Of a DNA stretch of 64,000 nucleotides, positions 1 through 64,000 are shown one piece after another. A program made the position numbers and the translations under genes. The notes beneath the pieces are model-generated. The model had not been told where the DNA came from, did not search any database, and saw only the letters and a program-made list of their open reading frames with translations. Source of the DNA: Acidobacteriota bacterium (GTDB lineage Bacteria; Acidobacteriota; Thermoanaerobaculia; UBA5066; Gp7-AA6); NCBI GenBank assembly GCA_039931865.1, contig JBDTRB010000002.1, positions 5,589-69,588 on the forward strand, written 5' to 3'. Within the stretch, counting starts at the first letter, position 1. Every line of letters begins with the position of its first letter.

Positions 1-384
1 CGCGGTCGCGTCTTCGCACGCCTCGATCGCGTCGAGCACGGAACCGGGGAGGCGGTCGCGCCTTCCGATGACCGAGAGACGCACTCCGTTGCGTTCGAGC
101 TCCTCCTGCTCGGCCCGAAGGTATTCGCCGAAGAGGCGCAGGAGCATCCGGACCTCCTGAGGCGGCCGCTTCCAATTGTCGGAAGAGAACGCGAAGAGCG
201 TGAGGGTCGTGATCTTGAGGCCAGGCGCTGCCCGGACAGTCCGGCGAACCGCGTGCGCGCCGCGCCGGTGCCCTAGCGCTCGTGCCATTCCGCGCGCGGT
301 CGCCCAGCGCCCGTTGCCGTCCATGATGATTGCGACGTGGAAGGGTCCTTCCGATCCCTCCGCGAGAATTGGTTCCCCGAGCAT
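1..384 (-). CDS. uppS: Isoprenyl transferase / undecaprenyl-diphosphate synthase, N-terminal 128 codons; the 3' part runs off the window edge
   Basis: Absent from the ORF track because there is no stop in the window. The reverse-strand ATG at 384..382 gives [42 protein letters not shown]...[29 protein letters not shown] and FSxxNWxRP are the cis-prenyltransferase signature blocks. Confidence 0.85.
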
Positions 385-490
385 TTCTACCTCCTGCCCG
401 TGGAGTCTAACTCCTTAAAGTACTTTTTGTTGTAAAGTAATTGAGGCAAAACGAAGGCACGGTGAGGCAGATGGGTCGGAGGCAGATGAG

Positions 491-515
491 GGTCAGACCA
501 GAAATCCTGATCTCA
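491..515 (+). repeat. Dispersed intergenic repeat, copy 1 (GGTCAGACCAGAAATCCTGATCTCA)
   Basis: Near-identical 25-mers recur at 4577, 7137 and 8699 in both orientations. All copies lie between genes. Confidence 0.7.
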
Positions 516-579
516 GCGACGTGGGGAGGAACTTGACTCCGTTCTCGACGATGGCCATGCTTCGTGAAGCGAGGTTCTC

Positions 580-1056
580 ATGCGGTCCTCCCGGCTTCTC
601 CGACTCGCGCTCGTTCCGGCGATTTGCTTCGGATTGCGGGCGGCCGTCGACGGTCAGAATCCTGCTGCGGGAAAAGCGGCGACTCGGGCTGGTCCGGGCC
701 TGGCCCTGGAACGCCCGGCGTGGGTGGGTTTTCTGTGGCGGCTACGGCGAAGCTCGGGAGAAAGCCCGCGTCCGACGCTGTCCGTGTGTGGGGTGGTTCG
801 CAGCGGGCCGGCCGACAGAGCGGGGCTGCGAGGCGACGATCTGATCGAGGAGATCGACGCGAACCCGCTCCCGTTCCGTTCGATTCCCGAGGCGCTCGAT
901 TACTTCGCGAGGCTCGATACGACCCATGAGCACGTCTTCAGCGTGCGTCGGGGACAGGAATCTCTGAAGATCCGGATCACGGCGATCGAGATGCCGTTGG
1001 AGCGACTCGAGGAGTGGAGATCTCGCCGGAGCAAGTTCGTGTCCGGCCCCTTGTAG
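580..1056 (+). CDS. Secreted PDZ-domain protein
   Basis: N-terminal signal-like MRSSRLLRLALVPAICFGLRAA. The PDZ-like core is VCGVVRSGPADRAGLRGDDLIEEIDANP. Confidence 0.55.
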   Translation: MRSSRLLRLALVPAICFGLRAAVDGQNPAAGKAATRAGPGLALERPAWVGFLWRLRRSSGESPRPTLSVCGVVRSGPADRAGLRGDDLIEEIDANPLPFRSIPEALDYFARLDTTHEHVFSVRRGQESLKIRITAIEMPLERLEEWRSRRSKFVSGPL

Positions 1057-1065
1057 ACTCGCCGG

Positions 1066-1146
1066 CACTTTGCCCCTGTCACCCGGCGCCCGGCGCCCGG
1101 CTCGGGCCTTACGAGATCCTGTCGGCGCTCGGCGCGGGCGGAATGC
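1066..1146 (+). pseudogene. Orphan 5' fragment of a Ser/Thr kinase gene (about 25 codons)
   Basis: About 80 nt are nearly identical to the start of the kinase at 4624 (..[21 protein letters not shown]). The frame then leaves the kinase sequence, so there is no catalytic domain. Confidence 0.6.
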
Positions 1147-1338
1147 GAGCCGTGTCCGGGGTCCCCGCTCTGGCTGTCGGAGCAAAAGTCAGAATTCCAA
1201 AATCAGCCGACAGGTTGACCCTGGCCGCCCTCAGCTGAGGAATGCCGAGGGTCCGATAACGTCACAGAAATCAGCGAATCAGGACTGCCCCAATTATGAT
1301 GGCGCCAAAATGACGCGCCATCCCGCTGCACGCGTTTC

Positions 1339-3927
1339 ATGACGGTCGCGCCGGGCACGCGGCTCGGTCCGTACGAGATTCTTTCGCCGCTCGGTGCGGG
1401 CGGCATGGGCGAGGTCTATCGCGCGCGGGACAGCCGCCTGGAACGCGACGTGGCGATCAAGGTGCTTCCTGCCGCCCTCGCTTCGAACGCGGAGCGCCTG
1501 AAGCGCTTCGAGAAGGAGGCGCGCTCCGCCTCCGCCCTGAACCATCCGAACATCGTCACCGTCTACGACCTCGGAACGACGGACGGCGTCTCGTGGATCG
1601 CCATGGAGCGGGTCGAAGGAGACACCCTCCGTAAGATTCTCGCCTCCGGTCCGCTTCCATTGAAGAGACTTCTTTCCTACGGCGCGCAAATCGCGGAGGG
1701 CCTTGCCAAGGCCCACGCGACCGGTATCGTGCACCGGGATCTCAAGCCAGAGAACCTCATGGTGACCAGGGACGGCACCGTCAAGATCCTGGACTTCGGG
1801 CTCGCGAAGCTCACGGCGCCGTCGTCGGAAAGCGAGGGCGGCGACGTCTCGCACTCTCCGACGATGTCGCTGGGAACGGAGGCGGGCATCGTCGTCGGAA
1901 CGGTCGGGTACATGTCGCCGGAACAGGCGATTGGCTCCGTCGTGGATTTCCGGTCCGACCAGTTCTCGTTTGGATCGATCCTCTACGAGATGGCGACGGG
2001 AAACCGGGCGTTCTCCCGGGCGAGCGCCCCGGAAACCATGACGGCGATCATCCGGGCCGAGCCCGAATCGCTTGCGACGGCCGCGCCCTCGACGCCCGTT
2101 CCCTTCCGCTGGATCGTCGAGCGCTGCCTCGCGAAGGACGTCGAGGAGCGGTACGCCTCCACGAAGGACCTCGCGCGCGACCTGGGACGCCTTCGCGAGG
2201 GGCTCTCCGAGGGGAGCTTCTCCGGATCAGAGGCCGCCATGCCCGCTCCCGCCCCGCGGCGGCGGACGAGGCTCGGTCTCGCCCTCGCGGCGGCCGTCGT
2301 CGTGGCCGCCGCGGCAGCGGGCGCCCTCGCGATGCGGAGGCCACGGAGCGGCCCGCCGCTCTACCGCCCCGTCTCGTTTCACCGCGGCTCTCTGGGCGTT
2401 GCGCGTTTCGCGCCGGACGGGAAGACGATCCTCTACACCGCCGCCTGGCAGGGCCACGCCCCGCAGCTCTACTCGACGCGCCTCGACAGCACCGAGTCCA
2501 CGGCGCTTCCGCTGCCGAGCGCCAACCTGCTTTCGATCTCGAACGGAGGAAAGCTCGCGATCCTCCTCCTCCACGGCAACGTCACTTCCGCGATCGCGGA
2601 GGTCTCTCTCGCCGGTGGCGCGCCGCGCGAGCTCGTCGCGAGCGATCCGCCGGGAGCGCTGATGTTTGCGCAGGGGGTGGCAGACTGGTCCCCCGACGGG
2701 GAACGTCTGGCGATCGTCCGCGACGGCGCCCTCGAGTTCCCGGTCGGGAAGGTTCTCGTGTCCGCCACCAACGGGCAAATCGCAGGGATCCGGTTTTCCC
2801 CGGACGGGCGCCGAATCGCCTATTCCATGGAAAAAGGGCCGAACAACTGGGACGTCGCCGTTGTGGACCTCGCGGGGGAGATAAAGACACTCGTCACCGG
2901 ATGGGAAATCATCGCGTCGCTCGCGTGGCACCCGGTAACGGGCGAGATCTGGTTCTCCGGGCGGAATCGGACCGGGAACATCGGCGTCGTCGAGCTTCAC
3001 GCCGTCTCGCTTTCCGGCGAACAGCGCGTCGTCGGGCGCACTCCTCAGCTTCTGATCGTGCAGGACATCGCGCGCGACGGCGGCGTCCTCGCTCGGAGCG
3101 ACGACTGGCCAGAGACGATGATCTGCATGCCTCCCGGCGGATCGCGCGAGCTCGACCTGACCTGGCTCGACTTCTCGCAGGATGTGGCGCTGTCCAAGGA
3201 CGGGCAGGACGTCCTCTTCATGGAGGGGGGTGCGGGGGCCGGCGCGAGCGGAGGCGTGTACATCCGAAAGACGGACGGCTCGACGCCCGCGGTCCGGCTG
3301 GGCGACGGCTGGGATGCGGAGGATCTTTCCGCCGACAAGAAGTGGGTCGTCCAGCTCCAGCCGGACCGTCTGACGCTGCTGCCAGTGGGGCCCGGAGAGA
3401 AGAAGACGATCCACGATCCCAACTTCCGATACGTGCGCGCCGCATGGTTTCCGGACGGCAAGCGGCTTCTCGTGACGGCGGCGGAAAAGGGGCACGGCAG
3501 GCGTCTCTATGTGCGGGACCTCGGGGCCGGGCCGCCCCGGCCGATCACTCCGGAGGGTGTCCACGGGCCGCACCTCCTTCCGGACGGGACGCGCGTGCTC
3601 GCGATCGACGCGAAGGAGAACAGGATCCTCTATCCCGTGGACGGGGGTGAGCCGCGACCGGTGCCGGGAATCGGGGCCGACGAATCGATCTTGGGATTCG
3701 ACGAGAGGGGCGAGAACGTCTGGGTCGGCCACGGGGTCATACCCCTCCGCATCGACCGTTTCGGGCTCGCTACCGGAAAGCGCACGGTTCTGCGGGAGAT
3801 CAACGTCGCCGACCCGACAGGCGTCGAAACGATCCAGACAACCCACGTCTCCTCCGACGGTCGGAGCTACTGCTACAGCTTCATGCGGAGCCTCTCGCGC
3901 CTCTACGTCATCGAGGGTTTGAAGTAG
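1339..3927 (+). CDS. Ser/Thr protein kinase with a TM segment and a C-terminal TolB-like (PD40/WD40-like) beta-propeller
   Basis: [33 protein letters not shown] and GYMSPEQ motifs. A hydrophobic stretch LGLALAAAVVVAAAAAGALA follows, then repeated SPDG..IAY propeller motifs. Confidence 0.9.
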   Translation: MTVAPGTRLGPYEILSPLGAGGMGEVYRARDSRLERDVAIKVLPAALASNAERLKRFEKEARSASALNHPNIVTVYDLGTTDGVSWIAMERVEGDTLRKILASGPLPLKRLLSYGAQIAEGLAKAHATGIVHRDLKPENLMVTRDGTVKILDFGLAKLTAPSSESEGGDVSHSPTMSLGTEAGIVVGTVGYMSPEQAIGSVVDFRSDQFSFGSILYEMATGNRAFSRASAPETMTAIIRAEPESLATAAPSTPVPFRWIVERCLAKDVEERYASTKDLARDLGRLREGLSEGSFSGSEAAMPAPAPRRRTRLGLALAAAVVVAAAAAGALAMRRPRSGPPLYRPVSFHRGSLGVARFAPDGKTILYTAAWQGHAPQLYSTRLDSTESTALPLPSANLLSISNGGKLAILLLHGNVTSAIAEVSLAGGAPRELVASDPPGALMFAQGVADWSPDGERLAIVRDGALEFPVGKVLVSATNGQIAGIRFSPDGRRIAYSMEKGPNNWDVAVVDLAGEIKTLVTGWEIIASLAWHPVTGEIWFSGRNRTGNIGVVELHAVSLSGEQRVVGRTPQLLIVQDIARDGGVLARSDDWPETMICMPPGGSRELDLTWLDFSQDVALSKDGQDVLFMEGGAGAGASGGVYIRKTDGSTPAVRLGDGWDAEDLSADKKWVVQLQPDRLTLLPVGPGEKKTIHDPNFRYVRAAWFPDGKRLLVTAAEKGHGRRLYVRDLGAGPPRPITPEGVHGPHLLPDGTRVLAIDAKENRILYPVDGGEPRPVPGIGADESILGFDERGENVWVGHGVIPLRIDRFGLATGKRTVLREINVADPTGVETIQTTHVSSDGRSYCYSFMRSLSRLYVIEGLK

Positions 3928-3953
3928 GTTCCTTTGGGTCGGTCCCGCCGGGG

Positions 3954-4561
3954 TCAGTCCTCCCATGTCGGATGTCGAGCCGGGAGGGCGAGGAGGTTTA
4001 GCAACCTATCGTGGTCTGAGCCGCGGCGGACCTTGATCCGGTCGTAGAAACGGTGCATCTCCGGATCCTTACCGAGGAGGATCCAGGCGCTCTCGACCGG
4101 AACGCTGCGCACGACCGGATTGCCCTGGGGGGTGATGTGTCCGTGCCGGACCAGATCGCCGCTGGAATGCTCGGAGAGAGTCACGCCCACGTAGGAGCTC
4201 AATGCCTCTCCCGTCGGGGAAGCGGCCGAAGTTCACGATCTCCACGACCAGCGTCAGCGCCGTCAGCCGTCCGATCCCCGGAACGCTGGACAGCAACTTC
4301 ACCATCGGTGCGTAGTTGGCGGACTTCGCCATTTGCCGGAGCTTTTTCGTCAACGCGTCGACCGGGGCGTCCGGATCAAAATAGAGTCCTCGCAAGCTCC
4401 TCGAGGACTCGTTGGAGCGAAGGATCCTCGAGCTTCAACCCTCGCTGCCAGGCCCTCTTCACCCGCTGACGCGGCCGCACCAGCTCGACGTCTGCGACTC
4501 GGCCCTTGTTCGGGGATGATCGAGTGCACCTCAGGGGAGAGGTGCCGGCCCGGCTGGTCAC
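3954..4561 (-). mobile_element. IS110-family transposase remnant (frameshifted; the N-terminal catalytic part and the extreme C-terminus are missing)
   Basis: Three overlapping minus-strand frames carry LVRPRQRVKRAW.., SVPGIGRLTALTLVVEIVNFGRF (Transposase_20 HhH motif) and YVGVTLSEHSSGDLVRHGHITPQGNPVVRSV.VESAW. No DEDD N-terminal domain is present. Confidence 0.75.
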
Positions 4562-4576
4562 CCGGTCGAGCGGATC

Positions 4577-4603
4577 TCAAATCAGGATTTCGGGTCTGAC
4601 CCC
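4577..4603 (-). repeat. Dispersed intergenic repeat, copy 2 (TCAAATCAGGATTTCGGGTCTGACCCC)
   Basis: It is the reverse complement of the 7137 copy apart from 2 mismatches. It lies 20 nt upstream of the kinase start and 16 nt from the IS110 remnant. Confidence 0.7.
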
Positions 4604-4623
4604 TGAAATAGAATCCGCGCACT

Positions 4624-7134
4624 TTGCCCCTTTCACCCGGCGCCCGCCTCGGGCCTTACGAGATCCTGTCGGCGCTCGGCGCGGGCGGAATGGGAGAGGT
4701 GTACCGGGCGAAGGACACCAAGCTCGGGCGGGACGTGGCGATCAAGGTGCTTCCGGAGGGCGTGGCGCAGGACTCGGAGCGGCTGGCTCGTTTCGAGCGG
4801 GAGGCGCGCTCGCTCGCCGCGCTCAACCATCCGGGGATCGTCACGATTTACGCGGTCGAGCAATCGGGCGAGACGCGATTCCTGGCCATGGAGCTCGTCG
4901 AGGGCGACACTCTCGACACGGCCATCGGTCCCGGAGGACTTCCTCTCGCCCGCTTCTTCGAGATCGCCGTTCCGCTCGCCGATGCGCTGTCCGCGGCCCA
5001 CGAACGCGGCATCGTCCACCGTGACTTGAAGCCTGCCAACGTCATGATCACGCGCGAGGGAAGGGTCAAGGTGCTCGATTTCGGCCTGGCCAAACTCGAA
5101 GCGCCGGACTCCGAAGCAAACGGAACGGACATGCCCACCGAGAGCCGGGTCGACCTTACGGGGAAGGGCGAGGTGTTCGGCACGGTGGCCTACATGTCGC
5201 CGGAGCAGGCGCGCGGCGGGAAGATCGACGCGAGATCCGACGTCTTCTCTCTCGGAGTCGTCCTCTATCAGATGCTGACCGGCGAGCGGCCGTTTGCGGG
5301 CGCGTCCCCGGCGGACATGATTTCGTCCATCCTGCGAGACCAGCCCTCTCCGGTCACCGAGGTGCGCTCGGACCTTCCTCCGCACCTCGGGCGGATTCTC
5401 CGCCGCTGCCTCGAGAAGGAGCCGCGCGACCGTTACCAGACCTCGCGCGACGTGTACAACGAGCTGAAGGATCTGCGAGCGGAGACATCCCCGGCCCCCT
5501 CGCCCTCGACGCCGAAGCTCGAGAGCGCGACAGGAGGAAGCAACCGCCCTCCGTCCGGAGCCCTCACTTCGGCGGTCGTCGAGGTTGCAGCCGCACCCCG
5601 CGCTCCCGCGACATGGAGGCGGCGGGCGCGATGGACAGTGTCGGCCGGCATCGCCGCAATCGTTCTGGGTCTGGCGCTGTACGCGGCCATGCGAACCGGG
5701 GTCCTGCACCGGCCATCTCGGCCGGGGGACACCGGCACCGAGCCGCATGCGATCCGATCGATCGCCGTTCTTCCCCTCGACAATTACTCGGGCGATCCCA
5801 ATCAGGACTATTTCGCGGAGGGGATGACCGACGAGCTGACTTCGGATCTCGCGACGATCAGCCAGCTTCGCGTGATCTCACGCGGCTCGGTGATGCAGTT
5901 CAAAGGAAAGAGCCGGCCGCCGACACCCGAGATCGCTAGAATCCTGAACGTCGACGCCCTCGTGGAAGGTTCGGTGCTGCGGGCCGGCGACAAGGTTCGA
6001 ATCACCGCCCAGTTGATCGACGCGCGCGCAGACCGGCACCTCTGGGCGAAGAGTTTCGAGCGCAGCTCGCGCGACGTCCTGGCGCTCCAGGACGAGCTGG
6101 CGTCGGCGATCGCCCGCGAGATCCACGTGCAGCTGACTCCGGCCGAGCAAACACGGCTGACCAGCGCCCGAAGCGTGAATCCCGCAGCGTACGACGCATA
6201 CCTCAAGGGCCGTTACTTCTTCAACCGCCCGAGCGACGAGAACCTGACCAAAGCGATCAACTTTTTCGAAGAGACGGTCAAGCTCGATCCGAAATACGCA
6301 CCCGCGTTCTCGGGCCTTTCTGACGCCTATCTCTGGGCGGGCTACAACGAGGGAGTCTGGACGGGCTCGGAGGCGAGGCCCAAAGCAAAAAGCGCGGCCG
6401 AGAAGGCCATCGAGCTGGATGACCAATCTGCCGAGGCACACACTTCGCTTGCCAACTTCAAGCTCTGGTACGAATACGATTGGGCAGGCGCTGAGGTCGA
6501 GTTTCGCCGCGCTTTTGCGCTCAATCCAAATTACGCGTTCGCCCACGACCAGTTTGGCCTCGGTCTCGCCCTTCAGGGAAGGTTCGACGAAGCGATCTCG
6601 GAGGGCACGCGAGCGGCTGAGCTCGACCCGCTTTCCCCCCAGATTCCCCTCGACTCGAGCGTCGGGCTCGCCTTCCAGGGGAAATACCAGGCTGCAAAGG
6701 ATCTGGTGAGGAGAGCCGGCGATCTCGATCCGACCCTGTTTTTCGTTCCCTGGGAAGCCGGCTGTATCGCCCTTCAAGAGGGCAACGTGCGCGACGCGGT
6801 CCTGATGTTCCGCAAGGCCAAGGCGATGGAATCGCCGGCGTTCGTGTCCGCGTGGCTCGCGTACGCCTATGGAGCTTCGGACGACCGGGCGGGCGCGATG
6901 GCGGAGCTCGAGGATCTGAAGAAGAGGTCGTTGCGCGGTTCGGTGACGCCGTTCAACATGGCGCTCGTCTATCTAGGCCTGGGCGATCGGGCGCGCGCGC
7001 TGGAATACCTCGAAAAAGCGTACGCCGCCGACTCGCAGTGGCTGGGGTGGCTCAAGAACGACCGAACCTTCGATCCTCTCCGCTCGGAACCGCGATTCGC
7101 CGCGCTGTTGAAGAAGGTGAGATTGGAGAAGTGA
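4624..7134 (+). CDS. Ser/Thr protein kinase with a TM segment, a TolB_N-like periplasmic module and C-terminal TPR repeats
   Basis: [35 protein letters not shown] and AYMSPEQ motifs. TM segment [17 protein letters not shown]. Followed by [30 protein letters not shown] and then TPR-like helices. Confidence 0.9.
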
Positions 7135-7136
7135 TA

Positions 7137-7161
7137 GGTCAGACCTGAAATCCTGATTTCG
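7137..7161 (+). repeat. Dispersed intergenic repeat, copy 3 (GGTCAGACCTGAAATCCTGATTTCG)
   Basis: Starts 3 nt after the kinase stop codon. It is inverted relative to the 4577 copy. Confidence 0.7.
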
Positions 7162-7243
7162 TCGAACGGCGTTCGGGGCGACGCGGGATGAGTCAGGGAG
7201 CGGTCCGCGCTGCCGCCCTCCGGAGCAGGGAGATACTGCTTCC

Positions 7244-7675
7244 ATGAATAACGATTCCGGTCTCTCCCGCGATCCCGACGCCGCATCCGCGTCCTTCCGC
7301 GCGCTCAGCCTCGAAGTTTCGTTGACCGTGAAGGATCTTCCGAAGAGCCTGGCCTGGTATCGCAACGTGATGGGCTTTTCCGAGGATCAGAGGCACGAGC
7401 GCGACGGAAAGCTCATGGCCGTGTCGCTGAAAGCCGGGAACGTGCGGATCCTGATCGGCCAGGATGACGGCGCCCGGGGATGGGAGCGCGTCAAAGGGGA
7501 AGGGTTCTCCGTGCAGTTCACTACGGACCAGAACATCGATGAACTGGCGGCTCGGATCCAGTCGCAGGGTGGGGTTCTGGCAACCGAGCCCATCGATATG
7601 CCGTGGGGAGCACGGGTCTTCCGGGTACAGGATCCGGATGGCTTCAGGATCGCGGTTTCTTCACCGCGGGCCTGA
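7244..7675 (+). CDS. VOC (glyoxalase/bleomycin-resistance) family protein
   Basis: LTVKDLPKSLAWYRNVMGF .. GFSVQFTTD .. MPWGARVFRVQDPDGFRIAV is a typical paired beta-alpha-beta-beta-beta module. Confidence 0.85.
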   Translation: MNNDSGLSRDPDAASASFRALSLEVSLTVKDLPKSLAWYRNVMGFSEDQRHERDGKLMAVSLKAGNVRILIGQDDGARGWERVKGEGFSVQFTTDQNIDELAARIQSQGGVLATEPIDMPWGARVFRVQDPDGFRIAVSSPRA

Positions 7676-7693
7676 CATCAGGGCCGACCCTTT

Positions 7694-7750
7694 CCCCTTG
7701 CTTACCGAGGGGAGGCAGGCGTAGGCTCCCCTAGGAAACCGATATGAGCC
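7694..7750 (+). promoter_or_regulatory. Orphan copy of the padR promoter/leader module
   Basis: CCCCTTGCTTACCGAGgGGAGgcagGCGTAGgCTCCCCTAGGAAACCGATATGAGC matches 32111..32168 almost base for base. Here the ATG opens only a 21-codon frame. Confidence 0.5.
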
Positions 7751-7825
7751 CGGAACGGGCCCGCCTCACCACGCACGATGCACGATGCACGATGACGATA
7801 GCTTCTTGACCTCAGGAGGGTAACG

Positions 7826-8332
7826 ATGAAACTGCTCCGGAGCTTCGGTCTGATCGCTCTTCTCGCTCTGACGCTCTTGCCGGCCGCTCTGCGCGCCGCC
7901 GAAAAACCGAATCCCGGGTGGGAGCGAATGAAATCGCTGGTCGGCGAATGGGACGGCGTGTATCAGGGAAAAGCGCCGGTCCACGTCTCCTACAAGATCG
8001 TCTCGAAGGGAACGACCCTGATGGAGATCATGTCCAGCTCGGAAGAGCCCGACATGGTTTCGATGTACACGCCGGACGGCGGGCGCCTCCTGATGACCCA
8101 CTACTGTTCCGAAGCGAATCAACCGCGGCTGCGAGCGGAGGCGACTCCCGCCGAGCCCAAGAAGATCTCCTTCGGGTTCGTCGATGCGAGCGGTCTCGCG
8201 ACGCCGGCCGCCGGCCACATGCACCATCTCGAGGTGGTGTTCAAGGACCCGGACCATTTCTCCCAGGAGTGGACGCACCGCGCCGATGGCAAGGACATGA
8301 CCTCGACATTCGACTACACGCGCCGTCGTTGA
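7826..8332 (+). CDS. Secreted DUF1579-like protein
   Basis: Signal peptide MKLLRSFGLIALLALTLLPAALRAA. The W..LVGEWDG.Y and LLMTHYC blocks resemble the 44241 paralogue. Confidence 0.6.
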   Translation: MKLLRSFGLIALLALTLLPAALRAAEKPNPGWERMKSLVGEWDGVYQGKAPVHVSYKIVSKGTTLMEIMSSSEEPDMVSMYTPDGGRLLMTHYCSEANQPRLRAEATPAEPKKISFGFVDASGLATPAAGHMHHLEVVFKDPDHFSQEWTHRADGKDMTSTFDYTRRR

Positions 8333-8497
8333 CAGGGAGGGCGGGCTCGTGGCTTGGCCAGGGACGCGCCGGCGCTGAGATTCTGAATTCACCGATTCGG
8401 CGCTGACTCCTCGGGGTCCATGAACCAGGGCCGACCGTCGCCCCGCCCTTTTTTCGCTCGAAACTTGTCGGGCTCGATGCGCCTCCCCTCGCCCCGG

Positions 8498-8525
8498 CCC
8501 TCTCCCCCGGCTCGCGTGGAGAGGG
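8498..8525. repeat. CCCTCTCC-N12-GGAGAGGG hairpin repeat
   Basis: An 8-bp GC stem. It has the same arm sequence as the hairpin at 46808..46833. Confidence 0.4.
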
Positions 8526-8698
8526 AGCGAAGCAGCCCGAAAGGATCCCGCGAGTGCGCGGAGGTTCTCGCGGAGTCGATCGGCGGAGCCATCGCGGAGG
8601 AGCCTGTCGACCGCGGAATGGTTCTTCTTCCAGATGGGGAGTGACTCGAGACGAGGTTTGGCTACTCCCTCGACCTGGAGACCTCGCGGTCGAGCTGA

Positions 8699-8726
8699 GT
8701 CAAATCAGGATTTCGGGTCTGACACC
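8699..8726 (-). repeat. Dispersed intergenic repeat, copy 4 (GTCAAATCAGGATTTCGGGTCTGACACC)
   Basis: Same 25-nt core as 4577, in the same orientation. It lies just downstream of the 3' end of the XRE-cupin gene. Confidence 0.7.
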
Positions 8727-8754
8727 CCGGGGGTGGGCCGTTCGGCGCGAACTC

Positions 8755-9342
8755 TTACGGGGTGGTGACGACGAGCGCGTCGCAGGCGCCGCGGCCTACG
8801 GCGCGGTAGCTGTGGGGCACGGACGAGTTGAAATAGGCCGAGTCGCCGGCCTCGAGGACATGGTCTTCCTCCCGGACGCGGAGGGCGAGGCGGCCATGGA
8901 GCACGTGGAGGAACTCGGCGCCCGGGTGGTGGTGCGGCCGGGCGGTCTCCGCGGAGATCGGGCGGAACGTGGCGTAGTACGCGCTCATCTTTCGTTCGAG
9001 GGCGGCGAAGTCGAGCGACTCGAACTCATACGCCGGCTCCCTGGCGCCGGGCCTCTCCGGAAATCGCTTCCTCTCGCTCTTTCGAACGATCGCGACCGGG
9101 TTGTGCCGCCGCTCGTCGGAGATGAAGTGGTCGAGGCCGACTCCAAAAACGAGCGCGATACGCAGCAGCGTCGGCAGCGGTGGGTAGAGCTTTCCGCGCT
9201 CGATCTTCGACAGCAGAGCGGGAGACAGCCCCGTATGCCGGCCGAGCTCGACTAAGCCGAGCTTCTTTCCGAGGCGGAGAGCCCGAAGTTTTTCGCCGAT
9301 GCGGTATGGCTTCAGCCCTTCCTGGATCGTTGGGGAGAGCAC
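8755..9342 (-). CDS. XRE-family HTH regulator fused to a cupin domain
   Basis: HTH segment IGEKLRALRLGKKLGLVELGRHTGLSPALLSKIERG. The C-terminal cupin has HHHPGAEFLHVLHG...AGDSAYF.S.VPH. Confidence 0.85.
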   Translation of the reverse strand: MLSPTIQEGLKPYRIGEKLRALRLGKKLGLVELGRHTGLSPALLSKIERGKLYPPLPTLLRIALVFGVGLDHFISDERRHNPVAIVRKSERKRFPERPGAREPAYEFESLDFAALERKMSAYYATFRPISAETARPHHHPGAEFLHVLHGRLALRVREEDHVLEAGDSAYFNSSVPHSYRAVGRGACDALVVTTP

Positions 9343-9478
9343 GCGTTCACCTCTTTTTTCTTCACGTTCAAATCTGACGGCATTTATTTCTCGCGGATCA
9401 AACGACTTTCAATTCGTACTTGATTTTACTTTGAATCAAAACAATTTGAACTACATTCACATCCAGGAGGTTTCTTTC
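9343..9478. promoter_or_regulatory. AT-rich divergent promoter/operator region between the XRE-cupin gene and the DUF378 gene
   Basis: A sharp AT-rich island in a GC-rich background. Inverted 8-mers GTTCAAAT (9366) / ATTTGAAC (9444), inner palindrome TTGATT-N8-AATCAA (9420..9439), and AGGAGG at 9465. Confidence 0.4.
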
Positions 9479-9718
9479 ATGAAGAAATTCGATGTCATCG
9501 CTGCCGTCCTCGTCGTCGTGGGAGCGCTCAACTGGGGGCTCGTGGGAATCGCGAAGTTCGATCTCGTCGCCGCGCTGTTCGGGCTACGGTTCGGGGAGAC
9601 CAACACGATCACGTCCGCGGTTTATGTGCTCGTCGCGATTTCGGGCATCTATCAGGCGCTGAGCGTCAAGGGAATCCAGCGTCGCTGGATGGATCCGGTC
9701 GTCGCCCGCGCGCGCTGA
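9479..9718 (+). CDS. DUF378 family small membrane protein
   Basis: Internal ATG preceded by AGGAGG. MKKFDVIAAVLVVVGALNWGLVGIAKFDLVAALFG.. is the DUF378 signature. Confidence 0.85.
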   Translation: MKKFDVIAAVLVVVGALNWGLVGIAKFDLVAALFGLRFGETNTITSAVYVLVAISGIYQALSVKGIQRRWMDPVVARAR

Positions 9719-9724
9719 ACCCCG

Positions 9725-10135
9725 TCAAGGAGCCGGTCGCTGACTCGGGTCCGGAGCGTCTCCGGGCTGACCCGAGTCGGCGAGGCAGGCGGCACGCATG
9801 AGGGTCTCGCGGGTGAGCGGATCGAGGAGAAGGTCGGGAAGGTCGGACGGGCCCGCCCACAAGAAATCGCTGAACTCCTCGTTCAGTCGAATCGACAGTG
9901 AGGCCGGCGCGCAGCGGTAGACGAGAAAGACCATGTGGAGAAGGGCCTTCGATCCACCAGAAAAGGTTTTGTCGAGCACCGCGTCTTTGAAGAACAGAGG
10001 GACCACCGATCGGAGTTCGATCCCGAGCTCTTCGCGCGCCTCCCGGCGAAGCGCGTCCTCGATGCGTTCTCCCGGCTCGACTCCTCCGCCCGGGAGGGCC
10101 CACTGCCCGGGAAAGACACCACGATCGGGCGCCAT
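9725..10135 (-). CDS. NUDIX hydrolase (5' end probably frameshifted; the likely original ATG is at 10214)
   Basis: Nudix box GGGVEPGERIEDALRREAREELGIEL. The first beta-strand (FRLVDNGDGRVLL) is in frame upstream of the annotated Met but has no start codon. MSFPERTRLIVV lies in another frame. Confidence 0.8.
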   Translation of the reverse strand: MAPDRGVFPGQWALPGGGVEPGERIEDALRREAREELGIELRSVVPLFFKDAVLDKTFSGGSKALLHMVFLVYRCAPASLSIRLNEEFSDFLWAGPSDLPDLLLDPLTRETLMRAACLADSGQPGDAPDPSQRPAP

Positions 10136-10290
10136 CCGGCAGAGGAGGACTCTCCCGTCGCCGTTGTCGACGAGGCGGAACGACGATCAGGCGAGTCCGT
10201 TCGGGAAAACTCATGAGATTGGCGGCATTCCAGCCATCGTTCGTTGCTGTCGGGGGGACCGCAGACTGAGAATATCGACACTTATCTTCT

Positions 10291-10737
10291 CTATCGTTTC
10301 GGCATTCGGATGGGTCGCCCGAGCATGGCCCGGGCGATGAGTTGAAAATCGGCTTCGGAGACGAGGGCATACCCGCGCCGGAACGGGAGCCTCCAGTGCG
10401 TCTTGTTCGAGATGAATCGAAGCTTCGGGATGAGCGGATGGATATCGGCCGGCCCGCCGCGGAGGTAACGCACGTCGCGCCAATACGGACGGAAGCCCCC
10501 TCGAGCCGTGACCTGGCGGGGCTCCTCGTCCGTGATCCGGCCGACCGCGGTAAATTTCGGGCAGAGCTCTTTCTGCTGAAACCGTTCGCGCCCGGAGTAA
10601 ATAGGCGATCCAGTCTCCCTTCCGCATCCGTCGCAGGGCGTCGGGCCGGCCGTGGCTCAGCTGGCAGAACCCCCCTCGACGCCCGCGAGAACGTGATCGT
10701 GCGAAGCGCTGCCGATCCAGTAATGAATCTCGGTCAC
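10291..10737 (-). pseudogene. EVE-domain protein gene interrupted by two 1-nt indels
   Basis: Spliced across frames it reads (GTG)TEIHYWIGSASHDHVLAGVEGG / FCQLSHGRPDALRRMRKGDWIAY / YSGRERFQQKELCPKFTAVGRITDEEP..GGFRPYWRDVRYL..WRLPFRRGYALVSEADFQLIARAM. This is colinear with EVE/DUF55-type proteins. Confidence 0.7.
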
Positions 10738-10846
10738 GGCATCGCGATCAAGCCCCGAAAGACCTGATGCAGCCTCGCACGATCGGCGCGGAATTCTCGA
10801 CAGAAGCTCCCGCTCGGAAGAAATGGGGTCAACGCTACCTCTCGGC

Positions 10847-11734
10847 TTACAGGCTACCCATCCGTCCGCTCCGATAGTCCTCCATCGCCTTTCGGATCTC
10901 GGCTTCGCTGTTCATGACGAACGGCCCGTAGCCGACGACCGGCTCGTCGATCGGCGCTCCCGACAGGACGAGGATGGTCGAATCGGCCGCGGCCTCGATC
11001 GAGACCGCTTCGCCGTGACGGTCCAGCACCGCGAGGTCTCCCTCGTCGACCGAGTCGGCGCCGTTGACGAGCCCGCCCCCGCGAAGGAAGAGAAGCGCGG
11101 CCGCGTGGCCCTCCGGAATGCGAAAGTTCGCCGTCTTCTCCTTTTCGAGCCGCATGTCCCAGAGGTCGATCGGGGTCTGCGTGCGAGCGGGACCTATCGC
11201 CGACTCGAACTGCCCCGCGATGACACGAACGGTTCCTGCGCCGGCGGCGAGCGTCGCCATGGGGATCGCGGGACTCACGATGTCCTGATATCCGGGCGGC
11301 GTCATCTTGAGCTTCGCGGGCAGGTTCACCCAGAGCTGCACCATCTCCATCGTGCCGCCCTTCGCGGTGAAGTCTCGGCCGTGCTTCTCCTCGTGAACGA
11401 TCCCCGATGCCGCCGTCATCCACTGGACGTCGCCCGGGCCGATCCGGCCCTTGTTTCCGGTCGAGTCGCGATGCTCGACCTCGCCCTGGTAGACGACCGT
11501 CACGGTCTCGAAGCCGCGGTGCGGGTGCTCGCCCACGCCGCGGGGCGTCAGGGCCGGGAGGAAGTCCGCCGGCGCCGCGTAGTCGAGAAGCAGGAACGGG
11601 CTCAACGATGGCGCGGAGTCGTAAGAAAACATCGAGCTCACGGGGAATCCGTTGCCCACCCAGTGCCGGGGCGGTGCCTGCTCGATGCTCAGAAGGCTTT
11701 TGCGATTGGATGTCGTGGTCGTCATAACGCTCAA
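10847..11734 (-). CDS. Pirin family protein
   Basis: HPHRGFETVTVVYQGEVEHRDSTGN.G.IGPGDVQWMTAASGIVHEE is the canonical pirin N-terminal cupin block. Confidence 0.9.
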   Translation of the reverse strand: MSVMTTTTSNRKSLLSIEQAPPRHWVGNGFPVSSMFSYDSAPSLSPFLLLDYAAPADFLPALTPRGVGEHPHRGFETVTVVYQGEVEHRDSTGNKGRIGPGDVQWMTAASGIVHEEKHGRDFTAKGGTMEMVQLWVNLPAKLKMTPPGYQDIVSPAIPMATLAAGAGTVRVIAGQFESAIGPARTQTPIDLWDMRLEKEKTANFRIPEGHAAALLFLRGGGLVNGADSVDEGDLAVLDRHGEAVSIEAAADSTILVLSGAPIDEPVVGYGPFVMNSEAEIRKAMEDYRSGRMGSL

Positions 11735-11809
11735 ATAGTCTTTTTCCGGGGAGCTGGGTTCAGGTCGCTCCCCCGGGCCTGCGTCAGGCCCCCTCGTCCA
11801 GCGGAGCTC

Positions 11810-11835
11810 GAGTCAGGACTTCACGTCTGAACCCC
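11810..11835 (-). repeat. Degenerate copy of the dispersed intergenic repeat
   Basis: GAGTCAGGACTTCACGTCTGAACCCC compared with AATCAGGATTTCGGGTCTGACCCC. Intergenic. Confidence 0.35.
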
Positions 11836-12018
11836 TCGGCAAGGCGCAGGATAAGATTTTCTTCATTACCTCCCGAAAAGGAGCCCGATGAACCCTGCCC
11901 CAAGGGTCCGGACTGCGCGCAGCCTGCCTTTTGTCGCCGGCCTGCCCGACGGTTCCGCGGCCGTCAAAAGGCCCCGCTCCCCGCGAAGAAATTGCCGGGA
12001 TAGAACCTGAAGACTCCC

Positions 12019-13221
12019 ATGACCGACACACGGGTTCTTCTCGAAGATCAGATCCGTTCCTGGACCACGCGGGGTCTGCTCGACGGCGCGGCGGCCACCC
12101 GTCTCCTCGACGACGTCGCGTCCACCGCCGCAGAGACGGCCGATGCGGCTTCCGAGCAATCGCGGTTCTCCGTCGGGGTCTGGATTCTCTTCTCGCTGGG
12201 GACAGTCGCCCTCGCGGCAGCTCTCGGCGTCTTTTTCGCTCGCGAATGGGGCGAATGGGGAAGATGGATCCGCGTTCTCGCCTCGATCGGCGTGCCCTCC
12301 GCGATGGCCGGCGCCGCCGTCTACTACCTGTCGGAAGGTCCGCGCCAGTTTCCGGCGCTCGGCAAGGTCTTCCTGACCCTCACGGCCGTCGCCACGCTGT
12401 CGTCTACCAATCTTCTCGCGGCAACCTACGACTTCCATCCGCGTCATGCGGTGATGACCTTTGTCGAGGCCATCCTTTTCGGGATACTCGCGTACCTCGC
12501 CGATTCGGCACTCCTTCTGTGGACTTCGGTGATCACTCTGTCGATCGCCTTCGGGTTCGAGGTTTACTCATCCTGGGGCTACACGATCGTTTGCCTAGAG
12601 AGACCGGTGCCGTTCGTGGGATTGGGTTTCGGTGTGGTCGTTCTGGCGCTCGTGCTGCGAAAATGGCATCCGCGGCTCGCGAATCAAATGCTGGTGGCGG
12701 GAGCGTTGATCACGGAGCTCGCGCTCTTCTTCCTTTCCCTGAAGGCGTTCGACTTCCACGACCGTCCGGGAACGCCCGAGACGGTGACCTCGTGGGTCGT
12801 GCTCTTCAGTCCATTCGTGATCGCTCTCGTGCTCCTGGCCGTCGTGAGTCTCAGGCCGGGCGGTCGAGGATCGTTTGGCCGCGCCGCCTTGATCCCCTTC
12901 TTCTCTCTGCTCCTTCTCTTCGCCCTGTCATCTCTCTGGCCTGAGCGGTTCTACCAGCGGTCCTGGGTGGATACCTGCCTCTTCACTCTGGCGACGCTCG
13001 CGACGGTCATCTTCGGCGTCCAAATTCGCAGCGCGGGCCTGATCAACATCGGAGTCGTCTTCTTCGCCATCGACGTCTTCGCGCGATTCTCGGAGTGGTT
13101 CTGGGACGAGATGCCGGCCGTCTACTTTTTCGGCACGATGGGCATTCTGTTGATCCTCGGCGGAATCTCTCTCGAAAAGGTTCGCCGGCGCCTCCTTCGA
13201 AGAATCGCGGGGGCGGGATGA
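12019..13221 (+). CDS. Polytopic membrane protein, DUF2157-like N-terminus
   Basis: A soluble N-terminus (LLEDQIRSWTTRGLLDGAAATRLLDD) is followed by about 10 hydrophobic helices. The codon usage is coding-like. Confidence 0.7.
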   Translation: MTDTRVLLEDQIRSWTTRGLLDGAAATRLLDDVASTAAETADAASEQSRFSVGVWILFSLGTVALAAALGVFFAREWGEWGRWIRVLASIGVPSAMAGAAVYYLSEGPRQFPALGKVFLTLTAVATLSSTNLLAATYDFHPRHAVMTFVEAILFGILAYLADSALLLWTSVITLSIAFGFEVYSSWGYTIVCLERPVPFVGLGFGVVVLALVLRKWHPRLANQMLVAGALITELALFFLSLKAFDFHDRPGTPETVTSWVVLFSPFVIALVLLAVVSLRPGGRGSFGRAALIPFFSLLLLFALSSLWPERFYQRSWVDTCLFTLATLATVIFGVQIRSAGLINIGVVFFAIDVFARFSEWFWDEMPAVYFFGTMGILLILGGISLEKVRRRLLRRIAGAG

Positions 13222-14747
13222 ACCCGGTCCGGTTACTTCGTGTGACTGTGTTTCTGCTGCCGGCTCTCCTCGCCTGGATCGTGGTTCTGGGGGAAGCCAA
13301 CCGGGCCATCGACCGATCTGAACCAGTCGGCGTCCCGGTCACTGCCGAGGCGCTCGCCGGAACCTCTTATTCGGGGCCACGAATCAAGCTGAGCGCCGAG
13401 ATCTTCGAATCGCGGCCGGTCAAGCCGGAAGAGTTCCCGCCAGGTGTAGATCTCTGGCTGACGTATCGGCTGGCGGGTTCGGACTGGAAGTTCGAGGGTG
13501 CTCACCAACGTAAGCGGCATCAATGGTCCCATTCCGTGATCGACCTGCCCGCGCGCACTGAATTGAAACCATCGCCGCTCCGCGTCGAAGCCGTTCCCTT
13601 GATTTCAGCGGACTTTGCGATCTCTCGATCATCGAAAGCAGAAATTCGTTCCAAGACCCACATCCGCCTCGTGTTGAAACGGGGAAGCCTGGGTAACGTG
13701 TGGGTCGAGTCGGCAACCGAGACCGGCGGGTCGCTCGGTCAGGTGACCGGCCTCATCGATTCTGCCGACGGAAAACCCATTGCCTTCGGGTCGATCGAAC
13801 CAAATCTGGAATCCACCGGGTTCATACCGGACAAGGCACAAGGATGGATTGCACGAATCGACAACAGAAACCTGGGACCCTCGACTGACCTGCCCGGACG
13901 ACCGACCGACTCGCTCAAGCTGGCCGACGGACGTCTCGTCGTGGCCGTGAGGGAGGGTCCTGATTTCAACAGCCGCGCATTCGCTCTCCTTCAGATCGGT
14001 CCCGGATTGAGCGTTGAAAAACGCGTCGGCCAGTTTGGTCTCTGGCTCGTTACCCTGGCGGACGATGGCTCCGTGTGGACGATGGGGCAGAACCGTCCTC
14101 CGAACAGCCTGATTCACAGCGAAGCGTCCGGCTCACGGCTCCAGGAGCTTGATCTCCGGGAGAACACCCCCCTCGAAGTCCGGGATGATGTCGTCGTCGC
14201 CCGCAATGGCGATGCGGTGATTCGATTTCGTCTTGCGGGCAATCGCCTGGTGGAGACGGATCGGTGGGGGATCGAGCGCCTTTCCGGCGCGTTCCTTCTC
14301 GACCACGACTCGGTCATCGCGGCCGGCTCTCGTGGTCTCTACAGGCTTTCCACGGGCGTTCGCGAGCCGACGTTGCTTTTTGCGCCCGCGGCCCGCCAGA
14401 TCATCTTTTCCGCCAACGCCGATCCGCTCGGAAACATGGTCGTTTCCACGGTTCTCGACGAAATTCGGAACGATTACAACCCCGTTCACCGTGGACCGGC
14501 AGAGCATTTGTGGTTCCTTCCGAAAGCGGAGGCTCCGGTGGACCTCGGAGACGTGGGAGCGACGGGTGACGTCGGATTTTCGTCGGACCGTCAAGCCTCC
14601 TTCACGAAGACGCAACGCGTCGTCCTACGAGGACAGGATCTCTACGTCGCTGCGGGCTCCCAGATCCTCGGGTTCGACATGACGAGCAAAGGCCTCGCGT
14701 TCCGAATCGTCGAGAGAGCGCTTCTCCGGCCGCGGCGCATCCTGTGA
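13218..14747 (+). CDS. Membrane-anchored hypothetical protein (N-terminal TM, large extracytoplasmic domain)
   Basis: The ATG overlaps the upstream stop (ATGA). N-terminus MNPVRLLRVTVFLLPALLAWIVVLG. The rest is non-repetitive and beta-rich, and I recognise no family. Confidence 0.65.
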   Translation: MNPVRLLRVTVFLLPALLAWIVVLGEANRAIDRSEPVGVPVTAEALAGTSYSGPRIKLSAEIFESRPVKPEEFPPGVDLWLTYRLAGSDWKFEGAHQRKRHQWSHSVIDLPARTELKPSPLRVEAVPLISADFAISRSSKAEIRSKTHIRLVLKRGSLGNVWVESATETGGSLGQVTGLIDSADGKPIAFGSIEPNLESTGFIPDKAQGWIARIDNRNLGPSTDLPGRPTDSLKLADGRLVVAVREGPDFNSRAFALLQIGPGLSVEKRVGQFGLWLVTLADDGSVWTMGQNRPPNSLIHSEASGSRLQELDLRENTPLEVRDDVVVARNGDAVIRFRLAGNRLVETDRWGIERLSGAFLLDHDSVIAAGSRGLYRLSTGVREPTLLFAPAARQIIFSANADPLGNMVVSTVLDEIRNDYNPVHRGPAEHLWFLPKAEAPVDLGDVGATGDVGFSSDRQASFTKTQRVVLRGQDLYVAAGSQILGFDMTSKGLAFRIVERALLRPRRIL

Positions 14748-14831
14748 CTCCGCCACAGCAGAATCCCGAAGGCGAAGCAAAAACGCGAACGGTTCAACGC
14801 GGTATCGAACCCAATTGATCTGAAGAGCCCA

Positions 14832-16541
14832 CTAAGACGCGGGTGATCTTTCCGATCGGACCCGGATGGCGAGACGGCGGAACCCCGCGTCGTACTGAGT
14901 CGAACTGATATCGAGGTCCCTCCGCAGGGCGAAGGCCGAAGAGAGCATCTGCCGGGCACCCGGCGCGTCGCCCGCCCGGTATCGCTCCCAGGCGCCGTTG
15001 AGATAAATCGCCGCGCGGGTGTCGGCCGAAAGACCGGGCTCGTCGGCGGCGCGCGCGTAATGCGAAGTGCTTTTCGAGATGATCCGCGCAGCCACCTGGT
15101 GGGCCGCGCCTGCGGGTTGTCGAGCCGGCGACGTGTTCTGTCGCGCCTGCAAAACCGGCGGCGTCGGGGGCGGAACCCGGGCAAGGGTGTCGGGGGCGGG
15201 GGCGGGGGCGAGGGCGGGGGCGGGGGAGGGCGCGGGCGCCAATTCCGTGGAAAGGGGTCGAGCGGTGAGATCCGGAGACAGCCGCGAGACCGGCACGCTC
15301 GTGGGGGCCGGGTTTGTGTAGGTTTCTGCGTTTGCGGCGGCGCCCGGTCGCGCGCGAAGCAGCGCGAGGCCGCCCCACACGAGAATCCCGACGACCGCGC
15401 ACCCGATCGCGACGCTCACGAGCACAGCGAGAGCCAGGCCGCTCCGTCGGGATGCGGAGGGGAGCACGGGGTCTGACTCCGGTGTCAGGATCTGATTGGG
15501 CGGGTTCGGCCGGATCAGGACCGGATTCGGTGCCGGCGGAGGAAAGTAGTCGTCGGGCGCCTCCGAGGGCCTCCGATCTGTCTGCGGCATTCTGCCGGGG
15601 AGATCGCGAGTTTCGGCGTCGTCATGAGGAACGTTATCCATCCGATCGGCCGAGGACGCTTCATGGTGATCAGCGGCGGCCGGCACAGCATCGCCGTAGA
15701 GACTGCGGAACGCTGCCAGGAGCGCTTTGCGCATCGGCTCGACGGAATGATACCGATCGTCAGGGTTTTTACGCAGCGCGCGGTCGACTATCGACGAGAG
15801 TGCGGGGGGAACGTCCTGCGCAATTTCCGACAGGGGGATGGGGTCCGCCGTCGCGATGCGGTTGAAGAGGTCTTCCTCGACCTCGCCTTCGAACGGCCGC
15901 GTTCCCGCAAGAAGCTCGTAGGCGACGACGCCGAAGGAAAAGATGTCCGCGCGCGAGTCCACGGGCTGCTCGAGGATCCGTTCCGGCGCGAGATACGCGA
16001 GGGTTCCCATGTTCCGGCCGGTGCGGTTGTGCCCCGTCGCCGCGAGCTTCGCGATGCCGAAGTCCATCAACTTGACCGTTCCGTCGGAGAGGATCCGGAT
16101 GTTTCCCGGTTTGACGTCGCGGTGAACGATGCCGGCGTTGTGGGCGTACTCGAGTCCGTACGCGATGCCGATCAGGATTTGAAGCTTCTCGATGAGCGGG
16201 AGCGCTTCGCGGCGCGCGATGATCCGGTCGAGATCTTCGCCGTCCAGGAACTCCTGAACGATGTAGGATATGCCATCATCAACGCCGAAGTCGTAAACGG
16301 TCGTGATGTTGCGGTGCCTCAGGCTTCCCCCGAGCTGAGCCTCCTGGAAGAATCGAGCGCGGACCTCCGGATCCTTCGCTTCGCAGGTTTTCACGGCGAC
16401 TGTGCGGCGGATCAAGGGGTCCCGGGCTTCGTACACCGAACCCCAGGCGCCGGTGCCGACCTTGCGTAAAACCTCGTATTTGCCGATCTTCGAGATCATT
16501 GCTCTCCTGTCGCCCTCTCCTTCCTTCAACATTCGTTCCAA
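14832..16541 (-). CDS. Ser/Thr protein kinase with a TM segment and a Pro/Ala-rich + TPR-like C-terminus
   Basis: GTGAWGSVYEA, VAVKT, HRDVKPGNIRI, DFGIAKL and LAYLAPE motifs. TM segment LALAVLVSVAIGCAVVGILVWGGLALL. The start may be an internal Met (16499). Confidence 0.9.
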   Translation of the reverse strand: MERMLKEGEGDRRAMISKIGKYEVLRKVGTGAWGSVYEARDPLIRRTVAVKTCEAKDPEVRARFFQEAQLGGSLRHRNITTVYDFGVDDGISYIVQEFLDGEDLDRIIARREALPLIEKLQILIGIAYGLEYAHNAGIVHRDVKPGNIRILSDGTVKLMDFGIAKLAATGHNRTGRNMGTLAYLAPERILEQPVDSRADIFSFGVVAYELLAGTRPFEGEVEEDLFNRIATADPIPLSEIAQDVPPALSSIVDRALRKNPDDRYHSVEPMRKALLAAFRSLYGDAVPAAADHHEASSADRMDNVPHDDAETRDLPGRMPQTDRRPSEAPDDYFPPPAPNPVLIRPNPPNQILTPESDPVLPSASRRSGLALAVLVSVAIGCAVVGILVWGGLALLRARPGAAANAETYTNPAPTSVPVSRLSPDLTARPLSTELAPAPSPAPALAPAPAPDTLARVPPPTPPVLQARQNTSPARQPAGAAHQVAARIISKSTSHYARAADEPGLSADTRAAIYLNGAWERYRAGDAPGARQMLSSAFALRRDLDISSTQYDAGFRRLAIRVRSERSPAS

Positions 16542-16709
16542 GCCGCGCAGGGGCCCGCCTGCCGGGGTTTCTGATCCTTTCGATCATCAGGTCAGACGTT
16601 GAAGGGCAGCCGGGATGCCCGCTACCGTCCAGGTGGCGGGGGCGCTCGGGTTGCGATCGCCAGGCGACGTGAGGCCTCGTCCAGCTCCACGATGTAAGAG
16701 ACTCAGCCA

Positions 16710-17561
16710 GTGCGCAGAGACGAGCGGTACCCCGGATTCTGGCAGGCGATCGGCGTGCTCTTCGCGATCTTTCTCGTTACGGTCTCCCTGTTTCTCGTTC
16801 TGAGGGGCGCCCTTCACCGTCCGGATGACGATCCGTTCGTTGCGACCGCCGCGACCGCCGCCGCGGTGCTGCTCGTTCTGCCGATTGCTCGTCGAAGGAC
16901 CGGGCTTCCCTGGTCGCGGGTTTTTCCGTTGCGTCCTTTCCGCGCGGCCCTTCTTCCGGGGATGGTGGCGGCGATTGTTGGACTGGGCATCCTCGGATCC
17001 GAGGTCGATAACTGGCTCCAAACCGTCGCTCCACCTCCGAAGCGGCTAACCGAGATGTTTGAGAAGCTGCTTTACAACCAGCCTCTCTGGTTTGCCCTCC
17101 TGCTGGGCGCAGTGATCGTGCCTCTTTACGAAGAGTGTCTCTTTCGCGGACTCATCCTGAGAGGCCTTCTCACGCGATACCGGCCGGCCGTCGCGATCGT
17201 GACGACCGCGTTGCTCTTCGCCCTGTACCACGGGAATCTCTGGCAGTTTGCCTCGGCATTTTTCGGCGGGCTGCTGCTCGGATGGTTGGTCGCGGGCACG
17301 GGCTCTCTCCTCGCCGGGATCATCGGACACGGTCTCAATAACGCTCTCGGGCCTCTCGTGGCGCGCTCGGGGATCCGCATCCCCGGCTTCACCACTCCGG
17401 GCACTCATCAGCCGCTCTGGGTGGACGCCGTGGGGCTGGTCCTGCTCACCGGAGGAATCGCGTGGCTTCGCCGCGCGCCGGAGCTCGCACACATCCGAGT
17501 CGCGACGGCAGTCGAGCCGGAGCCTCTCGCCCGTGATGAAATGGAACCAGCTCGCGACTGA
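16710..17561 (+). CDS. CPBP family intramembrane glutamic endopeptidase (CAAX protease-like)
   Basis: Motifs PLYEECLFRG, LLFALYHGN and IIGHGLNNAL (EExxxR / FxxxH / HxxxN). Confidence 0.85.
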   Translation: MRRDERYPGFWQAIGVLFAIFLVTVSLFLVLRGALHRPDDDPFVATAATAAAVLLVLPIARRRTGLPWSRVFPLRPFRAALLPGMVAAIVGLGILGSEVDNWLQTVAPPPKRLTEMFEKLLYNQPLWFALLLGAVIVPLYEECLFRGLILRGLLTRYRPAVAIVTTALLFALYHGNLWQFASAFFGGLLLGWLVAGTGSLLAGIIGHGLNNALGPLVARSGIRIPGFTTPGTHQPLWVDAVGLVLLTGGIAWLRRAPELAHIRVATAVEPEPLARDEMEPARD

Positions 17562-17635
17562 AAGCCCGGAAGGAGCGAGGCGCTCAAATCGTTTAAATTC
17601 GACGTTCTGTTCGCTGTCGCTGAGTTCTCCACCGC

Positions 17636-17691
17636 GCCGACGAGCCGACGAGCCGACGAGCCGACGAGCCGACGAGCCGACGAGCCGACGC
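17636..17691. repeat. Perfect 8-bp tandem repeat (GCCGACGA) about 7 times, intergenic
   Basis: Read directly: gccgacga gccgacga gccgacga ... gccgacg. It lies in the 400-bp gap between the CPBP gene and the 17970 ORF. Confidence 0.85.
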
Positions 17692-17969
17692 TGCGAGCCT
17701 CTTCTCGGCGGGCTCGGGGGAGCGGGTCCCGCGGGGAGTTGTTCGACCCGCGAATCGCGTGACGAAGCGGCGGCCTCGAGCGGCAGGCCGCGGCAAACGG
17801 GATTCGCCCGGAGGGAGGCCGTCCCACACGCAACCGGACCGACCCGCTGAGGAAAATCTCGTGCGGCTCCATCGGGCCATGTCGGCAGGTCCGCGACTGA
17901 CACCTGCCCTTCGCACCCGCTTGCTTGTTCTGTCCGTCGGAGCGGAGCCGAGTCGTATAGCATTCTCTG

Positions 17970-18266
17970 ATGGCAAAGATGCCCAAGTCCTCGTTCGAGC
18001 TCGCGATGGAACGTCTTCGCGCCTCCGACCCGGGGGGAGCAAAGGACAAGCCGCTGACCGCGAAGCAGAAGGAAGAGATCGCCGAAGCCCGGCGGGTCGC
18101 CGCGGCGAAGCTGGCGGAATGCGAGATCCTTTTTCGCGACGCGATGAAACAGAACCACGAACCCGCCAAACGGGAGAAGGCCGAGGGCGAATACAAGATC
18201 GATCGCCAGCGAATCAACGATGACTGCGAGCGGGTAATCCAGGCGATCCGCGGAGGCCGCGGCTAG
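17970..18266 (+). CDS. Small hypothetical protein (charged, helical)
   Basis: The 98-aa ORF has a balanced composition (MAKMPKSSFELAMERLRASD..KQKEEIAEARR..), unlike the Arg/Pro-rich shadow ORFs around it. Confidence 0.5.
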   Translation: MAKMPKSSFELAMERLRASDPGGAKDKPLTAKQKEEIAEARRVAAAKLAECEILFRDAMKQNHEPAKREKAEGEYKIDRQRINDDCERVIQAIRGGRG

Positions 18267-18377
18267 GTTCTCGGTTCACTTAACGAGAAAGGGCCGAGGA
18301 GAGCTCGCGATCGTCCAGTCCGCCGCTCCCGCACGTCGGGAACAATGCGCCGGAGGGCCCGCAGAGGCGGCTGAATG

Positions 18378-18383
18378 TATAAT
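18378..18383 (+). promoter_or_regulatory. Candidate -10 box (TATAAT) for the EamA gene
   Basis: A perfect TATAAT sits in a local AT patch (ctgaatgTATAATaaag), about 27 nt upstream of the TTG start and its GGAGG. Confidence 0.35.
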
Positions 18384-18409
18384 AAAGACCTGGCCCCAAT
18401 GGAGGACTT

Positions 18410-18826
18410 TTGAGCTGGCTCGGATGGGCGTTGCTCTCCGCGGCGTTTGCGGGCGTGACCGCGATTCTTGCGAAGGTCGGTGTTCAGGAGGTGGACTCGA
18501 GCCTGGCCACCGCGATTCGCACGGTCGTCATCCTCATCTTCGCGTGGTCCGTGGCCCTGTTCCGGAACGCGCAGCCGCTGTCGTCGGTTCCTTCCCGGAC
18601 GTGGCTCTTTCTGGTTCTGTCGGGTCTGGCCACCGGGGCGTCCTGGCTCTGCTACTTCCGGGCTCTCCAGCTGGGCCCGGTCGCGAGGGTCGCTCCCGTC
18701 GACAAGCTCAGTGTGGTTTTCGCGATCGTGCTCGCGACCGTGTTTTTGCACGAACGGCTGACCTGGCAGAACTGGGTCGGCGGTGCGCTCATCGTCGGAG
18801 GCTCACTGGTTCTCGCGTGGGGCTAG
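18410..18826 (+). CDS. EamA-like small DMT-superfamily transporter
   Basis: Has 4-5 TM helices. LLSAAFAGVTAILAKVG .. PVDKLSVVFAIVLATVFLHERLT..W.GGALIVGG is a typical EamA half-domain. Confidence 0.85.
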   Translation: MSWLGWALLSAAFAGVTAILAKVGVQEVDSSLATAIRTVVILIFAWSVALFRNAQPLSSVPSRTWLFLVLSGLATGASWLCYFRALQLGPVARVAPVDKLSVVFAIVLATVFLHERLTWQNWVGGALIVGGSLVLAWG

Positions 18827-18879
18827 GGGGCAGGGGATAGAGGACGCGCGCCGGCTCGTTCGACGCCGGGTAATCGAGG

Positions 18880-19461
18880 TCAATCCGCCGGCCGCCGGAG
18901 GGCTCCGATTATTTGACCCGCCTCGCTGTTGGCGATGAGATGTTGAAATCGCCGTTCGCGCGTCTCCTCCCGCTTCGCGCTCACGACCCAGTGGATCGCC
19001 GTCTTCCGGTATCCGGGCGGCTGCGCGTCGAAGAACGCGGCGGCTCGGCGGTTGGCGCGCAGGGTCTTCTCCTGCGCGGGCGTCAGCGTCGCCGCCTCGT
19101 ACCGCTCGAAGGCGTAGATGCCGGTGCGCTCCGGGGTCCGGAGGGCGAAGGCGCGGAGGCCGGCCGGGCGCATGCGTTGGAGCGACGTCAGCTCCGCGAC
19201 GCGCGCGACGTTGACGGCGCTCCAGATGCTGGTGGGCCGGCGGGGAGAGAAGCGAATCGTGTAGGCGGTCTCATCGAGGCGGTGTCGCACCCCGTCGATC
19301 CAGCCGAAGCAGAGCGCCTCGTCGACCGATTCGGGCCACGTGATACTCGGCTTGCCGCTTCCCTTCTTGTGAAAGCCGACGAAGAGCTCCTTCCCGGTCT
19401 CGTGGTGCTCCTCGAGCCACGCGCGAAAATCGACAGGAGTTGCAAAGAACCCGGGCTTCAA
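18880..19461 (-). CDS. YdeI/OmpD-associated family protein
   Basis: FRAWLEEHH....ELFVGFHKKGSGKPSITW.ESVDEALCFGWIDGVR and the C-terminal REETRERRF..LI are family hallmarks. Confidence 0.85.
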   Translation of the reverse strand: MKPGFFATPVDFRAWLEEHHETGKELFVGFHKKGSGKPSITWPESVDEALCFGWIDGVRHRLDETAYTIRFSPRRPTSIWSAVNVARVAELTSLQRMRPAGLRAFALRTPERTGIYAFERYEAATLTPAQEKTLRANRRAAAFFDAQPPGYRKTAIHWVVSAKREETRERRFQHLIANSEAGQIIGALRRPAD

Positions 19462-19483
19462 GGAAGGAACGTCACCTCAAACC

Positions 19484-21769
19484 TCACCCGAGCAGATTCT
19501 CGATTTTCACCGGCAGCTCCCGCACCCGAACTCCGGTTGCGTGGTGGACCGCCGCCGTGATCGCGGGGGCGACGCCGGCGAGGCCGATTTCGCCGATCCC
19601 ACGAGCGCCGAGCTCGTTGATTTCCTTATCGGGATAGTTCAGGAAGTGCACGTCGATCGGCGGCACGTCGGCGTTGACCGCCATCACGTAGTCGGCCAGA
19701 TTGCTGTTGATCGGCGCGCCGTTCTGGGGATCGTAGATCGTGTGCTCGAACAGCGCCATGCCGATTCCCATCACGACCGAGCCTTCGACCTGGTTCCGGC
19801 CGGCCAGGGGGTTCAGAATGCGCCCCGCATCGATGACCGTGACGACACGGCTGACGCGCAGCCGGGCGATCTCGGGCTGCCACGTGACCTCGACGAAATG
19901 ACACCCGAACGAGTGCGTCGAGAACTTCGGCGTGGGATTGCCGAACGTCGATTCGGACTTGCCGCTGCCGGTGACCATGCGGACGTTGGCGCGCCGGAGC
20001 AGATCGGTGAACGGAACTCCCCCAGCCGGACCCGCGGCCTTGACGAAGACGCGTCCACCTTCGAATTTCAGCTCGTCGGCTTTGCGCTTCTCGAAGGGCG
20101 ATCCGGGCGTCGAGGTCGCGATCGTCAGCAGCGAGCTGATCGCGTTGTCCGCCGCCGCGAAGACGGCCGGGACCATCGACCCCGTGACCATCGAGCCGCC
20201 CGAGATCGGCCCCTCCGGAAGCGAGGTGTCGCCCAGAGCGACCTCGATCTTTGCGAGCGGCACACCGGTCTTCTGGGATGTCAGCTGCGCAAGGATGGTG
20301 TACGTGCCGGTGCCGATGTCCTGCGTGCCCGACGCGACGCGCGCGGTGCCGTCGTCGCGAAGCTCGACGGTGGCTTCGGCCGGGAACCGAGCGGCGACCC
20401 ATGCGCAGCCCGCCATTCCCCAGCCGAGGGTCAACCCGTCACGCTTCATCGAGCCGACTCCCGGGGTGCGTTTGGACCAACCGAATTTTTCGGCTCCCAA
20501 CTGGAAGCACTCGACCAGATGGCGCGAGGAGAACGGAAGTCCCAGAGACTCGTCGATCTTCGGCTCGTTTGCGATGCGCAGCCTGACCGGGTCCATTTGG
20601 AGCTGGTCCGCCAGCTCGTTCAGCGCCGACTCGGTGGCATAGAGACCAGGGACGGCGCCCGGACCACGCATGGCCGTGGGCGAGCCGACGTTTCGCCGGG
20701 CGCGGCCGAACGCCACTCGGAGATTCGGCACGCTGTACTGGAACGCCGTCGCCTCGCCGCAATCCTCGTGGTAGTTGTCGAGAATCGCCTGGTGGTTGAC
20801 GTAGTCGTGCTGGAGCGAGACGAGCTTCCCGGCGGCCGTGGCGCCCAGGCGCACGCGCTGCCTTGTGCGCGGACGGTGACCGACAGTCTCGAACATCATC
20901 TTGCGGCTGATGACGAGCTTGACCGGCTTTCCGAGCTTCCGCGCGGCCGCGACGGCCAGCGCGCAATGCGTCCAGGGCCAGAGCTTGCTGCCGAATCCCG
21001 AGCCGACGAATCGGGTGATGACCTTGACGTTCTCCTTCGGCAGTCCGAACGTCTGCGCGAGGACGCCCCGGAGGTTGAAGATGGCCTGGGACTCCTCGTA
21101 GACGGTCAACATGGGGCCATCCCAGATCGCCGTCGCCGACTGCAGCTCGATCGGGTTGTGCGTCGTGGTCGGAGTCACGTAGGTCTGGTCGAGCTTGACC
21201 GGTGCCGTCGAGAAGGCGCTTTCGGCATTCCCGCGCTCACTCTGCAGGCGTTTGGTCGGGGCAAACGTCGTCGCCACGACGTCCGGCTCGTCGTCGGCTT
21301 TGAGGTCCGTATCGACGTTGTGCTTTTCTTTCGCGTAGGTCGCGCGCACCGCATCGGCGGCGGCCTTCGCGCCTTCAAACGTGTCCGCGACCGCGAGGGC
21401 GATGTACTGGCCCCAGTACCGGACGACGTCGTCCTCGAACGGCGGGCGGCGCTCGTCGACGATGCCTTCGAACCCCGGTCCCGGCACGGAGCGAAAGATG
21501 TTTCCGATGTTTCCGCGGTGGAACACGGCGCGCACTCCGGGCATCTGCTCCGCCGCGGCGGTGTCGAGCCGGACGATTCGCCCGCTGGCGATCGTCGCCT
21601 CGACCGGAACGGCGTAGAGCTGGCCGGGAAAGTGGAAGTCGGCGGCGTATTGCGCCTTTCCACTCACTTTCCAGGGACCGTCCACGCGCGGAGTGGGCCG
21701 GCCGATCGGTGACATCGCCGGGATCTCTTGTGTTGCGGGTGCTGCAGGTGCTTCAGGTGTTGTCGGCAT
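19484..21769 (-). CDS. paoC: Xanthine dehydrogenase-family molybdopterin-binding large subunit (PaoC/YagR-like aldehyde oxidoreductase)
   Basis: A 761-aa protein. G.P..R.DG..KV.G.A.Y..D at the N-terminus, plus GGGFGSK-type (VGSGFGSK) and MGIGMALFE blocks. It is the last gene of an FeS-FAD-Moco operon. Confidence 0.9.
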   Translation of the reverse strand: MPTTPEAPAAPATQEIPAMSPIGRPTPRVDGPWKVSGKAQYAADFHFPGQLYAVPVEATIASGRIVRLDTAAAEQMPGVRAVFHRGNIGNIFRSVPGPGFEGIVDERRPPFEDDVVRYWGQYIALAVADTFEGAKAAADAVRATYAKEKHNVDTDLKADDEPDVVATTFAPTKRLQSERGNAESAFSTAPVKLDQTYVTPTTTHNPIELQSATAIWDGPMLTVYEESQAIFNLRGVLAQTFGLPKENVKVITRFVGSGFGSKLWPWTHCALAVAAARKLGKPVKLVISRKMMFETVGHRPRTRQRVRLGATAAGKLVSLQHDYVNHQAILDNYHEDCGEATAFQYSVPNLRVAFGRARRNVGSPTAMRGPGAVPGLYATESALNELADQLQMDPVRLRIANEPKIDESLGLPFSSRHLVECFQLGAEKFGWSKRTPGVGSMKRDGLTLGWGMAGCAWVAARFPAEATVELRDDGTARVASGTQDIGTGTYTILAQLTSQKTGVPLAKIEVALGDTSLPEGPISGGSMVTGSMVPAVFAAADNAISSLLTIATSTPGSPFEKRKADELKFEGGRVFVKAAGPAGGVPFTDLLRRANVRMVTGSGKSESTFGNPTPKFSTHSFGCHFVEVTWQPEIARLRVSRVVTVIDAGRILNPLAGRNQVEGSVVMGIGMALFEHTIYDPQNGAPINSNLADYVMAVNADVPPIDVHFLNYPDKEINELGARGIGEIGLAGVAPAITAAVHHATGVRVRELPVKIENLLG

Positions 21770-21799
21770 GCTTCGTCCTTTAGACAGGGGTCCGGCCCG

Positions 21800-22801
21800 T
21801 CAGGCGGTCAGCGCGGTCTGGAGCGCGTGCGCGAGGCAGCGTCTGGCGAGCTCGATCTTGAATCCGTTTTCACTCTGCGGTTTTGCGCCGCGCATGGCGG
21901 CTTCGGCCGCGCCGCGAAAGCTCGCGACGCTGGCAGTCTGTCCGACGAGCGCCGCTTCGGCCTCGGGGGAACGCCAGGGTTTCGTCCCCACGCCTCCCAG
22001 GGCGATGCGCGCGCGGGTCACTTTTCCGCCCGCGACCGTCAGCACGACGGCGGCCGACGCCAGGGCAAACTCGTAAGACGCCCGGTCGCGCAGCTTCAGA
22101 TAGACCTGTTTGCTCCCCGCGACGGGCGGCGGGAGCGTGACGTGTGTGATGAGGTCGCCCGGTTCGAGCACCGTCTCGCGGCCGGGCGTGTTACCGGGCA
22201 GGAGGTGGAAGTCGCCGATCGGGATCGCGCGTTTACCCCCCGGTCCCTGCACGTGGATCGTCGCCTCGAGCGCCGCCATCGCAACGCACATGTCCGACGG
22301 GTGGCTCGCGATGCAGTGATCGCTCGTGCCGAGCACGGCGAGCATGCGGTTGCTTCCCGTGATCGCCGGACAGCCGGTTCCAGGCTCGCGCTTGTTGCAG
22401 GGCATCGCGGTGTCGCGGAAGTACATGCATCGCGTCCGCTGAAGCAGGTTGCCCGCGGTCGTTGCCATGTTTCGAAGCTGCGCCGACGCGCCCGAGAGAA
22501 GCGCCGAGGACAGCACGGCGTAGTCCCGCTGCACCGACGGGTGGTGGGCGAGATCGGAATTGCGAACGGTGGCGCCGATCGACAGTCCGCCCTCGGGGGT
22601 CGCTTCGACCTTGCCGAGCGTCAGTCGGTTGATGTCGATGAGACGCGCGGGCGTCTCGACGTTTAACTTCATCAGATCCAGGAGCGTCGTCCCGCCCGCG
22701 ATAAACCGCACGTCGGCCCCCTGCTGGGCGGTCTTCGCCTTTGCGGCAGTCGCAACGGCCGATGCGGAATCGGGTGGCCGGACGAACTCGAAGGTATGCA
22801 T
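21800..22801 (-). CDS. paoB: FAD-binding subunit of the aldehyde oxidoreductase (PaoB/YagS-like)
   Basis: F.F.RP.S...A......RFIAGGTTLLDLMKL is a CO-dehydrogenase flavoprotein-type FAD domain. Confidence 0.9.
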   Translation of the reverse strand: MHTFEFVRPPDSASAVATAAKAKTAQQGADVRFIAGGTTLLDLMKLNVETPARLIDINRLTLGKVEATPEGGLSIGATVRNSDLAHHPSVQRDYAVLSSALLSGASAQLRNMATTAGNLLQRTRCMYFRDTAMPCNKREPGTGCPAITGSNRMLAVLGTSDHCIASHPSDMCVAMAALEATIHVQGPGGKRAIPIGDFHLLPGNTPGRETVLEPGDLITHVTLPPPVAGSKQVYLKLRDRASYEFALASAAVVLTVAGGKVTRARIALGGVGTKPWRSPEAEAALVGQTASVASFRGAAEAAMRGAKPQSENGFKIELARRCLAHALQTALTA

Positions 22802-22816
22802 GGTTCCCTCTCGCCC

Positions 22817-23464
22817 TCAGGCGTTCTTGCGCACTTGCTGGATGGCGGCGACGATGTTGGGGTAGGCGCCGCAGCGGCAGATGTTGCCGCTCATCAGCTC
22901 CTTCACGGCGGTGTCGTCGGGACCGCAGGGCTCCTTGAGCAAGGCGACGGCCGACATGATCTGTCCGGACGTGCAATATCCGCACTGGTAACCGTCGCAG
23001 GCGACGAATGCCGCCTGCATCGGATGCAGAGCCTCGGGCGTGCCGAGGCCCTCGATCGTCGTGATCTCTTCGCCGTCATGCATCAACGCCAGGCTGAGGC
23101 ACGAATTCACCCGCCGGCCGTTCACGTGCACCGTGCATGCGCCGCATTGCCCGTGATCACAGCCCTTCTTCGTTCCGGTCAACGCGACGGTCTCCCGGAT
23201 GCAATCGAGGAGCGTCGTCCGGGGATCGACGCGAAGCGGGCGGTCCTTGCCGTTGATCCGAAGAGTGATCGGGACCGCTCCGGCTATGCCGGGTCCTTCC
23301 GCGGGTCCGGCGGGCGCGGCCGCCGCCGGGGGTTTCTGCCCGGGCGCGGTCTGAATCGGCGGCACGCAGGCCGCCATGACAGCGGCTGCCGCCGAGGTCC
23401 CCGTGGTTCTAAGAAAGGCCCGGCGGGTCGGCTTCGAAGAGCCTTTCGGTCGATCGTCTGACAT
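22817..23464 (-). CDS. paoA: 2Fe-2S subunit with a Tat signal (PaoA/YagT-like)
   Basis: Internal ATG with GGAGG 5 nt upstream. Twin-arginine signal TRRAFLRTTGTSAAAAVMAA. Cys clusters C.HGQCGACTV and CGYCTSGQI..CRCGAY. Confidence 0.9.
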   Translation of the reverse strand: MSDDRPKGSSKPTRRAFLRTTGTSAAAAVMAACVPPIQTAPGQKPPAAAAPAGPAEGPGIAGAVPITLRINGKDRPLRVDPRTTLLDCIRETVALTGTKKGCDHGQCGACTVHVNGRRVNSCLSLALMHDGEEITTIEGLGTPEALHPMQAAFVACDGYQCGYCTSGQIMSAVALLKEPCGPDDTAVKELMSGNICRCGAYPNIVAAIQQVRKNA

Positions 23465-23678
23465 GCAGCCTCCGGTTGATCGGTTGATCGGGAGACTACT
23501 GCAGCGGAACTTCACCGCAATGCAAATTCTAGGGGATCGGAAGCCCGATTCGAGCGGGGACTGACGGCTGACCCCTGCCCGGCGCCGCGCGCGCGATGAC
23601 AGGACAGCGCCCGTGATCTGCGCCGATGATGCCGGCCGGCCGTTTGCCCGCTGAGCCATCCTTGATTACAGTTTCCGC

Positions 23679-23981
23679 ATGTGCCGAAACATCCGAACAC
23701 TCGCCAACTTCGCGCCGCCTGCCACGTCGACGGAGATTCACGCCTCAGCCGTGCAGTTCGTCCGAAAACTGAGCGGAGCGAACAAGCCTTCGAAGGCGAA
23801 CGAGGAGCTCTTCGAGCGCACGGTCGACGAGGTGGCCGCCGCCGCCGGGCGCCTGATCGAGGGTTGGGTCACCACCGCCGAGCCCAAGGATCGCGATGTC
23901 GAGATCCGAAAGCACATCGAGCGGTCGCGGGAGCGGTTCGGCAAGGAGCCCAGACGGACGCCGATAGAGCCTGTTCGCTGA
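23679..23981 (+). CDS. DUF2277 family protein
   Basis: MCRNIRTLANFAPPAT..EI.A.A.QFVRKLSG..KPSKANEE.F is the conserved DUF2277 N-terminus. Confidence 0.85.
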   Translation: MCRNIRTLANFAPPATSTEIHASAVQFVRKLSGANKPSKANEELFERTVDEVAAAAGRLIEGWVTTAEPKDRDVEIRKHIERSRERFGKEPRRTPIEPVR

Positions 23982-24256
23982 GCTGAAAGGACTCCGCTCG
24001 CGCTGGCAGCTGCGACCGCGATCGAGCGGTGTTCGCCGCGTCTTTCCAGGGAACCTCTGCCGAGCTCTCCGAGGTCCTGAAGAGGTTCCGCCCGACGAAG
24101 ATCTCGGTGGAATCCGAGACCGCGGACCGCGTCACGCTCGCCGAGTACGTGAAGTGAGGACGGACGACAGGCGACCGACGAGGAAAAAGAAAAAGAGCGG
24201 AGAAGCCGGAGCCCTGCGAGTTTTCTTTCAACCCCCAACCCCTAACCCCTAACCAT

Positions 24257-25021
24257 TCACCGCGTGCCGGTCCATTCGACCGTGTAGTGACACGCGCCGC
24301 CCGCGCCCGACTGCTCGACGGCCGTCTGAGCGAGAAATCCCGTTCCGGAGAACTGGCCGGTGATCCGGATGGTGAACTGCGTGCCGCCGGACGAGATCAC
24401 CTTCGGGTCGGTCGCGAAATGCCCGTCATCCTGCAGCGTCCCGTCATACGAGTTGTCGGCGTGCGTCAGGACGAAGCGACCCGCGGCGGCCCCCGCGGCG
24501 ATCGTCGTCTGGTTCGGAGTCACGGTGACGGCTCCGCAGGTGTTGTCGAGAAGACGGACTGCCGTGGCGTACGTGCCCGTGACCTGGCTGACGGTCACGA
24601 TCGAGCCCGGACAGGTCGCGAAGGCCGCCGTGTCCTGGATCGGCTGGAACGCGGTGTTGAGAGGGTTGACGTAAGTCCGCGTCACGCTGCCGTTCTGAGT
24701 GTCAGCCACGGTCACCGTCACCTCGACGTTGGTCAGGCCCGAGGCGAAGACCCAGTAGCGGGAGTTGAACGAGCAGCCGTCCAGCACTTTCACGATTGCT
24801 TCCACGTTGCCCGCGGAGAAGAACCAGAAGTAGCCCGTGTCGCCCGTCAGGCCGACGGCGTGCGCCTGGCCGGAGTCGGTCGCGGAGCGCCAGGATGCCG
24901 CCACCCGAAAGCGGCCGCCGTTCAAACAAAGGGTGCGGTCGTCCGGCGCGCACGGGGTCTGGGCTTTCAGACACTGCGTGATGAAAACGAAAGCCGCGAA
25001 GAGGAGAAAGCGCCTGGTCAT
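24257..25021 (-). CDS. Secreted hypothetical protein
   Basis: ATG with GGAGG 9 nt upstream. Signal peptide MTRRFLLFAAFVFITQCLKA. Conserved-looking block LCLNGGRFRV..W....DSGQAHAV.LT.DTGYFWFF...NVE..VKVLDGC. Confidence 0.65.
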   Translation of the reverse strand: MTRRFLLFAAFVFITQCLKAQTPCAPDDRTLCLNGGRFRVAASWRSATDSGQAHAVGLTGDTGYFWFFSAGNVEAIVKVLDGCSFNSRYWVFASGLTNVEVTVTVADTQNGSVTRTYVNPLNTAFQPIQDTAAFATCPGSIVTVSQVTGTYATAVRLLDNTCGAVTVTPNQTTIAAGAAAGRFVLTHADNSYDGTLQDDGHFATDPKVISSGGTQFTIRITGQFSGTGFLAQTAVEQSGAGGACHYTVEWTGTR

Positions 25022-25207
25022 CGAGAAGCCTCCGTTTGTGGGCCGTTCGCGCCCGGGATTGCCGAGTTTCATCGAGTGAGTGGCATTTCATACGTCCCGA
25101 CGCGCCGAAGGATTCAGCACGAAAGGCGGCCGACCGGAAGCTGACTTTGCCGAGATTGGCACCCGATCGTCCGGCTGAGGGCGCTGGATGAAACCCGGAG
25201 GGCAGGG

Positions 25208-25240
25208 GGCCGTAGACTCCCCTAGGAAACCGATGGGAGC
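25208..25240 (+). promoter_or_regulatory. Third (partial) copy of the padR promoter/leader module
   Basis: GGCCGTAGACTCCCCTAGGAAACCGATGGGAGC matches 32138..32168. The ATG is mutated to ATGGG/GTG context and no PadR ORF follows. Confidence 0.4.
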
Positions 25241-25370
25241 GATCGAACCGTCGCCCCGCGGGGCCTTTCGCGAGCTGGACGCGAAACGGGGTGGCGGACG
25301 CCCCGGGCGGCGCGGGCCCGCGGTCGGCGGAAAGAGAGGAGAAAAAAAGCCCTTGCTATTGATTTAGTGT

Positions 25371-25384
25371 TGTAGTCAACTACA
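25371..25384. promoter_or_regulatory. Candidate GntR/YtrA operator palindrome TGTAGT-CA-ACTACA in an AT-rich promoter patch
   Basis: Perfect 6+6 inverted repeat within cttgctattgatttagtgtTGTAGTCAACTACAtcaccatatgac, about 100 nt upstream of the GntR start. Confidence 0.4.
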
Positions 25385-25486
25385 TCACCATATGACAACC
25401 TCGTGCCTCGAACCAGGGATGCGCCACGAGTTGGAGGGCGGGGCCGGTCCGTGTGATCCCCGGCCTCTCCTTTCTTCGAAACCGTA

Positions 25487-25927
25487 ATGGAGCGTGAGTG
25501 GAATGACAGTCAGCCGATCTACCGACAGCTTCGGGATCGCGTGGTCGCCATGATCCTCGACGGCGTTCTCAAAGAGGGCGATCCGCTGCCGTCCGTCCGC
25601 AACGTCGCCGCCGAATACCGCGTCAATCCGATTACGGTCCTGAAGGGCTATCAGGAGCTGGTCGACGAGCGACTCGTCGAGAGCCGGCGGGGCCGGGGGA
25701 TGTTCATCAACGAAGGCGCGCGAGAGCTCCTGCTCCATGCTGAGCGCCAGAAGTTCATCGCGGAACAGTGGCCGCGGATTTCCGCGACGATCCAGCGGCT
25801 CGGGCTGACCCCGAAGGAGCTGCTCGCCGCCGCCGCCGCCGCCACCGCTGCTCCCGCTGCTCCCGCCGCTCCCGCTTCGTCGCCGGGGGGCGCGCGTCCT
25901 TCGAAACCCGAAGAAGAGGCGTCGTAG
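25487..25927 (+). CDS. GntR-family transcriptional regulator (YtrA subfamily)
   Basis: PIYRQLRDRVVAMILDGVLKEGDPLPSVRNVAAEYRVNPITVLKGYQELVDERLVESRRGRGMF is a winged-HTH followed by a short C-terminal helix pair. Confidence 0.85.
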   Translation: MEREWNDSQPIYRQLRDRVVAMILDGVLKEGDPLPSVRNVAAEYRVNPITVLKGYQELVDERLVESRRGRGMFINEGARELLLHAERQKFIAEQWPRISATIQRLGLTPKELLAAAAAATAAPAAPAAPASSPGGARPSKPEEEAS

Positions 25928-25929
25928 CC

Positions 25930-26802
25930 ATGCCCGCCATCGAAGCGCGCGGCCTCCGCAAGAGCTACGGCAAGACCGTCGCCCTGAACGGGATCGACCT
26001 CCGTGTGGAAGAGGGACGCATCCTTGGAATCGTCGGTCCCAATGGCGCCGGCAAGAGCACCGCGCTCCACGCGATTCTCGGCCTCACCGCCTACGAGGGA
26101 GAGCTGAAGGTCCTGGGGCGGGACCCCTGGACGGAACGGGACGAGCTCATGCGCGATGTCTCCTTCATCACCGACGTCGCCGTGATGCCGCGATGGATGA
26201 GGGTTTCCCAGGCGCTCCAGTACCTCGCAGGCGTTCACCCGCGGTTCGATCGCATGAAAGCGGAGGGCTTTCTCAAGAAAACGGACATCAAGCCCGCGAG
26301 CAGGGTGAAGGAGCTTTCCAAGGGCATGGTCACCCAGCTGCATCTCGCGCTGGTGATGGCGGTGGACGCGAGGCTTCTGGTTCTCGACGAGCCCACGCTC
26401 GGCCTCGACATCCTGTTTCGCAAACGGTTCTACGACTCGCTGCTGAACGACTACTTCGATCACAGCCGGACGGTCATCGTGACGACGCACCAGATCGACG
26501 AGATCCAGGACGTTCTGACCGATTTCGTCTTCGTAAACCGCGGCCGCATCGTTCTCGAGTCGAGCATGGAGGCGTTCGAGTCGCGCTACCTGGAGGTGAT
26601 GGTGAGACCTGGGCGCATCGATGAAGCGCGTTCGCTCCATCCAATCCACGAGCGCCCGGTCTTCGGACGCACCATCCTGCTCTTCGACCATGCCGACCGC
26701 GAGCGGCTCGCGGCGCTGGGCGACGTGCGCACGCCGACGATCGCCGATCTCTTCGTCGCCGTGATGGGCGGCGACGCCGGCGCGGCCGGAGGCGCATCAT
26801 GA
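25930..26802 (+). CDS. ABC transporter ATP-binding protein
   Basis: Walker A GPNGAGKST, signature LSKGM, Walker B LLVLDEPT. The ATG lies 2 nt after the GntR stop. Confidence 0.9.
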   Translation: MPAIEARGLRKSYGKTVALNGIDLRVEEGRILGIVGPNGAGKSTALHAILGLTAYEGELKVLGRDPWTERDELMRDVSFITDVAVMPRWMRVSQALQYLAGVHPRFDRMKAEGFLKKTDIKPASRVKELSKGMVTQLHLALVMAVDARLLVLDEPTLGLDILFRKRFYDSLLNDYFDHSRTVIVTTHQIDEIQDVLTDFVFVNRGRIVLESSMEAFESRYLEVMVRPGRIDEARSLHPIHERPVFGRTILLFDHADRERLAALGDVRTPTIADLFVAVMGGDAGAAGGAS

Positions 26803-27743
26803 GCGCGCCCGAAGCCCCACTCGACGCTTCCCGCGATTCGCAGGATGGCGCCCTCCCGCGCATGAACGCGACCCGTCCCCTGGACTGGTCGATCCGGCGC
26901 GAGCTCTGGGAGAACCGTTCTTTGACCATTGCGCCTCTGGCCGTAGCGGGCTTCGTTCTCTTCGTCCTGGTAATTACGACGTTCGGCCTGCCGCGCAAAG
27001 TGCGGGCTCTCCCGACGATGGACCCGGCCCGGCAGCATCTGGTCGCCGCTTCTCCGTTCAGCATCGCGCCGAGCATGATCATGATGACGACGATCCTCGT
27101 CGGGATTTTCTACTCCCTGGACGCGCTGTACGGGGAGCGCCGCGACCGCAGCATCCTGTTCTGGAAGTCGCTCCCGGTCTCCGATCGCACGACGGTTCTC
27201 TCGAAAGCCGCCATCCCGCTCGTCGTGCTGCCGCTGATCGGCCTGGCGCTGAGCTTCGCGGCGCAGGTGGGTGTTCTGCTGTGGGGCAGCGTCATCCTGA
27301 TGGCGAGTCGGGTGAGTCCGGCCACGTGGTACTCCCATCTGCATCTGTTTCAGATGCCGCTCACGCTGGTTTACGGCGTCTTCGCTTTCGCCCTCTGGCA
27401 TGCGCCGATCTACGCCTGGCTGCTCCTCGTGTCCGGCTGGGCGAAGCGCACCCCGCTCCTCTGGGCCGTCCTTCCGTTCGCTGTGCCTGCCGCGGTCGAG
27501 CGCGCCGCCTTCAACACCACGCATATCGGCTCGCTGCTCCGGTACCGCTTCATGGGTGCGATGACGTCGGCCTTCGACATTCCGCCGGGGACGGCGGGGC
27601 AACACGGGATGGTCGTCGATCGCGTCTCGCAGCTCGATCCGGCGAAATTTCTCCGCACGCCGGGCCTGTGGCTCGGGCTGCTCCTCGCGGCGGCGTTCCT
27701 CGCGGCCGCCGTGCGCCTGCGCCGGTATCGGGAGCCGATGTGA
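26799..27743 (+). CDS. ABC-2-type permease-like membrane protein
   Basis: The start overlaps the ATPase stop (ATGA). There are six or more hydrophobic helices. Confidence 0.7.
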   Translation: MSAPEAPLDASRDSQDGALPRMNATRPLDWSIRRELWENRSLTIAPLAVAGFVLFVLVITTFGLPRKVRALPTMDPARQHLVAASPFSIAPSMIMMTTILVGIFYSLDALYGERRDRSILFWKSLPVSDRTTVLSKAAIPLVVLPLIGLALSFAAQVGVLLWGSVILMASRVSPATWYSHLHLFQMPLTLVYGVFAFALWHAPIYAWLLLVSGWAKRTPLLWAVLPFAVPAAVERAAFNTTHIGSLLRYRFMGAMTSAFDIPPGTAGQHGMVVDRVSQLDPAKFLRTPGLWLGLLLAAAFLAAAVRLRRYREPM

Positions 27744-27772
27744 ACGGAGACGGAAATCGAAAGGTGACAATC

Positions 27773-28666
27773 ATGCGAATCAGTCTCCTCCGGCGCGTGA
27801 GCCGCGCCATCGCCCTCCTCGGAACGCTTACTTCTGCCTCGGCTTCGGTCCTCGCGCAAACCTCCCTGATCGAGCAGGGGCGAGCCGCACTCGGACGCGG
27901 CGAGACGGATTCCGCGGTCGGCATCCTCGAGAAGGCGGTCGCTCAGTCGCCGCAGAGCGCCGAGGCGCACTTCGCGCTCGGCAGCGCCTACGGCAACAAA
28001 GCGCAGGCGAGCGGGATGTTCGGCGCTCCCAGGTACGCGTCGAAACTGAAGGGCGAGTTCGAGAAAGCGGGCGCGCTCGACCCGAAGTACATCGAGCCGC
28101 GATTTGGCCTCGTTCAGTTCTACGCGAGCGCGCCCGGGATCATGGGCGGCTCGCACGAGAAGGCGCTCGCGCAGGCGAAGGACCTCAAGGCGATCAACCC
28201 GCTCGCCGGCCACCGCGCGTATGCGTTCATCTACACGCAGCAGAAAAAGCTCGACCTGGCGGAGAAGGAGTATCTGGAGGCGCTTCGGGAAGAGCCGGCG
28301 TCTCCGAAGGCACACAGCTATTTCGGTCAGTACCTCGCGAACTCCGCGAAGAACTACGCGGCGGCCTTTGCGGAGTTCGAATCCGCGCTGAAACTCGACC
28401 CGCAGTACATGCCGGCGTTCTACCACCTCGGGCGCACCGCGTCGCTCGCGAACACGAACCTGGCGCGTGGCGAGGAGGCGCTCAAGCAGTACGTCGCCTA
28501 TACCCCGAAGGAGAGCGAGCCGGCGCTCGCCAACGCGCAATACTTCCTGGGCGACGTTTACGAGAAACAGGGGAGGAAGGCCGAGGCCAGGCAGGCCTAC
28601 ATGGCCGCGCTCAAACTCAATCCATCGCTCGTGAAAGCCGGGGACGCGTTGAAGCGCGTGTCATGA
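27773..28666 (+). CDS. Secreted TPR-repeat protein
   Basis: Internal ATG. Signal peptide MRISLLRRVSRAIALLGTLTSASASVLA. Followed by repeated A..(Y/F).LG.AY....A TPR helices. Confidence 0.75.
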   Translation: MRISLLRRVSRAIALLGTLTSASASVLAQTSLIEQGRAALGRGETDSAVGILEKAVAQSPQSAEAHFALGSAYGNKAQASGMFGAPRYASKLKGEFEKAGALDPKYIEPRFGLVQFYASAPGIMGGSHEKALAQAKDLKAINPLAGHRAYAFIYTQQKKLDLAEKEYLEALREEPASPKAHSYFGQYLANSAKNYAAAFAEFESALKLDPQYMPAFYHLGRTASLANTNLARGEEALKQYVAYTPKESEPALANAQYFLGDVYEKQGRKAEARQAYMAALKLNPSLVKAGDALKRVS

Positions 28667-29427
28667 GGACCGGACAGACGCCGGGCCGAGAGGGGCACAC
28701 CGACCTGCTCGCATCGAGCCAGGAACGGCGGATGTCACTCCAGAAGACCGCCAGATTCGCGGGCCTGCTCTATTTCCTCGCCTGCATCCCGGCGCCCTTC
28801 AGCCTCCTCTACGTGCCCCGCGCCCTGATCGTGACGGGAGACCCCGCGGCGACGGCCTCGAAGATCCTGGGCTCGGAGTGGATGTTCCGGCTCGGCGTCG
28901 CGGGGGAGCTCGTCAACGCGGTCGCGTTTCTGTTCGTCACTCTCGCCCTCTACCGCCTGTTCCGGGGTGTCGACCAGCCAAAGGCCTCCCTCATGGTGAC
29001 GCTGTTCGCTCTATCGGTGCCGGTCTCGTTCGTGAACGCGCTCAACAACATCGCGGCGCTGATCCTTTTCCGCGGCGGGGATTACCTGTCGGCGTTCTCG
29101 AAGCCCCAGCGCGACGCCCTCGCCATGATCTTTCTCCGTCTGCATGCCCACGGGCTCGTCGTCGGCGCGATCTTCTGGGGGCTCTGGCTCTTCCCGTTCG
29201 GGGTTCTCGTCTACAGATCGCGGTTCCTACCTCGGATTCTCGGCGTTCTGCTCGTCATCAACTGCTTCGCATACGTCATCCCCGGTTTCACTTCCGTACT
29301 CCTGCCGCGGTACCGGGAGGCCGTGAATGGGGTCGCGCTTCCTTTCCTCCTCGGCGAACTGGCGATCGCCCTGTGGCTGCTGATTCGCGGCGCCCGGGAA
29401 CGGCCGCCCGCTGAAGCCCCCGCCTGA
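28663..29427 (+). CDS. DUF4386 domain membrane protein
   Basis: ARFAGLLYFLACIPAPFSLLYVP..LIV.GDPAATASKIL.SE..FRLGVAGELV is a paralogue of 35231..35998. The ATG overlaps the TPR stop (ATGA). The alternative start is at 28732. Confidence 0.75.
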   Translation: MRTGQTPGREGHTDLLASSQERRMSLQKTARFAGLLYFLACIPAPFSLLYVPRALIVTGDPAATASKILGSEWMFRLGVAGELVNAVAFLFVTLALYRLFRGVDQPKASLMVTLFALSVPVSFVNALNNIAALILFRGGDYLSAFSKPQRDALAMIFLRLHAHGLVVGAIFWGLWLFPFGVLVYRSRFLPRILGVLLVINCFAYVIPGFTSVLLPRYREAVNGVALPFLLGELAIALWLLIRGARERPPAEAPA

Positions 29428-29489
29428 CGACTGCCGACACTCAACACAGTCACGGTCACGCACACCAACTTGCTCAAAAGGAGACTGAT

Positions 29490-30143
29490 ATGCACTTCCC
29501 GGTCGACATCACCAGCCCGACGCGAACGCTTCTCCACACTCTTCTGTTCTGCCTTCTGGCCCCGGCGACGTTCGCCGCCGCCCAGGAACTTACACCGCCC
29601 GCGCCCGCGCCCGCCGCGTCTGCCTCTTCCACTGCCCCGCGAGTCGGCTTCGTCATGCCGAAGGAGAACGCGGTCCCGGCCTGGCACCGATACATGTACA
29701 TCCAGTTGAAGACGTTCGTCCTCAAGTCCGCGGACCGGATGGGTGAGGAGAACTACAGCTTCAAGCCCACCGAGGCGATCCGCAGCTACGGCCAGGTCCT
29801 CGGCCACATCGCCGACGCGCAGTACGGGTTCTGTTCGATCGCGCTCGGCGAGAAAAACCCGGCCCTGAAGATCGAGCAGACGAAAAGCTCGAAAGCCGAT
29901 CTGACCGCCGCGCTCAAGGATGCCTTTTCCTACTGTGACAGGGCGTACGACGGCATGACCGACGCGACCGGCGCCCAGACCGTGAAGATGTTTGGAACCG
30001 ACGCTCCGAGGCTCGGGGTCCTGATCGTCAATACGGCCCACACGACTGAGCACTACGGCAACCTCGTCACCTACATGCGGCTGAAAAACATCGTGCCGCC
30101 GTCGAGCGATCAGGGGTCCATGGCGCGGCCGCCGAAACAGTAG
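29490..30143 (+). CDS. DinB-family protein with an N-terminal signal sequence
   Basis: AAGGAG RBS. YGQVLGHIADAQYGF and HTTEHYGNLVTYMRL are DinB His-triad-like helices. Confidence 0.8.
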   Translation: MHFPVDITSPTRTLLHTLLFCLLAPATFAAAQELTPPAPAPAASASSTAPRVGFVMPKENAVPAWHRYMYIQLKTFVLKSADRMGEENYSFKPTEAIRSYGQVLGHIADAQYGFCSIALGEKNPALKIEQTKSSKADLTAALKDAFSYCDRAYDGMTDATGAQTVKMFGTDAPRLGVLIVNTAHTTEHYGNLVTYMRLKNIVPPSSDQGSMARPPKQ

Positions 30144-30237
30144 GCCGCCGGGGCTTTTCGCTCAACGAAGGACGACGCACTCGCCTGACAGAAACAGTAG
30201 ACGGGGCCCCGCCGAAGCCGGGGCCCGAGGAGGAAAC

Positions 30238-30981
30238 GTGGAAGCCACCAGCATCGGTCTCATCGAACCGGGAGGCGAAGCTCATCGTGTGTGGGGCAGC
30301 ATCCTTTCGCAGTCCGCCACCGGCGAGCTCGTCGGGATGATGAACTTCGCGAGCCTCGTCGATCTTTACGACGACGCGGAGGACAAGATCGACGCTCTCG
30401 AGCACGCGGCGAGGGAGAAGGCGCATGCCCGCTCGTTCCAGCGGCTCGGGAAGGAGATGGGCATCTGCGTGACGATGAACGTGAACGCGCCTTACTGGAA
30501 GCGGATCCGCACCGCTTTCGTCAAGAGCGCGGGGCGCGGCGATTTCACCGCGTGCCTGATCATCCAGGAGCTGATGCTCGAGTCCTTCGCGGTCTCGATG
30601 TATCGCGCGGTGGCGCGCGTGGCGCCGGGCAAGCTCGGCAGGGCGTACAAAACGATCGCCGCGGAGGAGACGGATCATCTCGAACACGCGATCACGCTCC
30701 TGCAGGAGATCTTCCGGCGCGATCCTGTCGGTCTTCAGCAGAAGGTCGCCGCCGTACACGAGGACGTCATGTCCGTCCTCGCGGAGATGGTCGCGAGGGA
30801 GGACATTCGAGGCGACTGCGAGCTGTGCGGAAAGACGTGCATCAAGCCTTCCCTTCCGCAGGTCAGCCTCGACATCGTCGAGCTCCGCGGCGGGGCGCTC
30901 AACCTCTACCTGAAGTCTCTCGACCGGGTCGGCCTTCCCGGAGACGAGACCCTCCAGTGGATTACGCGGCTGCCGGTGTGA
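30238..30981 (+). CDS. ado: Aldehyde-deformylating oxygenase homologue (ferritin-like di-iron, Ald_deCOase family)
   Basis: GTG start with GAGGAGG upstream. Blocks AREKAHARSF, TACLIIQELMLESFAVSMY and AAEETDHLEH are colinear with cyanobacterial ADO. Ligand-equivalent E30, E60, H63, E115, E144 and H147 are all present. Confidence 0.8.
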   Translation: MEATSIGLIEPGGEAHRVWGSILSQSATGELVGMMNFASLVDLYDDAEDKIDALEHAAREKAHARSFQRLGKEMGICVTMNVNAPYWKRIRTAFVKSAGRGDFTACLIIQELMLESFAVSMYRAVARVAPGKLGRAYKTIAAEETDHLEHAITLLQEIFRRDPVGLQQKVAAVHEDVMSVLAEMVAREDIRGDCELCGKTCIKPSLPQVSLDIVELRGGALNLYLKSLDRVGLPGDETLQWITRLPV

Positions 30982-32165
30982 GCGCCGCCGTTTTCTTCGC
31001 ACGCCCCGTCGCAGCGACGGCGCGGTTCGCGCTCATCGGACATCTCGACAGTTGGGAAAAGACCGCGGCCGTGGTCCAGACGCTGCGAGGCGATCTCGGC
31101 CGCCCGATCTCGGTCCGCGACGTCCGCGAGATCGTCCCGTTTCTGCCGCCTCGGACCGTCTGCCGCGTCACGGTGTTTTCAACGGACGGATCGTCGGCCC
31201 AGGGCGTTTACGTGGATGCGTTTCTCTCACCGGAACGGCTCTGCGACGGATCCGTGCGCCAGAAGATCCAGAGGATCCGGGAGGCGGCCAGCTGCGCGCA
31301 TCGGGAGGGAGCGACCGTCGCGGCGCTCGGCGGTTTCAGCTCGATCGTCCTGGAGGGAAAGGTCGACCTCCTGCCGTTCGACGACAAAGTTGCGTTCACG
31401 ACCGGGAACACTCTGACGGTCGCCTACATCGTGGAAGGGGTCGAGCGCGCGGCGGCGCTCGCGCGACGGCCGCTCGACTCGCAGACCGTGCTCATCCTCG
31501 GTGCGACCGGGGATGTGGGTTCCGGGTGCGCCCGCTATCTCCTGGGGCGCGCCGGGCGACTTCTTCTCTGCGCCCGCAACCCGCACCGCCTGCGCAGGCT
31601 GCAGCGCTCGCTCGCCTCGGACGACACGCGCGTCGCGATCTCGACCGACCCGGACGAGTTTCTGCCCCGGGCGGACGTGGTCATCGCGGCGGCTAGCCTG
31701 TCCGCGCCGCGCTTCTCGCTCCGGTTGGTACGCCCGGACGCGATCGTCTGCGATGCCGGCTACCCGAAGAACATCCTCGCGGACGGGGAGGGCGGTCCGG
31801 TCGTCTTTTTCGGGGGAATGGGGCAGGTGCTCGGAGGACTGGAGCTCGTCCCCGACCTGATGTCAGTCCTCGCTCCGCATCCGGCGCCGAACGTCGTCCA
31901 GGGTTGCCTTCTCGAAGGAATGCTCCTCGCGCTCGAGGGGCGCTCGGAGTCGTTCTCGCGAGGCCGGGGCCACATCGAGCCGGCGCAGGTCGACGAGATC
32001 TGGGCCCTCGCAGAGAAACATGGATTCGCGCTTGCGCCGTTCTTCGACGCCGAGGGGCCCTGCGAGGACCGCCTCACGGCGCTGGCGCCGGCGCGGGCTC
32101 TGCGAAATGCACCCCTTGCTTACCGAGAGGAGAATCCCGTAGACTCCCCTAGGAAACCGATATGA
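30978..32165 (+). CDS. aar: Long-chain acyl-ACP reductase homologue (AAR)
   Basis: GTG overlaps the ADO stop (GTGA). Blocks FALIGHLDSWE, ALGGFSSIVLEG, FTTGNTLTVAYIV, GATGDVGSGCARYL, DAGYPKNI, GCLLEGMLLALEG and FSRGRGHIE..EKHGF are colinear with cyanobacterial AAR. Confidence 0.8.
   Translation: MSAAVFFARPVAATARFALIGHLDSWEKTAAVVQTLRGDLGRPISVRDVREIVPFLPPRTVCRVTVFSTDGSSAQGVYVDAFLSPERLCDGSVRQKIQRIREAASCAHREGATVAALGGFSSIVLEGKVDLLPFDDKVAFTTGNTLTVAYIVEGVERAAALARRPLDSQTVLILGATGDVGSGCARYLLGRAGRLLLCARNPHRLRRLQRSLASDDTRVAISTDPDEFLPRADVVIAAASLSAPRFSLRLVRPDAIVCDAGYPKNILADGEGGPVVFFGGMGQVLGGLELVPDLMSVLAPHPAPNVVQGCLLEGMLLALEGRSESFSRGRGHIEPAQVDEIWALAEKHGFALAPFFDAEGPCEDRLTALAPARALRNAPLAYREENPVDSPRKPI
32111..32161 (+). 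promoter_or_regulatory. padR promoter/leader module (candidate -35 TTGCTT, -10 TAGACT, CCTAGG palindrome, very short leader)
   Basis: TTGCTT-N18-TAGACT is followed by CCCCTAGGAAACCGAT and then ATG. The module is repeated at 7694 and 25208. Confidence 0.5.
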
Positions 32166-32497
32166 GCAAACCCAATGACCTCGTTCAGGGCACTCTCGAC
32201 CTGCTCCTCCTGAAGATCCTGGCGCTGCAGCCCCTGCACGGCTGGGCGATCAGTCTTCGCCTGAGGTCCCTCTCGGGCGACGTCCTGCAGGTGAGCGAAG
32301 GCTCCCTCTACCCGGCGCTGCACAAGCTCGAGCAGGAGGGGTGGATCAAGGCGGAGTGGAAGCAGACGGAAAACAACCGGCGGGCGAAGTTCTATTCGCT
32401 CACCCGGCTCGGAAGACGGGAGCTCGAATCCGAGGCGGCGAACTGGCAGCGCCTGTCATCCGCCATCTCGAGCCTCGTCCAGCTTTCCGAGGCCTAG
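32162..32497 (+). CDS. PadR-family transcriptional regulator (acidobacterial type)
   Basis: GTLDLLLLKILALQPLHGWAISLRL...SGDVLQVSEGSLYPALHKLEQEGWIKAEWK.TENNRRAKFYSLT..GR. Confidence 0.9.
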   Translation: MSKPNDLVQGTLDLLLLKILALQPLHGWAISLRLRSLSGDVLQVSEGSLYPALHKLEQEGWIKAEWKQTENNRRAKFYSLTRLGRRELESEAANWQRLSSAISSLVQLSEA

Positions 32498-32503
32498 GAA
32501 CCC

Positions 32504-35212
32504 ATGCGATTCGAACACTGGTGGTTCACGGCCCCGCTGAGGGTGAAGTCGATCCTCCTGCGACGCCGGGTCGAGGGGGAGCTCGACGAGGAGCTCCGGT
32601 TCCACCTGGAGCAGAAGATCGAGGAAGGCATCACGGAGGGACTTTCTCCCGAAGAGGCGCGTTCCCGCGCGCTTCGAGCGATGGGCGGCCTCGAGCAGAA
32701 AAAAGAGGAGATGCGGGACATGCGACGGATCCACTGGCTGACCGATTTCGTGGACGACGTGCGCTACGCGTTCCGCAGCCTGCGCCGAACCCCGGGCCTC
32801 GCCGTGTTCGTGGTGATCACGCTCGCGCTGGGGATCGGAATGACGACGACGCCCTTCAGCATGCTCGACGCGCTGATCTTCCGGCCGTACCCCGTCCCGA
32901 ATCCCGGCGAGATCGTCACCCTGGTGAGCACCTCCCGCGACAGCCGCTTCGAGAGCTTCTCTTACCGCGAGTATCTCGACATCCGCAACAAGACGAAGAG
33001 CTACAACGCCGTCGTTGCGAACGCGAGACTCGAAGCCGTCGGCTTCACTGCCGAGCCCGGATCGACGCCGCTCGTCCGCCCGGGCCTGATGGTTTCCGGC
33101 AACTACTTTCAGGGGCTCGGCGTGAAGATGCAGCTCGGTCGCGGGTTTCGCGAGGATGAAGACAGGGTCCCCGGGCGCGAGGCCGTGGTGGTGCTCGGGC
33201 CGGATTTCTGGAAACGTGAATTCGCCGGCAGCCGGTCCGCCGTCGGCAGAGTCATCCGATTGAACGGCACGAACTTCACCGTGATCGGCGTCGCTCCGGA
33301 CTCCTTCCCCGGTATGCAGATCTTCTCGCGGCCCGGCTTTTACATGCCGCTCGCGATGGCGCGGGTCTTCTCGACCGACCCGTTGAAGAATCTCCTCGAA
33401 GACCGGGATGACCGCGAGTTGACGCTGCGGGCGCGTCTGAAACCGGGCACGCCGCTTTCTCAGGCGCGGAACGAGCTCGCCGTGCTGGCTCGCGACTTCC
33501 AACGTGAATATCCGAAGGTCAACCGCGACCGCGGCGCGGCCGTTCACACGCAATTCGAAATGCGAACCCAGGACAACGACGTCAACTGGAAATTCAGCGT
33601 GATTTTCTCGGTCCTCGCGCTCGCTGTCCTCCTGGTCGCGTGCACGAATGCCGCCGGCCTTCTTCTCGCGCGCGGCCGCTCGAGGACCAGGGAAATTGCC
33701 GTGAGACTCGCGATCGGCGCCGGCCGCTTCCGGCTGGTCCGGCTTCTGCTCACCGAGAGTCTCGTCCTGGCATGCCTCGGCGGACTCGGCGGGATCGCCG
33801 TCGGGTACCTCGGCATCCGCTTCATGGGCAAATTCAGCATCCCGTCCGAGCTGCCCGTCACCATTCCGTTTCGGATGGACACCCGCGTGCTGATCGCCAG
33901 CGTCGCGCTGTCCATGTTGAGCGCGCTGTTCTGCGGCCTGGCGCCGGCGCTTCAGAGCACACGAACGGACGTGGTTACCGGGCTGAAGTCTGCGGACGTG
34001 GACGTGCCGGGCCGCAGACACCTGTGGGGCCGGAACGCGCTGGTCGTGGCGCAGATCTCCATGTCCCTGATGCTCCTGGCGGCCTCGTTTCTGATGGCTC
34101 GGGGCTTCAACCACGACATCCAGGAGGGAGCGGGATACGCGAAGGACGCGAAGGACCACGTGCTGATGGTCAAGTTCGATCCGCGGCTCGTGCAATACAA
34201 CGCGGCTCAGACGGCGCAGTTCTACAAGCTTCTGTCGGACCGCGTGCGCCAGACGTCCGGGGTTTTGAGCACCGCTTTCACACAGAACCCGCCTCTCGGT
34301 CTGGGCGACTTCGACCGTGTCGCGTTCGTGCCGGAGGGATTTCAGATTCCGCGCGGGCGGGAAAACTTCACGTCGATGATGGATACCATCGACGACGGTT
34401 TCTTCCAGACCATGAGTGTGCCGATCCTGCGCGGGCGCGGCTTCCTGGCGTCGGACATGGCAGGCGCGCCTCGTGTCGCCGTCGTCAACGACCATTTCGC
34501 CAATCACTACTGGCCGGGCGCGCCGACCGTGCTCGGCAAACGTTTCCGGCTCGGAAGCGCCTCTGGTGAGCCGGTCGAGATCGTCGGCGTCGCTCAGTCC
34601 ATCAAGTATGGCGACGCTTTCGGAACGGCCTCGGATTTCGTGTACCTGCCGGTCCTTCAGAATCCCGTCCCCCGACTCGCCATGCTGGTGCGGACGAACG
34701 GCGATCCCCTCCAACTGGTCAAGCCGGTGAAGGATGTCGTCCGGAAGCTCGATGCGAACATGCCGATGCTCGAGACCAGGACCTATGAGGACCTTTACCG
34801 CTACGCGATCGTGGACGGCCCGGGGGTGGCCGTCCGGCTCGTGGGCACCCTGGGCGCCGTGGGCCTCGTGCTCGCCATCGCGGGCCTTTATGGCCTGGTC
34901 GCCTACAACGTTGCCCGCAGGACGCGCGAGATCGGCATCCGCATGGCGATTGGCGCTTCGCCCCTCGACGTCCTGCGGCTGGTCATGGGGAAGGGGCTGA
35001 TGCTCGTGAGCGTCGGGACGGTGATCGGGTTTGCGCTCGGAGTCGGGCTCGAGCGCCTGCTGAATTCGATGTTGTTCAACGCCGGCGGCTTCGCCTGGAC
35101 GGTGTATGTGATCGTAGTGCCGGCGATGGTCCTGATCACCATGCTCGCGGCCTACGTTCCGGCGCGCAAGGCATCCCGCATCGCTCCGACGATTGCCCTC
35201 CGATATGAGTAG
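32504..35212 (+). CDS. ADOP-family duplicated FtsX/MacB-type permease
   Basis: A 902-aa protein. The N-terminal RRRVEGELDEELRFHLE is typical of the ADOP family. There are two MacB_PCD + FtsX (REIA(V/I)R.A(I/L)GA) halves. Confidence 0.9.
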   Translation: MRFEHWWFTAPLRVKSILLRRRVEGELDEELRFHLEQKIEEGITEGLSPEEARSRALRAMGGLEQKKEEMRDMRRIHWLTDFVDDVRYAFRSLRRTPGLAVFVVITLALGIGMTTTPFSMLDALIFRPYPVPNPGEIVTLVSTSRDSRFESFSYREYLDIRNKTKSYNAVVANARLEAVGFTAEPGSTPLVRPGLMVSGNYFQGLGVKMQLGRGFREDEDRVPGREAVVVLGPDFWKREFAGSRSAVGRVIRLNGTNFTVIGVAPDSFPGMQIFSRPGFYMPLAMARVFSTDPLKNLLEDRDDRELTLRARLKPGTPLSQARNELAVLARDFQREYPKVNRDRGAAVHTQFEMRTQDNDVNWKFSVIFSVLALAVLLVACTNAAGLLLARGRSRTREIAVRLAIGAGRFRLVRLLLTESLVLACLGGLGGIAVGYLGIRFMGKFSIPSELPVTIPFRMDTRVLIASVALSMLSALFCGLAPALQSTRTDVVTGLKSADVDVPGRRHLWGRNALVVAQISMSLMLLAASFLMARGFNHDIQEGAGYAKDAKDHVLMVKFDPRLVQYNAAQTAQFYKLLSDRVRQTSGVLSTAFTQNPPLGLGDFDRVAFVPEGFQIPRGRENFTSMMDTIDDGFFQTMSVPILRGRGFLASDMAGAPRVAVVNDHFANHYWPGAPTVLGKRFRLGSASGEPVEIVGVAQSIKYGDAFGTASDFVYLPVLQNPVPRLAMLVRTNGDPLQLVKPVKDVVRKLDANMPMLETRTYEDLYRYAIVDGPGVAVRLVGTLGAVGLVLAIAGLYGLVAYNVARRTREIGIRMAIGASPLDVLRLVMGKGLMLVSVGTVIGFALGVGLERLLNSMLFNAGGFAWTVYVIVVPAMVLITMLAAYVPARKASRIAPTIALRYE

Positions 35213-35230
35213 CGCGCGAAAGGGAGACAC

Positions 35231-35998
35231 GTGCCCGGGTGCGCTTCCATCCTGACAACCGCGCCCGTTCGATCCGGGTGGGCACCGCCGGCCATCGAGC
35301 CGGCGCAACTCCGCGCGGCGCGCGTCCTCGGATTCCTCTACGTGCTTCAGATGGCGGTCGCCGTCTTCGGACAGTCTTTCGTCCGGCAGCGGCTGATCGT
35401 CGCCGACCCGGTACAGACGGCGCAGAACATCGTCGGATCCGAGCGCCTGTTCCGGCTGTCAATTGCCGGAGATCTGTTCGTTTACGCCGGGGTGATTGTC
35501 CTGGCGTGGGCCTTCTATGTCGTGGTCCGACCCGTCGACCGGAATCTGGCGCTCCTCGCGGTGCTCTTCCGGCTCGCGGAAACCGCCGTGCTCTCGGTGG
35601 CCACCATCCAATCCCTGGTGGCGCTCCGGCTTCTGAGCGGGGCCGGCGAGTTGAGCAGCTTTTCCCACGCCCAGCTGCAATCTCTGGTCAAGCTGGCACT
35701 CCACACCCAGGGACTCGGGATGTCCGTCGGTTTCATCCTTCTGGGGCTCGGTTCGACGGTGTTCGCGTGGCTTCTCTGGAAGTCGCGCTACGTCCCTCGA
35801 GTCATTGCCGGATGGGGGATCTTCTCGTCGCTTCTGCTGGCGGCCATCACGATGGCGGCGCTGGTGTTTCCCGGACTCGGAACCGCTCTGGGAATGACGT
35901 ACATGGCCCCGATGGGCCTCTACGAAGTGGGCCTCGGTGTCTGGCTGCTCGTCAAGGGGATCGAAGTGCCTCTCACCGATTCCGCCGCGCCGAACTGA
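35231..35998 (+). CDS. DUF4386 domain membrane protein (paralogue of 28663)
   Basis: GTG start with GGGAG upstream. RVLGFLYVLQMAVAVFGQSFV...LIVADPVQTAQNIVGSERLFRLSIAGDL. Confidence 0.75.
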   Translation: MPGCASILTTAPVRSGWAPPAIEPAQLRAARVLGFLYVLQMAVAVFGQSFVRQRLIVADPVQTAQNIVGSERLFRLSIAGDLFVYAGVIVLAWAFYVVVRPVDRNLALLAVLFRLAETAVLSVATIQSLVALRLLSGAGELSSFSHAQLQSLVKLALHTQGLGMSVGFILLGLGSTVFAWLLWKSRYVPRVIAGWGIFSSLLLAAITMAALVFPGLGTALGMTYMAPMGLYEVGLGVWLLVKGIEVPLTDSAAPN

Positions 35999-36109
35999 TC
36001 CCGTATTCGATCGGATCCACGGGCTCGAGCTCGACCTGACGCTTATCCGCAAACGGGAACTGCGGGAACGCGGGCCTGAGGGCCGCGTGCCGATCCGGGC
36101 GATCGGAGG

Positions 36110-36652
36110 TCAGGTCCTGGGATCGCGCTCTGTGGATCCTCCGCCCCTCGGTGGCGGCCCGAAGCGCCGCACCGCGAGAGCGATCGGCAGGCCCACGCAG
36201 ACAATGTGCACGAAGAGAGGCAGCGGCCACAGGGCGGGCAACGGCCGCTTGACGACATTCGGGAGGTAGAGCGTGCGCAGCGCCGCGGCGAGAGGGACGA
36301 CGCCGCGGTACATGACGAGCAGCCAGACGACCCCCCAGGCGATCCCGGCCGGCACCGCCCATTCGACCATCGCCGGAATCCCGCGGCTCAGCCAGTAGAA
36401 GATCGCCGTGGCGGTGAACGCGACGCCGAAGTGTATGAAGAGACCGAGCGCGGCGGTGACAAACCCGCCTTCGAAAGACGCGGGCCCTAAAAGAGCGCTG
36501 GCGATCCCCTGCAGCATGCGCACCGGAGAGCCGCCGTTCGCGAGCGAGATGAGGACCGCGGAGCTGATGTCGAGGACGCCGCAGATCAGGCCGCCCCCAA
36601 GGATTGCTCTCCCCGCGGTTCGTGGGCGATCCGCTGTTGTGGTCCCGTTCAT
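36110..36652 (-). CDS. Hypothetical polytopic membrane protein
   Basis: Four to five hydrophobic helices with balanced composition (ILGGGLICGVLDISSAVLISL.. FIHFGVAFTATAIFYWL). Confidence 0.6.
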   Translation of the reverse strand: MNGTTTADRPRTAGRAILGGGLICGVLDISSAVLISLANGGSPVRMLQGIASALLGPASFEGGFVTAALGLFIHFGVAFTATAIFYWLSRGIPAMVEWAVPAGIAWGVVWLLVMYRGVVPLAAALRTLYLPNVVKRPLPALWPLPLFVHIVCVGLPIALAVRRFGPPPRGGGSTERDPRT

Positions 36653-36876
36653 GTCAACCAGCCTGCAGGGCGAGCGCGCCGGGAGCAGAAGGAACCTGGC
36701 AATCGCCCCGGCCGGGAAAAACGGGGGAGCCTATTTTCATGTGTCGCCTCCGAGGACCGACAGTTTTCGTTCGGGGATCGGTGAAATCTATCTCCCGCCT
36801 TCCGCGAGCAAGCATCATGTGACAATTGCCGAAACCTTTATCCGTTTCCGTCCCGCGTGCTTGCAGGGAGTAGCCC

Positions 36877-37395
36877 ATGTTCGAACGGGTCGCACCAAGC
36901 GACGAACAGAGGGATGCTGACGCGCGTGAGGGGCGCTCTCCCGATCAGGTCGCCGCGTTACGCCTCGCGGCGCTCCTGGTCCTCGTCGACGTCCTCCTGT
37001 CGCTCGCGGTGGCGATTGCATTCGGCAATCTCGCCGGAGCGCCCATTCTCTGGATGGGGGTCCGGCTGGCCATGGCGTATTACCTGTTCAAGCTGCGTCC
37101 CCGGGCCGAGGCCCTCGCGCTCGGCCTCACGATTCTGGCGGGCGCGGGAGCGGTCGCCGGCGTGGTGGCGGGCCAGGTGACCGGCGGGTTCAATATTTTC
37201 GGTTACCTCTTCGCGATTCCCGCGCTCGGCGGCGCAGCCGCGCTCCTGCTTCTCTTGCTCGGTGATCCTCGACGCGAAAAGCGCCAGGCGGCCTTGTGGC
37301 TCTTCGGAATACTCGTGTGCCTTCCCGAGCTGCTCCTGCTGGTACTCGAGGTCACCGGATCTCTGCACCGCGTGGGTGCTCCGGCAGGAGCCTGA
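36877..37395 (+). CDS. Hypothetical membrane protein
   Basis: A charged N-terminus is followed by four hydrophobic helices. I recognise no family. Confidence 0.5.
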   Translation: MFERVAPSDEQRDADAREGRSPDQVAALRLAALLVLVDVLLSLAVAIAFGNLAGAPILWMGVRLAMAYYLFKLRPRAEALALGLTILAGAGAVAGVVAGQVTGGFNIFGYLFAIPALGGAAALLLLLLGDPRREKRQAALWLFGILVCLPELLLLVLEVTGSLHRVGAPAGA

Positions 37396-37439
37396 CCCGG
37401 CAATCGCCTCCCGGGGTCCTCGGTTCTAAGGCGTCGCTT

Positions 37440-37479
37440 CCTGAAAGCCTGAAAGCCTGAAAGCCTGAAAGCCTGAACC
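37440..37479. repeat. 8-bp tandem repeat (CCTGAAAG) x4 plus a degenerate fifth unit, intergenic
   Basis: Read directly: cctgaaag cctgaaag cctgaaag cctgaaag cctgaacc. It lies between the 36877 ORF and the SDR pseudogene. Confidence 0.85.
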
Positions 37480-37486
37480 CTGAGGC

Positions 37487-38310
37487 CTACCACGTCCAGT
37501 GTACGTCGAGCGGAGTCGAGATGCGCCTCGTTCGAAGCGAGGAAACGGCGACCGGCGCGATGTCCTGCGGCTGGAGCCAGGGGATCTTCATCGGGTCCTT
37601 CTTCGCCATTTCGCGAGCCACTTCCTCTTCGGAAGGGGGTCTCCTGGGGGGCGCCGTGTGCTGGACCTCGGCGATCGCCGCTTTCCAGCGAGTCGGGTTG
37701 CGAGTCAGCGCCGTGTCGGTCAATCCGGGCTCGATGCAGTTGACCGTGATCTTGTGCTCGCCCATCTCGAGCGCCGCTCATTTCATGAGACCGATGACGC
37801 CCCACTTCGAGGTGCTGTAGCTCGAGGCGTTCTTCACTCCGTGCCGGCCCTGCCCCGACGCAATGAGGATGATGCGGCCGCTCTTGCGCGGCACCATCAG
37901 CGGCGCAAAAGCGCGGATCGTGCTCGCTTAGCCGTTCAGGTTGACGTCGATGACGTCCTTCCACTGGCGGTCATCCATGCTCAGAAGTGGGCGCATACGC
38001 CTGGATGGCCGCGTTCGCGACGACGATGTCGATCATGCCCAGGTCCCGGTTTGCCTGCTGGCCGGCATTGCGGAGAGCTCCGATGTCGCCTCGTCGGTGA
38101 CAACGGGAACGAAGCGGCGGCCGTACTGCTTCACGAGCCGTGCGGCCTCATCCATACCGTTCAGGCGGAACGAGCGGAACAGCCCGCCTTGGATCTCGCC
38201 AAACGTTGTAGCGTCCAACTCCCCGGTGAGGACGGAGGCATCGACACGGGAGTAACCATCCGCGTCAGCGCGTCCGCCGTTGAGGACGGGGGATACAGAT
38301 GGTAGTTTCC
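37487..38310 (-). pseudogene. Short-chain dehydrogenase/reductase pseudogene (two in-frame stops, at least one frameshift, degraded N-terminus)
   Basis: One frame reads ..MDDRQWKDVIDVNLNG*ASTIRAFAPLMVPRKSGRIILIASGQGRHGVKNASSYSTSKWGVIGLMK*AALEMGEHKITVNCIEPG.. (YxxxK present). TAA at 37928..37930 and TGA at 37778..37780. Confidence 0.75.
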
Positions 38311-38350
38311 GGCGGCGTCGCGCCTCAAACTCGGCTCAGGAGCTTTAGAA

Positions 38351-39214
38351 ATGAAACATCTGATTCTTGGCGGAACGGGAACCGTGGGAGGCCTCGTCGT
38401 GCGAGGTCTTCTCGAAAAGGGTGAAAGCGTCCGCGTGCTGACGCGCAGCGCGGACCGGGCGAAGGACCTGCCGAAGGGAGCCGAGGCGGTTCTCGGCGAC
38501 CTGACGGATCCGGCGACTTACGAGAAGGTCTTCACGGATTACGACAACCTGTTTCTGCTGACCGCCAACGGGCCGACGGACCTCATGGAGGGCCTGGTGG
38601 CGGTCAACGAGGCGAAGCGGACGAAAGCGAAGCGGGTCGTGCATCTCTCGATCCATGACGTCGAGAAGTGTCCCGAAGCGCCGCACTTCGCGAGCAAGAT
38701 TGCGATCGAGAACGCGTTGAAGGAGAGCGGCCTGAAGTACACGATCCTCCGGCCGAACAACTTCTACCAGAACGACTACTGGTTCAAGGACGTCATTCTC
38801 CAGTACGGCGTTTATCCGCAACCCATCGGCGACCTCGGTCTGTCGCGCGTGGACTCCCGCGACATCGGCGAGGCCGGCGTCCGGGCCCTGACGCAGGACG
38901 GCCATCTGGGAAAGACGTATGCCCTGGTCGGACCGTACGCGGTGACAGGATCCAGTTGCGCCGCGGAGTTCGCGAAAGCCCTGGGCAAACCCGTCTCCTA
39001 CGGGGGCAACGATCTCGTGGCCTGGGCGAAGAGCATGGCGCCCTACATGCCCGCCTGGGCGGTTTACGACTACGCGCTCATGTACGCGGCGTTCCAGGCC
39101 AGAGGTCTCGTGGCGACACCGGCGCAGCTCGACGAGACCCGGGCGATCCTGGGCCGCGAGCCGCGGAAGTTCTCGGACTTCGTGTCGGAGACGGTCGCCG
39201 CCTGGAAAGGCTGA
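38351..39214 (+). CDS. NmrA-family NAD(P)-binding protein
   Basis: MKHLILGGTGTVGGLVVRGLLEKGESVRVLTRS is a Rossmann GxxGxxG. The C-terminal half is NmrA-like. Confidence 0.9.
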   Translation: MKHLILGGTGTVGGLVVRGLLEKGESVRVLTRSADRAKDLPKGAEAVLGDLTDPATYEKVFTDYDNLFLLTANGPTDLMEGLVAVNEAKRTKAKRVVHLSIHDVEKCPEAPHFASKIAIENALKESGLKYTILRPNNFYQNDYWFKDVILQYGVYPQPIGDLGLSRVDSRDIGEAGVRALTQDGHLGKTYALVGPYAVTGSSCAAEFAKALGKPVSYGGNDLVAWAKSMAPYMPAWAVYDYALMYAAFQARGLVATPAQLDETRAILGREPRKFSDFVSETVAAWKG

Positions 39215-39485
39215 GGCCCATCGAGCAGCTCACTCTCGGATGGATGACCTGGATGGAAGGATCCGGCGGACCCTCCCTCTCGTCGCGGACGTGTTCCTCG
39301 ACATCACTGCACATCGGAATGAAGACGAGGGTCGCGCAACGAATTGAGGTGAAGTTCGTCAGATGGCGATCACGCAAGGAAGTCGCGAAGCGGACTCCTC
39401 CGGTGGACAAACGAGGCGAAACGAGGGTGGGGAAGAAACGAAGCGACGGGGGGCTGCGCGGGTGCGGAGCCCCCCGTCCGTGCGA

Positions 39486-41440
39486 CTAGGGTGTGCAGAC
39501 GCCGATCTGGGGAACGAGTGACGTGAACGGAGTCCCGGTGATTCCGGTGATCGTGATGTCGTCGATGTCCCAGCCGGGAGCTCCGGTCGATTCATCGGCG
39601 CCGATTCGGAAGCGGATCCGCACGTCCTGTCCGTTGTAAGCCGTGCCGAGGTCGAGCGTGGCCGTCGAAAAGTTCGGCCAGCCCGCGATGCGATTCACGA
39701 AGGCGGGTCGGCTCGCGCCGATCGGAGCGCTTGTCACGGCGTTCGTCGAGCCGTTATAGAAGGCCGGGGAGGTTCCGACGGCCGTCCATGCGCCGCCATT
39801 GACGCTGATCTCGACGACGCCGCCGTCCCAGCCACCCGCCTCGAACGAGAACCGGTGCTTGAAGGAGATCCCGAGAGAGGTGCTTCCGACGCGCATCGTG
39901 GGCGAGGTGAGCGACTGCTGATCGGGAAGGTCCCCCTTCACGTCGTCTCTTTGACCGTTGTTGTTCGGGCCCCAGAAGACGTGCTGGACGGGTGAGAGAG
40001 CCCGGCGCTGCCACCGGGTGATGTTCGGATCTTCAGAGGGGTCCCCGGAGGCAGTCCAGACCGGACTGGCGGACTCGAATGACTCCGTCGCCGAGGACTG
40101 AAGCTGTTCGTTGTAGTTCAGTCGGAACGTGGAGTCGAGGTTGAAAGGCGAGGGGAGCCCGAGCTCCGGAGCCTGGAACGCGATCTTGAACGTGGTCTGC
40201 TCCATCCCCAACGCGCCGTTCAAGGTCACCGGGACGAAGCCCGTGCTGTGGCCCTTTTTCTGGAGCGGCGGGAACTGGATCACGTTGCCCTGCGGGAACG
40301 TAACGTTCGGGTTGCTGGAGGTGACCGTCAGCGTCCCCTGGTTGACGTTGTTCGGCCCCTGATTCACGAGGGTGACTTTCAGACGGCCCGTTTCTCCGTT
40401 GTCGAGGACGCCGTCCAGGTCGCAGGAGGCGACGTCGTCGGACAGCGTGACGCTCCCGAGCTCGATCTGGGAAAGCTCCCAGATGCCGCGGCCGTAAGTC
40501 GCGAGGCGAATGAACCCGCCGTCGGGCGGCATGTAGATGTCATTGACGCGAACGGTCGGCAGCCCGTTGCCGAAGGGGGCCCAGTTCGCCCCGCCATCGG
40601 TCGTGCTGTAAATGCCGACGTGGGTCGCGGCGTAAAGCGTGTTGTGAGTCGAATCCCTCGGGTCGATATACACGCGCGTGACCGGCAGATCGGGAAGTCC
40701 GTTCTGCTTTGCGACGAACGTGGCGGTCGACCAGGAGGCAGTCGGGTTGGCGATGGAGGCTTTGATCACGCGGACGGCACCCGTTGCCTGCGCGACGGAG
40801 GTGATCCAGAGATTCTGGTTGTCCTGCCAGGTCACGTTGGTCGTGAAGCCCTGGTAACCCGGCGCGCTCGCGATCAGGTCAACGTCGGTCCAGGTCGCGC
40901 CGCCGTCGGTCGTGATGTCGAGGAATCCTCCCGCCGCGCCGACCGCGATGCGGTTGAGGTCGGTCGGGCTCACACCCAGGTTGTAAGGGCTGGAACGGAA
41001 CCGGCGCGCGGGCGGGAGCCCGAGCGAGGGGACGCCGACGGCGGAACCGATCAGCAGCCAGTTCAATCCGCCGTTGTTGCTTCTCCACACGCGAGCGTTG
41101 GTGAAATGAAAGAAGACGCGCCCCGTCGCGTCGAGGCGCCGGAGGCGCGGGCACGATACAGGTGAAGAAGCCGAAGCCCACGTCGGAGATTCCCGAGGTC
41201 GCCGCAGCCCAGTTCTGAAACCTGTCCGGCGGATTGTTGCTCAGGTTGGTGCGCATCGAAGAGCCTTGCGCGCTGCCGAGGACCGTATTCGTGTTGTCCT
41301 GGCTGTAGGCTGCCCCCATCCCGTCTCCGCCGATCACCTGGTCGTGGGTGCCGCTGTTGTCGGTGCGCAGCCGCGTCCCGTTGTCCTGCAGTCCGCCGAT
41401 GACGAGATTCGGGAACCCCGACGCATCTGTGCGGGCAGCC
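39486..41440 (-). pseudogene. BNR/Asp-box beta-propeller protein with a C-terminal lectin-like domain; 5'-truncated and frameshifted
   Basis: Asp-box-like motifs RSNNGGLNW, TTDGGATWT and TTDGGANWA. The upstream continuation (..GGLQDNGT..GGDGMGAAYSQDN..) is in another frame (shift near 41150) and has no start or signal peptide. Confidence 0.65.
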
Positions 41441-41523
41441 CGGGTCCCTGCTGATTCGCTAATTCGCTGATTCGAGGCTCGCGAATCCGGGACGCGAAGC
41501 GTGGCCGCTGCTCTCAGCCGACC

Positions 41524-44136
41524 TCAATGCCCGCCGGACTCCGACCAGATCGGTGACGACCAGGCCTGGTGGCCGTCCGCCTGCGTCACACGGACGTAGT
41601 AGCTCGATTCGCCGGCAGGCGGCGCCTTGTCCTCGACCGTGAACGTCACGACACGGGTATCGGCAACGGGCATTCGGCGGCCTCCCTGCGGGTCCGACGG
41701 CTCGTAGATCAGAAAAACGCCCTCCGCCGCGTCGGGCGCCTGCTCGAGCCGCACCGCCGCGAACGTGTCGATCAGGTTGCGGACGATCTCGACCCGGTCG
41801 ATCGCCGCGGTGCCTTCGATCCGGACCGTCATCGGAAGCGGACCGTGCGTGTGAATGCGAGACCCCATCGGCGCGCCCCCGGCCGTGAATTCCAGCACGA
41901 TGCGCGCTCCCGTCGTCGCATAGTTGCGCCGCTTGCGGATAGCGTCGAAGAGGCTCTCGCGATCGAGCCGCTCCGCGAGCACCGCGGTCAGGCCGCCCTC
42001 GCCCGGACTCAGGTGGTGCGTATCGCTCGCGCCCATCACGCCGACGTGTCGCCCGAGACGCAGCGCGTCCTGATACTGATGACCCGGGACCTGCCGCCGC
42101 CCTTCCCGCGGATTGCCGAAGAATTCGTACCGCCCGTGCCAGGACGCGATCTCGAAGTTGGGCTCGAGCGTCTCGTCGAACGCGGCCGCGGGATTCCAGC
42201 GCCCCCACGTCGCATTGCCCGTGTGGTGGGGCGACACGATCCCATCGTGCTCGCGCAAATGCGCGTAGAGCTTCTCGATCGTGTCGCCTTCGGGCTCCGC
42301 GGAGCTCAGGATCGGACCTCCCTCGTCACGCTGCAGCACGACGCGATGCCCGTACGCGGAACCGGCGGTCCACTCCCACCCGGTCAGGCTCACGAAGCGG
42401 CCCGGCTCGTCGAACACGCGCGACGTCAGTTGCAGTTCGGCGTACTCGGTCGCCTGGAGCCGCCCCATCTCGGTGTGATCGCTCACGACGTCGAAGTCGA
42501 GGCCGAGACGGTCGCGGGACAATTCCATGAGCTGATCGGGAAGACCGGTCTTCGCGTCGCTGAGAATGCTGTGGCTGTGCGGGTCGCCGAAATACACGTG
42601 CCAGCGCCCGGTTCCCGCGGTCGCGGTGCGCGGGGGAGGCCCCGGCGTCATCGGCTCGCCGCTGCGCGAGGCCTCATACGACTCGGTCGGCGCCGGCGCC
42701 AGCGGCGCGGGCGTCCACCCGTCGGCGGGCGCCCTGAGCGCGCCGGTCAGGATCACGTTCGGCTGGCCTCGCGTGTCGTACGCGTCGACGTCGCCCGCGA
42801 CTTCCGCCGTCTGCCCCGGGGCCGGGAGCGCTTGCCCCTCCCACGCGATCTGCAGCCTGCCGTCCGGCGCCAACGCCGCCGATGGAAACTCGTCCCGCCC
42901 CGGCGAGAACGTGGTCAGGTGCAGCTCCCGCGACCAGCGGCGGCCGTCGTGAATCCGCGCCCAGAGGTCGAAGTTGTGCGCGCCGGTCGCGTCCGTGCGC
43001 CAGATCACCCACGCGCGATCGCGGTCATCGAGGAAGATCGATGGGTAGTTCGACGTCTGCTTCCAGTGCCAGTACGGATCGACCGCGTCCCTCGGCGTCT
43101 TGTTGACCGCGCCAAAGCTGACCTGGCCCGGGAGCGCTCCTCGCGCGACACCCGGAGGAGCCAGGAATTTCCCGTTTCTCCATGCGCGCACGAAAGCGTC
43201 TCCGGAATGCCGGTCGGCTCGGAAGGCCTCGCCCGCGTGGCCGCGCATCGAGTTCCACGCGATCCAGAGAGTTCCATTCTTCGCGCACGCAATCGACGGT
43301 GAGTCATCGATCGACGCGTCGGAGGTGACGGCGAGTGGGGCTTCGACGGCGGGAGCACGGCCGTTCGCGGCGCGCGCGCGGGCGAGCCAGATGTCGTAGC
43401 TGCCCGCCCGCGTCGAATCCCAGGCGAGAAAGACGCCGCCGTCAGGAGGAGCGGCGAGGGCAGGCCGGCGGTCGCTGCCCGCGCTCGCAATCTCGGAAGG
43501 GGGAGACCAGCCATCGCCGGCGCGAGCGACGAGCTCGATCGCGAAACCGCGGGCGCGCGCAACCTCCCACGCGATCCAGAGCCGCCCCGACGAATCGGCG
43601 GCAGTGGCGGGGTGGAGCGCGTCCACGTCCGGCGCGGAGACGCGCTCCTCCGGCGACCACGCGCCGCGTTCGTGCCGGCGCGAGAAGACCGCCCACCTGC
43701 CGCTGCCGCCGCGCCGCCCGTGCCAGAACGCCCAGAGCGTTCCGTTTCCATCGAGGACGAGCCGCGCGCCGCTCTCGGCGCCGTCACCCGTGGCGAGCGT
43801 CTCCTCCGGCGACCAGCCTCCCGGCGACTCGCGCCGCCGCACGACGACGGAGTCGCGCCCCCGTTCGTTCGACGTGTACGCGATCCAGAGCCTCCCGGCG
43901 CGATCGAACGCTGCCGACGGGTACTTGTCGTAGCGACCCGGCGCGGAGAGCGACTCCACCGCGCGGAGCGGCTCGAACGGGGGAGCTTCGGTCGCCGCTT
44001 TGCCCCTGGGAGAAAAGAGAAGAAAAGACGCGATGGCGGCGAGGGCGAATCCCGGCCCCGAACGTGAAGCCGCGCTCCCGCCGCGCCGCCGCCGTTCTCC
44101 GACCATCCTCGCCTGTCGAGACGCGCTTTCGGGCAC
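41524..44136 (-). CDS. Secreted protein: N-terminal propeller-like repeats (GRLWIAW) fused to a PHP/DUF3604-like metallohydrolase domain
   Basis: Signal/TM FALAAIASFLLF. Repeated G.LW.AW units. The C-terminal half has HVYFGDPHSHS, VVSDHTE, SPHHTG, GASDTHH and RRNYATTGARI. Confidence 0.75.
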   Translation of the reverse strand: MPESASRQARMVGERRRRGGSAASRSGPGFALAAIASFLLFSPRGKAATEAPPFEPLRAVESLSAPGRYDKYPSAAFDRAGRLWIAYTSNERGRDSVVVRRRESPGGWSPEETLATGDGAESGARLVLDGNGTLWAFWHGRRGGSGRWAVFSRRHERGAWSPEERVSAPDVDALHPATAADSSGRLWIAWEVARARGFAIELVARAGDGWSPPSEIASAGSDRRPALAAPPDGGVFLAWDSTRAGSYDIWLARARAANGRAPAVEAPLAVTSDASIDDSPSIACAKNGTLWIAWNSMRGHAGEAFRADRHSGDAFVRAWRNGKFLAPPGVARGALPGQVSFGAVNKTPRDAVDPYWHWKQTSNYPSIFLDDRDRAWVIWRTDATGAHNFDLWARIHDGRRWSRELHLTTFSPGRDEFPSAALAPDGRLQIAWEGQALPAPGQTAEVAGDVDAYDTRGQPNVILTGALRAPADGWTPAPLAPAPTESYEASRSGEPMTPGPPPRTATAGTGRWHVYFGDPHSHSILSDAKTGLPDQLMELSRDRLGLDFDVVSDHTEMGRLQATEYAELQLTSRVFDEPGRFVSLTGWEWTAGSAYGHRVVLQRDEGGPILSSAEPEGDTIEKLYAHLREHDGIVSPHHTGNATWGRWNPAAAFDETLEPNFEIASWHGRYEFFGNPREGRRQVPGHQYQDALRLGRHVGVMGASDTHHLSPGEGGLTAVLAERLDRESLFDAIRKRRNYATTGARIVLEFTAGGAPMGSRIHTHGPLPMTVRIEGTAAIDRVEIVRNLIDTFAAVRLEQAPDAAEGVFLIYEPSDPQGGRRMPVADTRVVTFTVEDKAPPAGESSYYVRVTQADGHQAWSSPIWSESGGH

Positions 44137-44240
44137 GGGAGACTCCTCTCGCTTGTGGAATCCAAGGATGGGAAGCGCCGTAATTTATCGCAGACGCCGC
44201 GCGTCACGTATCATCCGCGGAATCCCGGAGGTGGAGCGCG

Positions 44241-44813
44241 ATGAATTCCAGACTGGCAACAGCATTTTTCGCGGTCGCCCTGGCGACGACTCGAGGGGTG
44301 TCCGCGCAGGCATCCGATCCGGCCCGGATTGCAGCGCAGCGAGAGGGCATGGCCGCGCTCGCGTTCATGGACGGTGTCTGGCGCGGGCCGGCGATGACGA
44401 CGCTTCCGTCGGGAGACAAGCACGCCGTCACGCAGACGGAGCGGATCGGCCCGTTCCTGGATGGATCCGTGAAGGTCCTCGAAGGACGCGGGTATGACGC
44501 GGACGGAAAAGCCACCTTCAACGCTCTCGGGATCATCTCCTTTGATCCCAACACCCGCGGTTATTCCATGCGGTCCTATGCCCTGGGCCGGTCGGGCGAC
44601 TTCACGGTCCGGCGCACCGACGACGGATTCGTCTGGGAAATCCCCGCAGGGCCGACGACGATTCGCTACACCGCAACGGTGAAGGACGGGAAGTGGCGCG
44701 AAGTCGGAGACCGGATCGTGGCTGGCAAAGAGCCCGTCCGGTTTTTCGAGATGAACCTCGTCCGTATTGGCGACAGCGACTGGCCGGGAGCGGGCGCGGT
44801 CCGTCCGAAGTAG
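44241..44813 (+). CDS. Secreted DUF1579 domain protein
   Basis: GGAGG RBS. Signal MNSRLATAFFAVALATTRGVSA. LAFMDGVWRGPA .. blocks are typical of DUF1579. Confidence 0.75.
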   Translation: MNSRLATAFFAVALATTRGVSAQASDPARIAAQREGMAALAFMDGVWRGPAMTTLPSGDKHAVTQTERIGPFLDGSVKVLEGRGYDADGKATFNALGIISFDPNTRGYSMRSYALGRSGDFTVRRTDDGFVWEIPAGPTTIRYTATVKDGKWREVGDRIVAGKEPVRFFEMNLVRIGDSDWPGAGAVRPK

Positions 44814-44884
44814 CGCCGTGGTCCTGTAGAGGCGCCGGGCGGAGACGTTGCCCGAAGGCTGACCTCTGCTCCGCGCGGCACCGG

Positions 44885-45358
44885 CTATGCGTTCTGGTGC
44901 GCTCGCTCGAGCTCCGCGATCTCGATCTTGTTCATCTGCATCATCGCTTTCATGACCGCCTGAGATTTTTTCGGGTCTTTGTCGCTCATCAACTCCATCA
45001 ACGCGCCCGGAACGATCTGCCACGAGAGGCCGTAGCGGTCCTCCAGCCAGCCGCACCGGCCGGGCTTGCCTCCTTCGGAGAGGGCGTCCCAGAACCTGTC
45101 GACCTCCGGCTGGGTCTTGCAGTGGACGACGAACGAAACGGCGGGAGTGAAATGGTGGAGCGGGCCGCCGTTCATCGCGACGAACTCCTCTCCTCGGAGC
45201 TCAAAGCTGACGGTCATCGCGGAGCCTTTCGGACCCGGGCCTCCTTCCCCGTAGCGGCTGACGGAGAGGATCCTGGAGTCTTCGAACACGGACGTATACA
45301 GGTTCGCCGCCTCTTCGGCTCTGTCGTCGAACCACAGGAACGGTGTGATTGTCTTCAT
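44885..45358 (-). CDS. VOC-superfamily protein, PhnB/YjdN-like
   Basis: ITPFLWFDD.AEEAANLYTSVF.DS.I......G......GSAMTVSFEL.G.EF.A.NGGP ... WL.DRYGLSWQIVP. Confidence 0.85.
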   Translation of the reverse strand: MKTITPFLWFDDRAEEAANLYTSVFEDSRILSVSRYGEGGPGPKGSAMTVSFELRGEEFVAMNGGPLHHFTPAVSFVVHCKTQPEVDRFWDALSEGGKPGRCGWLEDRYGLSWQIVPGALMELMSDKDPKKSQAVMKAMMQMNKIEIAELERAHQNA

Positions 45359-45381
45359 GGTCCCGGCTCCTTTCGAGCGGT

Positions 45382-46170
45382 TTACGCGACAGATTCGGGC
45401 GCGTTCGTGTAACGCAGCGAGCCCGGAGTCGTCAGCAACTCTCCGGTCTCGAGCAAGGTCTTCAAGCCGGAAAGGATCATCGGCCAGCCGCCGTACAGCT
45501 CGTTGTTGGCGCCCTCGCGCAGCTGGTCATGAGTAACAGTCAGCCGGCACGAATCGCCGATCGGCTCGATCTCCCACGTGACCCGAGAGGTCCCTTCGCT
45601 CTTCACGCCTTCGCTCCAGAGCGCGCGAAAGCTCTGGACGAGTCGCCGCGGCGGCTCGACTTCCAGGTTCTCGCCTTCCAGGATCCGCATCGCCGGAGAG
45701 ACAGTCGCGGAGCCCGCAGTGCCGGTGTATGGAGTTCCCGGTCTCCATTCGCTCGAGACTACGATGCCGAAGCTGTATTTTTTCCTCATTTCCGGGTCGG
45801 TGATTGCCTCCCACAGGCGCTCCGGGGTCGTCTTGATGTAGATCTCGAACACCTTTTCCATGACTCTCTCCTCCAATTGTTTCTTGAGCCCGGTGAGCGT
45901 CGCGGCCCACGGCTCGGCGTATTTGCTCACCCACCGCTCGTGGACGAGCCGAATGGGAACCACGTTTAAGAAGTGAAGCTTTTCGCGGCCGCGCCGTTTC
46001 GAGACGACGAGGCCGGCTTCCTCGAGAACCCGCAGGTGCTTCATGACGCCGAAGCGCGTCATCGGCAGCCGGCGCTCGAGCGCGATCAATGTCTGGCCGT
46101 CTTTTTCGAAGAGTTTGTCGAGCAGTCGGCGGCGCGTGGGGTCCGCGAGCGCTCGAAAGATGGCATCCAT
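45382..46170 (-). CDS. ArsR/SmtB-family HTH regulator fused to an SRPBCC (AHSA1-like) domain
   Basis: IFRALADPTRRRLLDKL.....T...L......MTRFGVMKHLRVLEEAGLV, followed by TTPERLWEAITDPE....Y. Confidence 0.85.
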   Translation of the reverse strand: MDAIFRALADPTRRRLLDKLFEKDGQTLIALERRLPMTRFGVMKHLRVLEEAGLVVSKRRGREKLHFLNVVPIRLVHERWVSKYAEPWAATLTGLKKQLEERVMEKVFEIYIKTTPERLWEAITDPEMRKKYSFGIVVSSEWRPGTPYTGTAGSATVSPAMRILEGENLEVEPPRRLVQSFRALWSEGVKSEGTSRVTWEIEPIGDSCRLTVTHDQLREGANNELYGGWPMILSGLKTLLETGELLTTPGSLRYTNAPESVA

Positions 46171-46275
46171 GGGCCGGGATAATAGGTGACCTTTTAGTCA
46201 CCTGTCAAGGCGGTGAAGCAGGCCGAAACTCCCGAGCGGTGAGATATCTGCGAGGCATTGATCATTGGAGGCGCC

Positions 46276-46794
46276 ATGAAACTGACTGATTTTTTCCTGG
46301 ATCAGCTGGAGAGCGAAGCCGCCTCGAGCCGGAAGACCGTCGAGCGGGTGCCGGACGGGGGGCCGGACTGGAAGTCCTGGAAGCCGCACGATAAGTCGAT
46401 GGAGATGGGATACCTCGCGTTCTTAGTCGCGACGATGCCGGAGTGGATCGACATGATCCTGCGGCTCGACGAGCTCGACGTCGCGCCGAAGGGGCCCGGG
46501 GCTTTCAAGCCGCCGGAGTTCTCGAATGCTCGCGATCTCGCGGCCGCCTGCGACGGCTCCGCGAAGAAGGCCCGCAAGGCTCTCGGTCAAACGAATGACG
46601 AATACCTCATGACGAAGTGGAAGCTCCTCGCGGGGGGGCGGGTCGTCGATGAGCCGGTTCGTTACCGGGCGGTGCGCGACGTCTTCACCCACCTGGCTCA
46701 CCACCGCGGCCAGCTCACCGTTTACCTGCGGTTGAACGGCGCGAAGGTGCCCTCGATCTACGGCCCGACCGCGGACGATAAGTCGTTCGGCTGA
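46276..46794 (+). CDS. DinB-family protein
   Basis: ATG with GGAGG 6 nt upstream. C-terminal FTHLAHHRGQLTVYLRLNGAKVPSIYGPT. Confidence 0.8.
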   Translation: MKLTDFFLDQLESEAASSRKTVERVPDGGPDWKSWKPHDKSMEMGYLAFLVATMPEWIDMILRLDELDVAPKGPGAFKPPEFSNARDLAAACDGSAKKARKALGQTNDEYLMTKWKLLAGGRVVDEPVRYRAVRDVFTHLAHHRGQLTVYLRLNGAKVPSIYGPTADDKSFG

Positions 46795-46807
46795 TTCAAA
46801 ACTCCTT

Positions 46808-46833
46808 CCCTCTCCCCGCGCCCGGGGAGAGGG
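46808..46833. terminator. 11-bp GC hairpin (CCCTCTCCCCG-cgcc-CGGGGAGAGGG) between convergent DinB genes
   Basis: A perfect stem read directly from the sequence, 14 nt after the stop at 46794. There is no U-tract, so it may act as a REP-like or bidirectional terminator. Confidence 0.45.
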
Positions 46834-46905
46834 TCAGGGTGAGGGGTCCGGCTCATTCCTGGCCCCGCCGCGGGTATTCAGGCTCGGTCCCGGATTCGAC
46901 GCCCC

Positions 46906-47466
46906 CTACTTCACGCCCTTCGACGCGTCCCACGCACCCTGCTGTTTGCGGATGTAAAGGATCTGGCCAGTGTGGTACGCGCGATGCGTGCCGATGTGCG
47001 CGATCGTCGAGGCCCAGCCCTGCAGCTTCTGATCGTCGGCGTCTTCCACGGCCTTGTCCCATCCGGTCAGGACGTCTTCCAGCTGTTTGACCGCGGACTC
47101 CCAGCCGGCCTTGTCCTTCGGCGGCGTGAAGGTTTCCTCGTTGTCTCCGCTGAATGAAGGGGCCGCTCCGCCGCGGAACTTGTCGAGCTGTTGTTTGTCC
47201 CAGAAAGTCAGATGGTGGACGAGCTGTGCGATCGAGTGATTCGCCGTGCCCTGTTTCCAGAGGGCCTGCTCGAACGTCAAGCCGTCGACCGCCTTGCTCG
47301 CGGGGACGAACCATTCCTGCAGGTTGTGTGACGTCTTCAGCTGCTCGAGCAGGATCGACTTCAACGTCGGCGGGGGCTTCGGCGGTGTCGCAGCGCTGCC
47401 GGGCTCTGCGAGGGCGAGGGCGAGGGCGAGGGCGAGAGCGAGGAGAACGGTCGAGAGAATTTTCAT
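46906..47466 (-). CDS. Secreted DinB-family protein
   Basis: The internal ATG gives signal peptide MKILSTVLLALALALALALAEPGSA. HHLTFWDKQ and THRAYHTGQILYIRK are DinB helices. Confidence 0.8.
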   Translation of the reverse strand: MKILSTVLLALALALALALAEPGSAATPPKPPPTLKSILLEQLKTSHNLQEWFVPASKAVDGLTFEQALWKQGTANHSIAQLVHHLTFWDKQQLDKFRGGAAPSFSGDNEETFTPPKDKAGWESAVKQLEDVLTGWDKAVEDADDQKLQGWASTIAHIGTHRAYHTGQILYIRKQQGAWDASKGVK

Positions 47467-47622
47467 GATGGTCCTTTCCGGCGGCGGCGGCGTCCTGCGG
47501 TAGCTGCACCGATTGCCGATAACGATACAACGCTCTCGTGCGCGGAGCTCGAGCCGCGTTTCCATTCTCGAGCTGGCGTCGCCGAAACCCGGGCCACCGC
47601 CTCGCTCAGGCGTCGGCCCCGA

Positions 47623-47916
47623 TCACTCGACGCGAAAAATCTCCCGATACCCGCTCTCGACGATGTCCGCATAGCCCTTCATCGCTTCCTCCGCCTTCGG
47701 ATTCGACGGCCGTGTATTCAGAAGCTCGAAGTACGTGTCGAGCTTTTCGACCTCGGTCTCCATCACGATCGTCCAGTAATTCGCGACCGTGTCGGTCAGA
47801 ATGCGCCGCCCGTGCACGCCGTCGTTCGGCATGAGCGCGGAGGCGCTCTTGAACTTGGAAGTCAGCTCCCGACCCTTACCCGCCTTCGCCCGAAATACGT
47901 CTCGGATCACGAACAT
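47623..47916 (-). CDS. Small hypothetical protein (possible dimeric alpha/beta-barrel, NIPSNAP-like)
   Basis: ATG with GGAGG 9 nt upstream. MFVIRDVFRAKAGKGRELTSKFK...YWTIVMETEVE.LD.Y. Confidence 0.6.
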   Translation of the reverse strand: MFVIRDVFRAKAGKGRELTSKFKSASALMPNDGVHGRRILTDTVANYWTIVMETEVEKLDTYFELLNTRPSNPKAEEAMKGYADIVESGYREIFRVE

Positions 47917-47991
47917 CGTCCTGTCCTCCCTCTCACGAGTTTCATACAACGGACACCATAAGACAGAAGGGGGTCGCCGCGCCGCCGCGCC

Positions 47992-48130
47992 TCACAGGAA
48001 TTCGAGGAGCGCGTCTCTGGTCTGTGCGGGCTGCTCCTCCAGAATCCAGTGCCTCGTTTCCGGATGATCACGGAGCGCACGTCCGGGGCCACGAGATTGA
48101 TCTGCTCGGCGAGGAATGCGCCCGACGCCG
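47992..48130 (-). pseudogene. C-terminal remnant of an alpha/beta-hydrolase gene (frameshifted)
   Basis: The ending ..DHPETRHWILEEQPAQTRDALLEFL* looks like the GHW..EQP tail of alpha/beta hydrolases. FLAEQINLVAPDV lies in another frame, and there is no upstream catalytic part. Confidence 0.45.
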
Positions 48131-48219
48131 GCTCTTCTCTAGCCCGTCTTTCCCGAAGTAGCCGCGAAGTCCGCTCGGCTTCCAGCGGTTTTCGCGACGC
48201 CGCAATGTAACTTTGCGCC

Positions 48220-49329
48220 GTGCCGCTCACCCTCGACGACCTGAGGCGATTCACCGTCGCTCGAACCCTCTTTCCGCCGACCACGCTCCGCCGGGCCGTC
48301 CATCGGATGGGTTTCGTGCAGGCCGATCCGATCCGCGCCCCCGCCCGCGCCCAGGATCTGACGCTGCGCCATCGCGTCCGCGGTTACCGCGCCGGCGACC
48401 TCGAACGACGTTTCGGAGAGCTCGGCATCGAGGAGGACTTCTTCGTCACCTACGGCTTCGTGACAGCCGAGATCCAGGCGCTGATGCACCCGCGGTCCGA
48501 GGTCGGGGTCCCGGCGGATGCTCCTCTGCCGTGGCCGGCGGCGCGGCGCAAAAAGGCGGCGCTGCTCCTCGACTTCGTGCGCGAACGCGGCGAGGCGCAC
48601 CCGCGGGACGTCGATGCGCACTTCTCCCACGGCACCGTAGAGAATTACTGGGGCGGGTCGTCGAACGCGACCACCCATCTGCTGGACGCGATGCACTACC
48701 GCGGTCTGCTGCGCGTCGCGCGCCGCGAGAGCGGCATCCGCATCTACGCGGCACACCGGCACGAGCCGGCTCCGGCGGCTGCGGCCGAACGGCGCGCGCG
48801 CGTCGACGCGCTCGTCGACGTCGCCGTTCGTCTCTACGCGCCCCTCCCAGGCCGCAGCCTCTCGTATCTCGTGCGGCGGCTGCGGTTCGCGGTTCCGCAG
48901 TGGCGGCAAGAGCTGACCGCCGCCCTCCAGCGTGCGAGAGAGCGGCTCGCACAGGCGCGCGTCGCGGGCATCGACTGGTACTGGCCGGTGGAGGAGGATC
49001 CGTCGGCCGGCGCGCTGCCGCCGCCCGGGGTTCGGCTCCTGACGCCCTTCGACCCGATCGTGCGGGACCGGGATCGCTTCGAACTGTTGTGGGGCTGGGT
49101 TTACCGCTTCGAAGCCTACACACCGGCGCCGAAACGGAAGCTCGGCTACTACGCCCTTCCCGTGCTTCGCGGCCACCGCGTGATCGGATGGGGCAACCTC
49201 TCGTTGAAGGTCGGGAAGCTCGAGGCGGCGTTCGAGTACACGGGCACTGCGCCGCGCAGCCGGGATTTCAAACGCGAGCTCGAAGGGGAGCTCTCGTCGA
49301 TGCGGGTGTTTCTCGGCCTGCCGCCATGA
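48220..49329 (+). CDS. YcaQ/AlkZ-like winged-helix DNA glycosylase family protein (DUF1006)
   Basis: L......V.RMGFVQADPIRAPARAQDLTLRHRV.GYRAGDLE and the C-terminal YALPVL.G.RVIG are family blocks. Confidence 0.85.
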   Translation: MPLTLDDLRRFTVARTLFPPTTLRRAVHRMGFVQADPIRAPARAQDLTLRHRVRGYRAGDLERRFGELGIEEDFFVTYGFVTAEIQALMHPRSEVGVPADAPLPWPAARRKKAALLLDFVRERGEAHPRDVDAHFSHGTVENYWGGSSNATTHLLDAMHYRGLLRVARRESGIRIYAAHRHEPAPAAAAERRARVDALVDVAVRLYAPLPGRSLSYLVRRLRFAVPQWRQELTAALQRARERLAQARVAGIDWYWPVEEDPSAGALPPPGVRLLTPFDPIVRDRDRFELLWGWVYRFEAYTPAPKRKLGYYALPVLRGHRVIGWGNLSLKVGKLEAAFEYTGTAPRSRDFKRELEGELSSMRVFLGLPP

Positions 49330-49379
49330 CGGCGCGGAGGCGGTCAACCTTCCCGCCCGGCCGCCGTATATTTCGTGTC

Positions 49380-49691
49380 ATGAACACTCGCCGGCTTCTC
49401 GCCGCGGCCGCCGGGGCCGCGTTCGTCCTGGGCGTCGGGTCCGCCCAGACTTCCGCCCCGATCTTGCTTCATGGCGGCGCTCCGGCGGTTTCGCCGGACG
49501 GATCCGCGATCGCCTTCCTCTCGGACCGCGACGGCCCGACGGATGTGTACGTCATCTCGGCGGACGGTACCGGGGAGAGGCGCCTCACCCGCACGACCGA
49601 AGTCGCCATTCGCGCGCGGTGCCGCGTCAGTGCCTCCCGAGAAGTCGCGCGCATTGTCGGAGTAGGGGGATTCCGGCCGTTCTGCCGGTAG
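49380..49691 (+). CDS. Short secreted protein with a single PD40 (TolB-like) repeat; probably a truncated gene
   Basis: MNTRRLLAAAAGAAFVLGVGSA is followed by SPDGSAIAFLSDRDGPTDVYVISADGTGERRLT. The propeller is not continued in any frame. Confidence 0.4.
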   Translation: MNTRRLLAAAAGAAFVLGVGSAQTSAPILLHGGAPAVSPDGSAIAFLSDRDGPTDVYVISADGTGERRLTRTTEVAIRARCRVSASREVARIVGVGGFRPFCR

Positions 49692-49747
49692 GATCGGAGC
49701 GACGCCGTCTGCTTCGCCGAGGCGGCGCGTGCGGAAGCAGGTGATCG

Positions 49748-51343
49748 ATGTCCGACCCTGACATCCCGAGCTCGGGCGGCGCCGCGGGCCGGCTGGAGCC
49801 GCTGCGGGTCCGCGGAACGGACCCGCCGGAAAACATCGCGCCCGCGGGTCCTTCGGGGGAACGGGATTTTCTCGCGGAGAGGCTCGCGCTGTTTGCTCGT
49901 TTCGCCTGCCTCGCGTCGGCCGGGTTTCTCGTCATGCGGCTGGGGTTGAATGCGCTCTCCGCAAGAGATCCCGCGCGGACCGCCCCGTTCGATCCGTTTC
50001 CCTGGTTTCACCTCGCCTCGACGGTCGTTTTCTTTCTCCTGTTGATGCTGGCGGGAAACCGGGCGTTCTCCGAGCGGGGGCTGCGGCGCCTCGACGCGGG
50101 GGGAACGATCGGGGCGGCGGTCGGCTACGCGCTCATGGAGCGGACCCTGCCGCTCTCGTGGCGGCCGGACCAGCTCGTCCTTCTCATAATGAACGCGGTG
50201 CTTCTCGGCCGCGCCGCTCTGGTCCCGAGCGAGCCGCGCCGCACCACGTGGATCTCGGCGGCCTCGGTCATCGCGATACCGGTCGTGACGTTCCTCATCT
50301 TTCGCGGCCTCTCGTCTCGCGAGCTCGCCGCCGGCGCGCTCGTCACGCAGGCGGTCCTCTGGTCCGCGTTCACGGTCGTGCTGGCGACGCTCATTTCGAG
50401 CGTGACCTTCCATCTGCGCCGATCGATCGTTCGCGCGCGCCGGCTCGGACATTACCGGCTCCTCGAGAAGATCGGAGAGGGCGGGATGGGGGTCGTCTAT
50501 CGCGGCGAGCACGAAATGCTGCAGCGGCCGACGGCAATCAAGCTCCTTCTTCCGGGGAGGGCGGGCGAGCAGGACCTTCGCCGCTTCGAGCGCGAGGCGC
50601 AGCTGACGGCGCGGCTCACGAATCCGCACACGGTGTCCGTTTACGATTTCGGGCGCACACCCGAAGGCGCCTTCTATTACGTCATGGAGTACCTCGACGG
50701 GATCGACCTCGAGCGGCTCGTGCGGGAAAACGGGCCTCTTCCGCCGGGCCGGGTCGTTCACATCCTGCGGCAGGTCTGCGAGGCCCTGGCGGAGGCGCAC
50801 GGCATCGGCCTTCTCCATCGCGACATCAAGCCCGCGAACATTCTGCTGTCCGAGTCGGGCGGGCTCTCCGACGTCGCGAAGGTCCTGGATTTCGGCCTCG
50901 TCAAGGAGGTCAACAAACCGGACGCGAAGACGCTGACGAGGGACGACGTTCTGGCGGGGACGCTGAACTACCTCGCTCCCGAAACGATCCAGGGGACCGG
51001 CTCACCGGATCCGCGAAGCGATCTCTACGCGCTCGGAGCCGTGGGCTACTACCTGCTGACGGGGCATCCCGTCTTCGAAGGCTCTCCCGTGCAGGTCCTC
51101 CACGACCACGTCCAGACGCCGCCCGATCCGCCGTCCGTGCGCCTCGGCCGGAAGATTCCGCGCCAGCTCGAAAGCGTCGTGCTCGACTGTCTCGAAAAGG
51201 ATCCGAACACCCGGCCGGAAAGCGCCGAGGCGCTGATCGAACGACTCGACGCGTGCGACGACGTTCCGCCGTGGTCGGTCGAAGAGGCGCGCCGGTGGTG
51301 GCGCGACAGGCGGACGGCGCGGGAAGCACACTCCAGCGTCTGA
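49748..51343 (+). CDS. Ser/Thr protein kinase with an N-terminal polytopic membrane domain
   Basis: About six N-terminal TM helices, then GEGGMGVVYRG, AIKLL, HRDIKPANILL, DFGLVK and LNYLAPE. Confidence 0.9.
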   Translation: MSDPDIPSSGGAAGRLEPLRVRGTDPPENIAPAGPSGERDFLAERLALFARFACLASAGFLVMRLGLNALSARDPARTAPFDPFPWFHLASTVVFFLLLMLAGNRAFSERGLRRLDAGGTIGAAVGYALMERTLPLSWRPDQLVLLIMNAVLLGRAALVPSEPRRTTWISAASVIAIPVVTFLIFRGLSSRELAAGALVTQAVLWSAFTVVLATLISSVTFHLRRSIVRARRLGHYRLLEKIGEGGMGVVYRGEHEMLQRPTAIKLLLPGRAGEQDLRRFEREAQLTARLTNPHTVSVYDFGRTPEGAFYYVMEYLDGIDLERLVRENGPLPPGRVVHILRQVCEALAEAHGIGLLHRDIKPANILLSESGGLSDVAKVLDFGLVKEVNKPDAKTLTRDDVLAGTLNYLAPETIQGTGSPDPRSDLYALGAVGYYLLTGHPVFEGSPVQVLHDHVQTPPDPPSVRLGRKIPRQLESVVLDCLEKDPNTRPESAEALIERLDACDDVPPWSVEEARRWWRDRRTAREAHSSV

Positions 51344-51360
51344 CTCTCAGGTCTGCGGGA

Positions 51361-51906
51361 TCAGTGGCCGCGGACTTTTCGCTGCATTTTCTCGATCTCG
51401 CGGAGGACGTCTTCGGGGCGCACCTCCTGTTCGAGCTCCTTCAGGTCCGAATCCGGCTCTTCGTCGCACCCGAGCTTCGTCTGGATCTGGTCGAGCATCT
51501 TCAGAGCACGCGTCATCTCGTGTTCCGTCAGGAGACCGATCTGAAGATGCAGGCTGGCGCGGCGCTCGGCATCCTCGCTGATCCGGTTCTGGCTGATCAG
51601 GACGAACGTCGAGAGAAAGATCGCCTCGAGCGAAACGATCAGCGTCAGCAGGCCGAACGGGAAGGGATCGAAGGGCTTCGCCCCGAACGCCCCGAGGTTC
51701 CACGCGATCCATCCGGCGAACCAGAGCACGTGGAGATACGCGAACGCCATGTGTCCGGAAAAATCGGTGATCGCGTCCGAGATCCTGTCCTGCGCGGAAC
51801 GGCGCCCGGCGATTCGATCGCGCTGCGCAGAAACGCTCTTGATGTTCTGCTCGAGCACGCTCGCGAGAATCGGGTGCTCTTCGGGGTCGTCCGGATCGGC
51901 GATCAT
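51361..51906 (-). CDS. DUF1003 domain membrane protein
   Basis: ITDFSGHMAFAYLHVLWFAGWIAWN......FDPFPFGLLTLIVSLEAIFLSTFVLISQNR. Confidence 0.85.
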   Translation of the reverse strand: MIADPDDPEEHPILASVLEQNIKSVSAQRDRIAGRRSAQDRISDAITDFSGHMAFAYLHVLWFAGWIAWNLGAFGAKPFDPFPFGLLTLIVSLEAIFLSTFVLISQNRISEDAERRASLHLQIGLLTEHEMTRALKMLDQIQTKLGCDEEPDSDLKELEQEVRPEDVLREIEKMQRKVRGH

Positions 51907-52097
51907 GAGATGCCTTCCGTCATCGGGAGGAACTCAATCTTCGCGAAACCAGAGTTCTCGTAAATTTCGCGCCTGGCGGGCTCCAGAAGCTCACGGCGTT
52001 TGCAGACATCCGGAGGCCCCGCATCCGCCACGCGGAATCGACGCACCTCCGTGCGACGATCCCGCATCGACGCCTGCCCGTCTCCCATTCGAGCGTC

Positions 52098-53255
52098 TTA
52101 CGAGCTCATTCTCCGAATGACGAAGATGCCCATCGCCGCCAGGATGAGAGACAACGCGATCAGTCCCCGCGAATCGAGAGTCGGAACGGTCACCTGTCCG
52201 GCGCCGGGAGTTGGCGTCGGAGAGGGGCTCGACCCGGTCGTTGGAGTCGCCGCGGGGGGTCCGGTCGGTGTCGGTGTCGATGTCGGAGGAGGGAGAACGC
52301 CGCCTGTCGTGATTGCCACGCGGACGGGAGAAACCAGCCCCGTGGACGCCCCTGTGAGCGTCCGTAGCGGAGCGACATTGCCATTCGCCGTTCGCGCGAA
52401 GACCCGGACGGACGCATTGCCGGAGCTTGCTACGGCCAGCTCGTCATTCACGTTATCCAGGGCCAGGCCGACTGGAGTCGCCAATCCCGTAGTTGGTCCG
52501 GAAAGGGTCCGCAGCGGGGCCACGTTGCCATTCGCCGTCCGGGCATAGACCGTGACCGAGCTTCCGCTGACATTCACGACCGCCAGCTCGTTGTTCACGG
52601 TGTCCACGACCACGCCCTGCGGCGTATTCAAACCCGTCGAGGCGCCCGAAAGGGTCCGGATAGGAGCCACATTTCCATTGGCGGTCCGTGTATAGACCGT
52701 TATGGAGCTGCCGACGCCGTTGGTGACGATCAGTTCGTTGTTGACCGTGTCCACGGCGACCCCCAGGGGAACACTGAGGCCCGTCGCCGCCCCCGAGAGA
52801 GTCCGGAGCGGCGCGACGTTGCCGTTCGCCGCTCGAGCATAGACCGTCACGGAGTTGTTGCCGCCGTTGGCGACGACGATCTCGTTGTTGACGGCGTCCA
52901 GCGTCAGACTCACCGGGTTGTTCATGCCCGTAGCGGCTCCGGAGATTGTCCGGAGCGGGGCCACATTGCCGTTCGCCGTGAGGGGATAAACCGTGATGGA
53001 CAAGCCAAACTGGTTCAGCACGAAGAGCTCGTTGTTCCCCGTGTCCACCGTGAGGTCCGCAATACCATTCAACCCGGTCGCGGCCCCGGAGAGAATCCGC
53101 AAGGGGGCGACGTTGCCGTTGCTCGTCCGGGTGTAAACGGTCACCGAGTTGTTACCGTTTGCGACGAAGAGCTCCTGAGCTCGTGCCTCCCGGCTTCCCA
53201 ACAGGAAGAGAATGGACACGATCGCGAGAACGACGCGGGAAATACGATCAGGCAT
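52098..53255 (-). CDS. Six-repeat beta-propeller protein with a Pro/Thr linker and an IPTL-CTERM-like sorting tail
   Basis: Signal MPDRISRVVLAIVSILFLLGSREARA. Six ~46-aa units contain (T/A)ANGNVAPLRTLSGA.TGL. The tail is VPTLDSRGLIALSLILAAMGIFVIRR. Confidence 0.8.
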   Translation of the reverse strand: MPDRISRVVLAIVSILFLLGSREARAQELFVANGNNSVTVYTRTSNGNVAPLRILSGAATGLNGIADLTVDTGNNELFVLNQFGLSITVYPLTANGNVAPLRTISGAATGMNNPVSLTLDAVNNEIVVANGGNNSVTVYARAANGNVAPLRTLSGAATGLSVPLGVAVDTVNNELIVTNGVGSSITVYTRTANGNVAPIRTLSGASTGLNTPQGVVVDTVNNELAVVNVSGSSVTVYARTANGNVAPLRTLSGPTTGLATPVGLALDNVNDELAVASSGNASVRVFARTANGNVAPLRTLTGASTGLVSPVRVAITTGGVLPPPTSTPTPTGPPAATPTTGSSPSPTPTPGAGQVTVPTLDSRGLIALSLILAAMGIFVIRRMSS

Positions 53256-53527
53256 TCTCAATCCCCCTTTTTTGACCGCTCTCGAGCGCGGCACCCGAAA
53301 ACGACGAAATTATTCCGGGCGAGCGTACGCTTCACAGGCAGTCGCGTCAAATCGCGTGCGGCGACTCGGACACTGCGGACGCCCGAATTCCTGTGAAGAC
53401 CCGGGGCCGACTCACGGCGCTTCACCTTCGGCGATTCACTCATCGGTTCCCATGAGATCTGCCGGCGAACGGGCGAGAACGCCGGCGGCCTGACAGCCGG
53501 GAGCGAAGTAGGCTAAAGACGGACACC

Positions 53528-54730
53528 ATGCTCGCTTTCCCCGCGACTGTTCCGCCGGACGGTGACATGGCCCTCTTGGGAGGAACGATCTACGTCGGCT
53601 CCACGGAGGAGCCGATTCGCAACGGCGTCGTGCTGATGCGGAGCGGGAAAATCGCGGCCGCCGGCGGTCGGTCGATTCTGACGGGTCTTCACAACGTCCA
53701 TGAAATAGATTTTCCGGGCTCACGGTCACGGCAGGTTTCTGGAACTGCCACGTGCATTTCTTCGAACGCAAGTGGATGGACGCGGGCTCCCTCCCCGCTC
53801 CCGAGCTCGCCCGGCAGGTCGAGGGCATGCTCACACGCTATGGATTCACGAGCGTGTTCGATCTCGGTTCGCCGTGGGAGAACACGCAGCGGATCCGCGA
53901 GCGAATCGAATCAGGGGAAGTTGCGGGCCCGCGAATTCGCTCGACGGGGCCCGGGGCTGATCTCGCCGGGCGCCGGGCCCGCGGATCTGGTTCTCGCGAT
54001 GTTGGGGGTCATGAAGACTCCGCTTCCCGAGATCGCGAATGCGGCGCAGGCCGCGGAGGCGTCGAAGAAGCTCCTCGAAGGCGGGGCGGACGGAATCAAG
54101 GTCTTCCTGAAAGCCGGTTCGCCGGGCGGTCCGACGTTCCCCGAGGGCGGCCTCGAGGCGGTCGTTTGTGAAGCCCGTCGCGCCGGAAAGCCCGTTTTCG
54201 CTCACCCTTCCACCGGCGCGGACGTGCTGGCGGCGGCCCGGGCCGGTGTCGACGTGATCGGCCACACGACTCCCCACTCGGGGGCGTGGGACCCGCCGAT
54301 CCTCGCCGCGATGCGGGAGAGCGGAGCGGCCCTCACGCCGACCCTGGTGTTGTGGACGCACTTCAGCCGCCATGAACGTCTTTCGTGGCAGGAGCAGGTG
54401 AGGAAGGTCTCGATCGAACAGCTCGCGGCCTGGAACGCGTCCGGTGGCGCCGTCCTGTTCGGGACGGATCTGGGCGCCGTCGAATACGACCCCTCCGACG
54501 AGTACGCCTTGATGGCCGAGGCGGGAATGAGCTTTCGCCAGGTCCTCGCTTCGCTGACCACGGCGCCGGCGGAGCGATTTGGGGAATCGAAGCAGCCGGG
54601 CCGGCTCGACGAGGGCGGCGACGCGGACCTCGTCGTCTTCCGGGGCGACGCTTCGAAAGACATTCGTGCGCTCGCGGACGTCCGCTACACCGTTCGCGGA
54701 GGAAAGCTCCTCTATCGATCGAATGATTGA
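53528..54730 (+). pseudogene. Amidohydrolase-family gene with a compensating pair of frameshifts that scrambles the HxH metal-binding region
   Basis: The ORF stays open, but residues ~62-142 are composition-aberrant. The family-like sequence (TAGFWNCHVHFFERKW..LTRYGFTSVFDLGS..) sits in the +1 frame between ~53715 and ~53950. Confidence 0.7.
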
Positions 54731-54888
54731 TACTGCCGGCCGGCGCACGGGATCCATCCAGGATCGTGAGCCGTTCGATGGAGACGTGCCGCTGCCCATC
54801 CGGCTCGGAGCGGAATCATTGCCGGAATGATGAAGGCGTTCCCCGACGGCGGTACGAATCTGGCATCAGCGGAGGCGGAAGTCCGACA

Positions 54889-55434
54889 ATGCGACATCGC
54901 AGGCGGGAACACTGGAAGGGGGCGCTCGTGGGCCTCGTGGGCGGGGCGCTCGGGACGCTCGCGATGCAAGGGTACTGGATGGCGATGAGAGAGATCGCGG
55001 GGCGCGATCTGCGGAAGGCAAAAGCGAAGAAACCCGGCCCGCTGGATGACATGGCCTTGGCGGGAAATCAGCTCGCTGCCGGAGAGGCTTCGACCGAAGC
55101 CCTCGGCCGGATCGCGTACGAGACCGCAACCGGCGACGAACCGGAGAAGGCGGAAAAGCAGGCGCTGTCGACAGCGGTGCATTGGTCATTTGGCTGCGGG
55201 CAGGGCGCGCTCTACGGCGCAATCCGCGCCAACGCGGAGCCTCCGGATGCCCTCGGCGGGCTGGTGCTGGGGACGGCGCTCTGGGGATTCAGCGAGGTGG
55301 GACTGCCGGCGCTCGGCTTCGGGAAGGGTCCGACAGCGTACGCGGCGGAGGAGCACCTTTCAACCTGGGGCGCGCACGCGGTGTACGGCCTCACGGTTTC
55401 GACGGTGACGCAGCTCCTGGCAAAGCTTCTCTAG
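54889..55434 (+). CDS. Hypothetical membrane protein
   Basis: Internal ATG with GGAGG upstream. Hydrophobic segments GALVGLVGGALGTLAM, GGLVLGTALWGF and AHAVYGLTVSTV. Confidence 0.6.
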   Translation: MRHRRREHWKGALVGLVGGALGTLAMQGYWMAMREIAGRDLRKAKAKKPGPLDDMALAGNQLAAGEASTEALGRIAYETATGDEPEKAEKQALSTAVHWSFGCGQGALYGAIRANAEPPDALGGLVLGTALWGFSEVGLPALGFGKGPTAYAAEEHLSTWGAHAVYGLTVSTVTQLLAKLL

Positions 55435-55575
55435 GCCGGCAGGATTCTCCGGGACAGCAGTGTCCCGGGACGCTCCGGCCCGCTCGAGATCCGTGGGGCC
55501 GAGTTTCCGATCCGGGGACGATACCGGGAGTCCTCCCGCACCGGTAGACTCCCGGCATCGAAATCAGGAGGCTCC

Positions 55576-56313
55576 ATGATCACGAACCCGCAGAGCGGGA
55601 CCCGAGTGGACGAGATCGGCCCTGCGATTTTCCGGATTTCCACGCCGGTGACGGTGATTCCGGGCGGCTTCAGCTTCAACCAGTACCTCATCGCGGACGA
55701 GGATCCGGTGCTGTTTCACACGGGCCCGCGCCGGCTGTTTCCTCTGGTACGGGAGGCCGTCGATGCCGTGATGCCGGTCGAGCGCCTGCGGTGGATCGGC
55801 TTCTCCCACGTCGAGGCGGACGAATGCGGGTCTCTGAATGAATTTCTGGCGGTGGCGCCGTCCGCGGAACCGGTGTGCGGTCGGATCGCTGCGATGGTCT
55901 CCATGAACGATCTCGCGGATCGTGCCCCGCGCGCGCTCGCCGACGGAGAAGCGATGGACATCGGCCTCGGGCGACTTCGCTGGCTCGACGCGGCCCATCT
56001 GCCGCACGGCTGGGAGTGTGGCTATCTCTTCGAAGAGACGTCCGCGACTCTCCTCTGCGGGGACCTCTTCACGCAGCCCGGCGCCGTGCACGCCCCCGTG
56101 ACGGAGGGCGACATCCTCGGTCCGAGCGAAGCGATGCGCGCCCAGCTCGATTACTTTTCTCACTCCTCCCGCGCGCGTCCCCTGTTCGAGAAGCTCGCGG
56201 CAACGAACCCGCGGACTCTGGCGTGCATGCACGGGAGCGCCTGGACCGGAGATGGCCGCGCGCTTCTGATGGAGCTCGCGGACGTCCTCGCGCCGGCAGC
56301 TTCCGCGGGATAA
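55576..56313 (+). CDS. MBL-fold metallo-hydrolase / ODP-like di-iron domain protein
   Basis: FNQYLI.DEDPVLFHTG......V...V......L.WIGFSHVEADECGSLN is the pattern of the beta-lactamase-fold oxygen-binding di-iron family. Confidence 0.8.
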   Translation: MITNPQSGTRVDEIGPAIFRISTPVTVIPGGFSFNQYLIADEDPVLFHTGPRRLFPLVREAVDAVMPVERLRWIGFSHVEADECGSLNEFLAVAPSAEPVCGRIAAMVSMNDLADRAPRALADGEAMDIGLGRLRWLDAAHLPHGWECGYLFEETSATLLCGDLFTQPGAVHAPVTEGDILGPSEAMRAQLDYFSHSSRARPLFEKLAATNPRTLACMHGSAWTGDGRALLMELADVLAPAASAG

Positions 56314-56406
56314 ACCCGCGCGCTGGCTCTCGATCCGCGCCTCACACCCTGCGCCGCCGCGCGGCGGCGGAACAGGTGTAGATTGGCGCAAAACAGCGAG
56401 GCAACG

Positions 56407-57297
56407 ATGAAAACCCGTCGCGCGATCGCTCTGACGTGGGTGTTTCTTTCCTGCGGAGCGGCGTCTCTTATGGCCGCGGACGACGTGAAGGTCGCTCCGG
56501 GGGCGGTCGAGGACGAGCGCTCGTCCGACGCCCGCGGAGGCGGTCTGACGATCGGACTCAAACTGACGGGCGGATCACTCGCCGAGGTGAAGGCGATTCG
56601 CTGGCGCGTGAAGTCCGCGCGCGACGACCGGGGCACCAGCCTCTACAAGGCCTCGAAGGACGACAAGCCGCGCGACTTCGAGGAGTTCGCTCCCGACCGC
56701 CACCAGGAGCCGCGCCTCCTTCTTTCCAGCCCGAGCCGGGACGCTTCGACCGTCGATGTTTCCGGAGAGGTCGAGCTCTTCATCCCGGCGCGCGACGCGG
56801 CTACGAGGCAGCGCTTCGAAGGATTTCTGGGGCGGCTCGACAAGCCGGTCTCGAGCTCGTCGCTGAAGTCGGCGAAGGTCGAGGTCACCCCGTTGTCGGC
56901 GTCCGCATACAAGGAGCGCGAGCGGAAGAACCGGCCGAGCCCCGAAGACATCAAGGCCGAGGGAAAGAAGCACGGCGCCTCCGAGGCCGAGATCCAGCAG
57001 GCGATCAAGATGTTCGAGGCGCTCGCCGCGCTGGGCGGCGAGGCGCCGGGGGAGAACAGCATCCTGGTCGAGACGAAGGACCCGGAGGGCCGGATCATCT
57101 CGATCGATGTCGTCGCGGCGGACGGCACGGAGCTGCGGGCCCCCAGCCGGGGCAGCTCCGGGGCGAAGGAGGTCAAGCTGTTCAAGATCGACCTCGCCGA
57201 AAAGCCTCCCGCGAACGCCGCCCTCCTCGTCACGATGCGCACGTCGAAATCCGTCGTCACGGTTCCGCTCAGCTTCAAGGAGGTCGCACTCCCGTGA
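56407..57297 (+). CDS. Secreted hypothetical protein, paralogue A
   Basis: Signal MKTRRAIALTWVFLSCGAASLMA. It shares its architecture and C-terminal ..T(M/L)(R/K)TSKS...(V/I)P(L/F)S..(E/D)V.LP with the next ORF. Confidence 0.65.
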   Translation: MKTRRAIALTWVFLSCGAASLMAADDVKVAPGAVEDERSSDARGGGLTIGLKLTGGSLAEVKAIRWRVKSARDDRGTSLYKASKDDKPRDFEEFAPDRHQEPRLLLSSPSRDASTVDVSGEVELFIPARDAATRQRFEGFLGRLDKPVSSSSLKSAKVEVTPLSASAYKERERKNRPSPEDIKAEGKKHGASEAEIQQAIKMFEALAALGGEAPGENSILVETKDPEGRIISIDVVAADGTELRAPSRGSSGAKEVKLFKIDLAEKPPANAALLVTMRTSKSVVTVPLSFKEVALP

Positions 57298-58238
57298 GCC
57301 ACCCATTCGTCTCGATCGAGCGGGCTCGATGGACCGCCGCGCTCGCGGTCCTCGTCTTTGCGACTGCGATGTCGGGCTCCGCGGCGCCGGGAAGAAAAGG
57401 ACGGCTCTCCGCCGCATCCGCGACCGCGGCCGCCGCGCCGAAAGTGGAGATCTCGGTCGAGTCCCTTCTCGACCGGCGCACCACGGCGGACTTTCCGCAT
57501 TCGTCGCTCACGGTTTCCCTCGTGCTCCAGGGCGAGGACGCGCGCGCGGTCAAGGCCGCTCGGCCGCGCGTCACGCGGGCGGTGGACGACACCGGCAGGA
57601 GTGTTACGGAGACGACGATGGTGCGCGGATGGCAGGAGGCCCGCGGGGACGGGCTGGTGACGCCGCAGCTCGATCTCGGAAGTCCCTCGCGAAAAGCGAA
57701 GGCGCTCTCCGCCGTCGAGGGGGTCGTCGAGATGTATCTGCCCTCGCGAGACCCTGCCGCGACCGTGAAGATCGACCGGATCCTCTCCAGGAAAGACAAG
57801 CCTCTCGCGGTTCCGGCCCTCGCGAGCCTGAAGGTCCGTGTCCGGCCTCTCTCGAAGGCCGGGCTCGAACGAGAGAAGAAAGAAGCCGAGGCGAAGAAGA
57901 AGGCGCAGGCAGGGAACAAAAAGAAGGACGGCGTCGAAGGACTGGCCGAGGGTATCGCCGACGTGCTCGTCAGCACCATCGAGAGCCTGTTCTCCACCGT
58001 CGGAGAGAACGACCTCATCCTGAAGGTGGACGACCCCGGCGAAAAGATCTTCTCGTTCGAGCTCGCCGCGCCGGATGGGACTCCAATCTCCTCCTACGCC
58101 ACAACGAACCTCGAAGGATTTCGGATCATCCGGATGTTCGAGCCCATCCCGGCAAACGCCAATCTGCTGGTCCGATTGAAGACCTCCAAGTCGTTTGCCG
58201 AGATTCCGTTCTCGCTCGCGGACGTCAAGCTTCCCTGA
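57294..58238 (+). CDS. Secreted hypothetical protein, paralogue B
   Basis: GTG overlaps the upstream stop (GTGA), with AAGGAGG 8 nt upstream. Signal RARWTAALAVLVFATAMSGSA. Colinear with 56407..57297. Confidence 0.65.
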   Translation: MSHPFVSIERARWTAALAVLVFATAMSGSAAPGRKGRLSAASATAAAAPKVEISVESLLDRRTTADFPHSSLTVSLVLQGEDARAVKAARPRVTRAVDDTGRSVTETTMVRGWQEARGDGLVTPQLDLGSPSRKAKALSAVEGVVEMYLPSRDPAATVKIDRILSRKDKPLAVPALASLKVRVRPLSKAGLEREKKEAEAKKKAQAGNKKKDGVEGLAEGIADVLVSTIESLFSTVGENDLILKVDDPGEKIFSFELAAPDGTPISSYATTNLEGFRIIRMFEPIPANANLLVRLKTSKSFAEIPFSLADVKLP

Positions 58239-59463
58239 CCGGCGGCCACGCGCGGCCCCGGCGGACAGTCACTCCGGCGGCAGGGGCGGCTGGTACAGTA
58301 CCGAGGTGCCCAGGGCGAAGACACCGGAGCAAGAGCGCGAGCGGACGGACGAGAGTCTGCGCGCCGAGCGGGAGAAGGCCGACCTTGCCCTCCTCGAACG
58401 GCAGGCCGCGGTGGAAACCGACGCCGATCTGGTCGTGTTGCACGCGCGCGAGCAGGCGGACGCCCTCCTGATCGCCGCGAGAGAGCGAGCGGACGAGAAG
58501 CTGGAGGAGACGGCGCCCGCCCCGCAGACGGCATCGATCATCGCCGAAGAGCGCGTTCTCCAGGACGAAGCTCTCCGCGACGAGCGCGAGGCCGCCGACC
58601 AGGTCCTGGAACGGGAACGCGCGGCGAGCGCGCGGGCCCGCTGGCTGCTGGCGCCGCTCGAGCGGGACAAGACGGACAGGTATCTGCTGACCGAGCGGGA
58701 ACGCTCCGACGACGCGCTCGCCAACCGCGACGATTTTCTCGGAATCGTCAGCCACGACCTTCGAAACCTCCTCGGCGGGATCGCCGTGAGCGCGGAACAA
58801 CTCTCGGCGAGCGCGGTGCAGGGCACGGAGCGCAGGGAGACCCTCCTGGAAACGGCTCGAATTCAACGCTACTGCACGCGGATGGACCGGCTGATCGGGG
58901 ACCTGGTCGACGTCGCGAGCATCGACGCCGGGCGTCTCGCGATCACGTTGACTCGCGGCGACTGGTCCGCGCTCGTCGCGGAGGCGCTCGATATGTTCAC
59001 AGCGGCGGCGGCCGCGAAGGGCCTCTCGCTGCAGAGCGAGATCGTGGGGGGCTCGACGGTCTCGGAGTTCGACCATGACCGGATGCTTCAGGTGCTGGCG
59101 AATCTGCTCTCGAACTCGATCAAGTTCACCGCCGCGGGCGGGCAGATCCGAATTCGCGTCGAACGCGTCGCGGACGAAGTCCGTGTCTCCATCCATGACA
59201 CGGGCGTCGGCATCCCGGCCACGATGCTCGAGGCCGTGTTCGAGCGCTTCTGGCAGGTCGGAAAGAATGATCAGAGGGGCGTCGGACTCGGCCTCTACAT
59301 CTCGCGCTGCATCGTCGAAGCGCACCGCGGGAAAATCTGGGCGGAGAGCCCGGCCGGCGAGGGAAGTGCGTTCTGCTTCAACCTCCCGACCTCGCCGCTC
59401 GCAACTGGCGGAACATCGCCGGACGGACCCGGAGATTCGACCCTCGGCGCGGCTCCAAACTAG
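58195..59463 (+). CDS. Cytoplasmic sensor histidine kinase (coiled-coil N-terminus, HisKA + HATPase_c)
   Basis: H-box FLGIVSHDLRNLL, N-box LANLLSNSIKFT, G-boxes HDTGVGI and GVGLGLYISR. No TM segment. The start codon is uncertain because it overlaps the previous gene. Confidence 0.85.
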   Translation: MPRFRSRSRTSSFPDRRPRAAPADSHSGGRGGWYSTEVPRAKTPEQERERTDESLRAEREKADLALLERQAAVETDADLVVLHAREQADALLIAARERADEKLEETAPAPQTASIIAEERVLQDEALRDEREAADQVLERERAASARARWLLAPLERDKTDRYLLTERERSDDALANRDDFLGIVSHDLRNLLGGIAVSAEQLSASAVQGTERRETLLETARIQRYCTRMDRLIGDLVDVASIDAGRLAITLTRGDWSALVAEALDMFTAAAAAKGLSLQSEIVGGSTVSEFDHDRMLQVLANLLSNSIKFTAAGGQIRIRVERVADEVRVSIHDTGVGIPATMLEAVFERFWQVGKNDQRGVGLGLYISRCIVEAHRGKIWAESPAGEGSAFCFNLPTSPLATGGTSPDGPGDSTLGAAPN

Positions 59464-59692
59464 CGGCGCCCCCCCGGGCGGCGCGCACCCGACCCGTCGG
59501 ACATTCTCGAGATCTGGTGCCGGCGGTTCCCCGGCTTCAGAGAGTCGTTCCCGGATCGAGCGAGCGGGACACCGCCTTCGGCGGGCCCCCGGTTTCTTTT
59601 TGCCAGGCCTCGAGCCCGCCGACCAGCGCGGCCGCCACGAACCCCTTTTTTTCCAGCTCGCGCGCCACACGGGCGCTCGTGGCTTCGTCGGA

Positions 59693-61321
59693 TCAGGTGC
59701 AGTATGCGACGATCGACCGGTCGCGCTTCTGCTTCGCGGCCCAGGTCGCGGCGGCGTCAGGTGCGACGCGGACCCCGCCCGGAATGCCGGCCGGGTCCTT
59801 CTCGTAGCTCGACCTCGACCGCACGTCGAGAAGGAGCGGAGGATCGGGGCCGGCGAGCCGTTCCCGCAGCTCGGCCACCCCGACGCGGCGGGCGTCGCGG
59901 GCGTCGCGCGCCTGTTTTTCCTTCACTCTGAGGAGTCCGCTCGCGCTGGTGACCCGCTCTTCCGCAAGCGTCGCCGCCGAAAGCCGCCGCGCGTACCACG
60001 CGGTCAGCGGGGTGGCGGTCGAGCCATGCAGGATGACGGAGGCGGTTACGACGATGCCCGCGATCGCGAGGATCATCTCTGAACCGGGAACGCCGGCCTG
60101 AACCGCGAGCAGCGCGAGAAGAAGGGAAGCGAGCCCTCGCGGGCCGAACCACGCCAGGAACCGGCGAGCGCTCGAGGAGATGTCCGCGCGGCCGAGGACG
60201 ATCAACAGAGCGACCGGCCGGGCGATGAACAGAACCACGGCCGCGAGGCCCAGGGATGCCGCCAGAGGCACAGTTCCGATCATCGTGGAAAGCACCGCTC
60301 CGAAAAGGATGAACGCGAACAGCATGATCATCTCTGACGTCGCGTCGCCGAACTCGAGGAAACAGTCGCAAAGATCGAGGTCGAGCGCGGCGATCGCCGC
60401 TCCCGCCGCGAACGCGGCGAGGAAGCCGTCGCCGCCCACGGCCACCGCTCCCGAATAGGCCGCGAACACGAGGCCCATCCCGAAGAGCGCCTGGTACTCC
60501 CGGCGGATGCCGTATCGGCGGTCGATCCGCGTCATGAGCCAGGCTCCGGCAGCGCCCACGACGAACCCGATCGCCGGGCCGAGCAAGAGAAGCTTCGTCA
60601 GGAGAAGCGCCCAGGCTCCCATTCCCGAGACCTGCGCCCTGGCGACCGCGATCGCCACGAGCACGATGGGAAGGACGACCACGTCATTGGTCGCCGCCTC
60701 GACGGTCAACGCCTCGCGGATCGCGGAAGGGATTCTTTTGTCGCGGACCATGTCCCGGAGCACGACCGGATCGGTCGAGGAGAGGATGGCGCCGAGAAGG
60801 ACGGAGCCGGTCAGACCGATACCGAAGAGAAAGTGGACGGCGGTCGCGGTGATGGCGAGGCAGAGGAGAGTTCCGGGCCCGAGCAGCAGAGAGGGAATCA
60901 GCCACTCGCTTGCGGCTCGGTCGAACTTCATGCGGACGGCGTCCAGAAAGAGAACGAGGGCGAGCGTAATCGTCCCGACCGCCTCGAGCGTGGGCGAGTG
61001 CGGCATGATCGAGATCACCCCGAGTCCGCGGTCCCCCAGGAGAAATCCGACGCCGAGGAAGATGATCGGAAAAGAGATCGGCGCCCGGGAGACGACTCCC
61101 TCTGTCAACCCCGCGAAGACGAGGACGAAGGCGACCAGAGCGAGAATGACCAGGAAGCTGGGCACGGCGGGGATTGTATGGTCGGGGAGGGAACGGAAAT
61201 CGGGAATCGGGAATCGGATTCGCAGATCGGGCGATGAACGGAGTCGTTCGATTCTCGATTCTCGAACTCTCGATTGAAGATGGTGGGCCGGGTCGCGATC
61301 GAGTCGACCCGACGGGTTCAT
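59693..61321 (-). CDS. CPA1-family Na+/H+ antiporter fused to a C-terminal rhodanese domain that is cut by an in-frame TGA
   Basis: About 12 TM helices (..LGPGTLLCLAITA.., ..ILSSTDPVV..). The C-terminus LLLDVRS...Y......IPGGVRV......W......DRSIVAYCT ends at TGA. The first 100 codons of the tracked ORF are antisense to the ACT gene, so I use Met104 (alternative GTG near 61165). Confidence 0.8.
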   Translation of the reverse strand: MNPSGRLDRDPAHHLQSRVRESRIERLRSSPDLRIRFPIPDFRSLPDHTIPAVPSFLVILALVAFVLVFAGLTEGVVSRAPISFPIIFLGVGFLLGDRGLGVISIMPHSPTLEAVGTITLALVLFLDAVRMKFDRAASEWLIPSLLLGPGTLLCLAITATAVHFLFGIGLTGSVLLGAILSSTDPVVLRDMVRDKRIPSAIREALTVEAATNDVVVLPIVLVAIAVARAQVSGMGAWALLLTKLLLLGPAIGFVVGAAGAWLMTRIDRRYGIRREYQALFGMGLVFAAYSGAVAVGGDGFLAAFAAGAAIAALDLDLCDCFLEFGDATSEMIMLFAFILFGAVLSTMIGTVPLAASLGLAAVVLFIARPVALLIVLGRADISSSARRFLAWFGPRGLASLLLALLAVQAGVPGSEMILAIAGIVVTASVILHGSTATPLTAWYARRLSAATLAEERVTSASGLLRVKEKQARDARDARRVGVAELRERLAGPDPPLLLDVRSRSSYEKDPAGIPGGVRVAPDAAATWAAKQKRDRSIVAYCT

Positions 61322-61340
61322 CGCGGGGAAGGAGCCATCG

Positions 61341-61736
61341 ATGAGAGATCTCGCGATTCGGCTGAAACATCGGCCGGGCGCCCTTGCCGAGATGGGAGAG
61401 ACACTCGGCCGCGCGCGGGTCAGCGTCGAGGGGGGCGGGGCCTTCGCCGTCGGGGATGGAGGGATCGCGCACCTTCTCGTGGAGGACGGCGCCGCCGCGC
61501 GGAAGGCGCTCGCGGCCGCCGGGATCGAGGTGCTCGCGGACAGCGAGGTGCTGATCCAGCGTCTCGACCAGTCAAAGGCGGGCCAGCTCGGCGCGATCTG
61601 CCGCCGAATGGCGGACGCCGGCGTCAACATCGAAGCCCTCTACAGCGACCACGAGAATCGATTGATCCTGGTCGTCGATGACGTCGAACGGGGGAGGCGG
61701 GTCTCCGAAGAGTGGACCGCGGCGAACCGGCCCTGA
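61341..61736 (+). CDS. ACT-domain protein
   Basis: Two beta-alpha-beta-beta-alpha-beta-like halves: IRLKHRPGALAEMGETLGRARVSVEG and QRLDQSKAGQLGAICRRMADAGVNIEAL. Confidence 0.7.
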   Translation: MRDLAIRLKHRPGALAEMGETLGRARVSVEGGGAFAVGDGGIAHLLVEDGAAARKALAAAGIEVLADSEVLIQRLDQSKAGQLGAICRRMADAGVNIEALYSDHENRLILVVDDVERGRRVSEEWTAANRP

Positions 61737-61758
61737 CGCGTCGCTTCCCGGGAGAGCC

Positions 61759-63324
61759 TCAGCGTGCGGGCAGGGGGCGCCGGCCTCCGCGAACCCTCCC
61801 CTTTATCAGGGCGAGCGCGGTGAGCGCGGCGAGAAGCGCCAGTCCCGCTCCGATCCACATGACCCGGCGGAAGCCCCCGAGGAACGCGGACGTGATCGCT
61901 CCTCGAGCGGGGTCCCGCTCCGCGGCTGGAACGCCGGCCGGGAGCTCGATCGCGGCGAGCCTCGTCGACTGACTCTCGATCGCGGCGGCGAGCTCCGGCG
62001 GGACGCGCGAGGCGGAAAGCCGCTCGTGGAGCCCGTGCCGGAACTCGGACAGCATCACGAGGGACAGCACCGCCACCGAGATCAGCCCCGCTGTCCGCGA
62101 CACCGCGTTGTTGATCCCCGAGGCCGCCCCGGCGTGGCGGCCCTCGACGGAGCTCATCACCGTGGTCGTCAACGGAGCAACGCTCGTGGCCATCCCGAGT
62201 CCGAGCACGACCATCGCCGGAAAAAACGTCGTCCAGTAGCTTCCGCCGACCCCCGGCAGCGCGAACAGGGCAAACCCCGCGGAAGCGACGGCGGGTCCCG
62301 CGACGAGCGGGATCTTCGCGCCGATCCGGTCGAAGAGGCCTCCGGACCACCGGGAGAGGAGGAACATCAGGAGGATAAAGGGCAAAAGCGCAGCGCCGGC
62401 CTTTGCCGCCGAGTAGCCCTGGACCTGGATCAGGTTGAGAGGCAGGAAGAAGAACACTCCCGACAAGGCGGTATAGAGAAAAAGCGTCAGGAGGTTCGCC
62501 CCGGTGAAGTCGCGCGAGGAGAAAAGCGTCATAGGCAGCATGGGCTCCTCCGCGCGTTGCTCGACGAGGACGAACAGCGCGATCGAGAGCACACCTCCGG
62601 CAAGCGCCGCGAGCACAGCCGGGTGCCGCCATCCGAGATCCGAGGATTCGATGAGCGCGTAGACGAGACCTCCGAGTCCGAGTGTGGCGAGAGTCGCCCC
62701 GGGCCAGTCCACTCGTCCCTTCGCCGCTTCGTCGCGGCTCTCGGGCACCCGCCGGAACGTGATGACGAGGACTGCCGCGGCGAGAGGCACGTTGATGAAA
62801 AACGCCCACCGCCAGGACAGGTGATCGATCAGCCAGCCGCCGAGGACGGGACCGGCCGCGGCCGTGATCGCCGTAAATCCCGACCAGGTTCCGATCGCTC
62901 GTCCCCGCTCCCGGTTCGAAAAAGACGAAGCGAGAATCGCGAGGCTTCCCGGGACGAGCAGCGCGCCGCCCGCGCCCTGAACCCCTCGCGCGGCGATGAG
63001 ATGGCGCACGTCGGGAGCGAGCCCGCACCACACCGACGCTCCCGCGAAGAGAAGCGTTCCGGCCGCAAAGACACGACGGCGCCCGAACCGGTCTCCGAGC
63101 GAACCGCCCGCCAGAAGAAGCGCGGCGAGGAGAAGCGCGTACGCCTCGACGATCCACTGCACGTCCACGAGAGTGGCGCGAAATTCCGCCTGGATCGCGG
63201 GAAGCGCAACGTTCACCACGGTCCCGTCGATGAACGCCATGCTGGACCCGAGGATCGTCGCGGCGAGCACCCAGGCAGAGCCCACCTTCCGGTTGGCGGG
63301 GCGGGCGGGCATCGTGAGCGTCAC
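61759..63324 (-). CDS. MFS transporter, DHA2 (EmrB/QacA, 14-TMS) type
   Basis: MAFIDGTVVNVALPAIQ, LGDRFGRRRVF (motif A) and LIAARGVQGAGGALLVPGSLAIL. About 14 hydrophobic segments. Confidence 0.9.
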   Translation of the reverse strand: MTLTMPARPANRKVGSAWVLAATILGSSMAFIDGTVVNVALPAIQAEFRATLVDVQWIVEAYALLLAALLLAGGSLGDRFGRRRVFAAGTLLFAGASVWCGLAPDVRHLIAARGVQGAGGALLVPGSLAILASSFSNRERGRAIGTWSGFTAITAAAGPVLGGWLIDHLSWRWAFFINVPLAAAVLVITFRRVPESRDEAAKGRVDWPGATLATLGLGGLVYALIESSDLGWRHPAVLAALAGGVLSIALFVLVEQRAEEPMLPMTLFSSRDFTGANLLTLFLYTALSGVFFFLPLNLIQVQGYSAAKAGAALLPFILLMFLLSRWSGGLFDRIGAKIPLVAGPAVASAGFALFALPGVGGSYWTTFFPAMVVLGLGMATSVAPLTTTVMSSVEGRHAGAASGINNAVSRTAGLISVAVLSLVMLSEFRHGLHERLSASRVPPELAAAIESQSTRLAAIELPAGVPAAERDPARGAITSAFLGGFRRVMWIGAGLALLAALTALALIKGRVRGGRRPLPAR

Positions 63325-63398
63325 GCGCTCGTGAGGATTCTGCTTAAAAGTATTTCCGTCAAGGGAACTTTTTCCATCGCATCGCGTCTTTCATCGGG

Positions 63399-64000
63399 AT
63401 GGGCGGCCTTCTGTGCGCGATCTTCGTGACGCTCGCCGTGCCGCGGCTCGTGACGCTCCCTGCTCCTTCGGAGGGGCAGGTCGATCGCATCCCCCCGGCC
63501 GCTCACCGGATGCTCGCGGCGCGCGCAGCGAAGGCCTACGAAGAGAAGCGGTTCGCGGAGTCCGCGGAGATCTTTGAACGATTGGTCCGGGACACCCCGC
63601 GCGACGGGCGCGCCTGGGCCGGGCTCGGCAGGTCCCGGATCGCGCTCGGAGACGCGGAGAGGGGCAGCGCGTCGATGGACCGAGCAATCTCGATCGGATT
63701 CGAAAATGACGCTGAGGCCTCTCACGAGGTGGCGGTCGCATTCGCACGCGCCGGCAAACGGGACCAGGCGCGGCTGTGGCTCGAGCGGGCGCTCCGGGCG
63801 GGATACCGGAACCGCCCGAAGATCCAGAGCGAGCCGGACTTCGCCGGCTTGTCGCACGATGCGGCGTTTCTCGCGCTCGCGGGCGTGGAGCCTGAGCCCG
63901 CGGACCGAAACGAGGGCTGGCGAAGAGATCTGGACGCGTTCGTTTCAGAGGTTCGGCGACTCCATCATCGTTACCGCGTCGAGCCTCTCCCGGAGGGATT
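63399..64000 (+). CDS. TPR-containing secreted protein, N-terminal part (the ORF runs off the window; possibly an S41-type peptidase N-terminus)
   Basis: Not in the track because there is no stop. MGGLLCAIFVTLAVPRLVTLPA is followed by TPR-like AYEEKRFAESAEIFERLV..DGRAWAGLGRSRIALGD and GWRRDLDAFVSEVRRLH. Confidence 0.55.
   Translation, partial: MGGLLCAIFVTLAVPRLVTLPAPSEGQVDRIPPAAHRMLAARAAKAYEEKRFAESAEIFERLVRDTPRDGRAWAGLGRSRIALGDAERGSASMDRAISIGFENDAEASHEVAVAFARAGKRDQARLWLERALRAGYRNRPKIQSEPDFAGLSHDAAFLALAGVEPEPADRNEGWRRDLDAFVSEVRRLHHRYRVEPLPEG

Follow-up and report, generated by a model that had tools for sequence, protein, structure and literature searches.

The stretch of acidobacterial DNA analyzed here (64 kb, referred to below as the window) carries two adjacent forward-strand genes, ORF1 and ORF2, whose products are homologous to the aldehyde-deformylating oxygenase (ADO) and the acyl-ACP reductase (AAR) of cyanobacteria, respectively. 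The pair and its surroundings are laid out as follows.

25768..30143, + strand: upstream block, from an ABC ATPase to a DinB protein (Pfam matches)
From 25768 (start approximate), + strand: ABC ATPase, first gene of the upstream block (Pfam)
26799-27743, + strand: ABC-2 membrane protein, upstream block (Pfam)
About 27785-28666, + strand: TPR protein, upstream block (Pfam)
28663-29427, + strand: DUF4386 protein, upstream block (Pfam)
29490-30143, + strand: DinB protein, upstream block (Pfam)
30227..30233, + strand: Shine-Dalgarno sequence GAGGAGG, 4 nt 5' of the ORF1 start (direct reading of the sequence)
30238..30981, + strand: ORF1, ADO-like ferritin-fold di-iron protein, 247 aa, GTG start
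30978..32165, + strand: ORF2, AAR-like NADPH-dependent acyl-thioester reductase, 395 aa, GTG start
32162..32497, + strand: PadR-family regulator, its ATG overlapping the ORF2 stop as ATGA
32504..35212, + strand: MacB_PCD/FtsX permease, ADOP-type, 7 nt 3' of padR (local context)

Sequence comparison showed that AGGAGGAAAC and the ORF1 start codon are kept in loci L001 to L007, and in seven related loci ORF1 begins with GTG or ATG followed by GAAGCC. The GTGA overlap that the initial annotation placed at the ORF1-ORF2 junction is present, with the GTG of ORF2 shared with the TGA of ORF1, and no alternative in-frame ORF2 start was found 5' of the conserved FALIGH motif. Because its start codon overlaps the ORF2 stop, padR is probably cotranscribed with the pair in this genome. 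Pfam matches likewise bore out the flanking genes first proposed (DUF4386 and DinB upstream, PadR and the MacB/FtsX permease downstream). As functional partners of the pair, PadR and the permease were rejected: in the neighborhood comparison, L001 and L008 were the only loci with these genes downstream of the pair. The upstream block stays linked to the pair inside the Thermoanaerobaculia clade, in the same order in L001 to L007 and rearranged, yet still adjacent, in L010. By eye, the N terminus of the DinB protein resembles a signal peptide. A structured 5' leader of ORF1 was also discarded, the 105-nt intergenic RNA showing no gain in folding over shuffled sequence (z = 0.28). The search for a sigma-70-like promoter gave none, terminator-like matches were at chance level, and neither the Rfam nor the tRNA scan had a match in the window.

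ORF1 passed the gathering score of PF11266 (Ald_deCOase; 55.2 bits against 28; E value, 1.2e-14), the match covering residues 29 to 166 only, and scored 55.8 bits against TIGR04059 (E value, 6e-15), far under the equivalog cutoff of 222.65. It matched twenty ADO chains in the PDB (E values, 3e-10 to 1.5e-7), and its global identity to cyanobacterial-type ADO was 21 to 24%. The top 26 Foldseek PDB matches of its AlphaFold model (pLDDT, 93.5) were all ADO; superposition on ADO structures gave TM scores of 0.82 to 0.88 over about 230 columns (rmsd, about 2.5 Å), and the best non-ADO fold match was PaaA/PaaC (TM, about 0.6). ORF1 has in common with the cyanobacterial enzyme (PF11266/TIGR04059; PDB 4rc5 and 2oc5) an eight-helix ferritin-like fold and six di-iron ligands; the two proteins are colinear over their whole length, and both genes lie directly 5' of the reductase gene. 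The ligands form two EX(28-29)EXXH motifs and align with those of the PDB ADOs and of P0365 and P0363.

30325-30327, + strand: codon of E30, di-iron ligand, ORF1
30415-30417, + strand: codon of E60, di-iron ligand, ORF1
30424-30426, + strand: codon of H63, di-iron ligand, ORF1
30580-30582, + strand: codon of E115, di-iron ligand, ORF1
30667-30669, + strand: codon of E144, di-iron ligand, ORF1
30676-30678, + strand: codon of H147, di-iron ligand, ORF1

All six are invariant in an alignment of 92 ORF1 family members. ORF1 also keeps Y122, and its positions 86/87 are aromatic, with Y/W in place of F/F; these are positions mutated in PDB entries 4rc6 and 4rc7. Relative to its relatives, ORF1 has a dN/dS of 0.07 to 0.23.

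ORF2 matched TIGR04058 over its full length (151.6 bits; E value, 3.2e-44), also far under the equivalog cutoff (449.7). The PDB AAR 6jzq was matched across residues 17 to 351 (E value, 1e-33), identity to cyanobacterial AAR was 33% over 324 columns, and the AlphaFold model (pLDDT, 90) matched AAR 6jzu_A (E value, 1e-27; TM, 0.86; 31% identity). The three-domain fold of cyanobacterial AAR (TIGR04058; PDB 6jzq) is common to ORF2, which, unlike that enzyme, has a family-specific C-terminal extension (LAPFF..G); the last ~30 residues of the window's ORF2 were modeled at low confidence, and an exact-sequence lookup of this protein returned no record. Its principal catalytic features are the following.

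31500-31520, + strand: NADPH loop GATGDVG, ORF2 residues 175-181, aligned with GATGDIG of AAR
31905-31907, + strand: catalytic Cys310, ORF2, aligned with C294 of Synechococcus elongatus AAR

Cys310 and the GATGDVG loop positions are invariant in 82 ORF2 homologues, Y247, R314, and H7 (S. elongatus AAR numbering) are also kept, and dN/dS is 0.13 to 0.25.

Family models, PDB matches, and AlphaFold/Foldseek comparisons thus agree with the initial annotation that ORF1 and ORF2 are whole-length ADO and AAR homologues with all six di-iron positions and the catalytic cysteine conserved, and comparison of the models with crystal structures placed ADO first for ORF1 and AAR first for ORF2. The family models went both ways, with the PF11266 gathering score passed and the TIGR04059 and TIGR04058 equivalog cutoffs missed; at these scores and identities, the description of the pair as "cyanobacterial-type" had to be given up. 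That ADO and AAR outrank every other family in sequence and fold, and that the catalytic residues are kept in the window and across the family, supports an ADO/AAR-like reading, against which the subequivalog scores of both proteins count.

The breadth of chemistry served by the AAR fold counts against that reading as well. The PigE thioester-reductase domain (prodigiosin; 4ppm) and the carmabin TAD (PDB 9e4s) belong to the same AAR-like fold superfamily and use thioester substrates; ORF2 matched the PigE N-terminal domain at 97.6 bits (4ppm E value, 2e-20), and the carmabin TAD was the second-best fold match of its model. ORF2 might then, in their manner, reduce a thioester so as to off-load or modify some substrate other than a fatty acyl group, with ORF1 a generic ferritin-like oxidase of a small-molecule pathway. 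We consider this improbable, since AAR is the far better match in bits and in fold (TM, 0.64 to 0.70 for the non-AAR matches), the best matches of ORF1 are all ADO, and none of the gene architectures places a PKS, NRPS, carrier-protein, or aminotransferase gene beside the pair. The PigE match also falls short of the 850 bits required for the PigE-type class; PigE and the carmabin TAD are domains of larger multidomain enzymes, whereas ORF2 is a stand-alone protein of 395 aa with no class-III aminotransferase fusion and a much weaker match to both.

The pair is native to the acidobacterial genome and is under purifying selection. Its GC3 (0.82 to 0.86) is like that of neighboring genes, its tetranucleotide distance falls at the 33rd percentile of the window, and the same gene neighborhood occurs in seven independent Thermoanaerobaculia/Acidobacteriota metagenome-assembled genomes (MAGs), with flanking genes and pair syntenic in independent acidobacterial MAGs at 81 to 98% identity. 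Recent acquisition from cyanobacteria, cyanobacterial contamination, or a chimeric assembly would have nothing in its favor beyond remote homology and an ado-aar order common to both; the low identity of both proteins to cyanobacterial-type sequences speaks against it, and the window-typical composition and the synteny in independent MAGs rule it out, in line with the first assessment that this was not cyanobacterial DNA.

AAR/ADO alkane synthesis is usually presented as a cyanobacterial trait. The order described at first, ado before aar on the same strand, is indeed that of cyanobacteria, and the ADO-like and AAR-like genes are adjacent in 78 of the 80 genome loci retrieved, from six lineages. 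At least 80 species-level genomes of Acidobacteriota, Bacteroidota, Planctomycetota, and Gemmatimonadota carry the pair. Pairwise distances of ORF1 and ORF2 co-vary (r = 0.87; maximum among label permutations, 0.10). Adjacency, co-varying distances, low dN/dS (0.07 to 0.25 inside the two-gene clade), and start/stop overlaps support a two-gene functional module. Most of the ADO-like sequence diversity recovered lies outside cyanobacteria, and databases already label the homologues from Acidobacteriota MAGs "long-chain fatty aldehyde decarbonylase" and "fatty aldehyde-generating acyl-ACP reductase." The family outside cyanobacteria forms a conserved two-gene module of its own, widespread and already automatically annotated, in Acidobacteriota among others, and the claim of a new occurrence was therefore dropped. 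Metagenome surveys already count annotated ADO/AAR genes outside cyanobacteria (PMC13488336, PMC10176705). In the full-text literature searched, which covers a minority of subscription journals, we found only such annotation-based counts and no biochemical study of the non-cyanobacterial family.

Two differences from the cyanobacterial proteins bear on how the pair may work. The first is that ORF1, relative to cyanobacterial ADO, has an additional 17-residue CxxCxxxC insertion and the invariant residues H174 and H150.

30790..30843, + strand: family-specific Cys loop, ORF1 residues 185-202 (C194-x2-C197-x3-C201)

None of the 92 aligned family sequences departs from C194, C197, C201, or H174; cyanobacterial-type ADO sequences have a gap at the loop position. 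The loop, a coil in the AlphaFold model, sits where helix 7 of ADO, the AAR-docking helix, begins. Sister clades have a fourth Cys at aligned position 190, and the alternation of Cys3+His and Cys4 across clades fits a four-ligand metal site; on sequence grounds, the loop and H174 are probably a metal or Fe-S site. In concept, ORF1 resembles rubrerythrin-type proteins, with a ferritin-like di-iron center and a putative Cys-rich metal site on a single chain. ORF1 scored 21.3 bits against PF02915 (rubrerythrin), under the gathering score of 22.8; unlike rubrerythrin, it has no CxxC...CxxC rubredoxin domain (its one CxxC is inside the CxxCxxxC loop), its Cys loop is internal, and its overall fold is ADO-like.

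The second difference concerns docking. Hand-over of the aldehyde from AAR to ADO is documented for the cyanobacterial complex, in which the acidic helix 7 of S. elongatus ADO (E196, E200, D201, E208, and E211) docks AAR (PMC7089970). In the alignment, ORF1 has no equivalent acidic helix 7, the region being broken by the Cys loop. ORF2 lacks three of the four basic ADO-contact residues of cyanobacterial AAR (R73, R79, K80, and R118 are replaced by S, Q, R, and D), and these positions vary across its family, with only K80 kept, as R or K. This lack of conservation counts against the ADO/AAR-like reading.

Operon context adds a further consideration. The commonest architecture is GNAT-ADO-AAR-DUF3419, with GNAT at 58 and DUF3419 (BtaA-like) at 54 of the 80 loci, that is, with the pair in about 70% of genomes; a desaturase-like gene occurs at 32 loci and MMPL at 8. 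The GNAT partner had only weak GNAT matches among PDB relatives (E value, about 0.01), and the DUF3419 partner had no PDB relatives. DUF3419 is the BtaA domain of betaine-lipid synthesis. Neither GNAT nor DUF3419 has an obvious role on a free alkane, so this context counts against alkane as the product and lends weight to another account: the pair would form the core of a complex-lipid pathway, in which an AAR-like aldehyde undergoes non-deformylating or alcohol-forming oxidation and DUF3419 and GNAT convert the product to an exported amino-lipid. In favor of this account, L012, the closest relative within Thermoanaerobaculia that falls outside the window's clade, still has both GNAT and DUF3419. 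Against it, tblastn with representatives found no GNAT, DUF3419, desaturase, or MMPL homologue in the window, and there is none in the flanks of L001 to L011; at the locus level, the window's Thermoanaerobaculia lineage retains the pair only. The lone pair is under strong purifying selection and so works with no partner gene beside it; on the complex-lipid account, the partner genes of this lineage would lie elsewhere in the genome or would have been lost. The chemistry of that account is conjectural, and we regard it as rather unlikely. Given the Cys insertion, the lost docking residues, and the GNAT/DUF3419 context, a product other than the C15-C17 alkanes first proposed, or a more complex one, has to be taken seriously.

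Our preferred reading, to which we give a probability of roughly 50%, is that this locus is an instance of a conserved module of two genes, belonging to a deep-branching, non-cyanobacterial sister family of AAR/ADO, that acts as an aldehyde-making and aldehyde-oxidizing pair. ORF2 most likely makes a fatty aldehyde that ORF1 then processes oxidatively. Cys310 of ORF2 would accept a fatty acyl group from either acyl-ACP or acyl-CoA, and ORF2 would reduce the thioester with NADPH bound at GATGDVG, releasing the aldehyde, which the carboxylate-bridged di-iron center of ORF1 would process at C1 with O2 and external electrons. ADO itself turns a Cn aldehyde into a Cn-1 alkane and formate, consuming O2 and four electrons. 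By analogy, alkane formation by the pair is plausible, and in the window's lineage, where the pair stands alone beside an ABC-2 exporter, a Cn-1 hydrocarbon plus formate would be the likeliest product. The heterotrophic host of ORF1, in contrast to cyanobacteria, lacks a supply of ferredoxin from photosynthesis. The Cys3(+His174) loop, which would replace the acidic helix-7 surface by which cyanobacterial ADO binds AAR, probably binds a metal or Fe-S cluster and may either relay electrons to the di-iron site or form a new docking surface for ORF2.

More broadly, the pair may be the core of an uncharacterized lipid pathway widespread in soil and aquatic heterotrophs, built on an ADO-like enzyme with a Cys3-His metal or Fe-S center, an AAR-like reductase, and non-cyanobacterial docking. 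Its output would be hydrocarbons or, where GNAT and the BtaA-like protein take part, alkyl or amino lipids of a new class; we advance this tentatively, as less probable than not. Electron supply limits ADO, and a built-in electron-transfer site in an ADO would therefore be of interest to biofuel engineers. The product question is directly testable, as carriers are available in culture: Tamlana haliotis, strains of Flavobacterium and Robiginitalea, and Algoriphagus zhangzhouensis DSM 25035, which has the four-gene operon. Metagenome surveys already score any ADO- or AAR-annotated gene as "alkane production." If the product is hydrocarbon, abundant soil and freshwater heterotrophs would enter the short-term hydrocarbon cycle; if it differs, the present automatic annotations would be wrong, and so would the ecological conclusions based on them.

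The locus comprises two candidate genes and the two genes that follow them in the window.

30238..30981, + strand: ORF1, 247 aa, aldehyde-deformylating oxygenase (ADO)-like protein
30978..32165, + strand: ORF2, 395 aa, acyl-ACP reductase (AAR)-like protein
32162-35212, downstream of ORF2: padR and an ADOP-type MacB/FtsX permease

A GAGGAGG Shine-Dalgarno sequence precedes the GTG start of ORF1 by four bases, and the start is fixed by the conservation of AGGAGGAAAC-(G/A)TG-GAAGCC in seven related loci (ATG in two). The ORF1 stop TGA shares bases with the ORF2 start GTG (GTGA, 30978..30981), the ORF2 stop with the ATG of padR (ATGA), and the permease follows 7 nt further, so the four genes look translationally chained in this genome. 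Encoded 5′ of ORF1 are ABC ATPase, ABC-2 membrane, TPR, DUF4386, and DinB proteins; the N terminus of the DinB protein, read by eye, resembles a signal peptide. The initial annotation had the overlap and the flanking genes (DinB and DUF4386 upstream, PadR and the permease downstream) right. Two DUF4386 paralogues flank the locus, upstream of DinB (28663-29427) and after the permease (35231-35998). Elsewhere, the window encodes three large Ser/Thr protein kinases (1339-3927, 4624-7134, and 14832-16541), two with PD40, TPR, or TolB_N C-terminal regions, a set typical of acidobacterial gene content. GC content peaks locally at 0.69 to 0.71 (41000-45000) over an 870-aa ORF containing DUF3604, and AT skew shows strong excursions at 11 to 14 kb (−0.19) and 60 to 64 kb (+0.18 to +0.25).

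The locus is native to its contig, as initially proposed. GC3 was 0.855 for ORF1 and 0.821 for ORF2 (0.78 to 0.88 for 14 other window genes), and by tetranucleotide distance to the window as a whole the locus ranked at the 33rd percentile among stretches of equal size; this typical profile rules out, to a near certainty, a contaminant (cyanobacterial included), a chimera, or a recent transfer. Values of dN/dS against clade relatives were 0.07 to 0.15 for ORF1 (rising to 0.23 for L012, a more distant locus) and 0.13 to 0.25 for ORF2, which rules out a decaying remnant.

ORF1 passed the Pfam Ald_deCOase threshold (55.2 bits; threshold, 28) and matched the NCBI ADO model TIGR04059 (E value, 6e-15); at E ≤ 1, the PDB sequence search matched 20 ADO chains (3e-10 to 1.5e-7) and nothing else. 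An AlphaFold model from 92 homologues (pLDDT, 93.5) had ADO structures as its best 26 Foldseek matches (TM, 0.82 to 0.88; rmsd, about 2.5 Å over about 230 columns); PaaA/PaaC, the family that came next, reached a TM of only about 0.6. The ADO di-iron ligands align with E30, E60, H63, E115, E144, and H147, all invariant in the family. Y122 is also invariant, and positions 86/87 are Y/W versus F/F in Synechococcus elongatus ADO; PDB entries 4rc6 and 4rc7 carry mutations at these positions. ORF2 matched the AAR model TIGR04058 (E value, 3e-44) and, over residues 17 to 351, AAR structure 6jzq (1e-33), and its model (pLDDT, 90) matched AAR at a TM of 0.86. Cys310 aligns with the acyl-accepting C294 of AAR and GATGDVG with its dinucleotide loop, and Y247, R314, and H7 are likewise kept (residue roles, PMC7089970). 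The proposed homology with intact catalytic residues was therefore borne out for both proteins. Four of the PDB matches (5uwz, 5ux2, 5uxi, and 6d9f, the last from Kitasatospora setae) bear the title “Protein N with aldehyde deformylating oxidase activity,” which points to an ADO-activity screen reaching beyond cyanobacteria; no paper behind them was found in the literature searched.

The label “cyanobacterial-type” did not hold. Both proteins fell far below the equivalog cutoffs (ORF1, 55.8 versus 222.65 bits; ORF2, 151.6 versus 449.7 bits), and judged by sequence they are not cyanobacterial-type orthologues. ORF1 shares 21 to 24% global identity with representatives of cyanobacterial-type ADO, and ORF2 shares 33% with S. 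elongatus AAR. Where cyanobacterial-type ADO has an alignment gap, ORF1 carries a 17-residue insertion (residues 185 to 202) with C194-x2-C197-x3-C201; these cysteines and H174 are invariant among 92 homologues. In more distant ADO-like clades the motif is Cx3Cx2Cx6C, which includes an additional, fourth Cys at aligned position 190, and H174 is absent from 5 of 7 such sequences examined, a pattern that fits a putative four-ligand metal or Fe-S site. The insertion falls at the start of ADO helix 7, whose acidic residues bind AAR R73, R79, K80, and R118 in the S. elongatus complex (PMC7089970). ORF2 and its family have S, Q, R, and D at the aligned positions, variable among members, K80 being the only contact position still basic. 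If ORF1 and ORF2 dock, the mode would differ from that complex. One distant ADO-like clade (P0270, P0306, P0311, P0275, P0285, P0305, and P0309) keeps the six di-iron ligands and ends in a Cys-Cys tail (...GCC or ...SCC); in the first three, the ADO-like part is fused to an ~300-aa N-terminal domain with, by eye, a SAM-methyltransferase-like glycine-rich motif.

A word-indexed search (E ≤ 0.001) returned 257 ORF1 homologues and, including more distant relatives, >3,000 ORF2 homologues. Existing annotations already call many of them “fatty aldehyde decarbonylase,” [quoted passage not shown] or, for ORF2, “fatty aldehyde-generating acyl-ACP reductase.” Scanning 1.84 billion 50%-identity representatives exhaustively with HMMER yielded 139 clusters (E ≤ 0.001); only 3 of 30 inspected representatives (mostly full-length) appeared cyanobacterial-type, and most of the recovered ADO-like diversity therefore lies outside cyanobacteria. 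Among one-genome-per-species contigs, 107 stretches encoded a relative and 80 loci (L001 to L080) were retained, by record title 38 Acidobacteriota, 35 Bacteroidota, 3 Planctomycetota, 2 Gemmatimonadota, 1 Ignavibacteriales, and 1 gammaproteobacterial MAG. L001, a Thermoanaerobaculia MAG, is 98% identical to the window; cultured Bacteroidota carriers include Algoriphagus zhangzhouensis DSM 25035, Tamlana haliotis, Flavobacterium sp. ZS1P14, Robiginitalea sp. SC105, and Catalimonadaceae JC749. Of the 80 loci, 78 have an AAR-like gene together with the ADO-like one; of the two exceptions, one is cut by a contig end and the other is L022 (Bryobacterales; 6836-9505), with GNAT, ADO-like, and DUF3419 genes and no intervening reductase. 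Pairwise distances of the two proteins correlate (r = 0.87; label permutations, maximum 0.10), which shows only inheritance of the pair as a unit, since shared ancestry alone also gives correlation. A 2026 survey (PMC13488336) reported faar/ado annotations in MAGs of Actinobacteriota, Myxococcota, Bacteroidota, and Pseudomonadota and found none of the genes expressed; with Vigneron et al., it means that non-cyanobacterial occurrence had been noticed at annotation level, with function assumed. Full-text literature searches found no biochemical study of the non-cyanobacterial family. The window carries an ordinary copy, consistent with vertical inheritance, of a widespread and already auto-annotated family, and the claim of a new occurrence therefore fails.

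Most Bacteroidota and Terriglobia/Bryobacterales genomes (L012 to L080; e.g., L043:6896-11779 and L018:3605-10936) hold a conserved operon, most commonly ordered GNAT-ADO-AAR-DUF3419. A GNAT protein of 350 to 400 aa occurs at 58 of 80 loci, DUF3419 at 54, a fatty-acid-desaturase-like membrane protein at 32, and an MMPL transporter at 8. DUF3419 corresponds to the BtaA fold, which occurs in the SAM:diacylglycerol 3-amino-3-carboxypropyl transferase that acts in betaine-lipid synthesis; no paper linking it to ADO or AAR was found in the literature searched. This context argues for an aldehyde-derived product built into a more complex exported lipid, not alkane release, in most lineages. Some Chitinophagaceae/Bacteroidota have two separate copies of the whole operon (L034 and L070 on contig CAWHHG010000002.1; L073 and L076 in one MAG). 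The bare pair occurs at 19 loci, including the whole Thermoanaerobaculia clade around the window (L001 to L011), the Planctomycetota loci, and some loci from Acidobacteriaceae and Bryobacterales. Homologues of GNAT, DUF3419, the desaturase, or MMPL were found nowhere in the 64-kb window. In the window's clade, the pair is linked to an ABC-2 transporter, DUF4386, and DinB block in L001 to L007 (rearranged yet adjacent in L010). Only in L001 and L008 do PadR and the permease lie downstream; their association with the pair is not conserved.

We propose, with a probability of about 0.5, that an aldehyde is generated and then oxidized at the di-iron center. ORF2 would accept a fatty acyl group on Cys310, with acyl-ACP or acyl-CoA as the donor, and reduce it with NADPH to a fatty aldehyde, which ORF1, binding two irons, would process oxidatively using O2 and electrons. 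Because the pair stands alone in the window's lineage, a Cn-1 hydrocarbon plus formate is the single most likely outcome there; free alkane as the end product has somewhat less than an even chance. The main rival, less probable in our estimate, has the pair supplying a lipid pathway of the GNAT/DUF3419 type, its other genes elsewhere or lost, with ORF1 performing a non-deformylating oxidation. Aukema et al. reportedly observed in 2013 that cyanobacterial ADO forms Cn-1 alcohols and aldehydes as side products, so an alcohol-forming variant supplying the acceptor of a BtaA-like enzyme is chemically conceivable. A function resembling that of PigE or the carmabin TAD is considerably less likely still. 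The family is a distinct variant of the AAR/ADO system, with its own putative Cys-metal insertion, a remodeled docking surface, and a characteristic operon.
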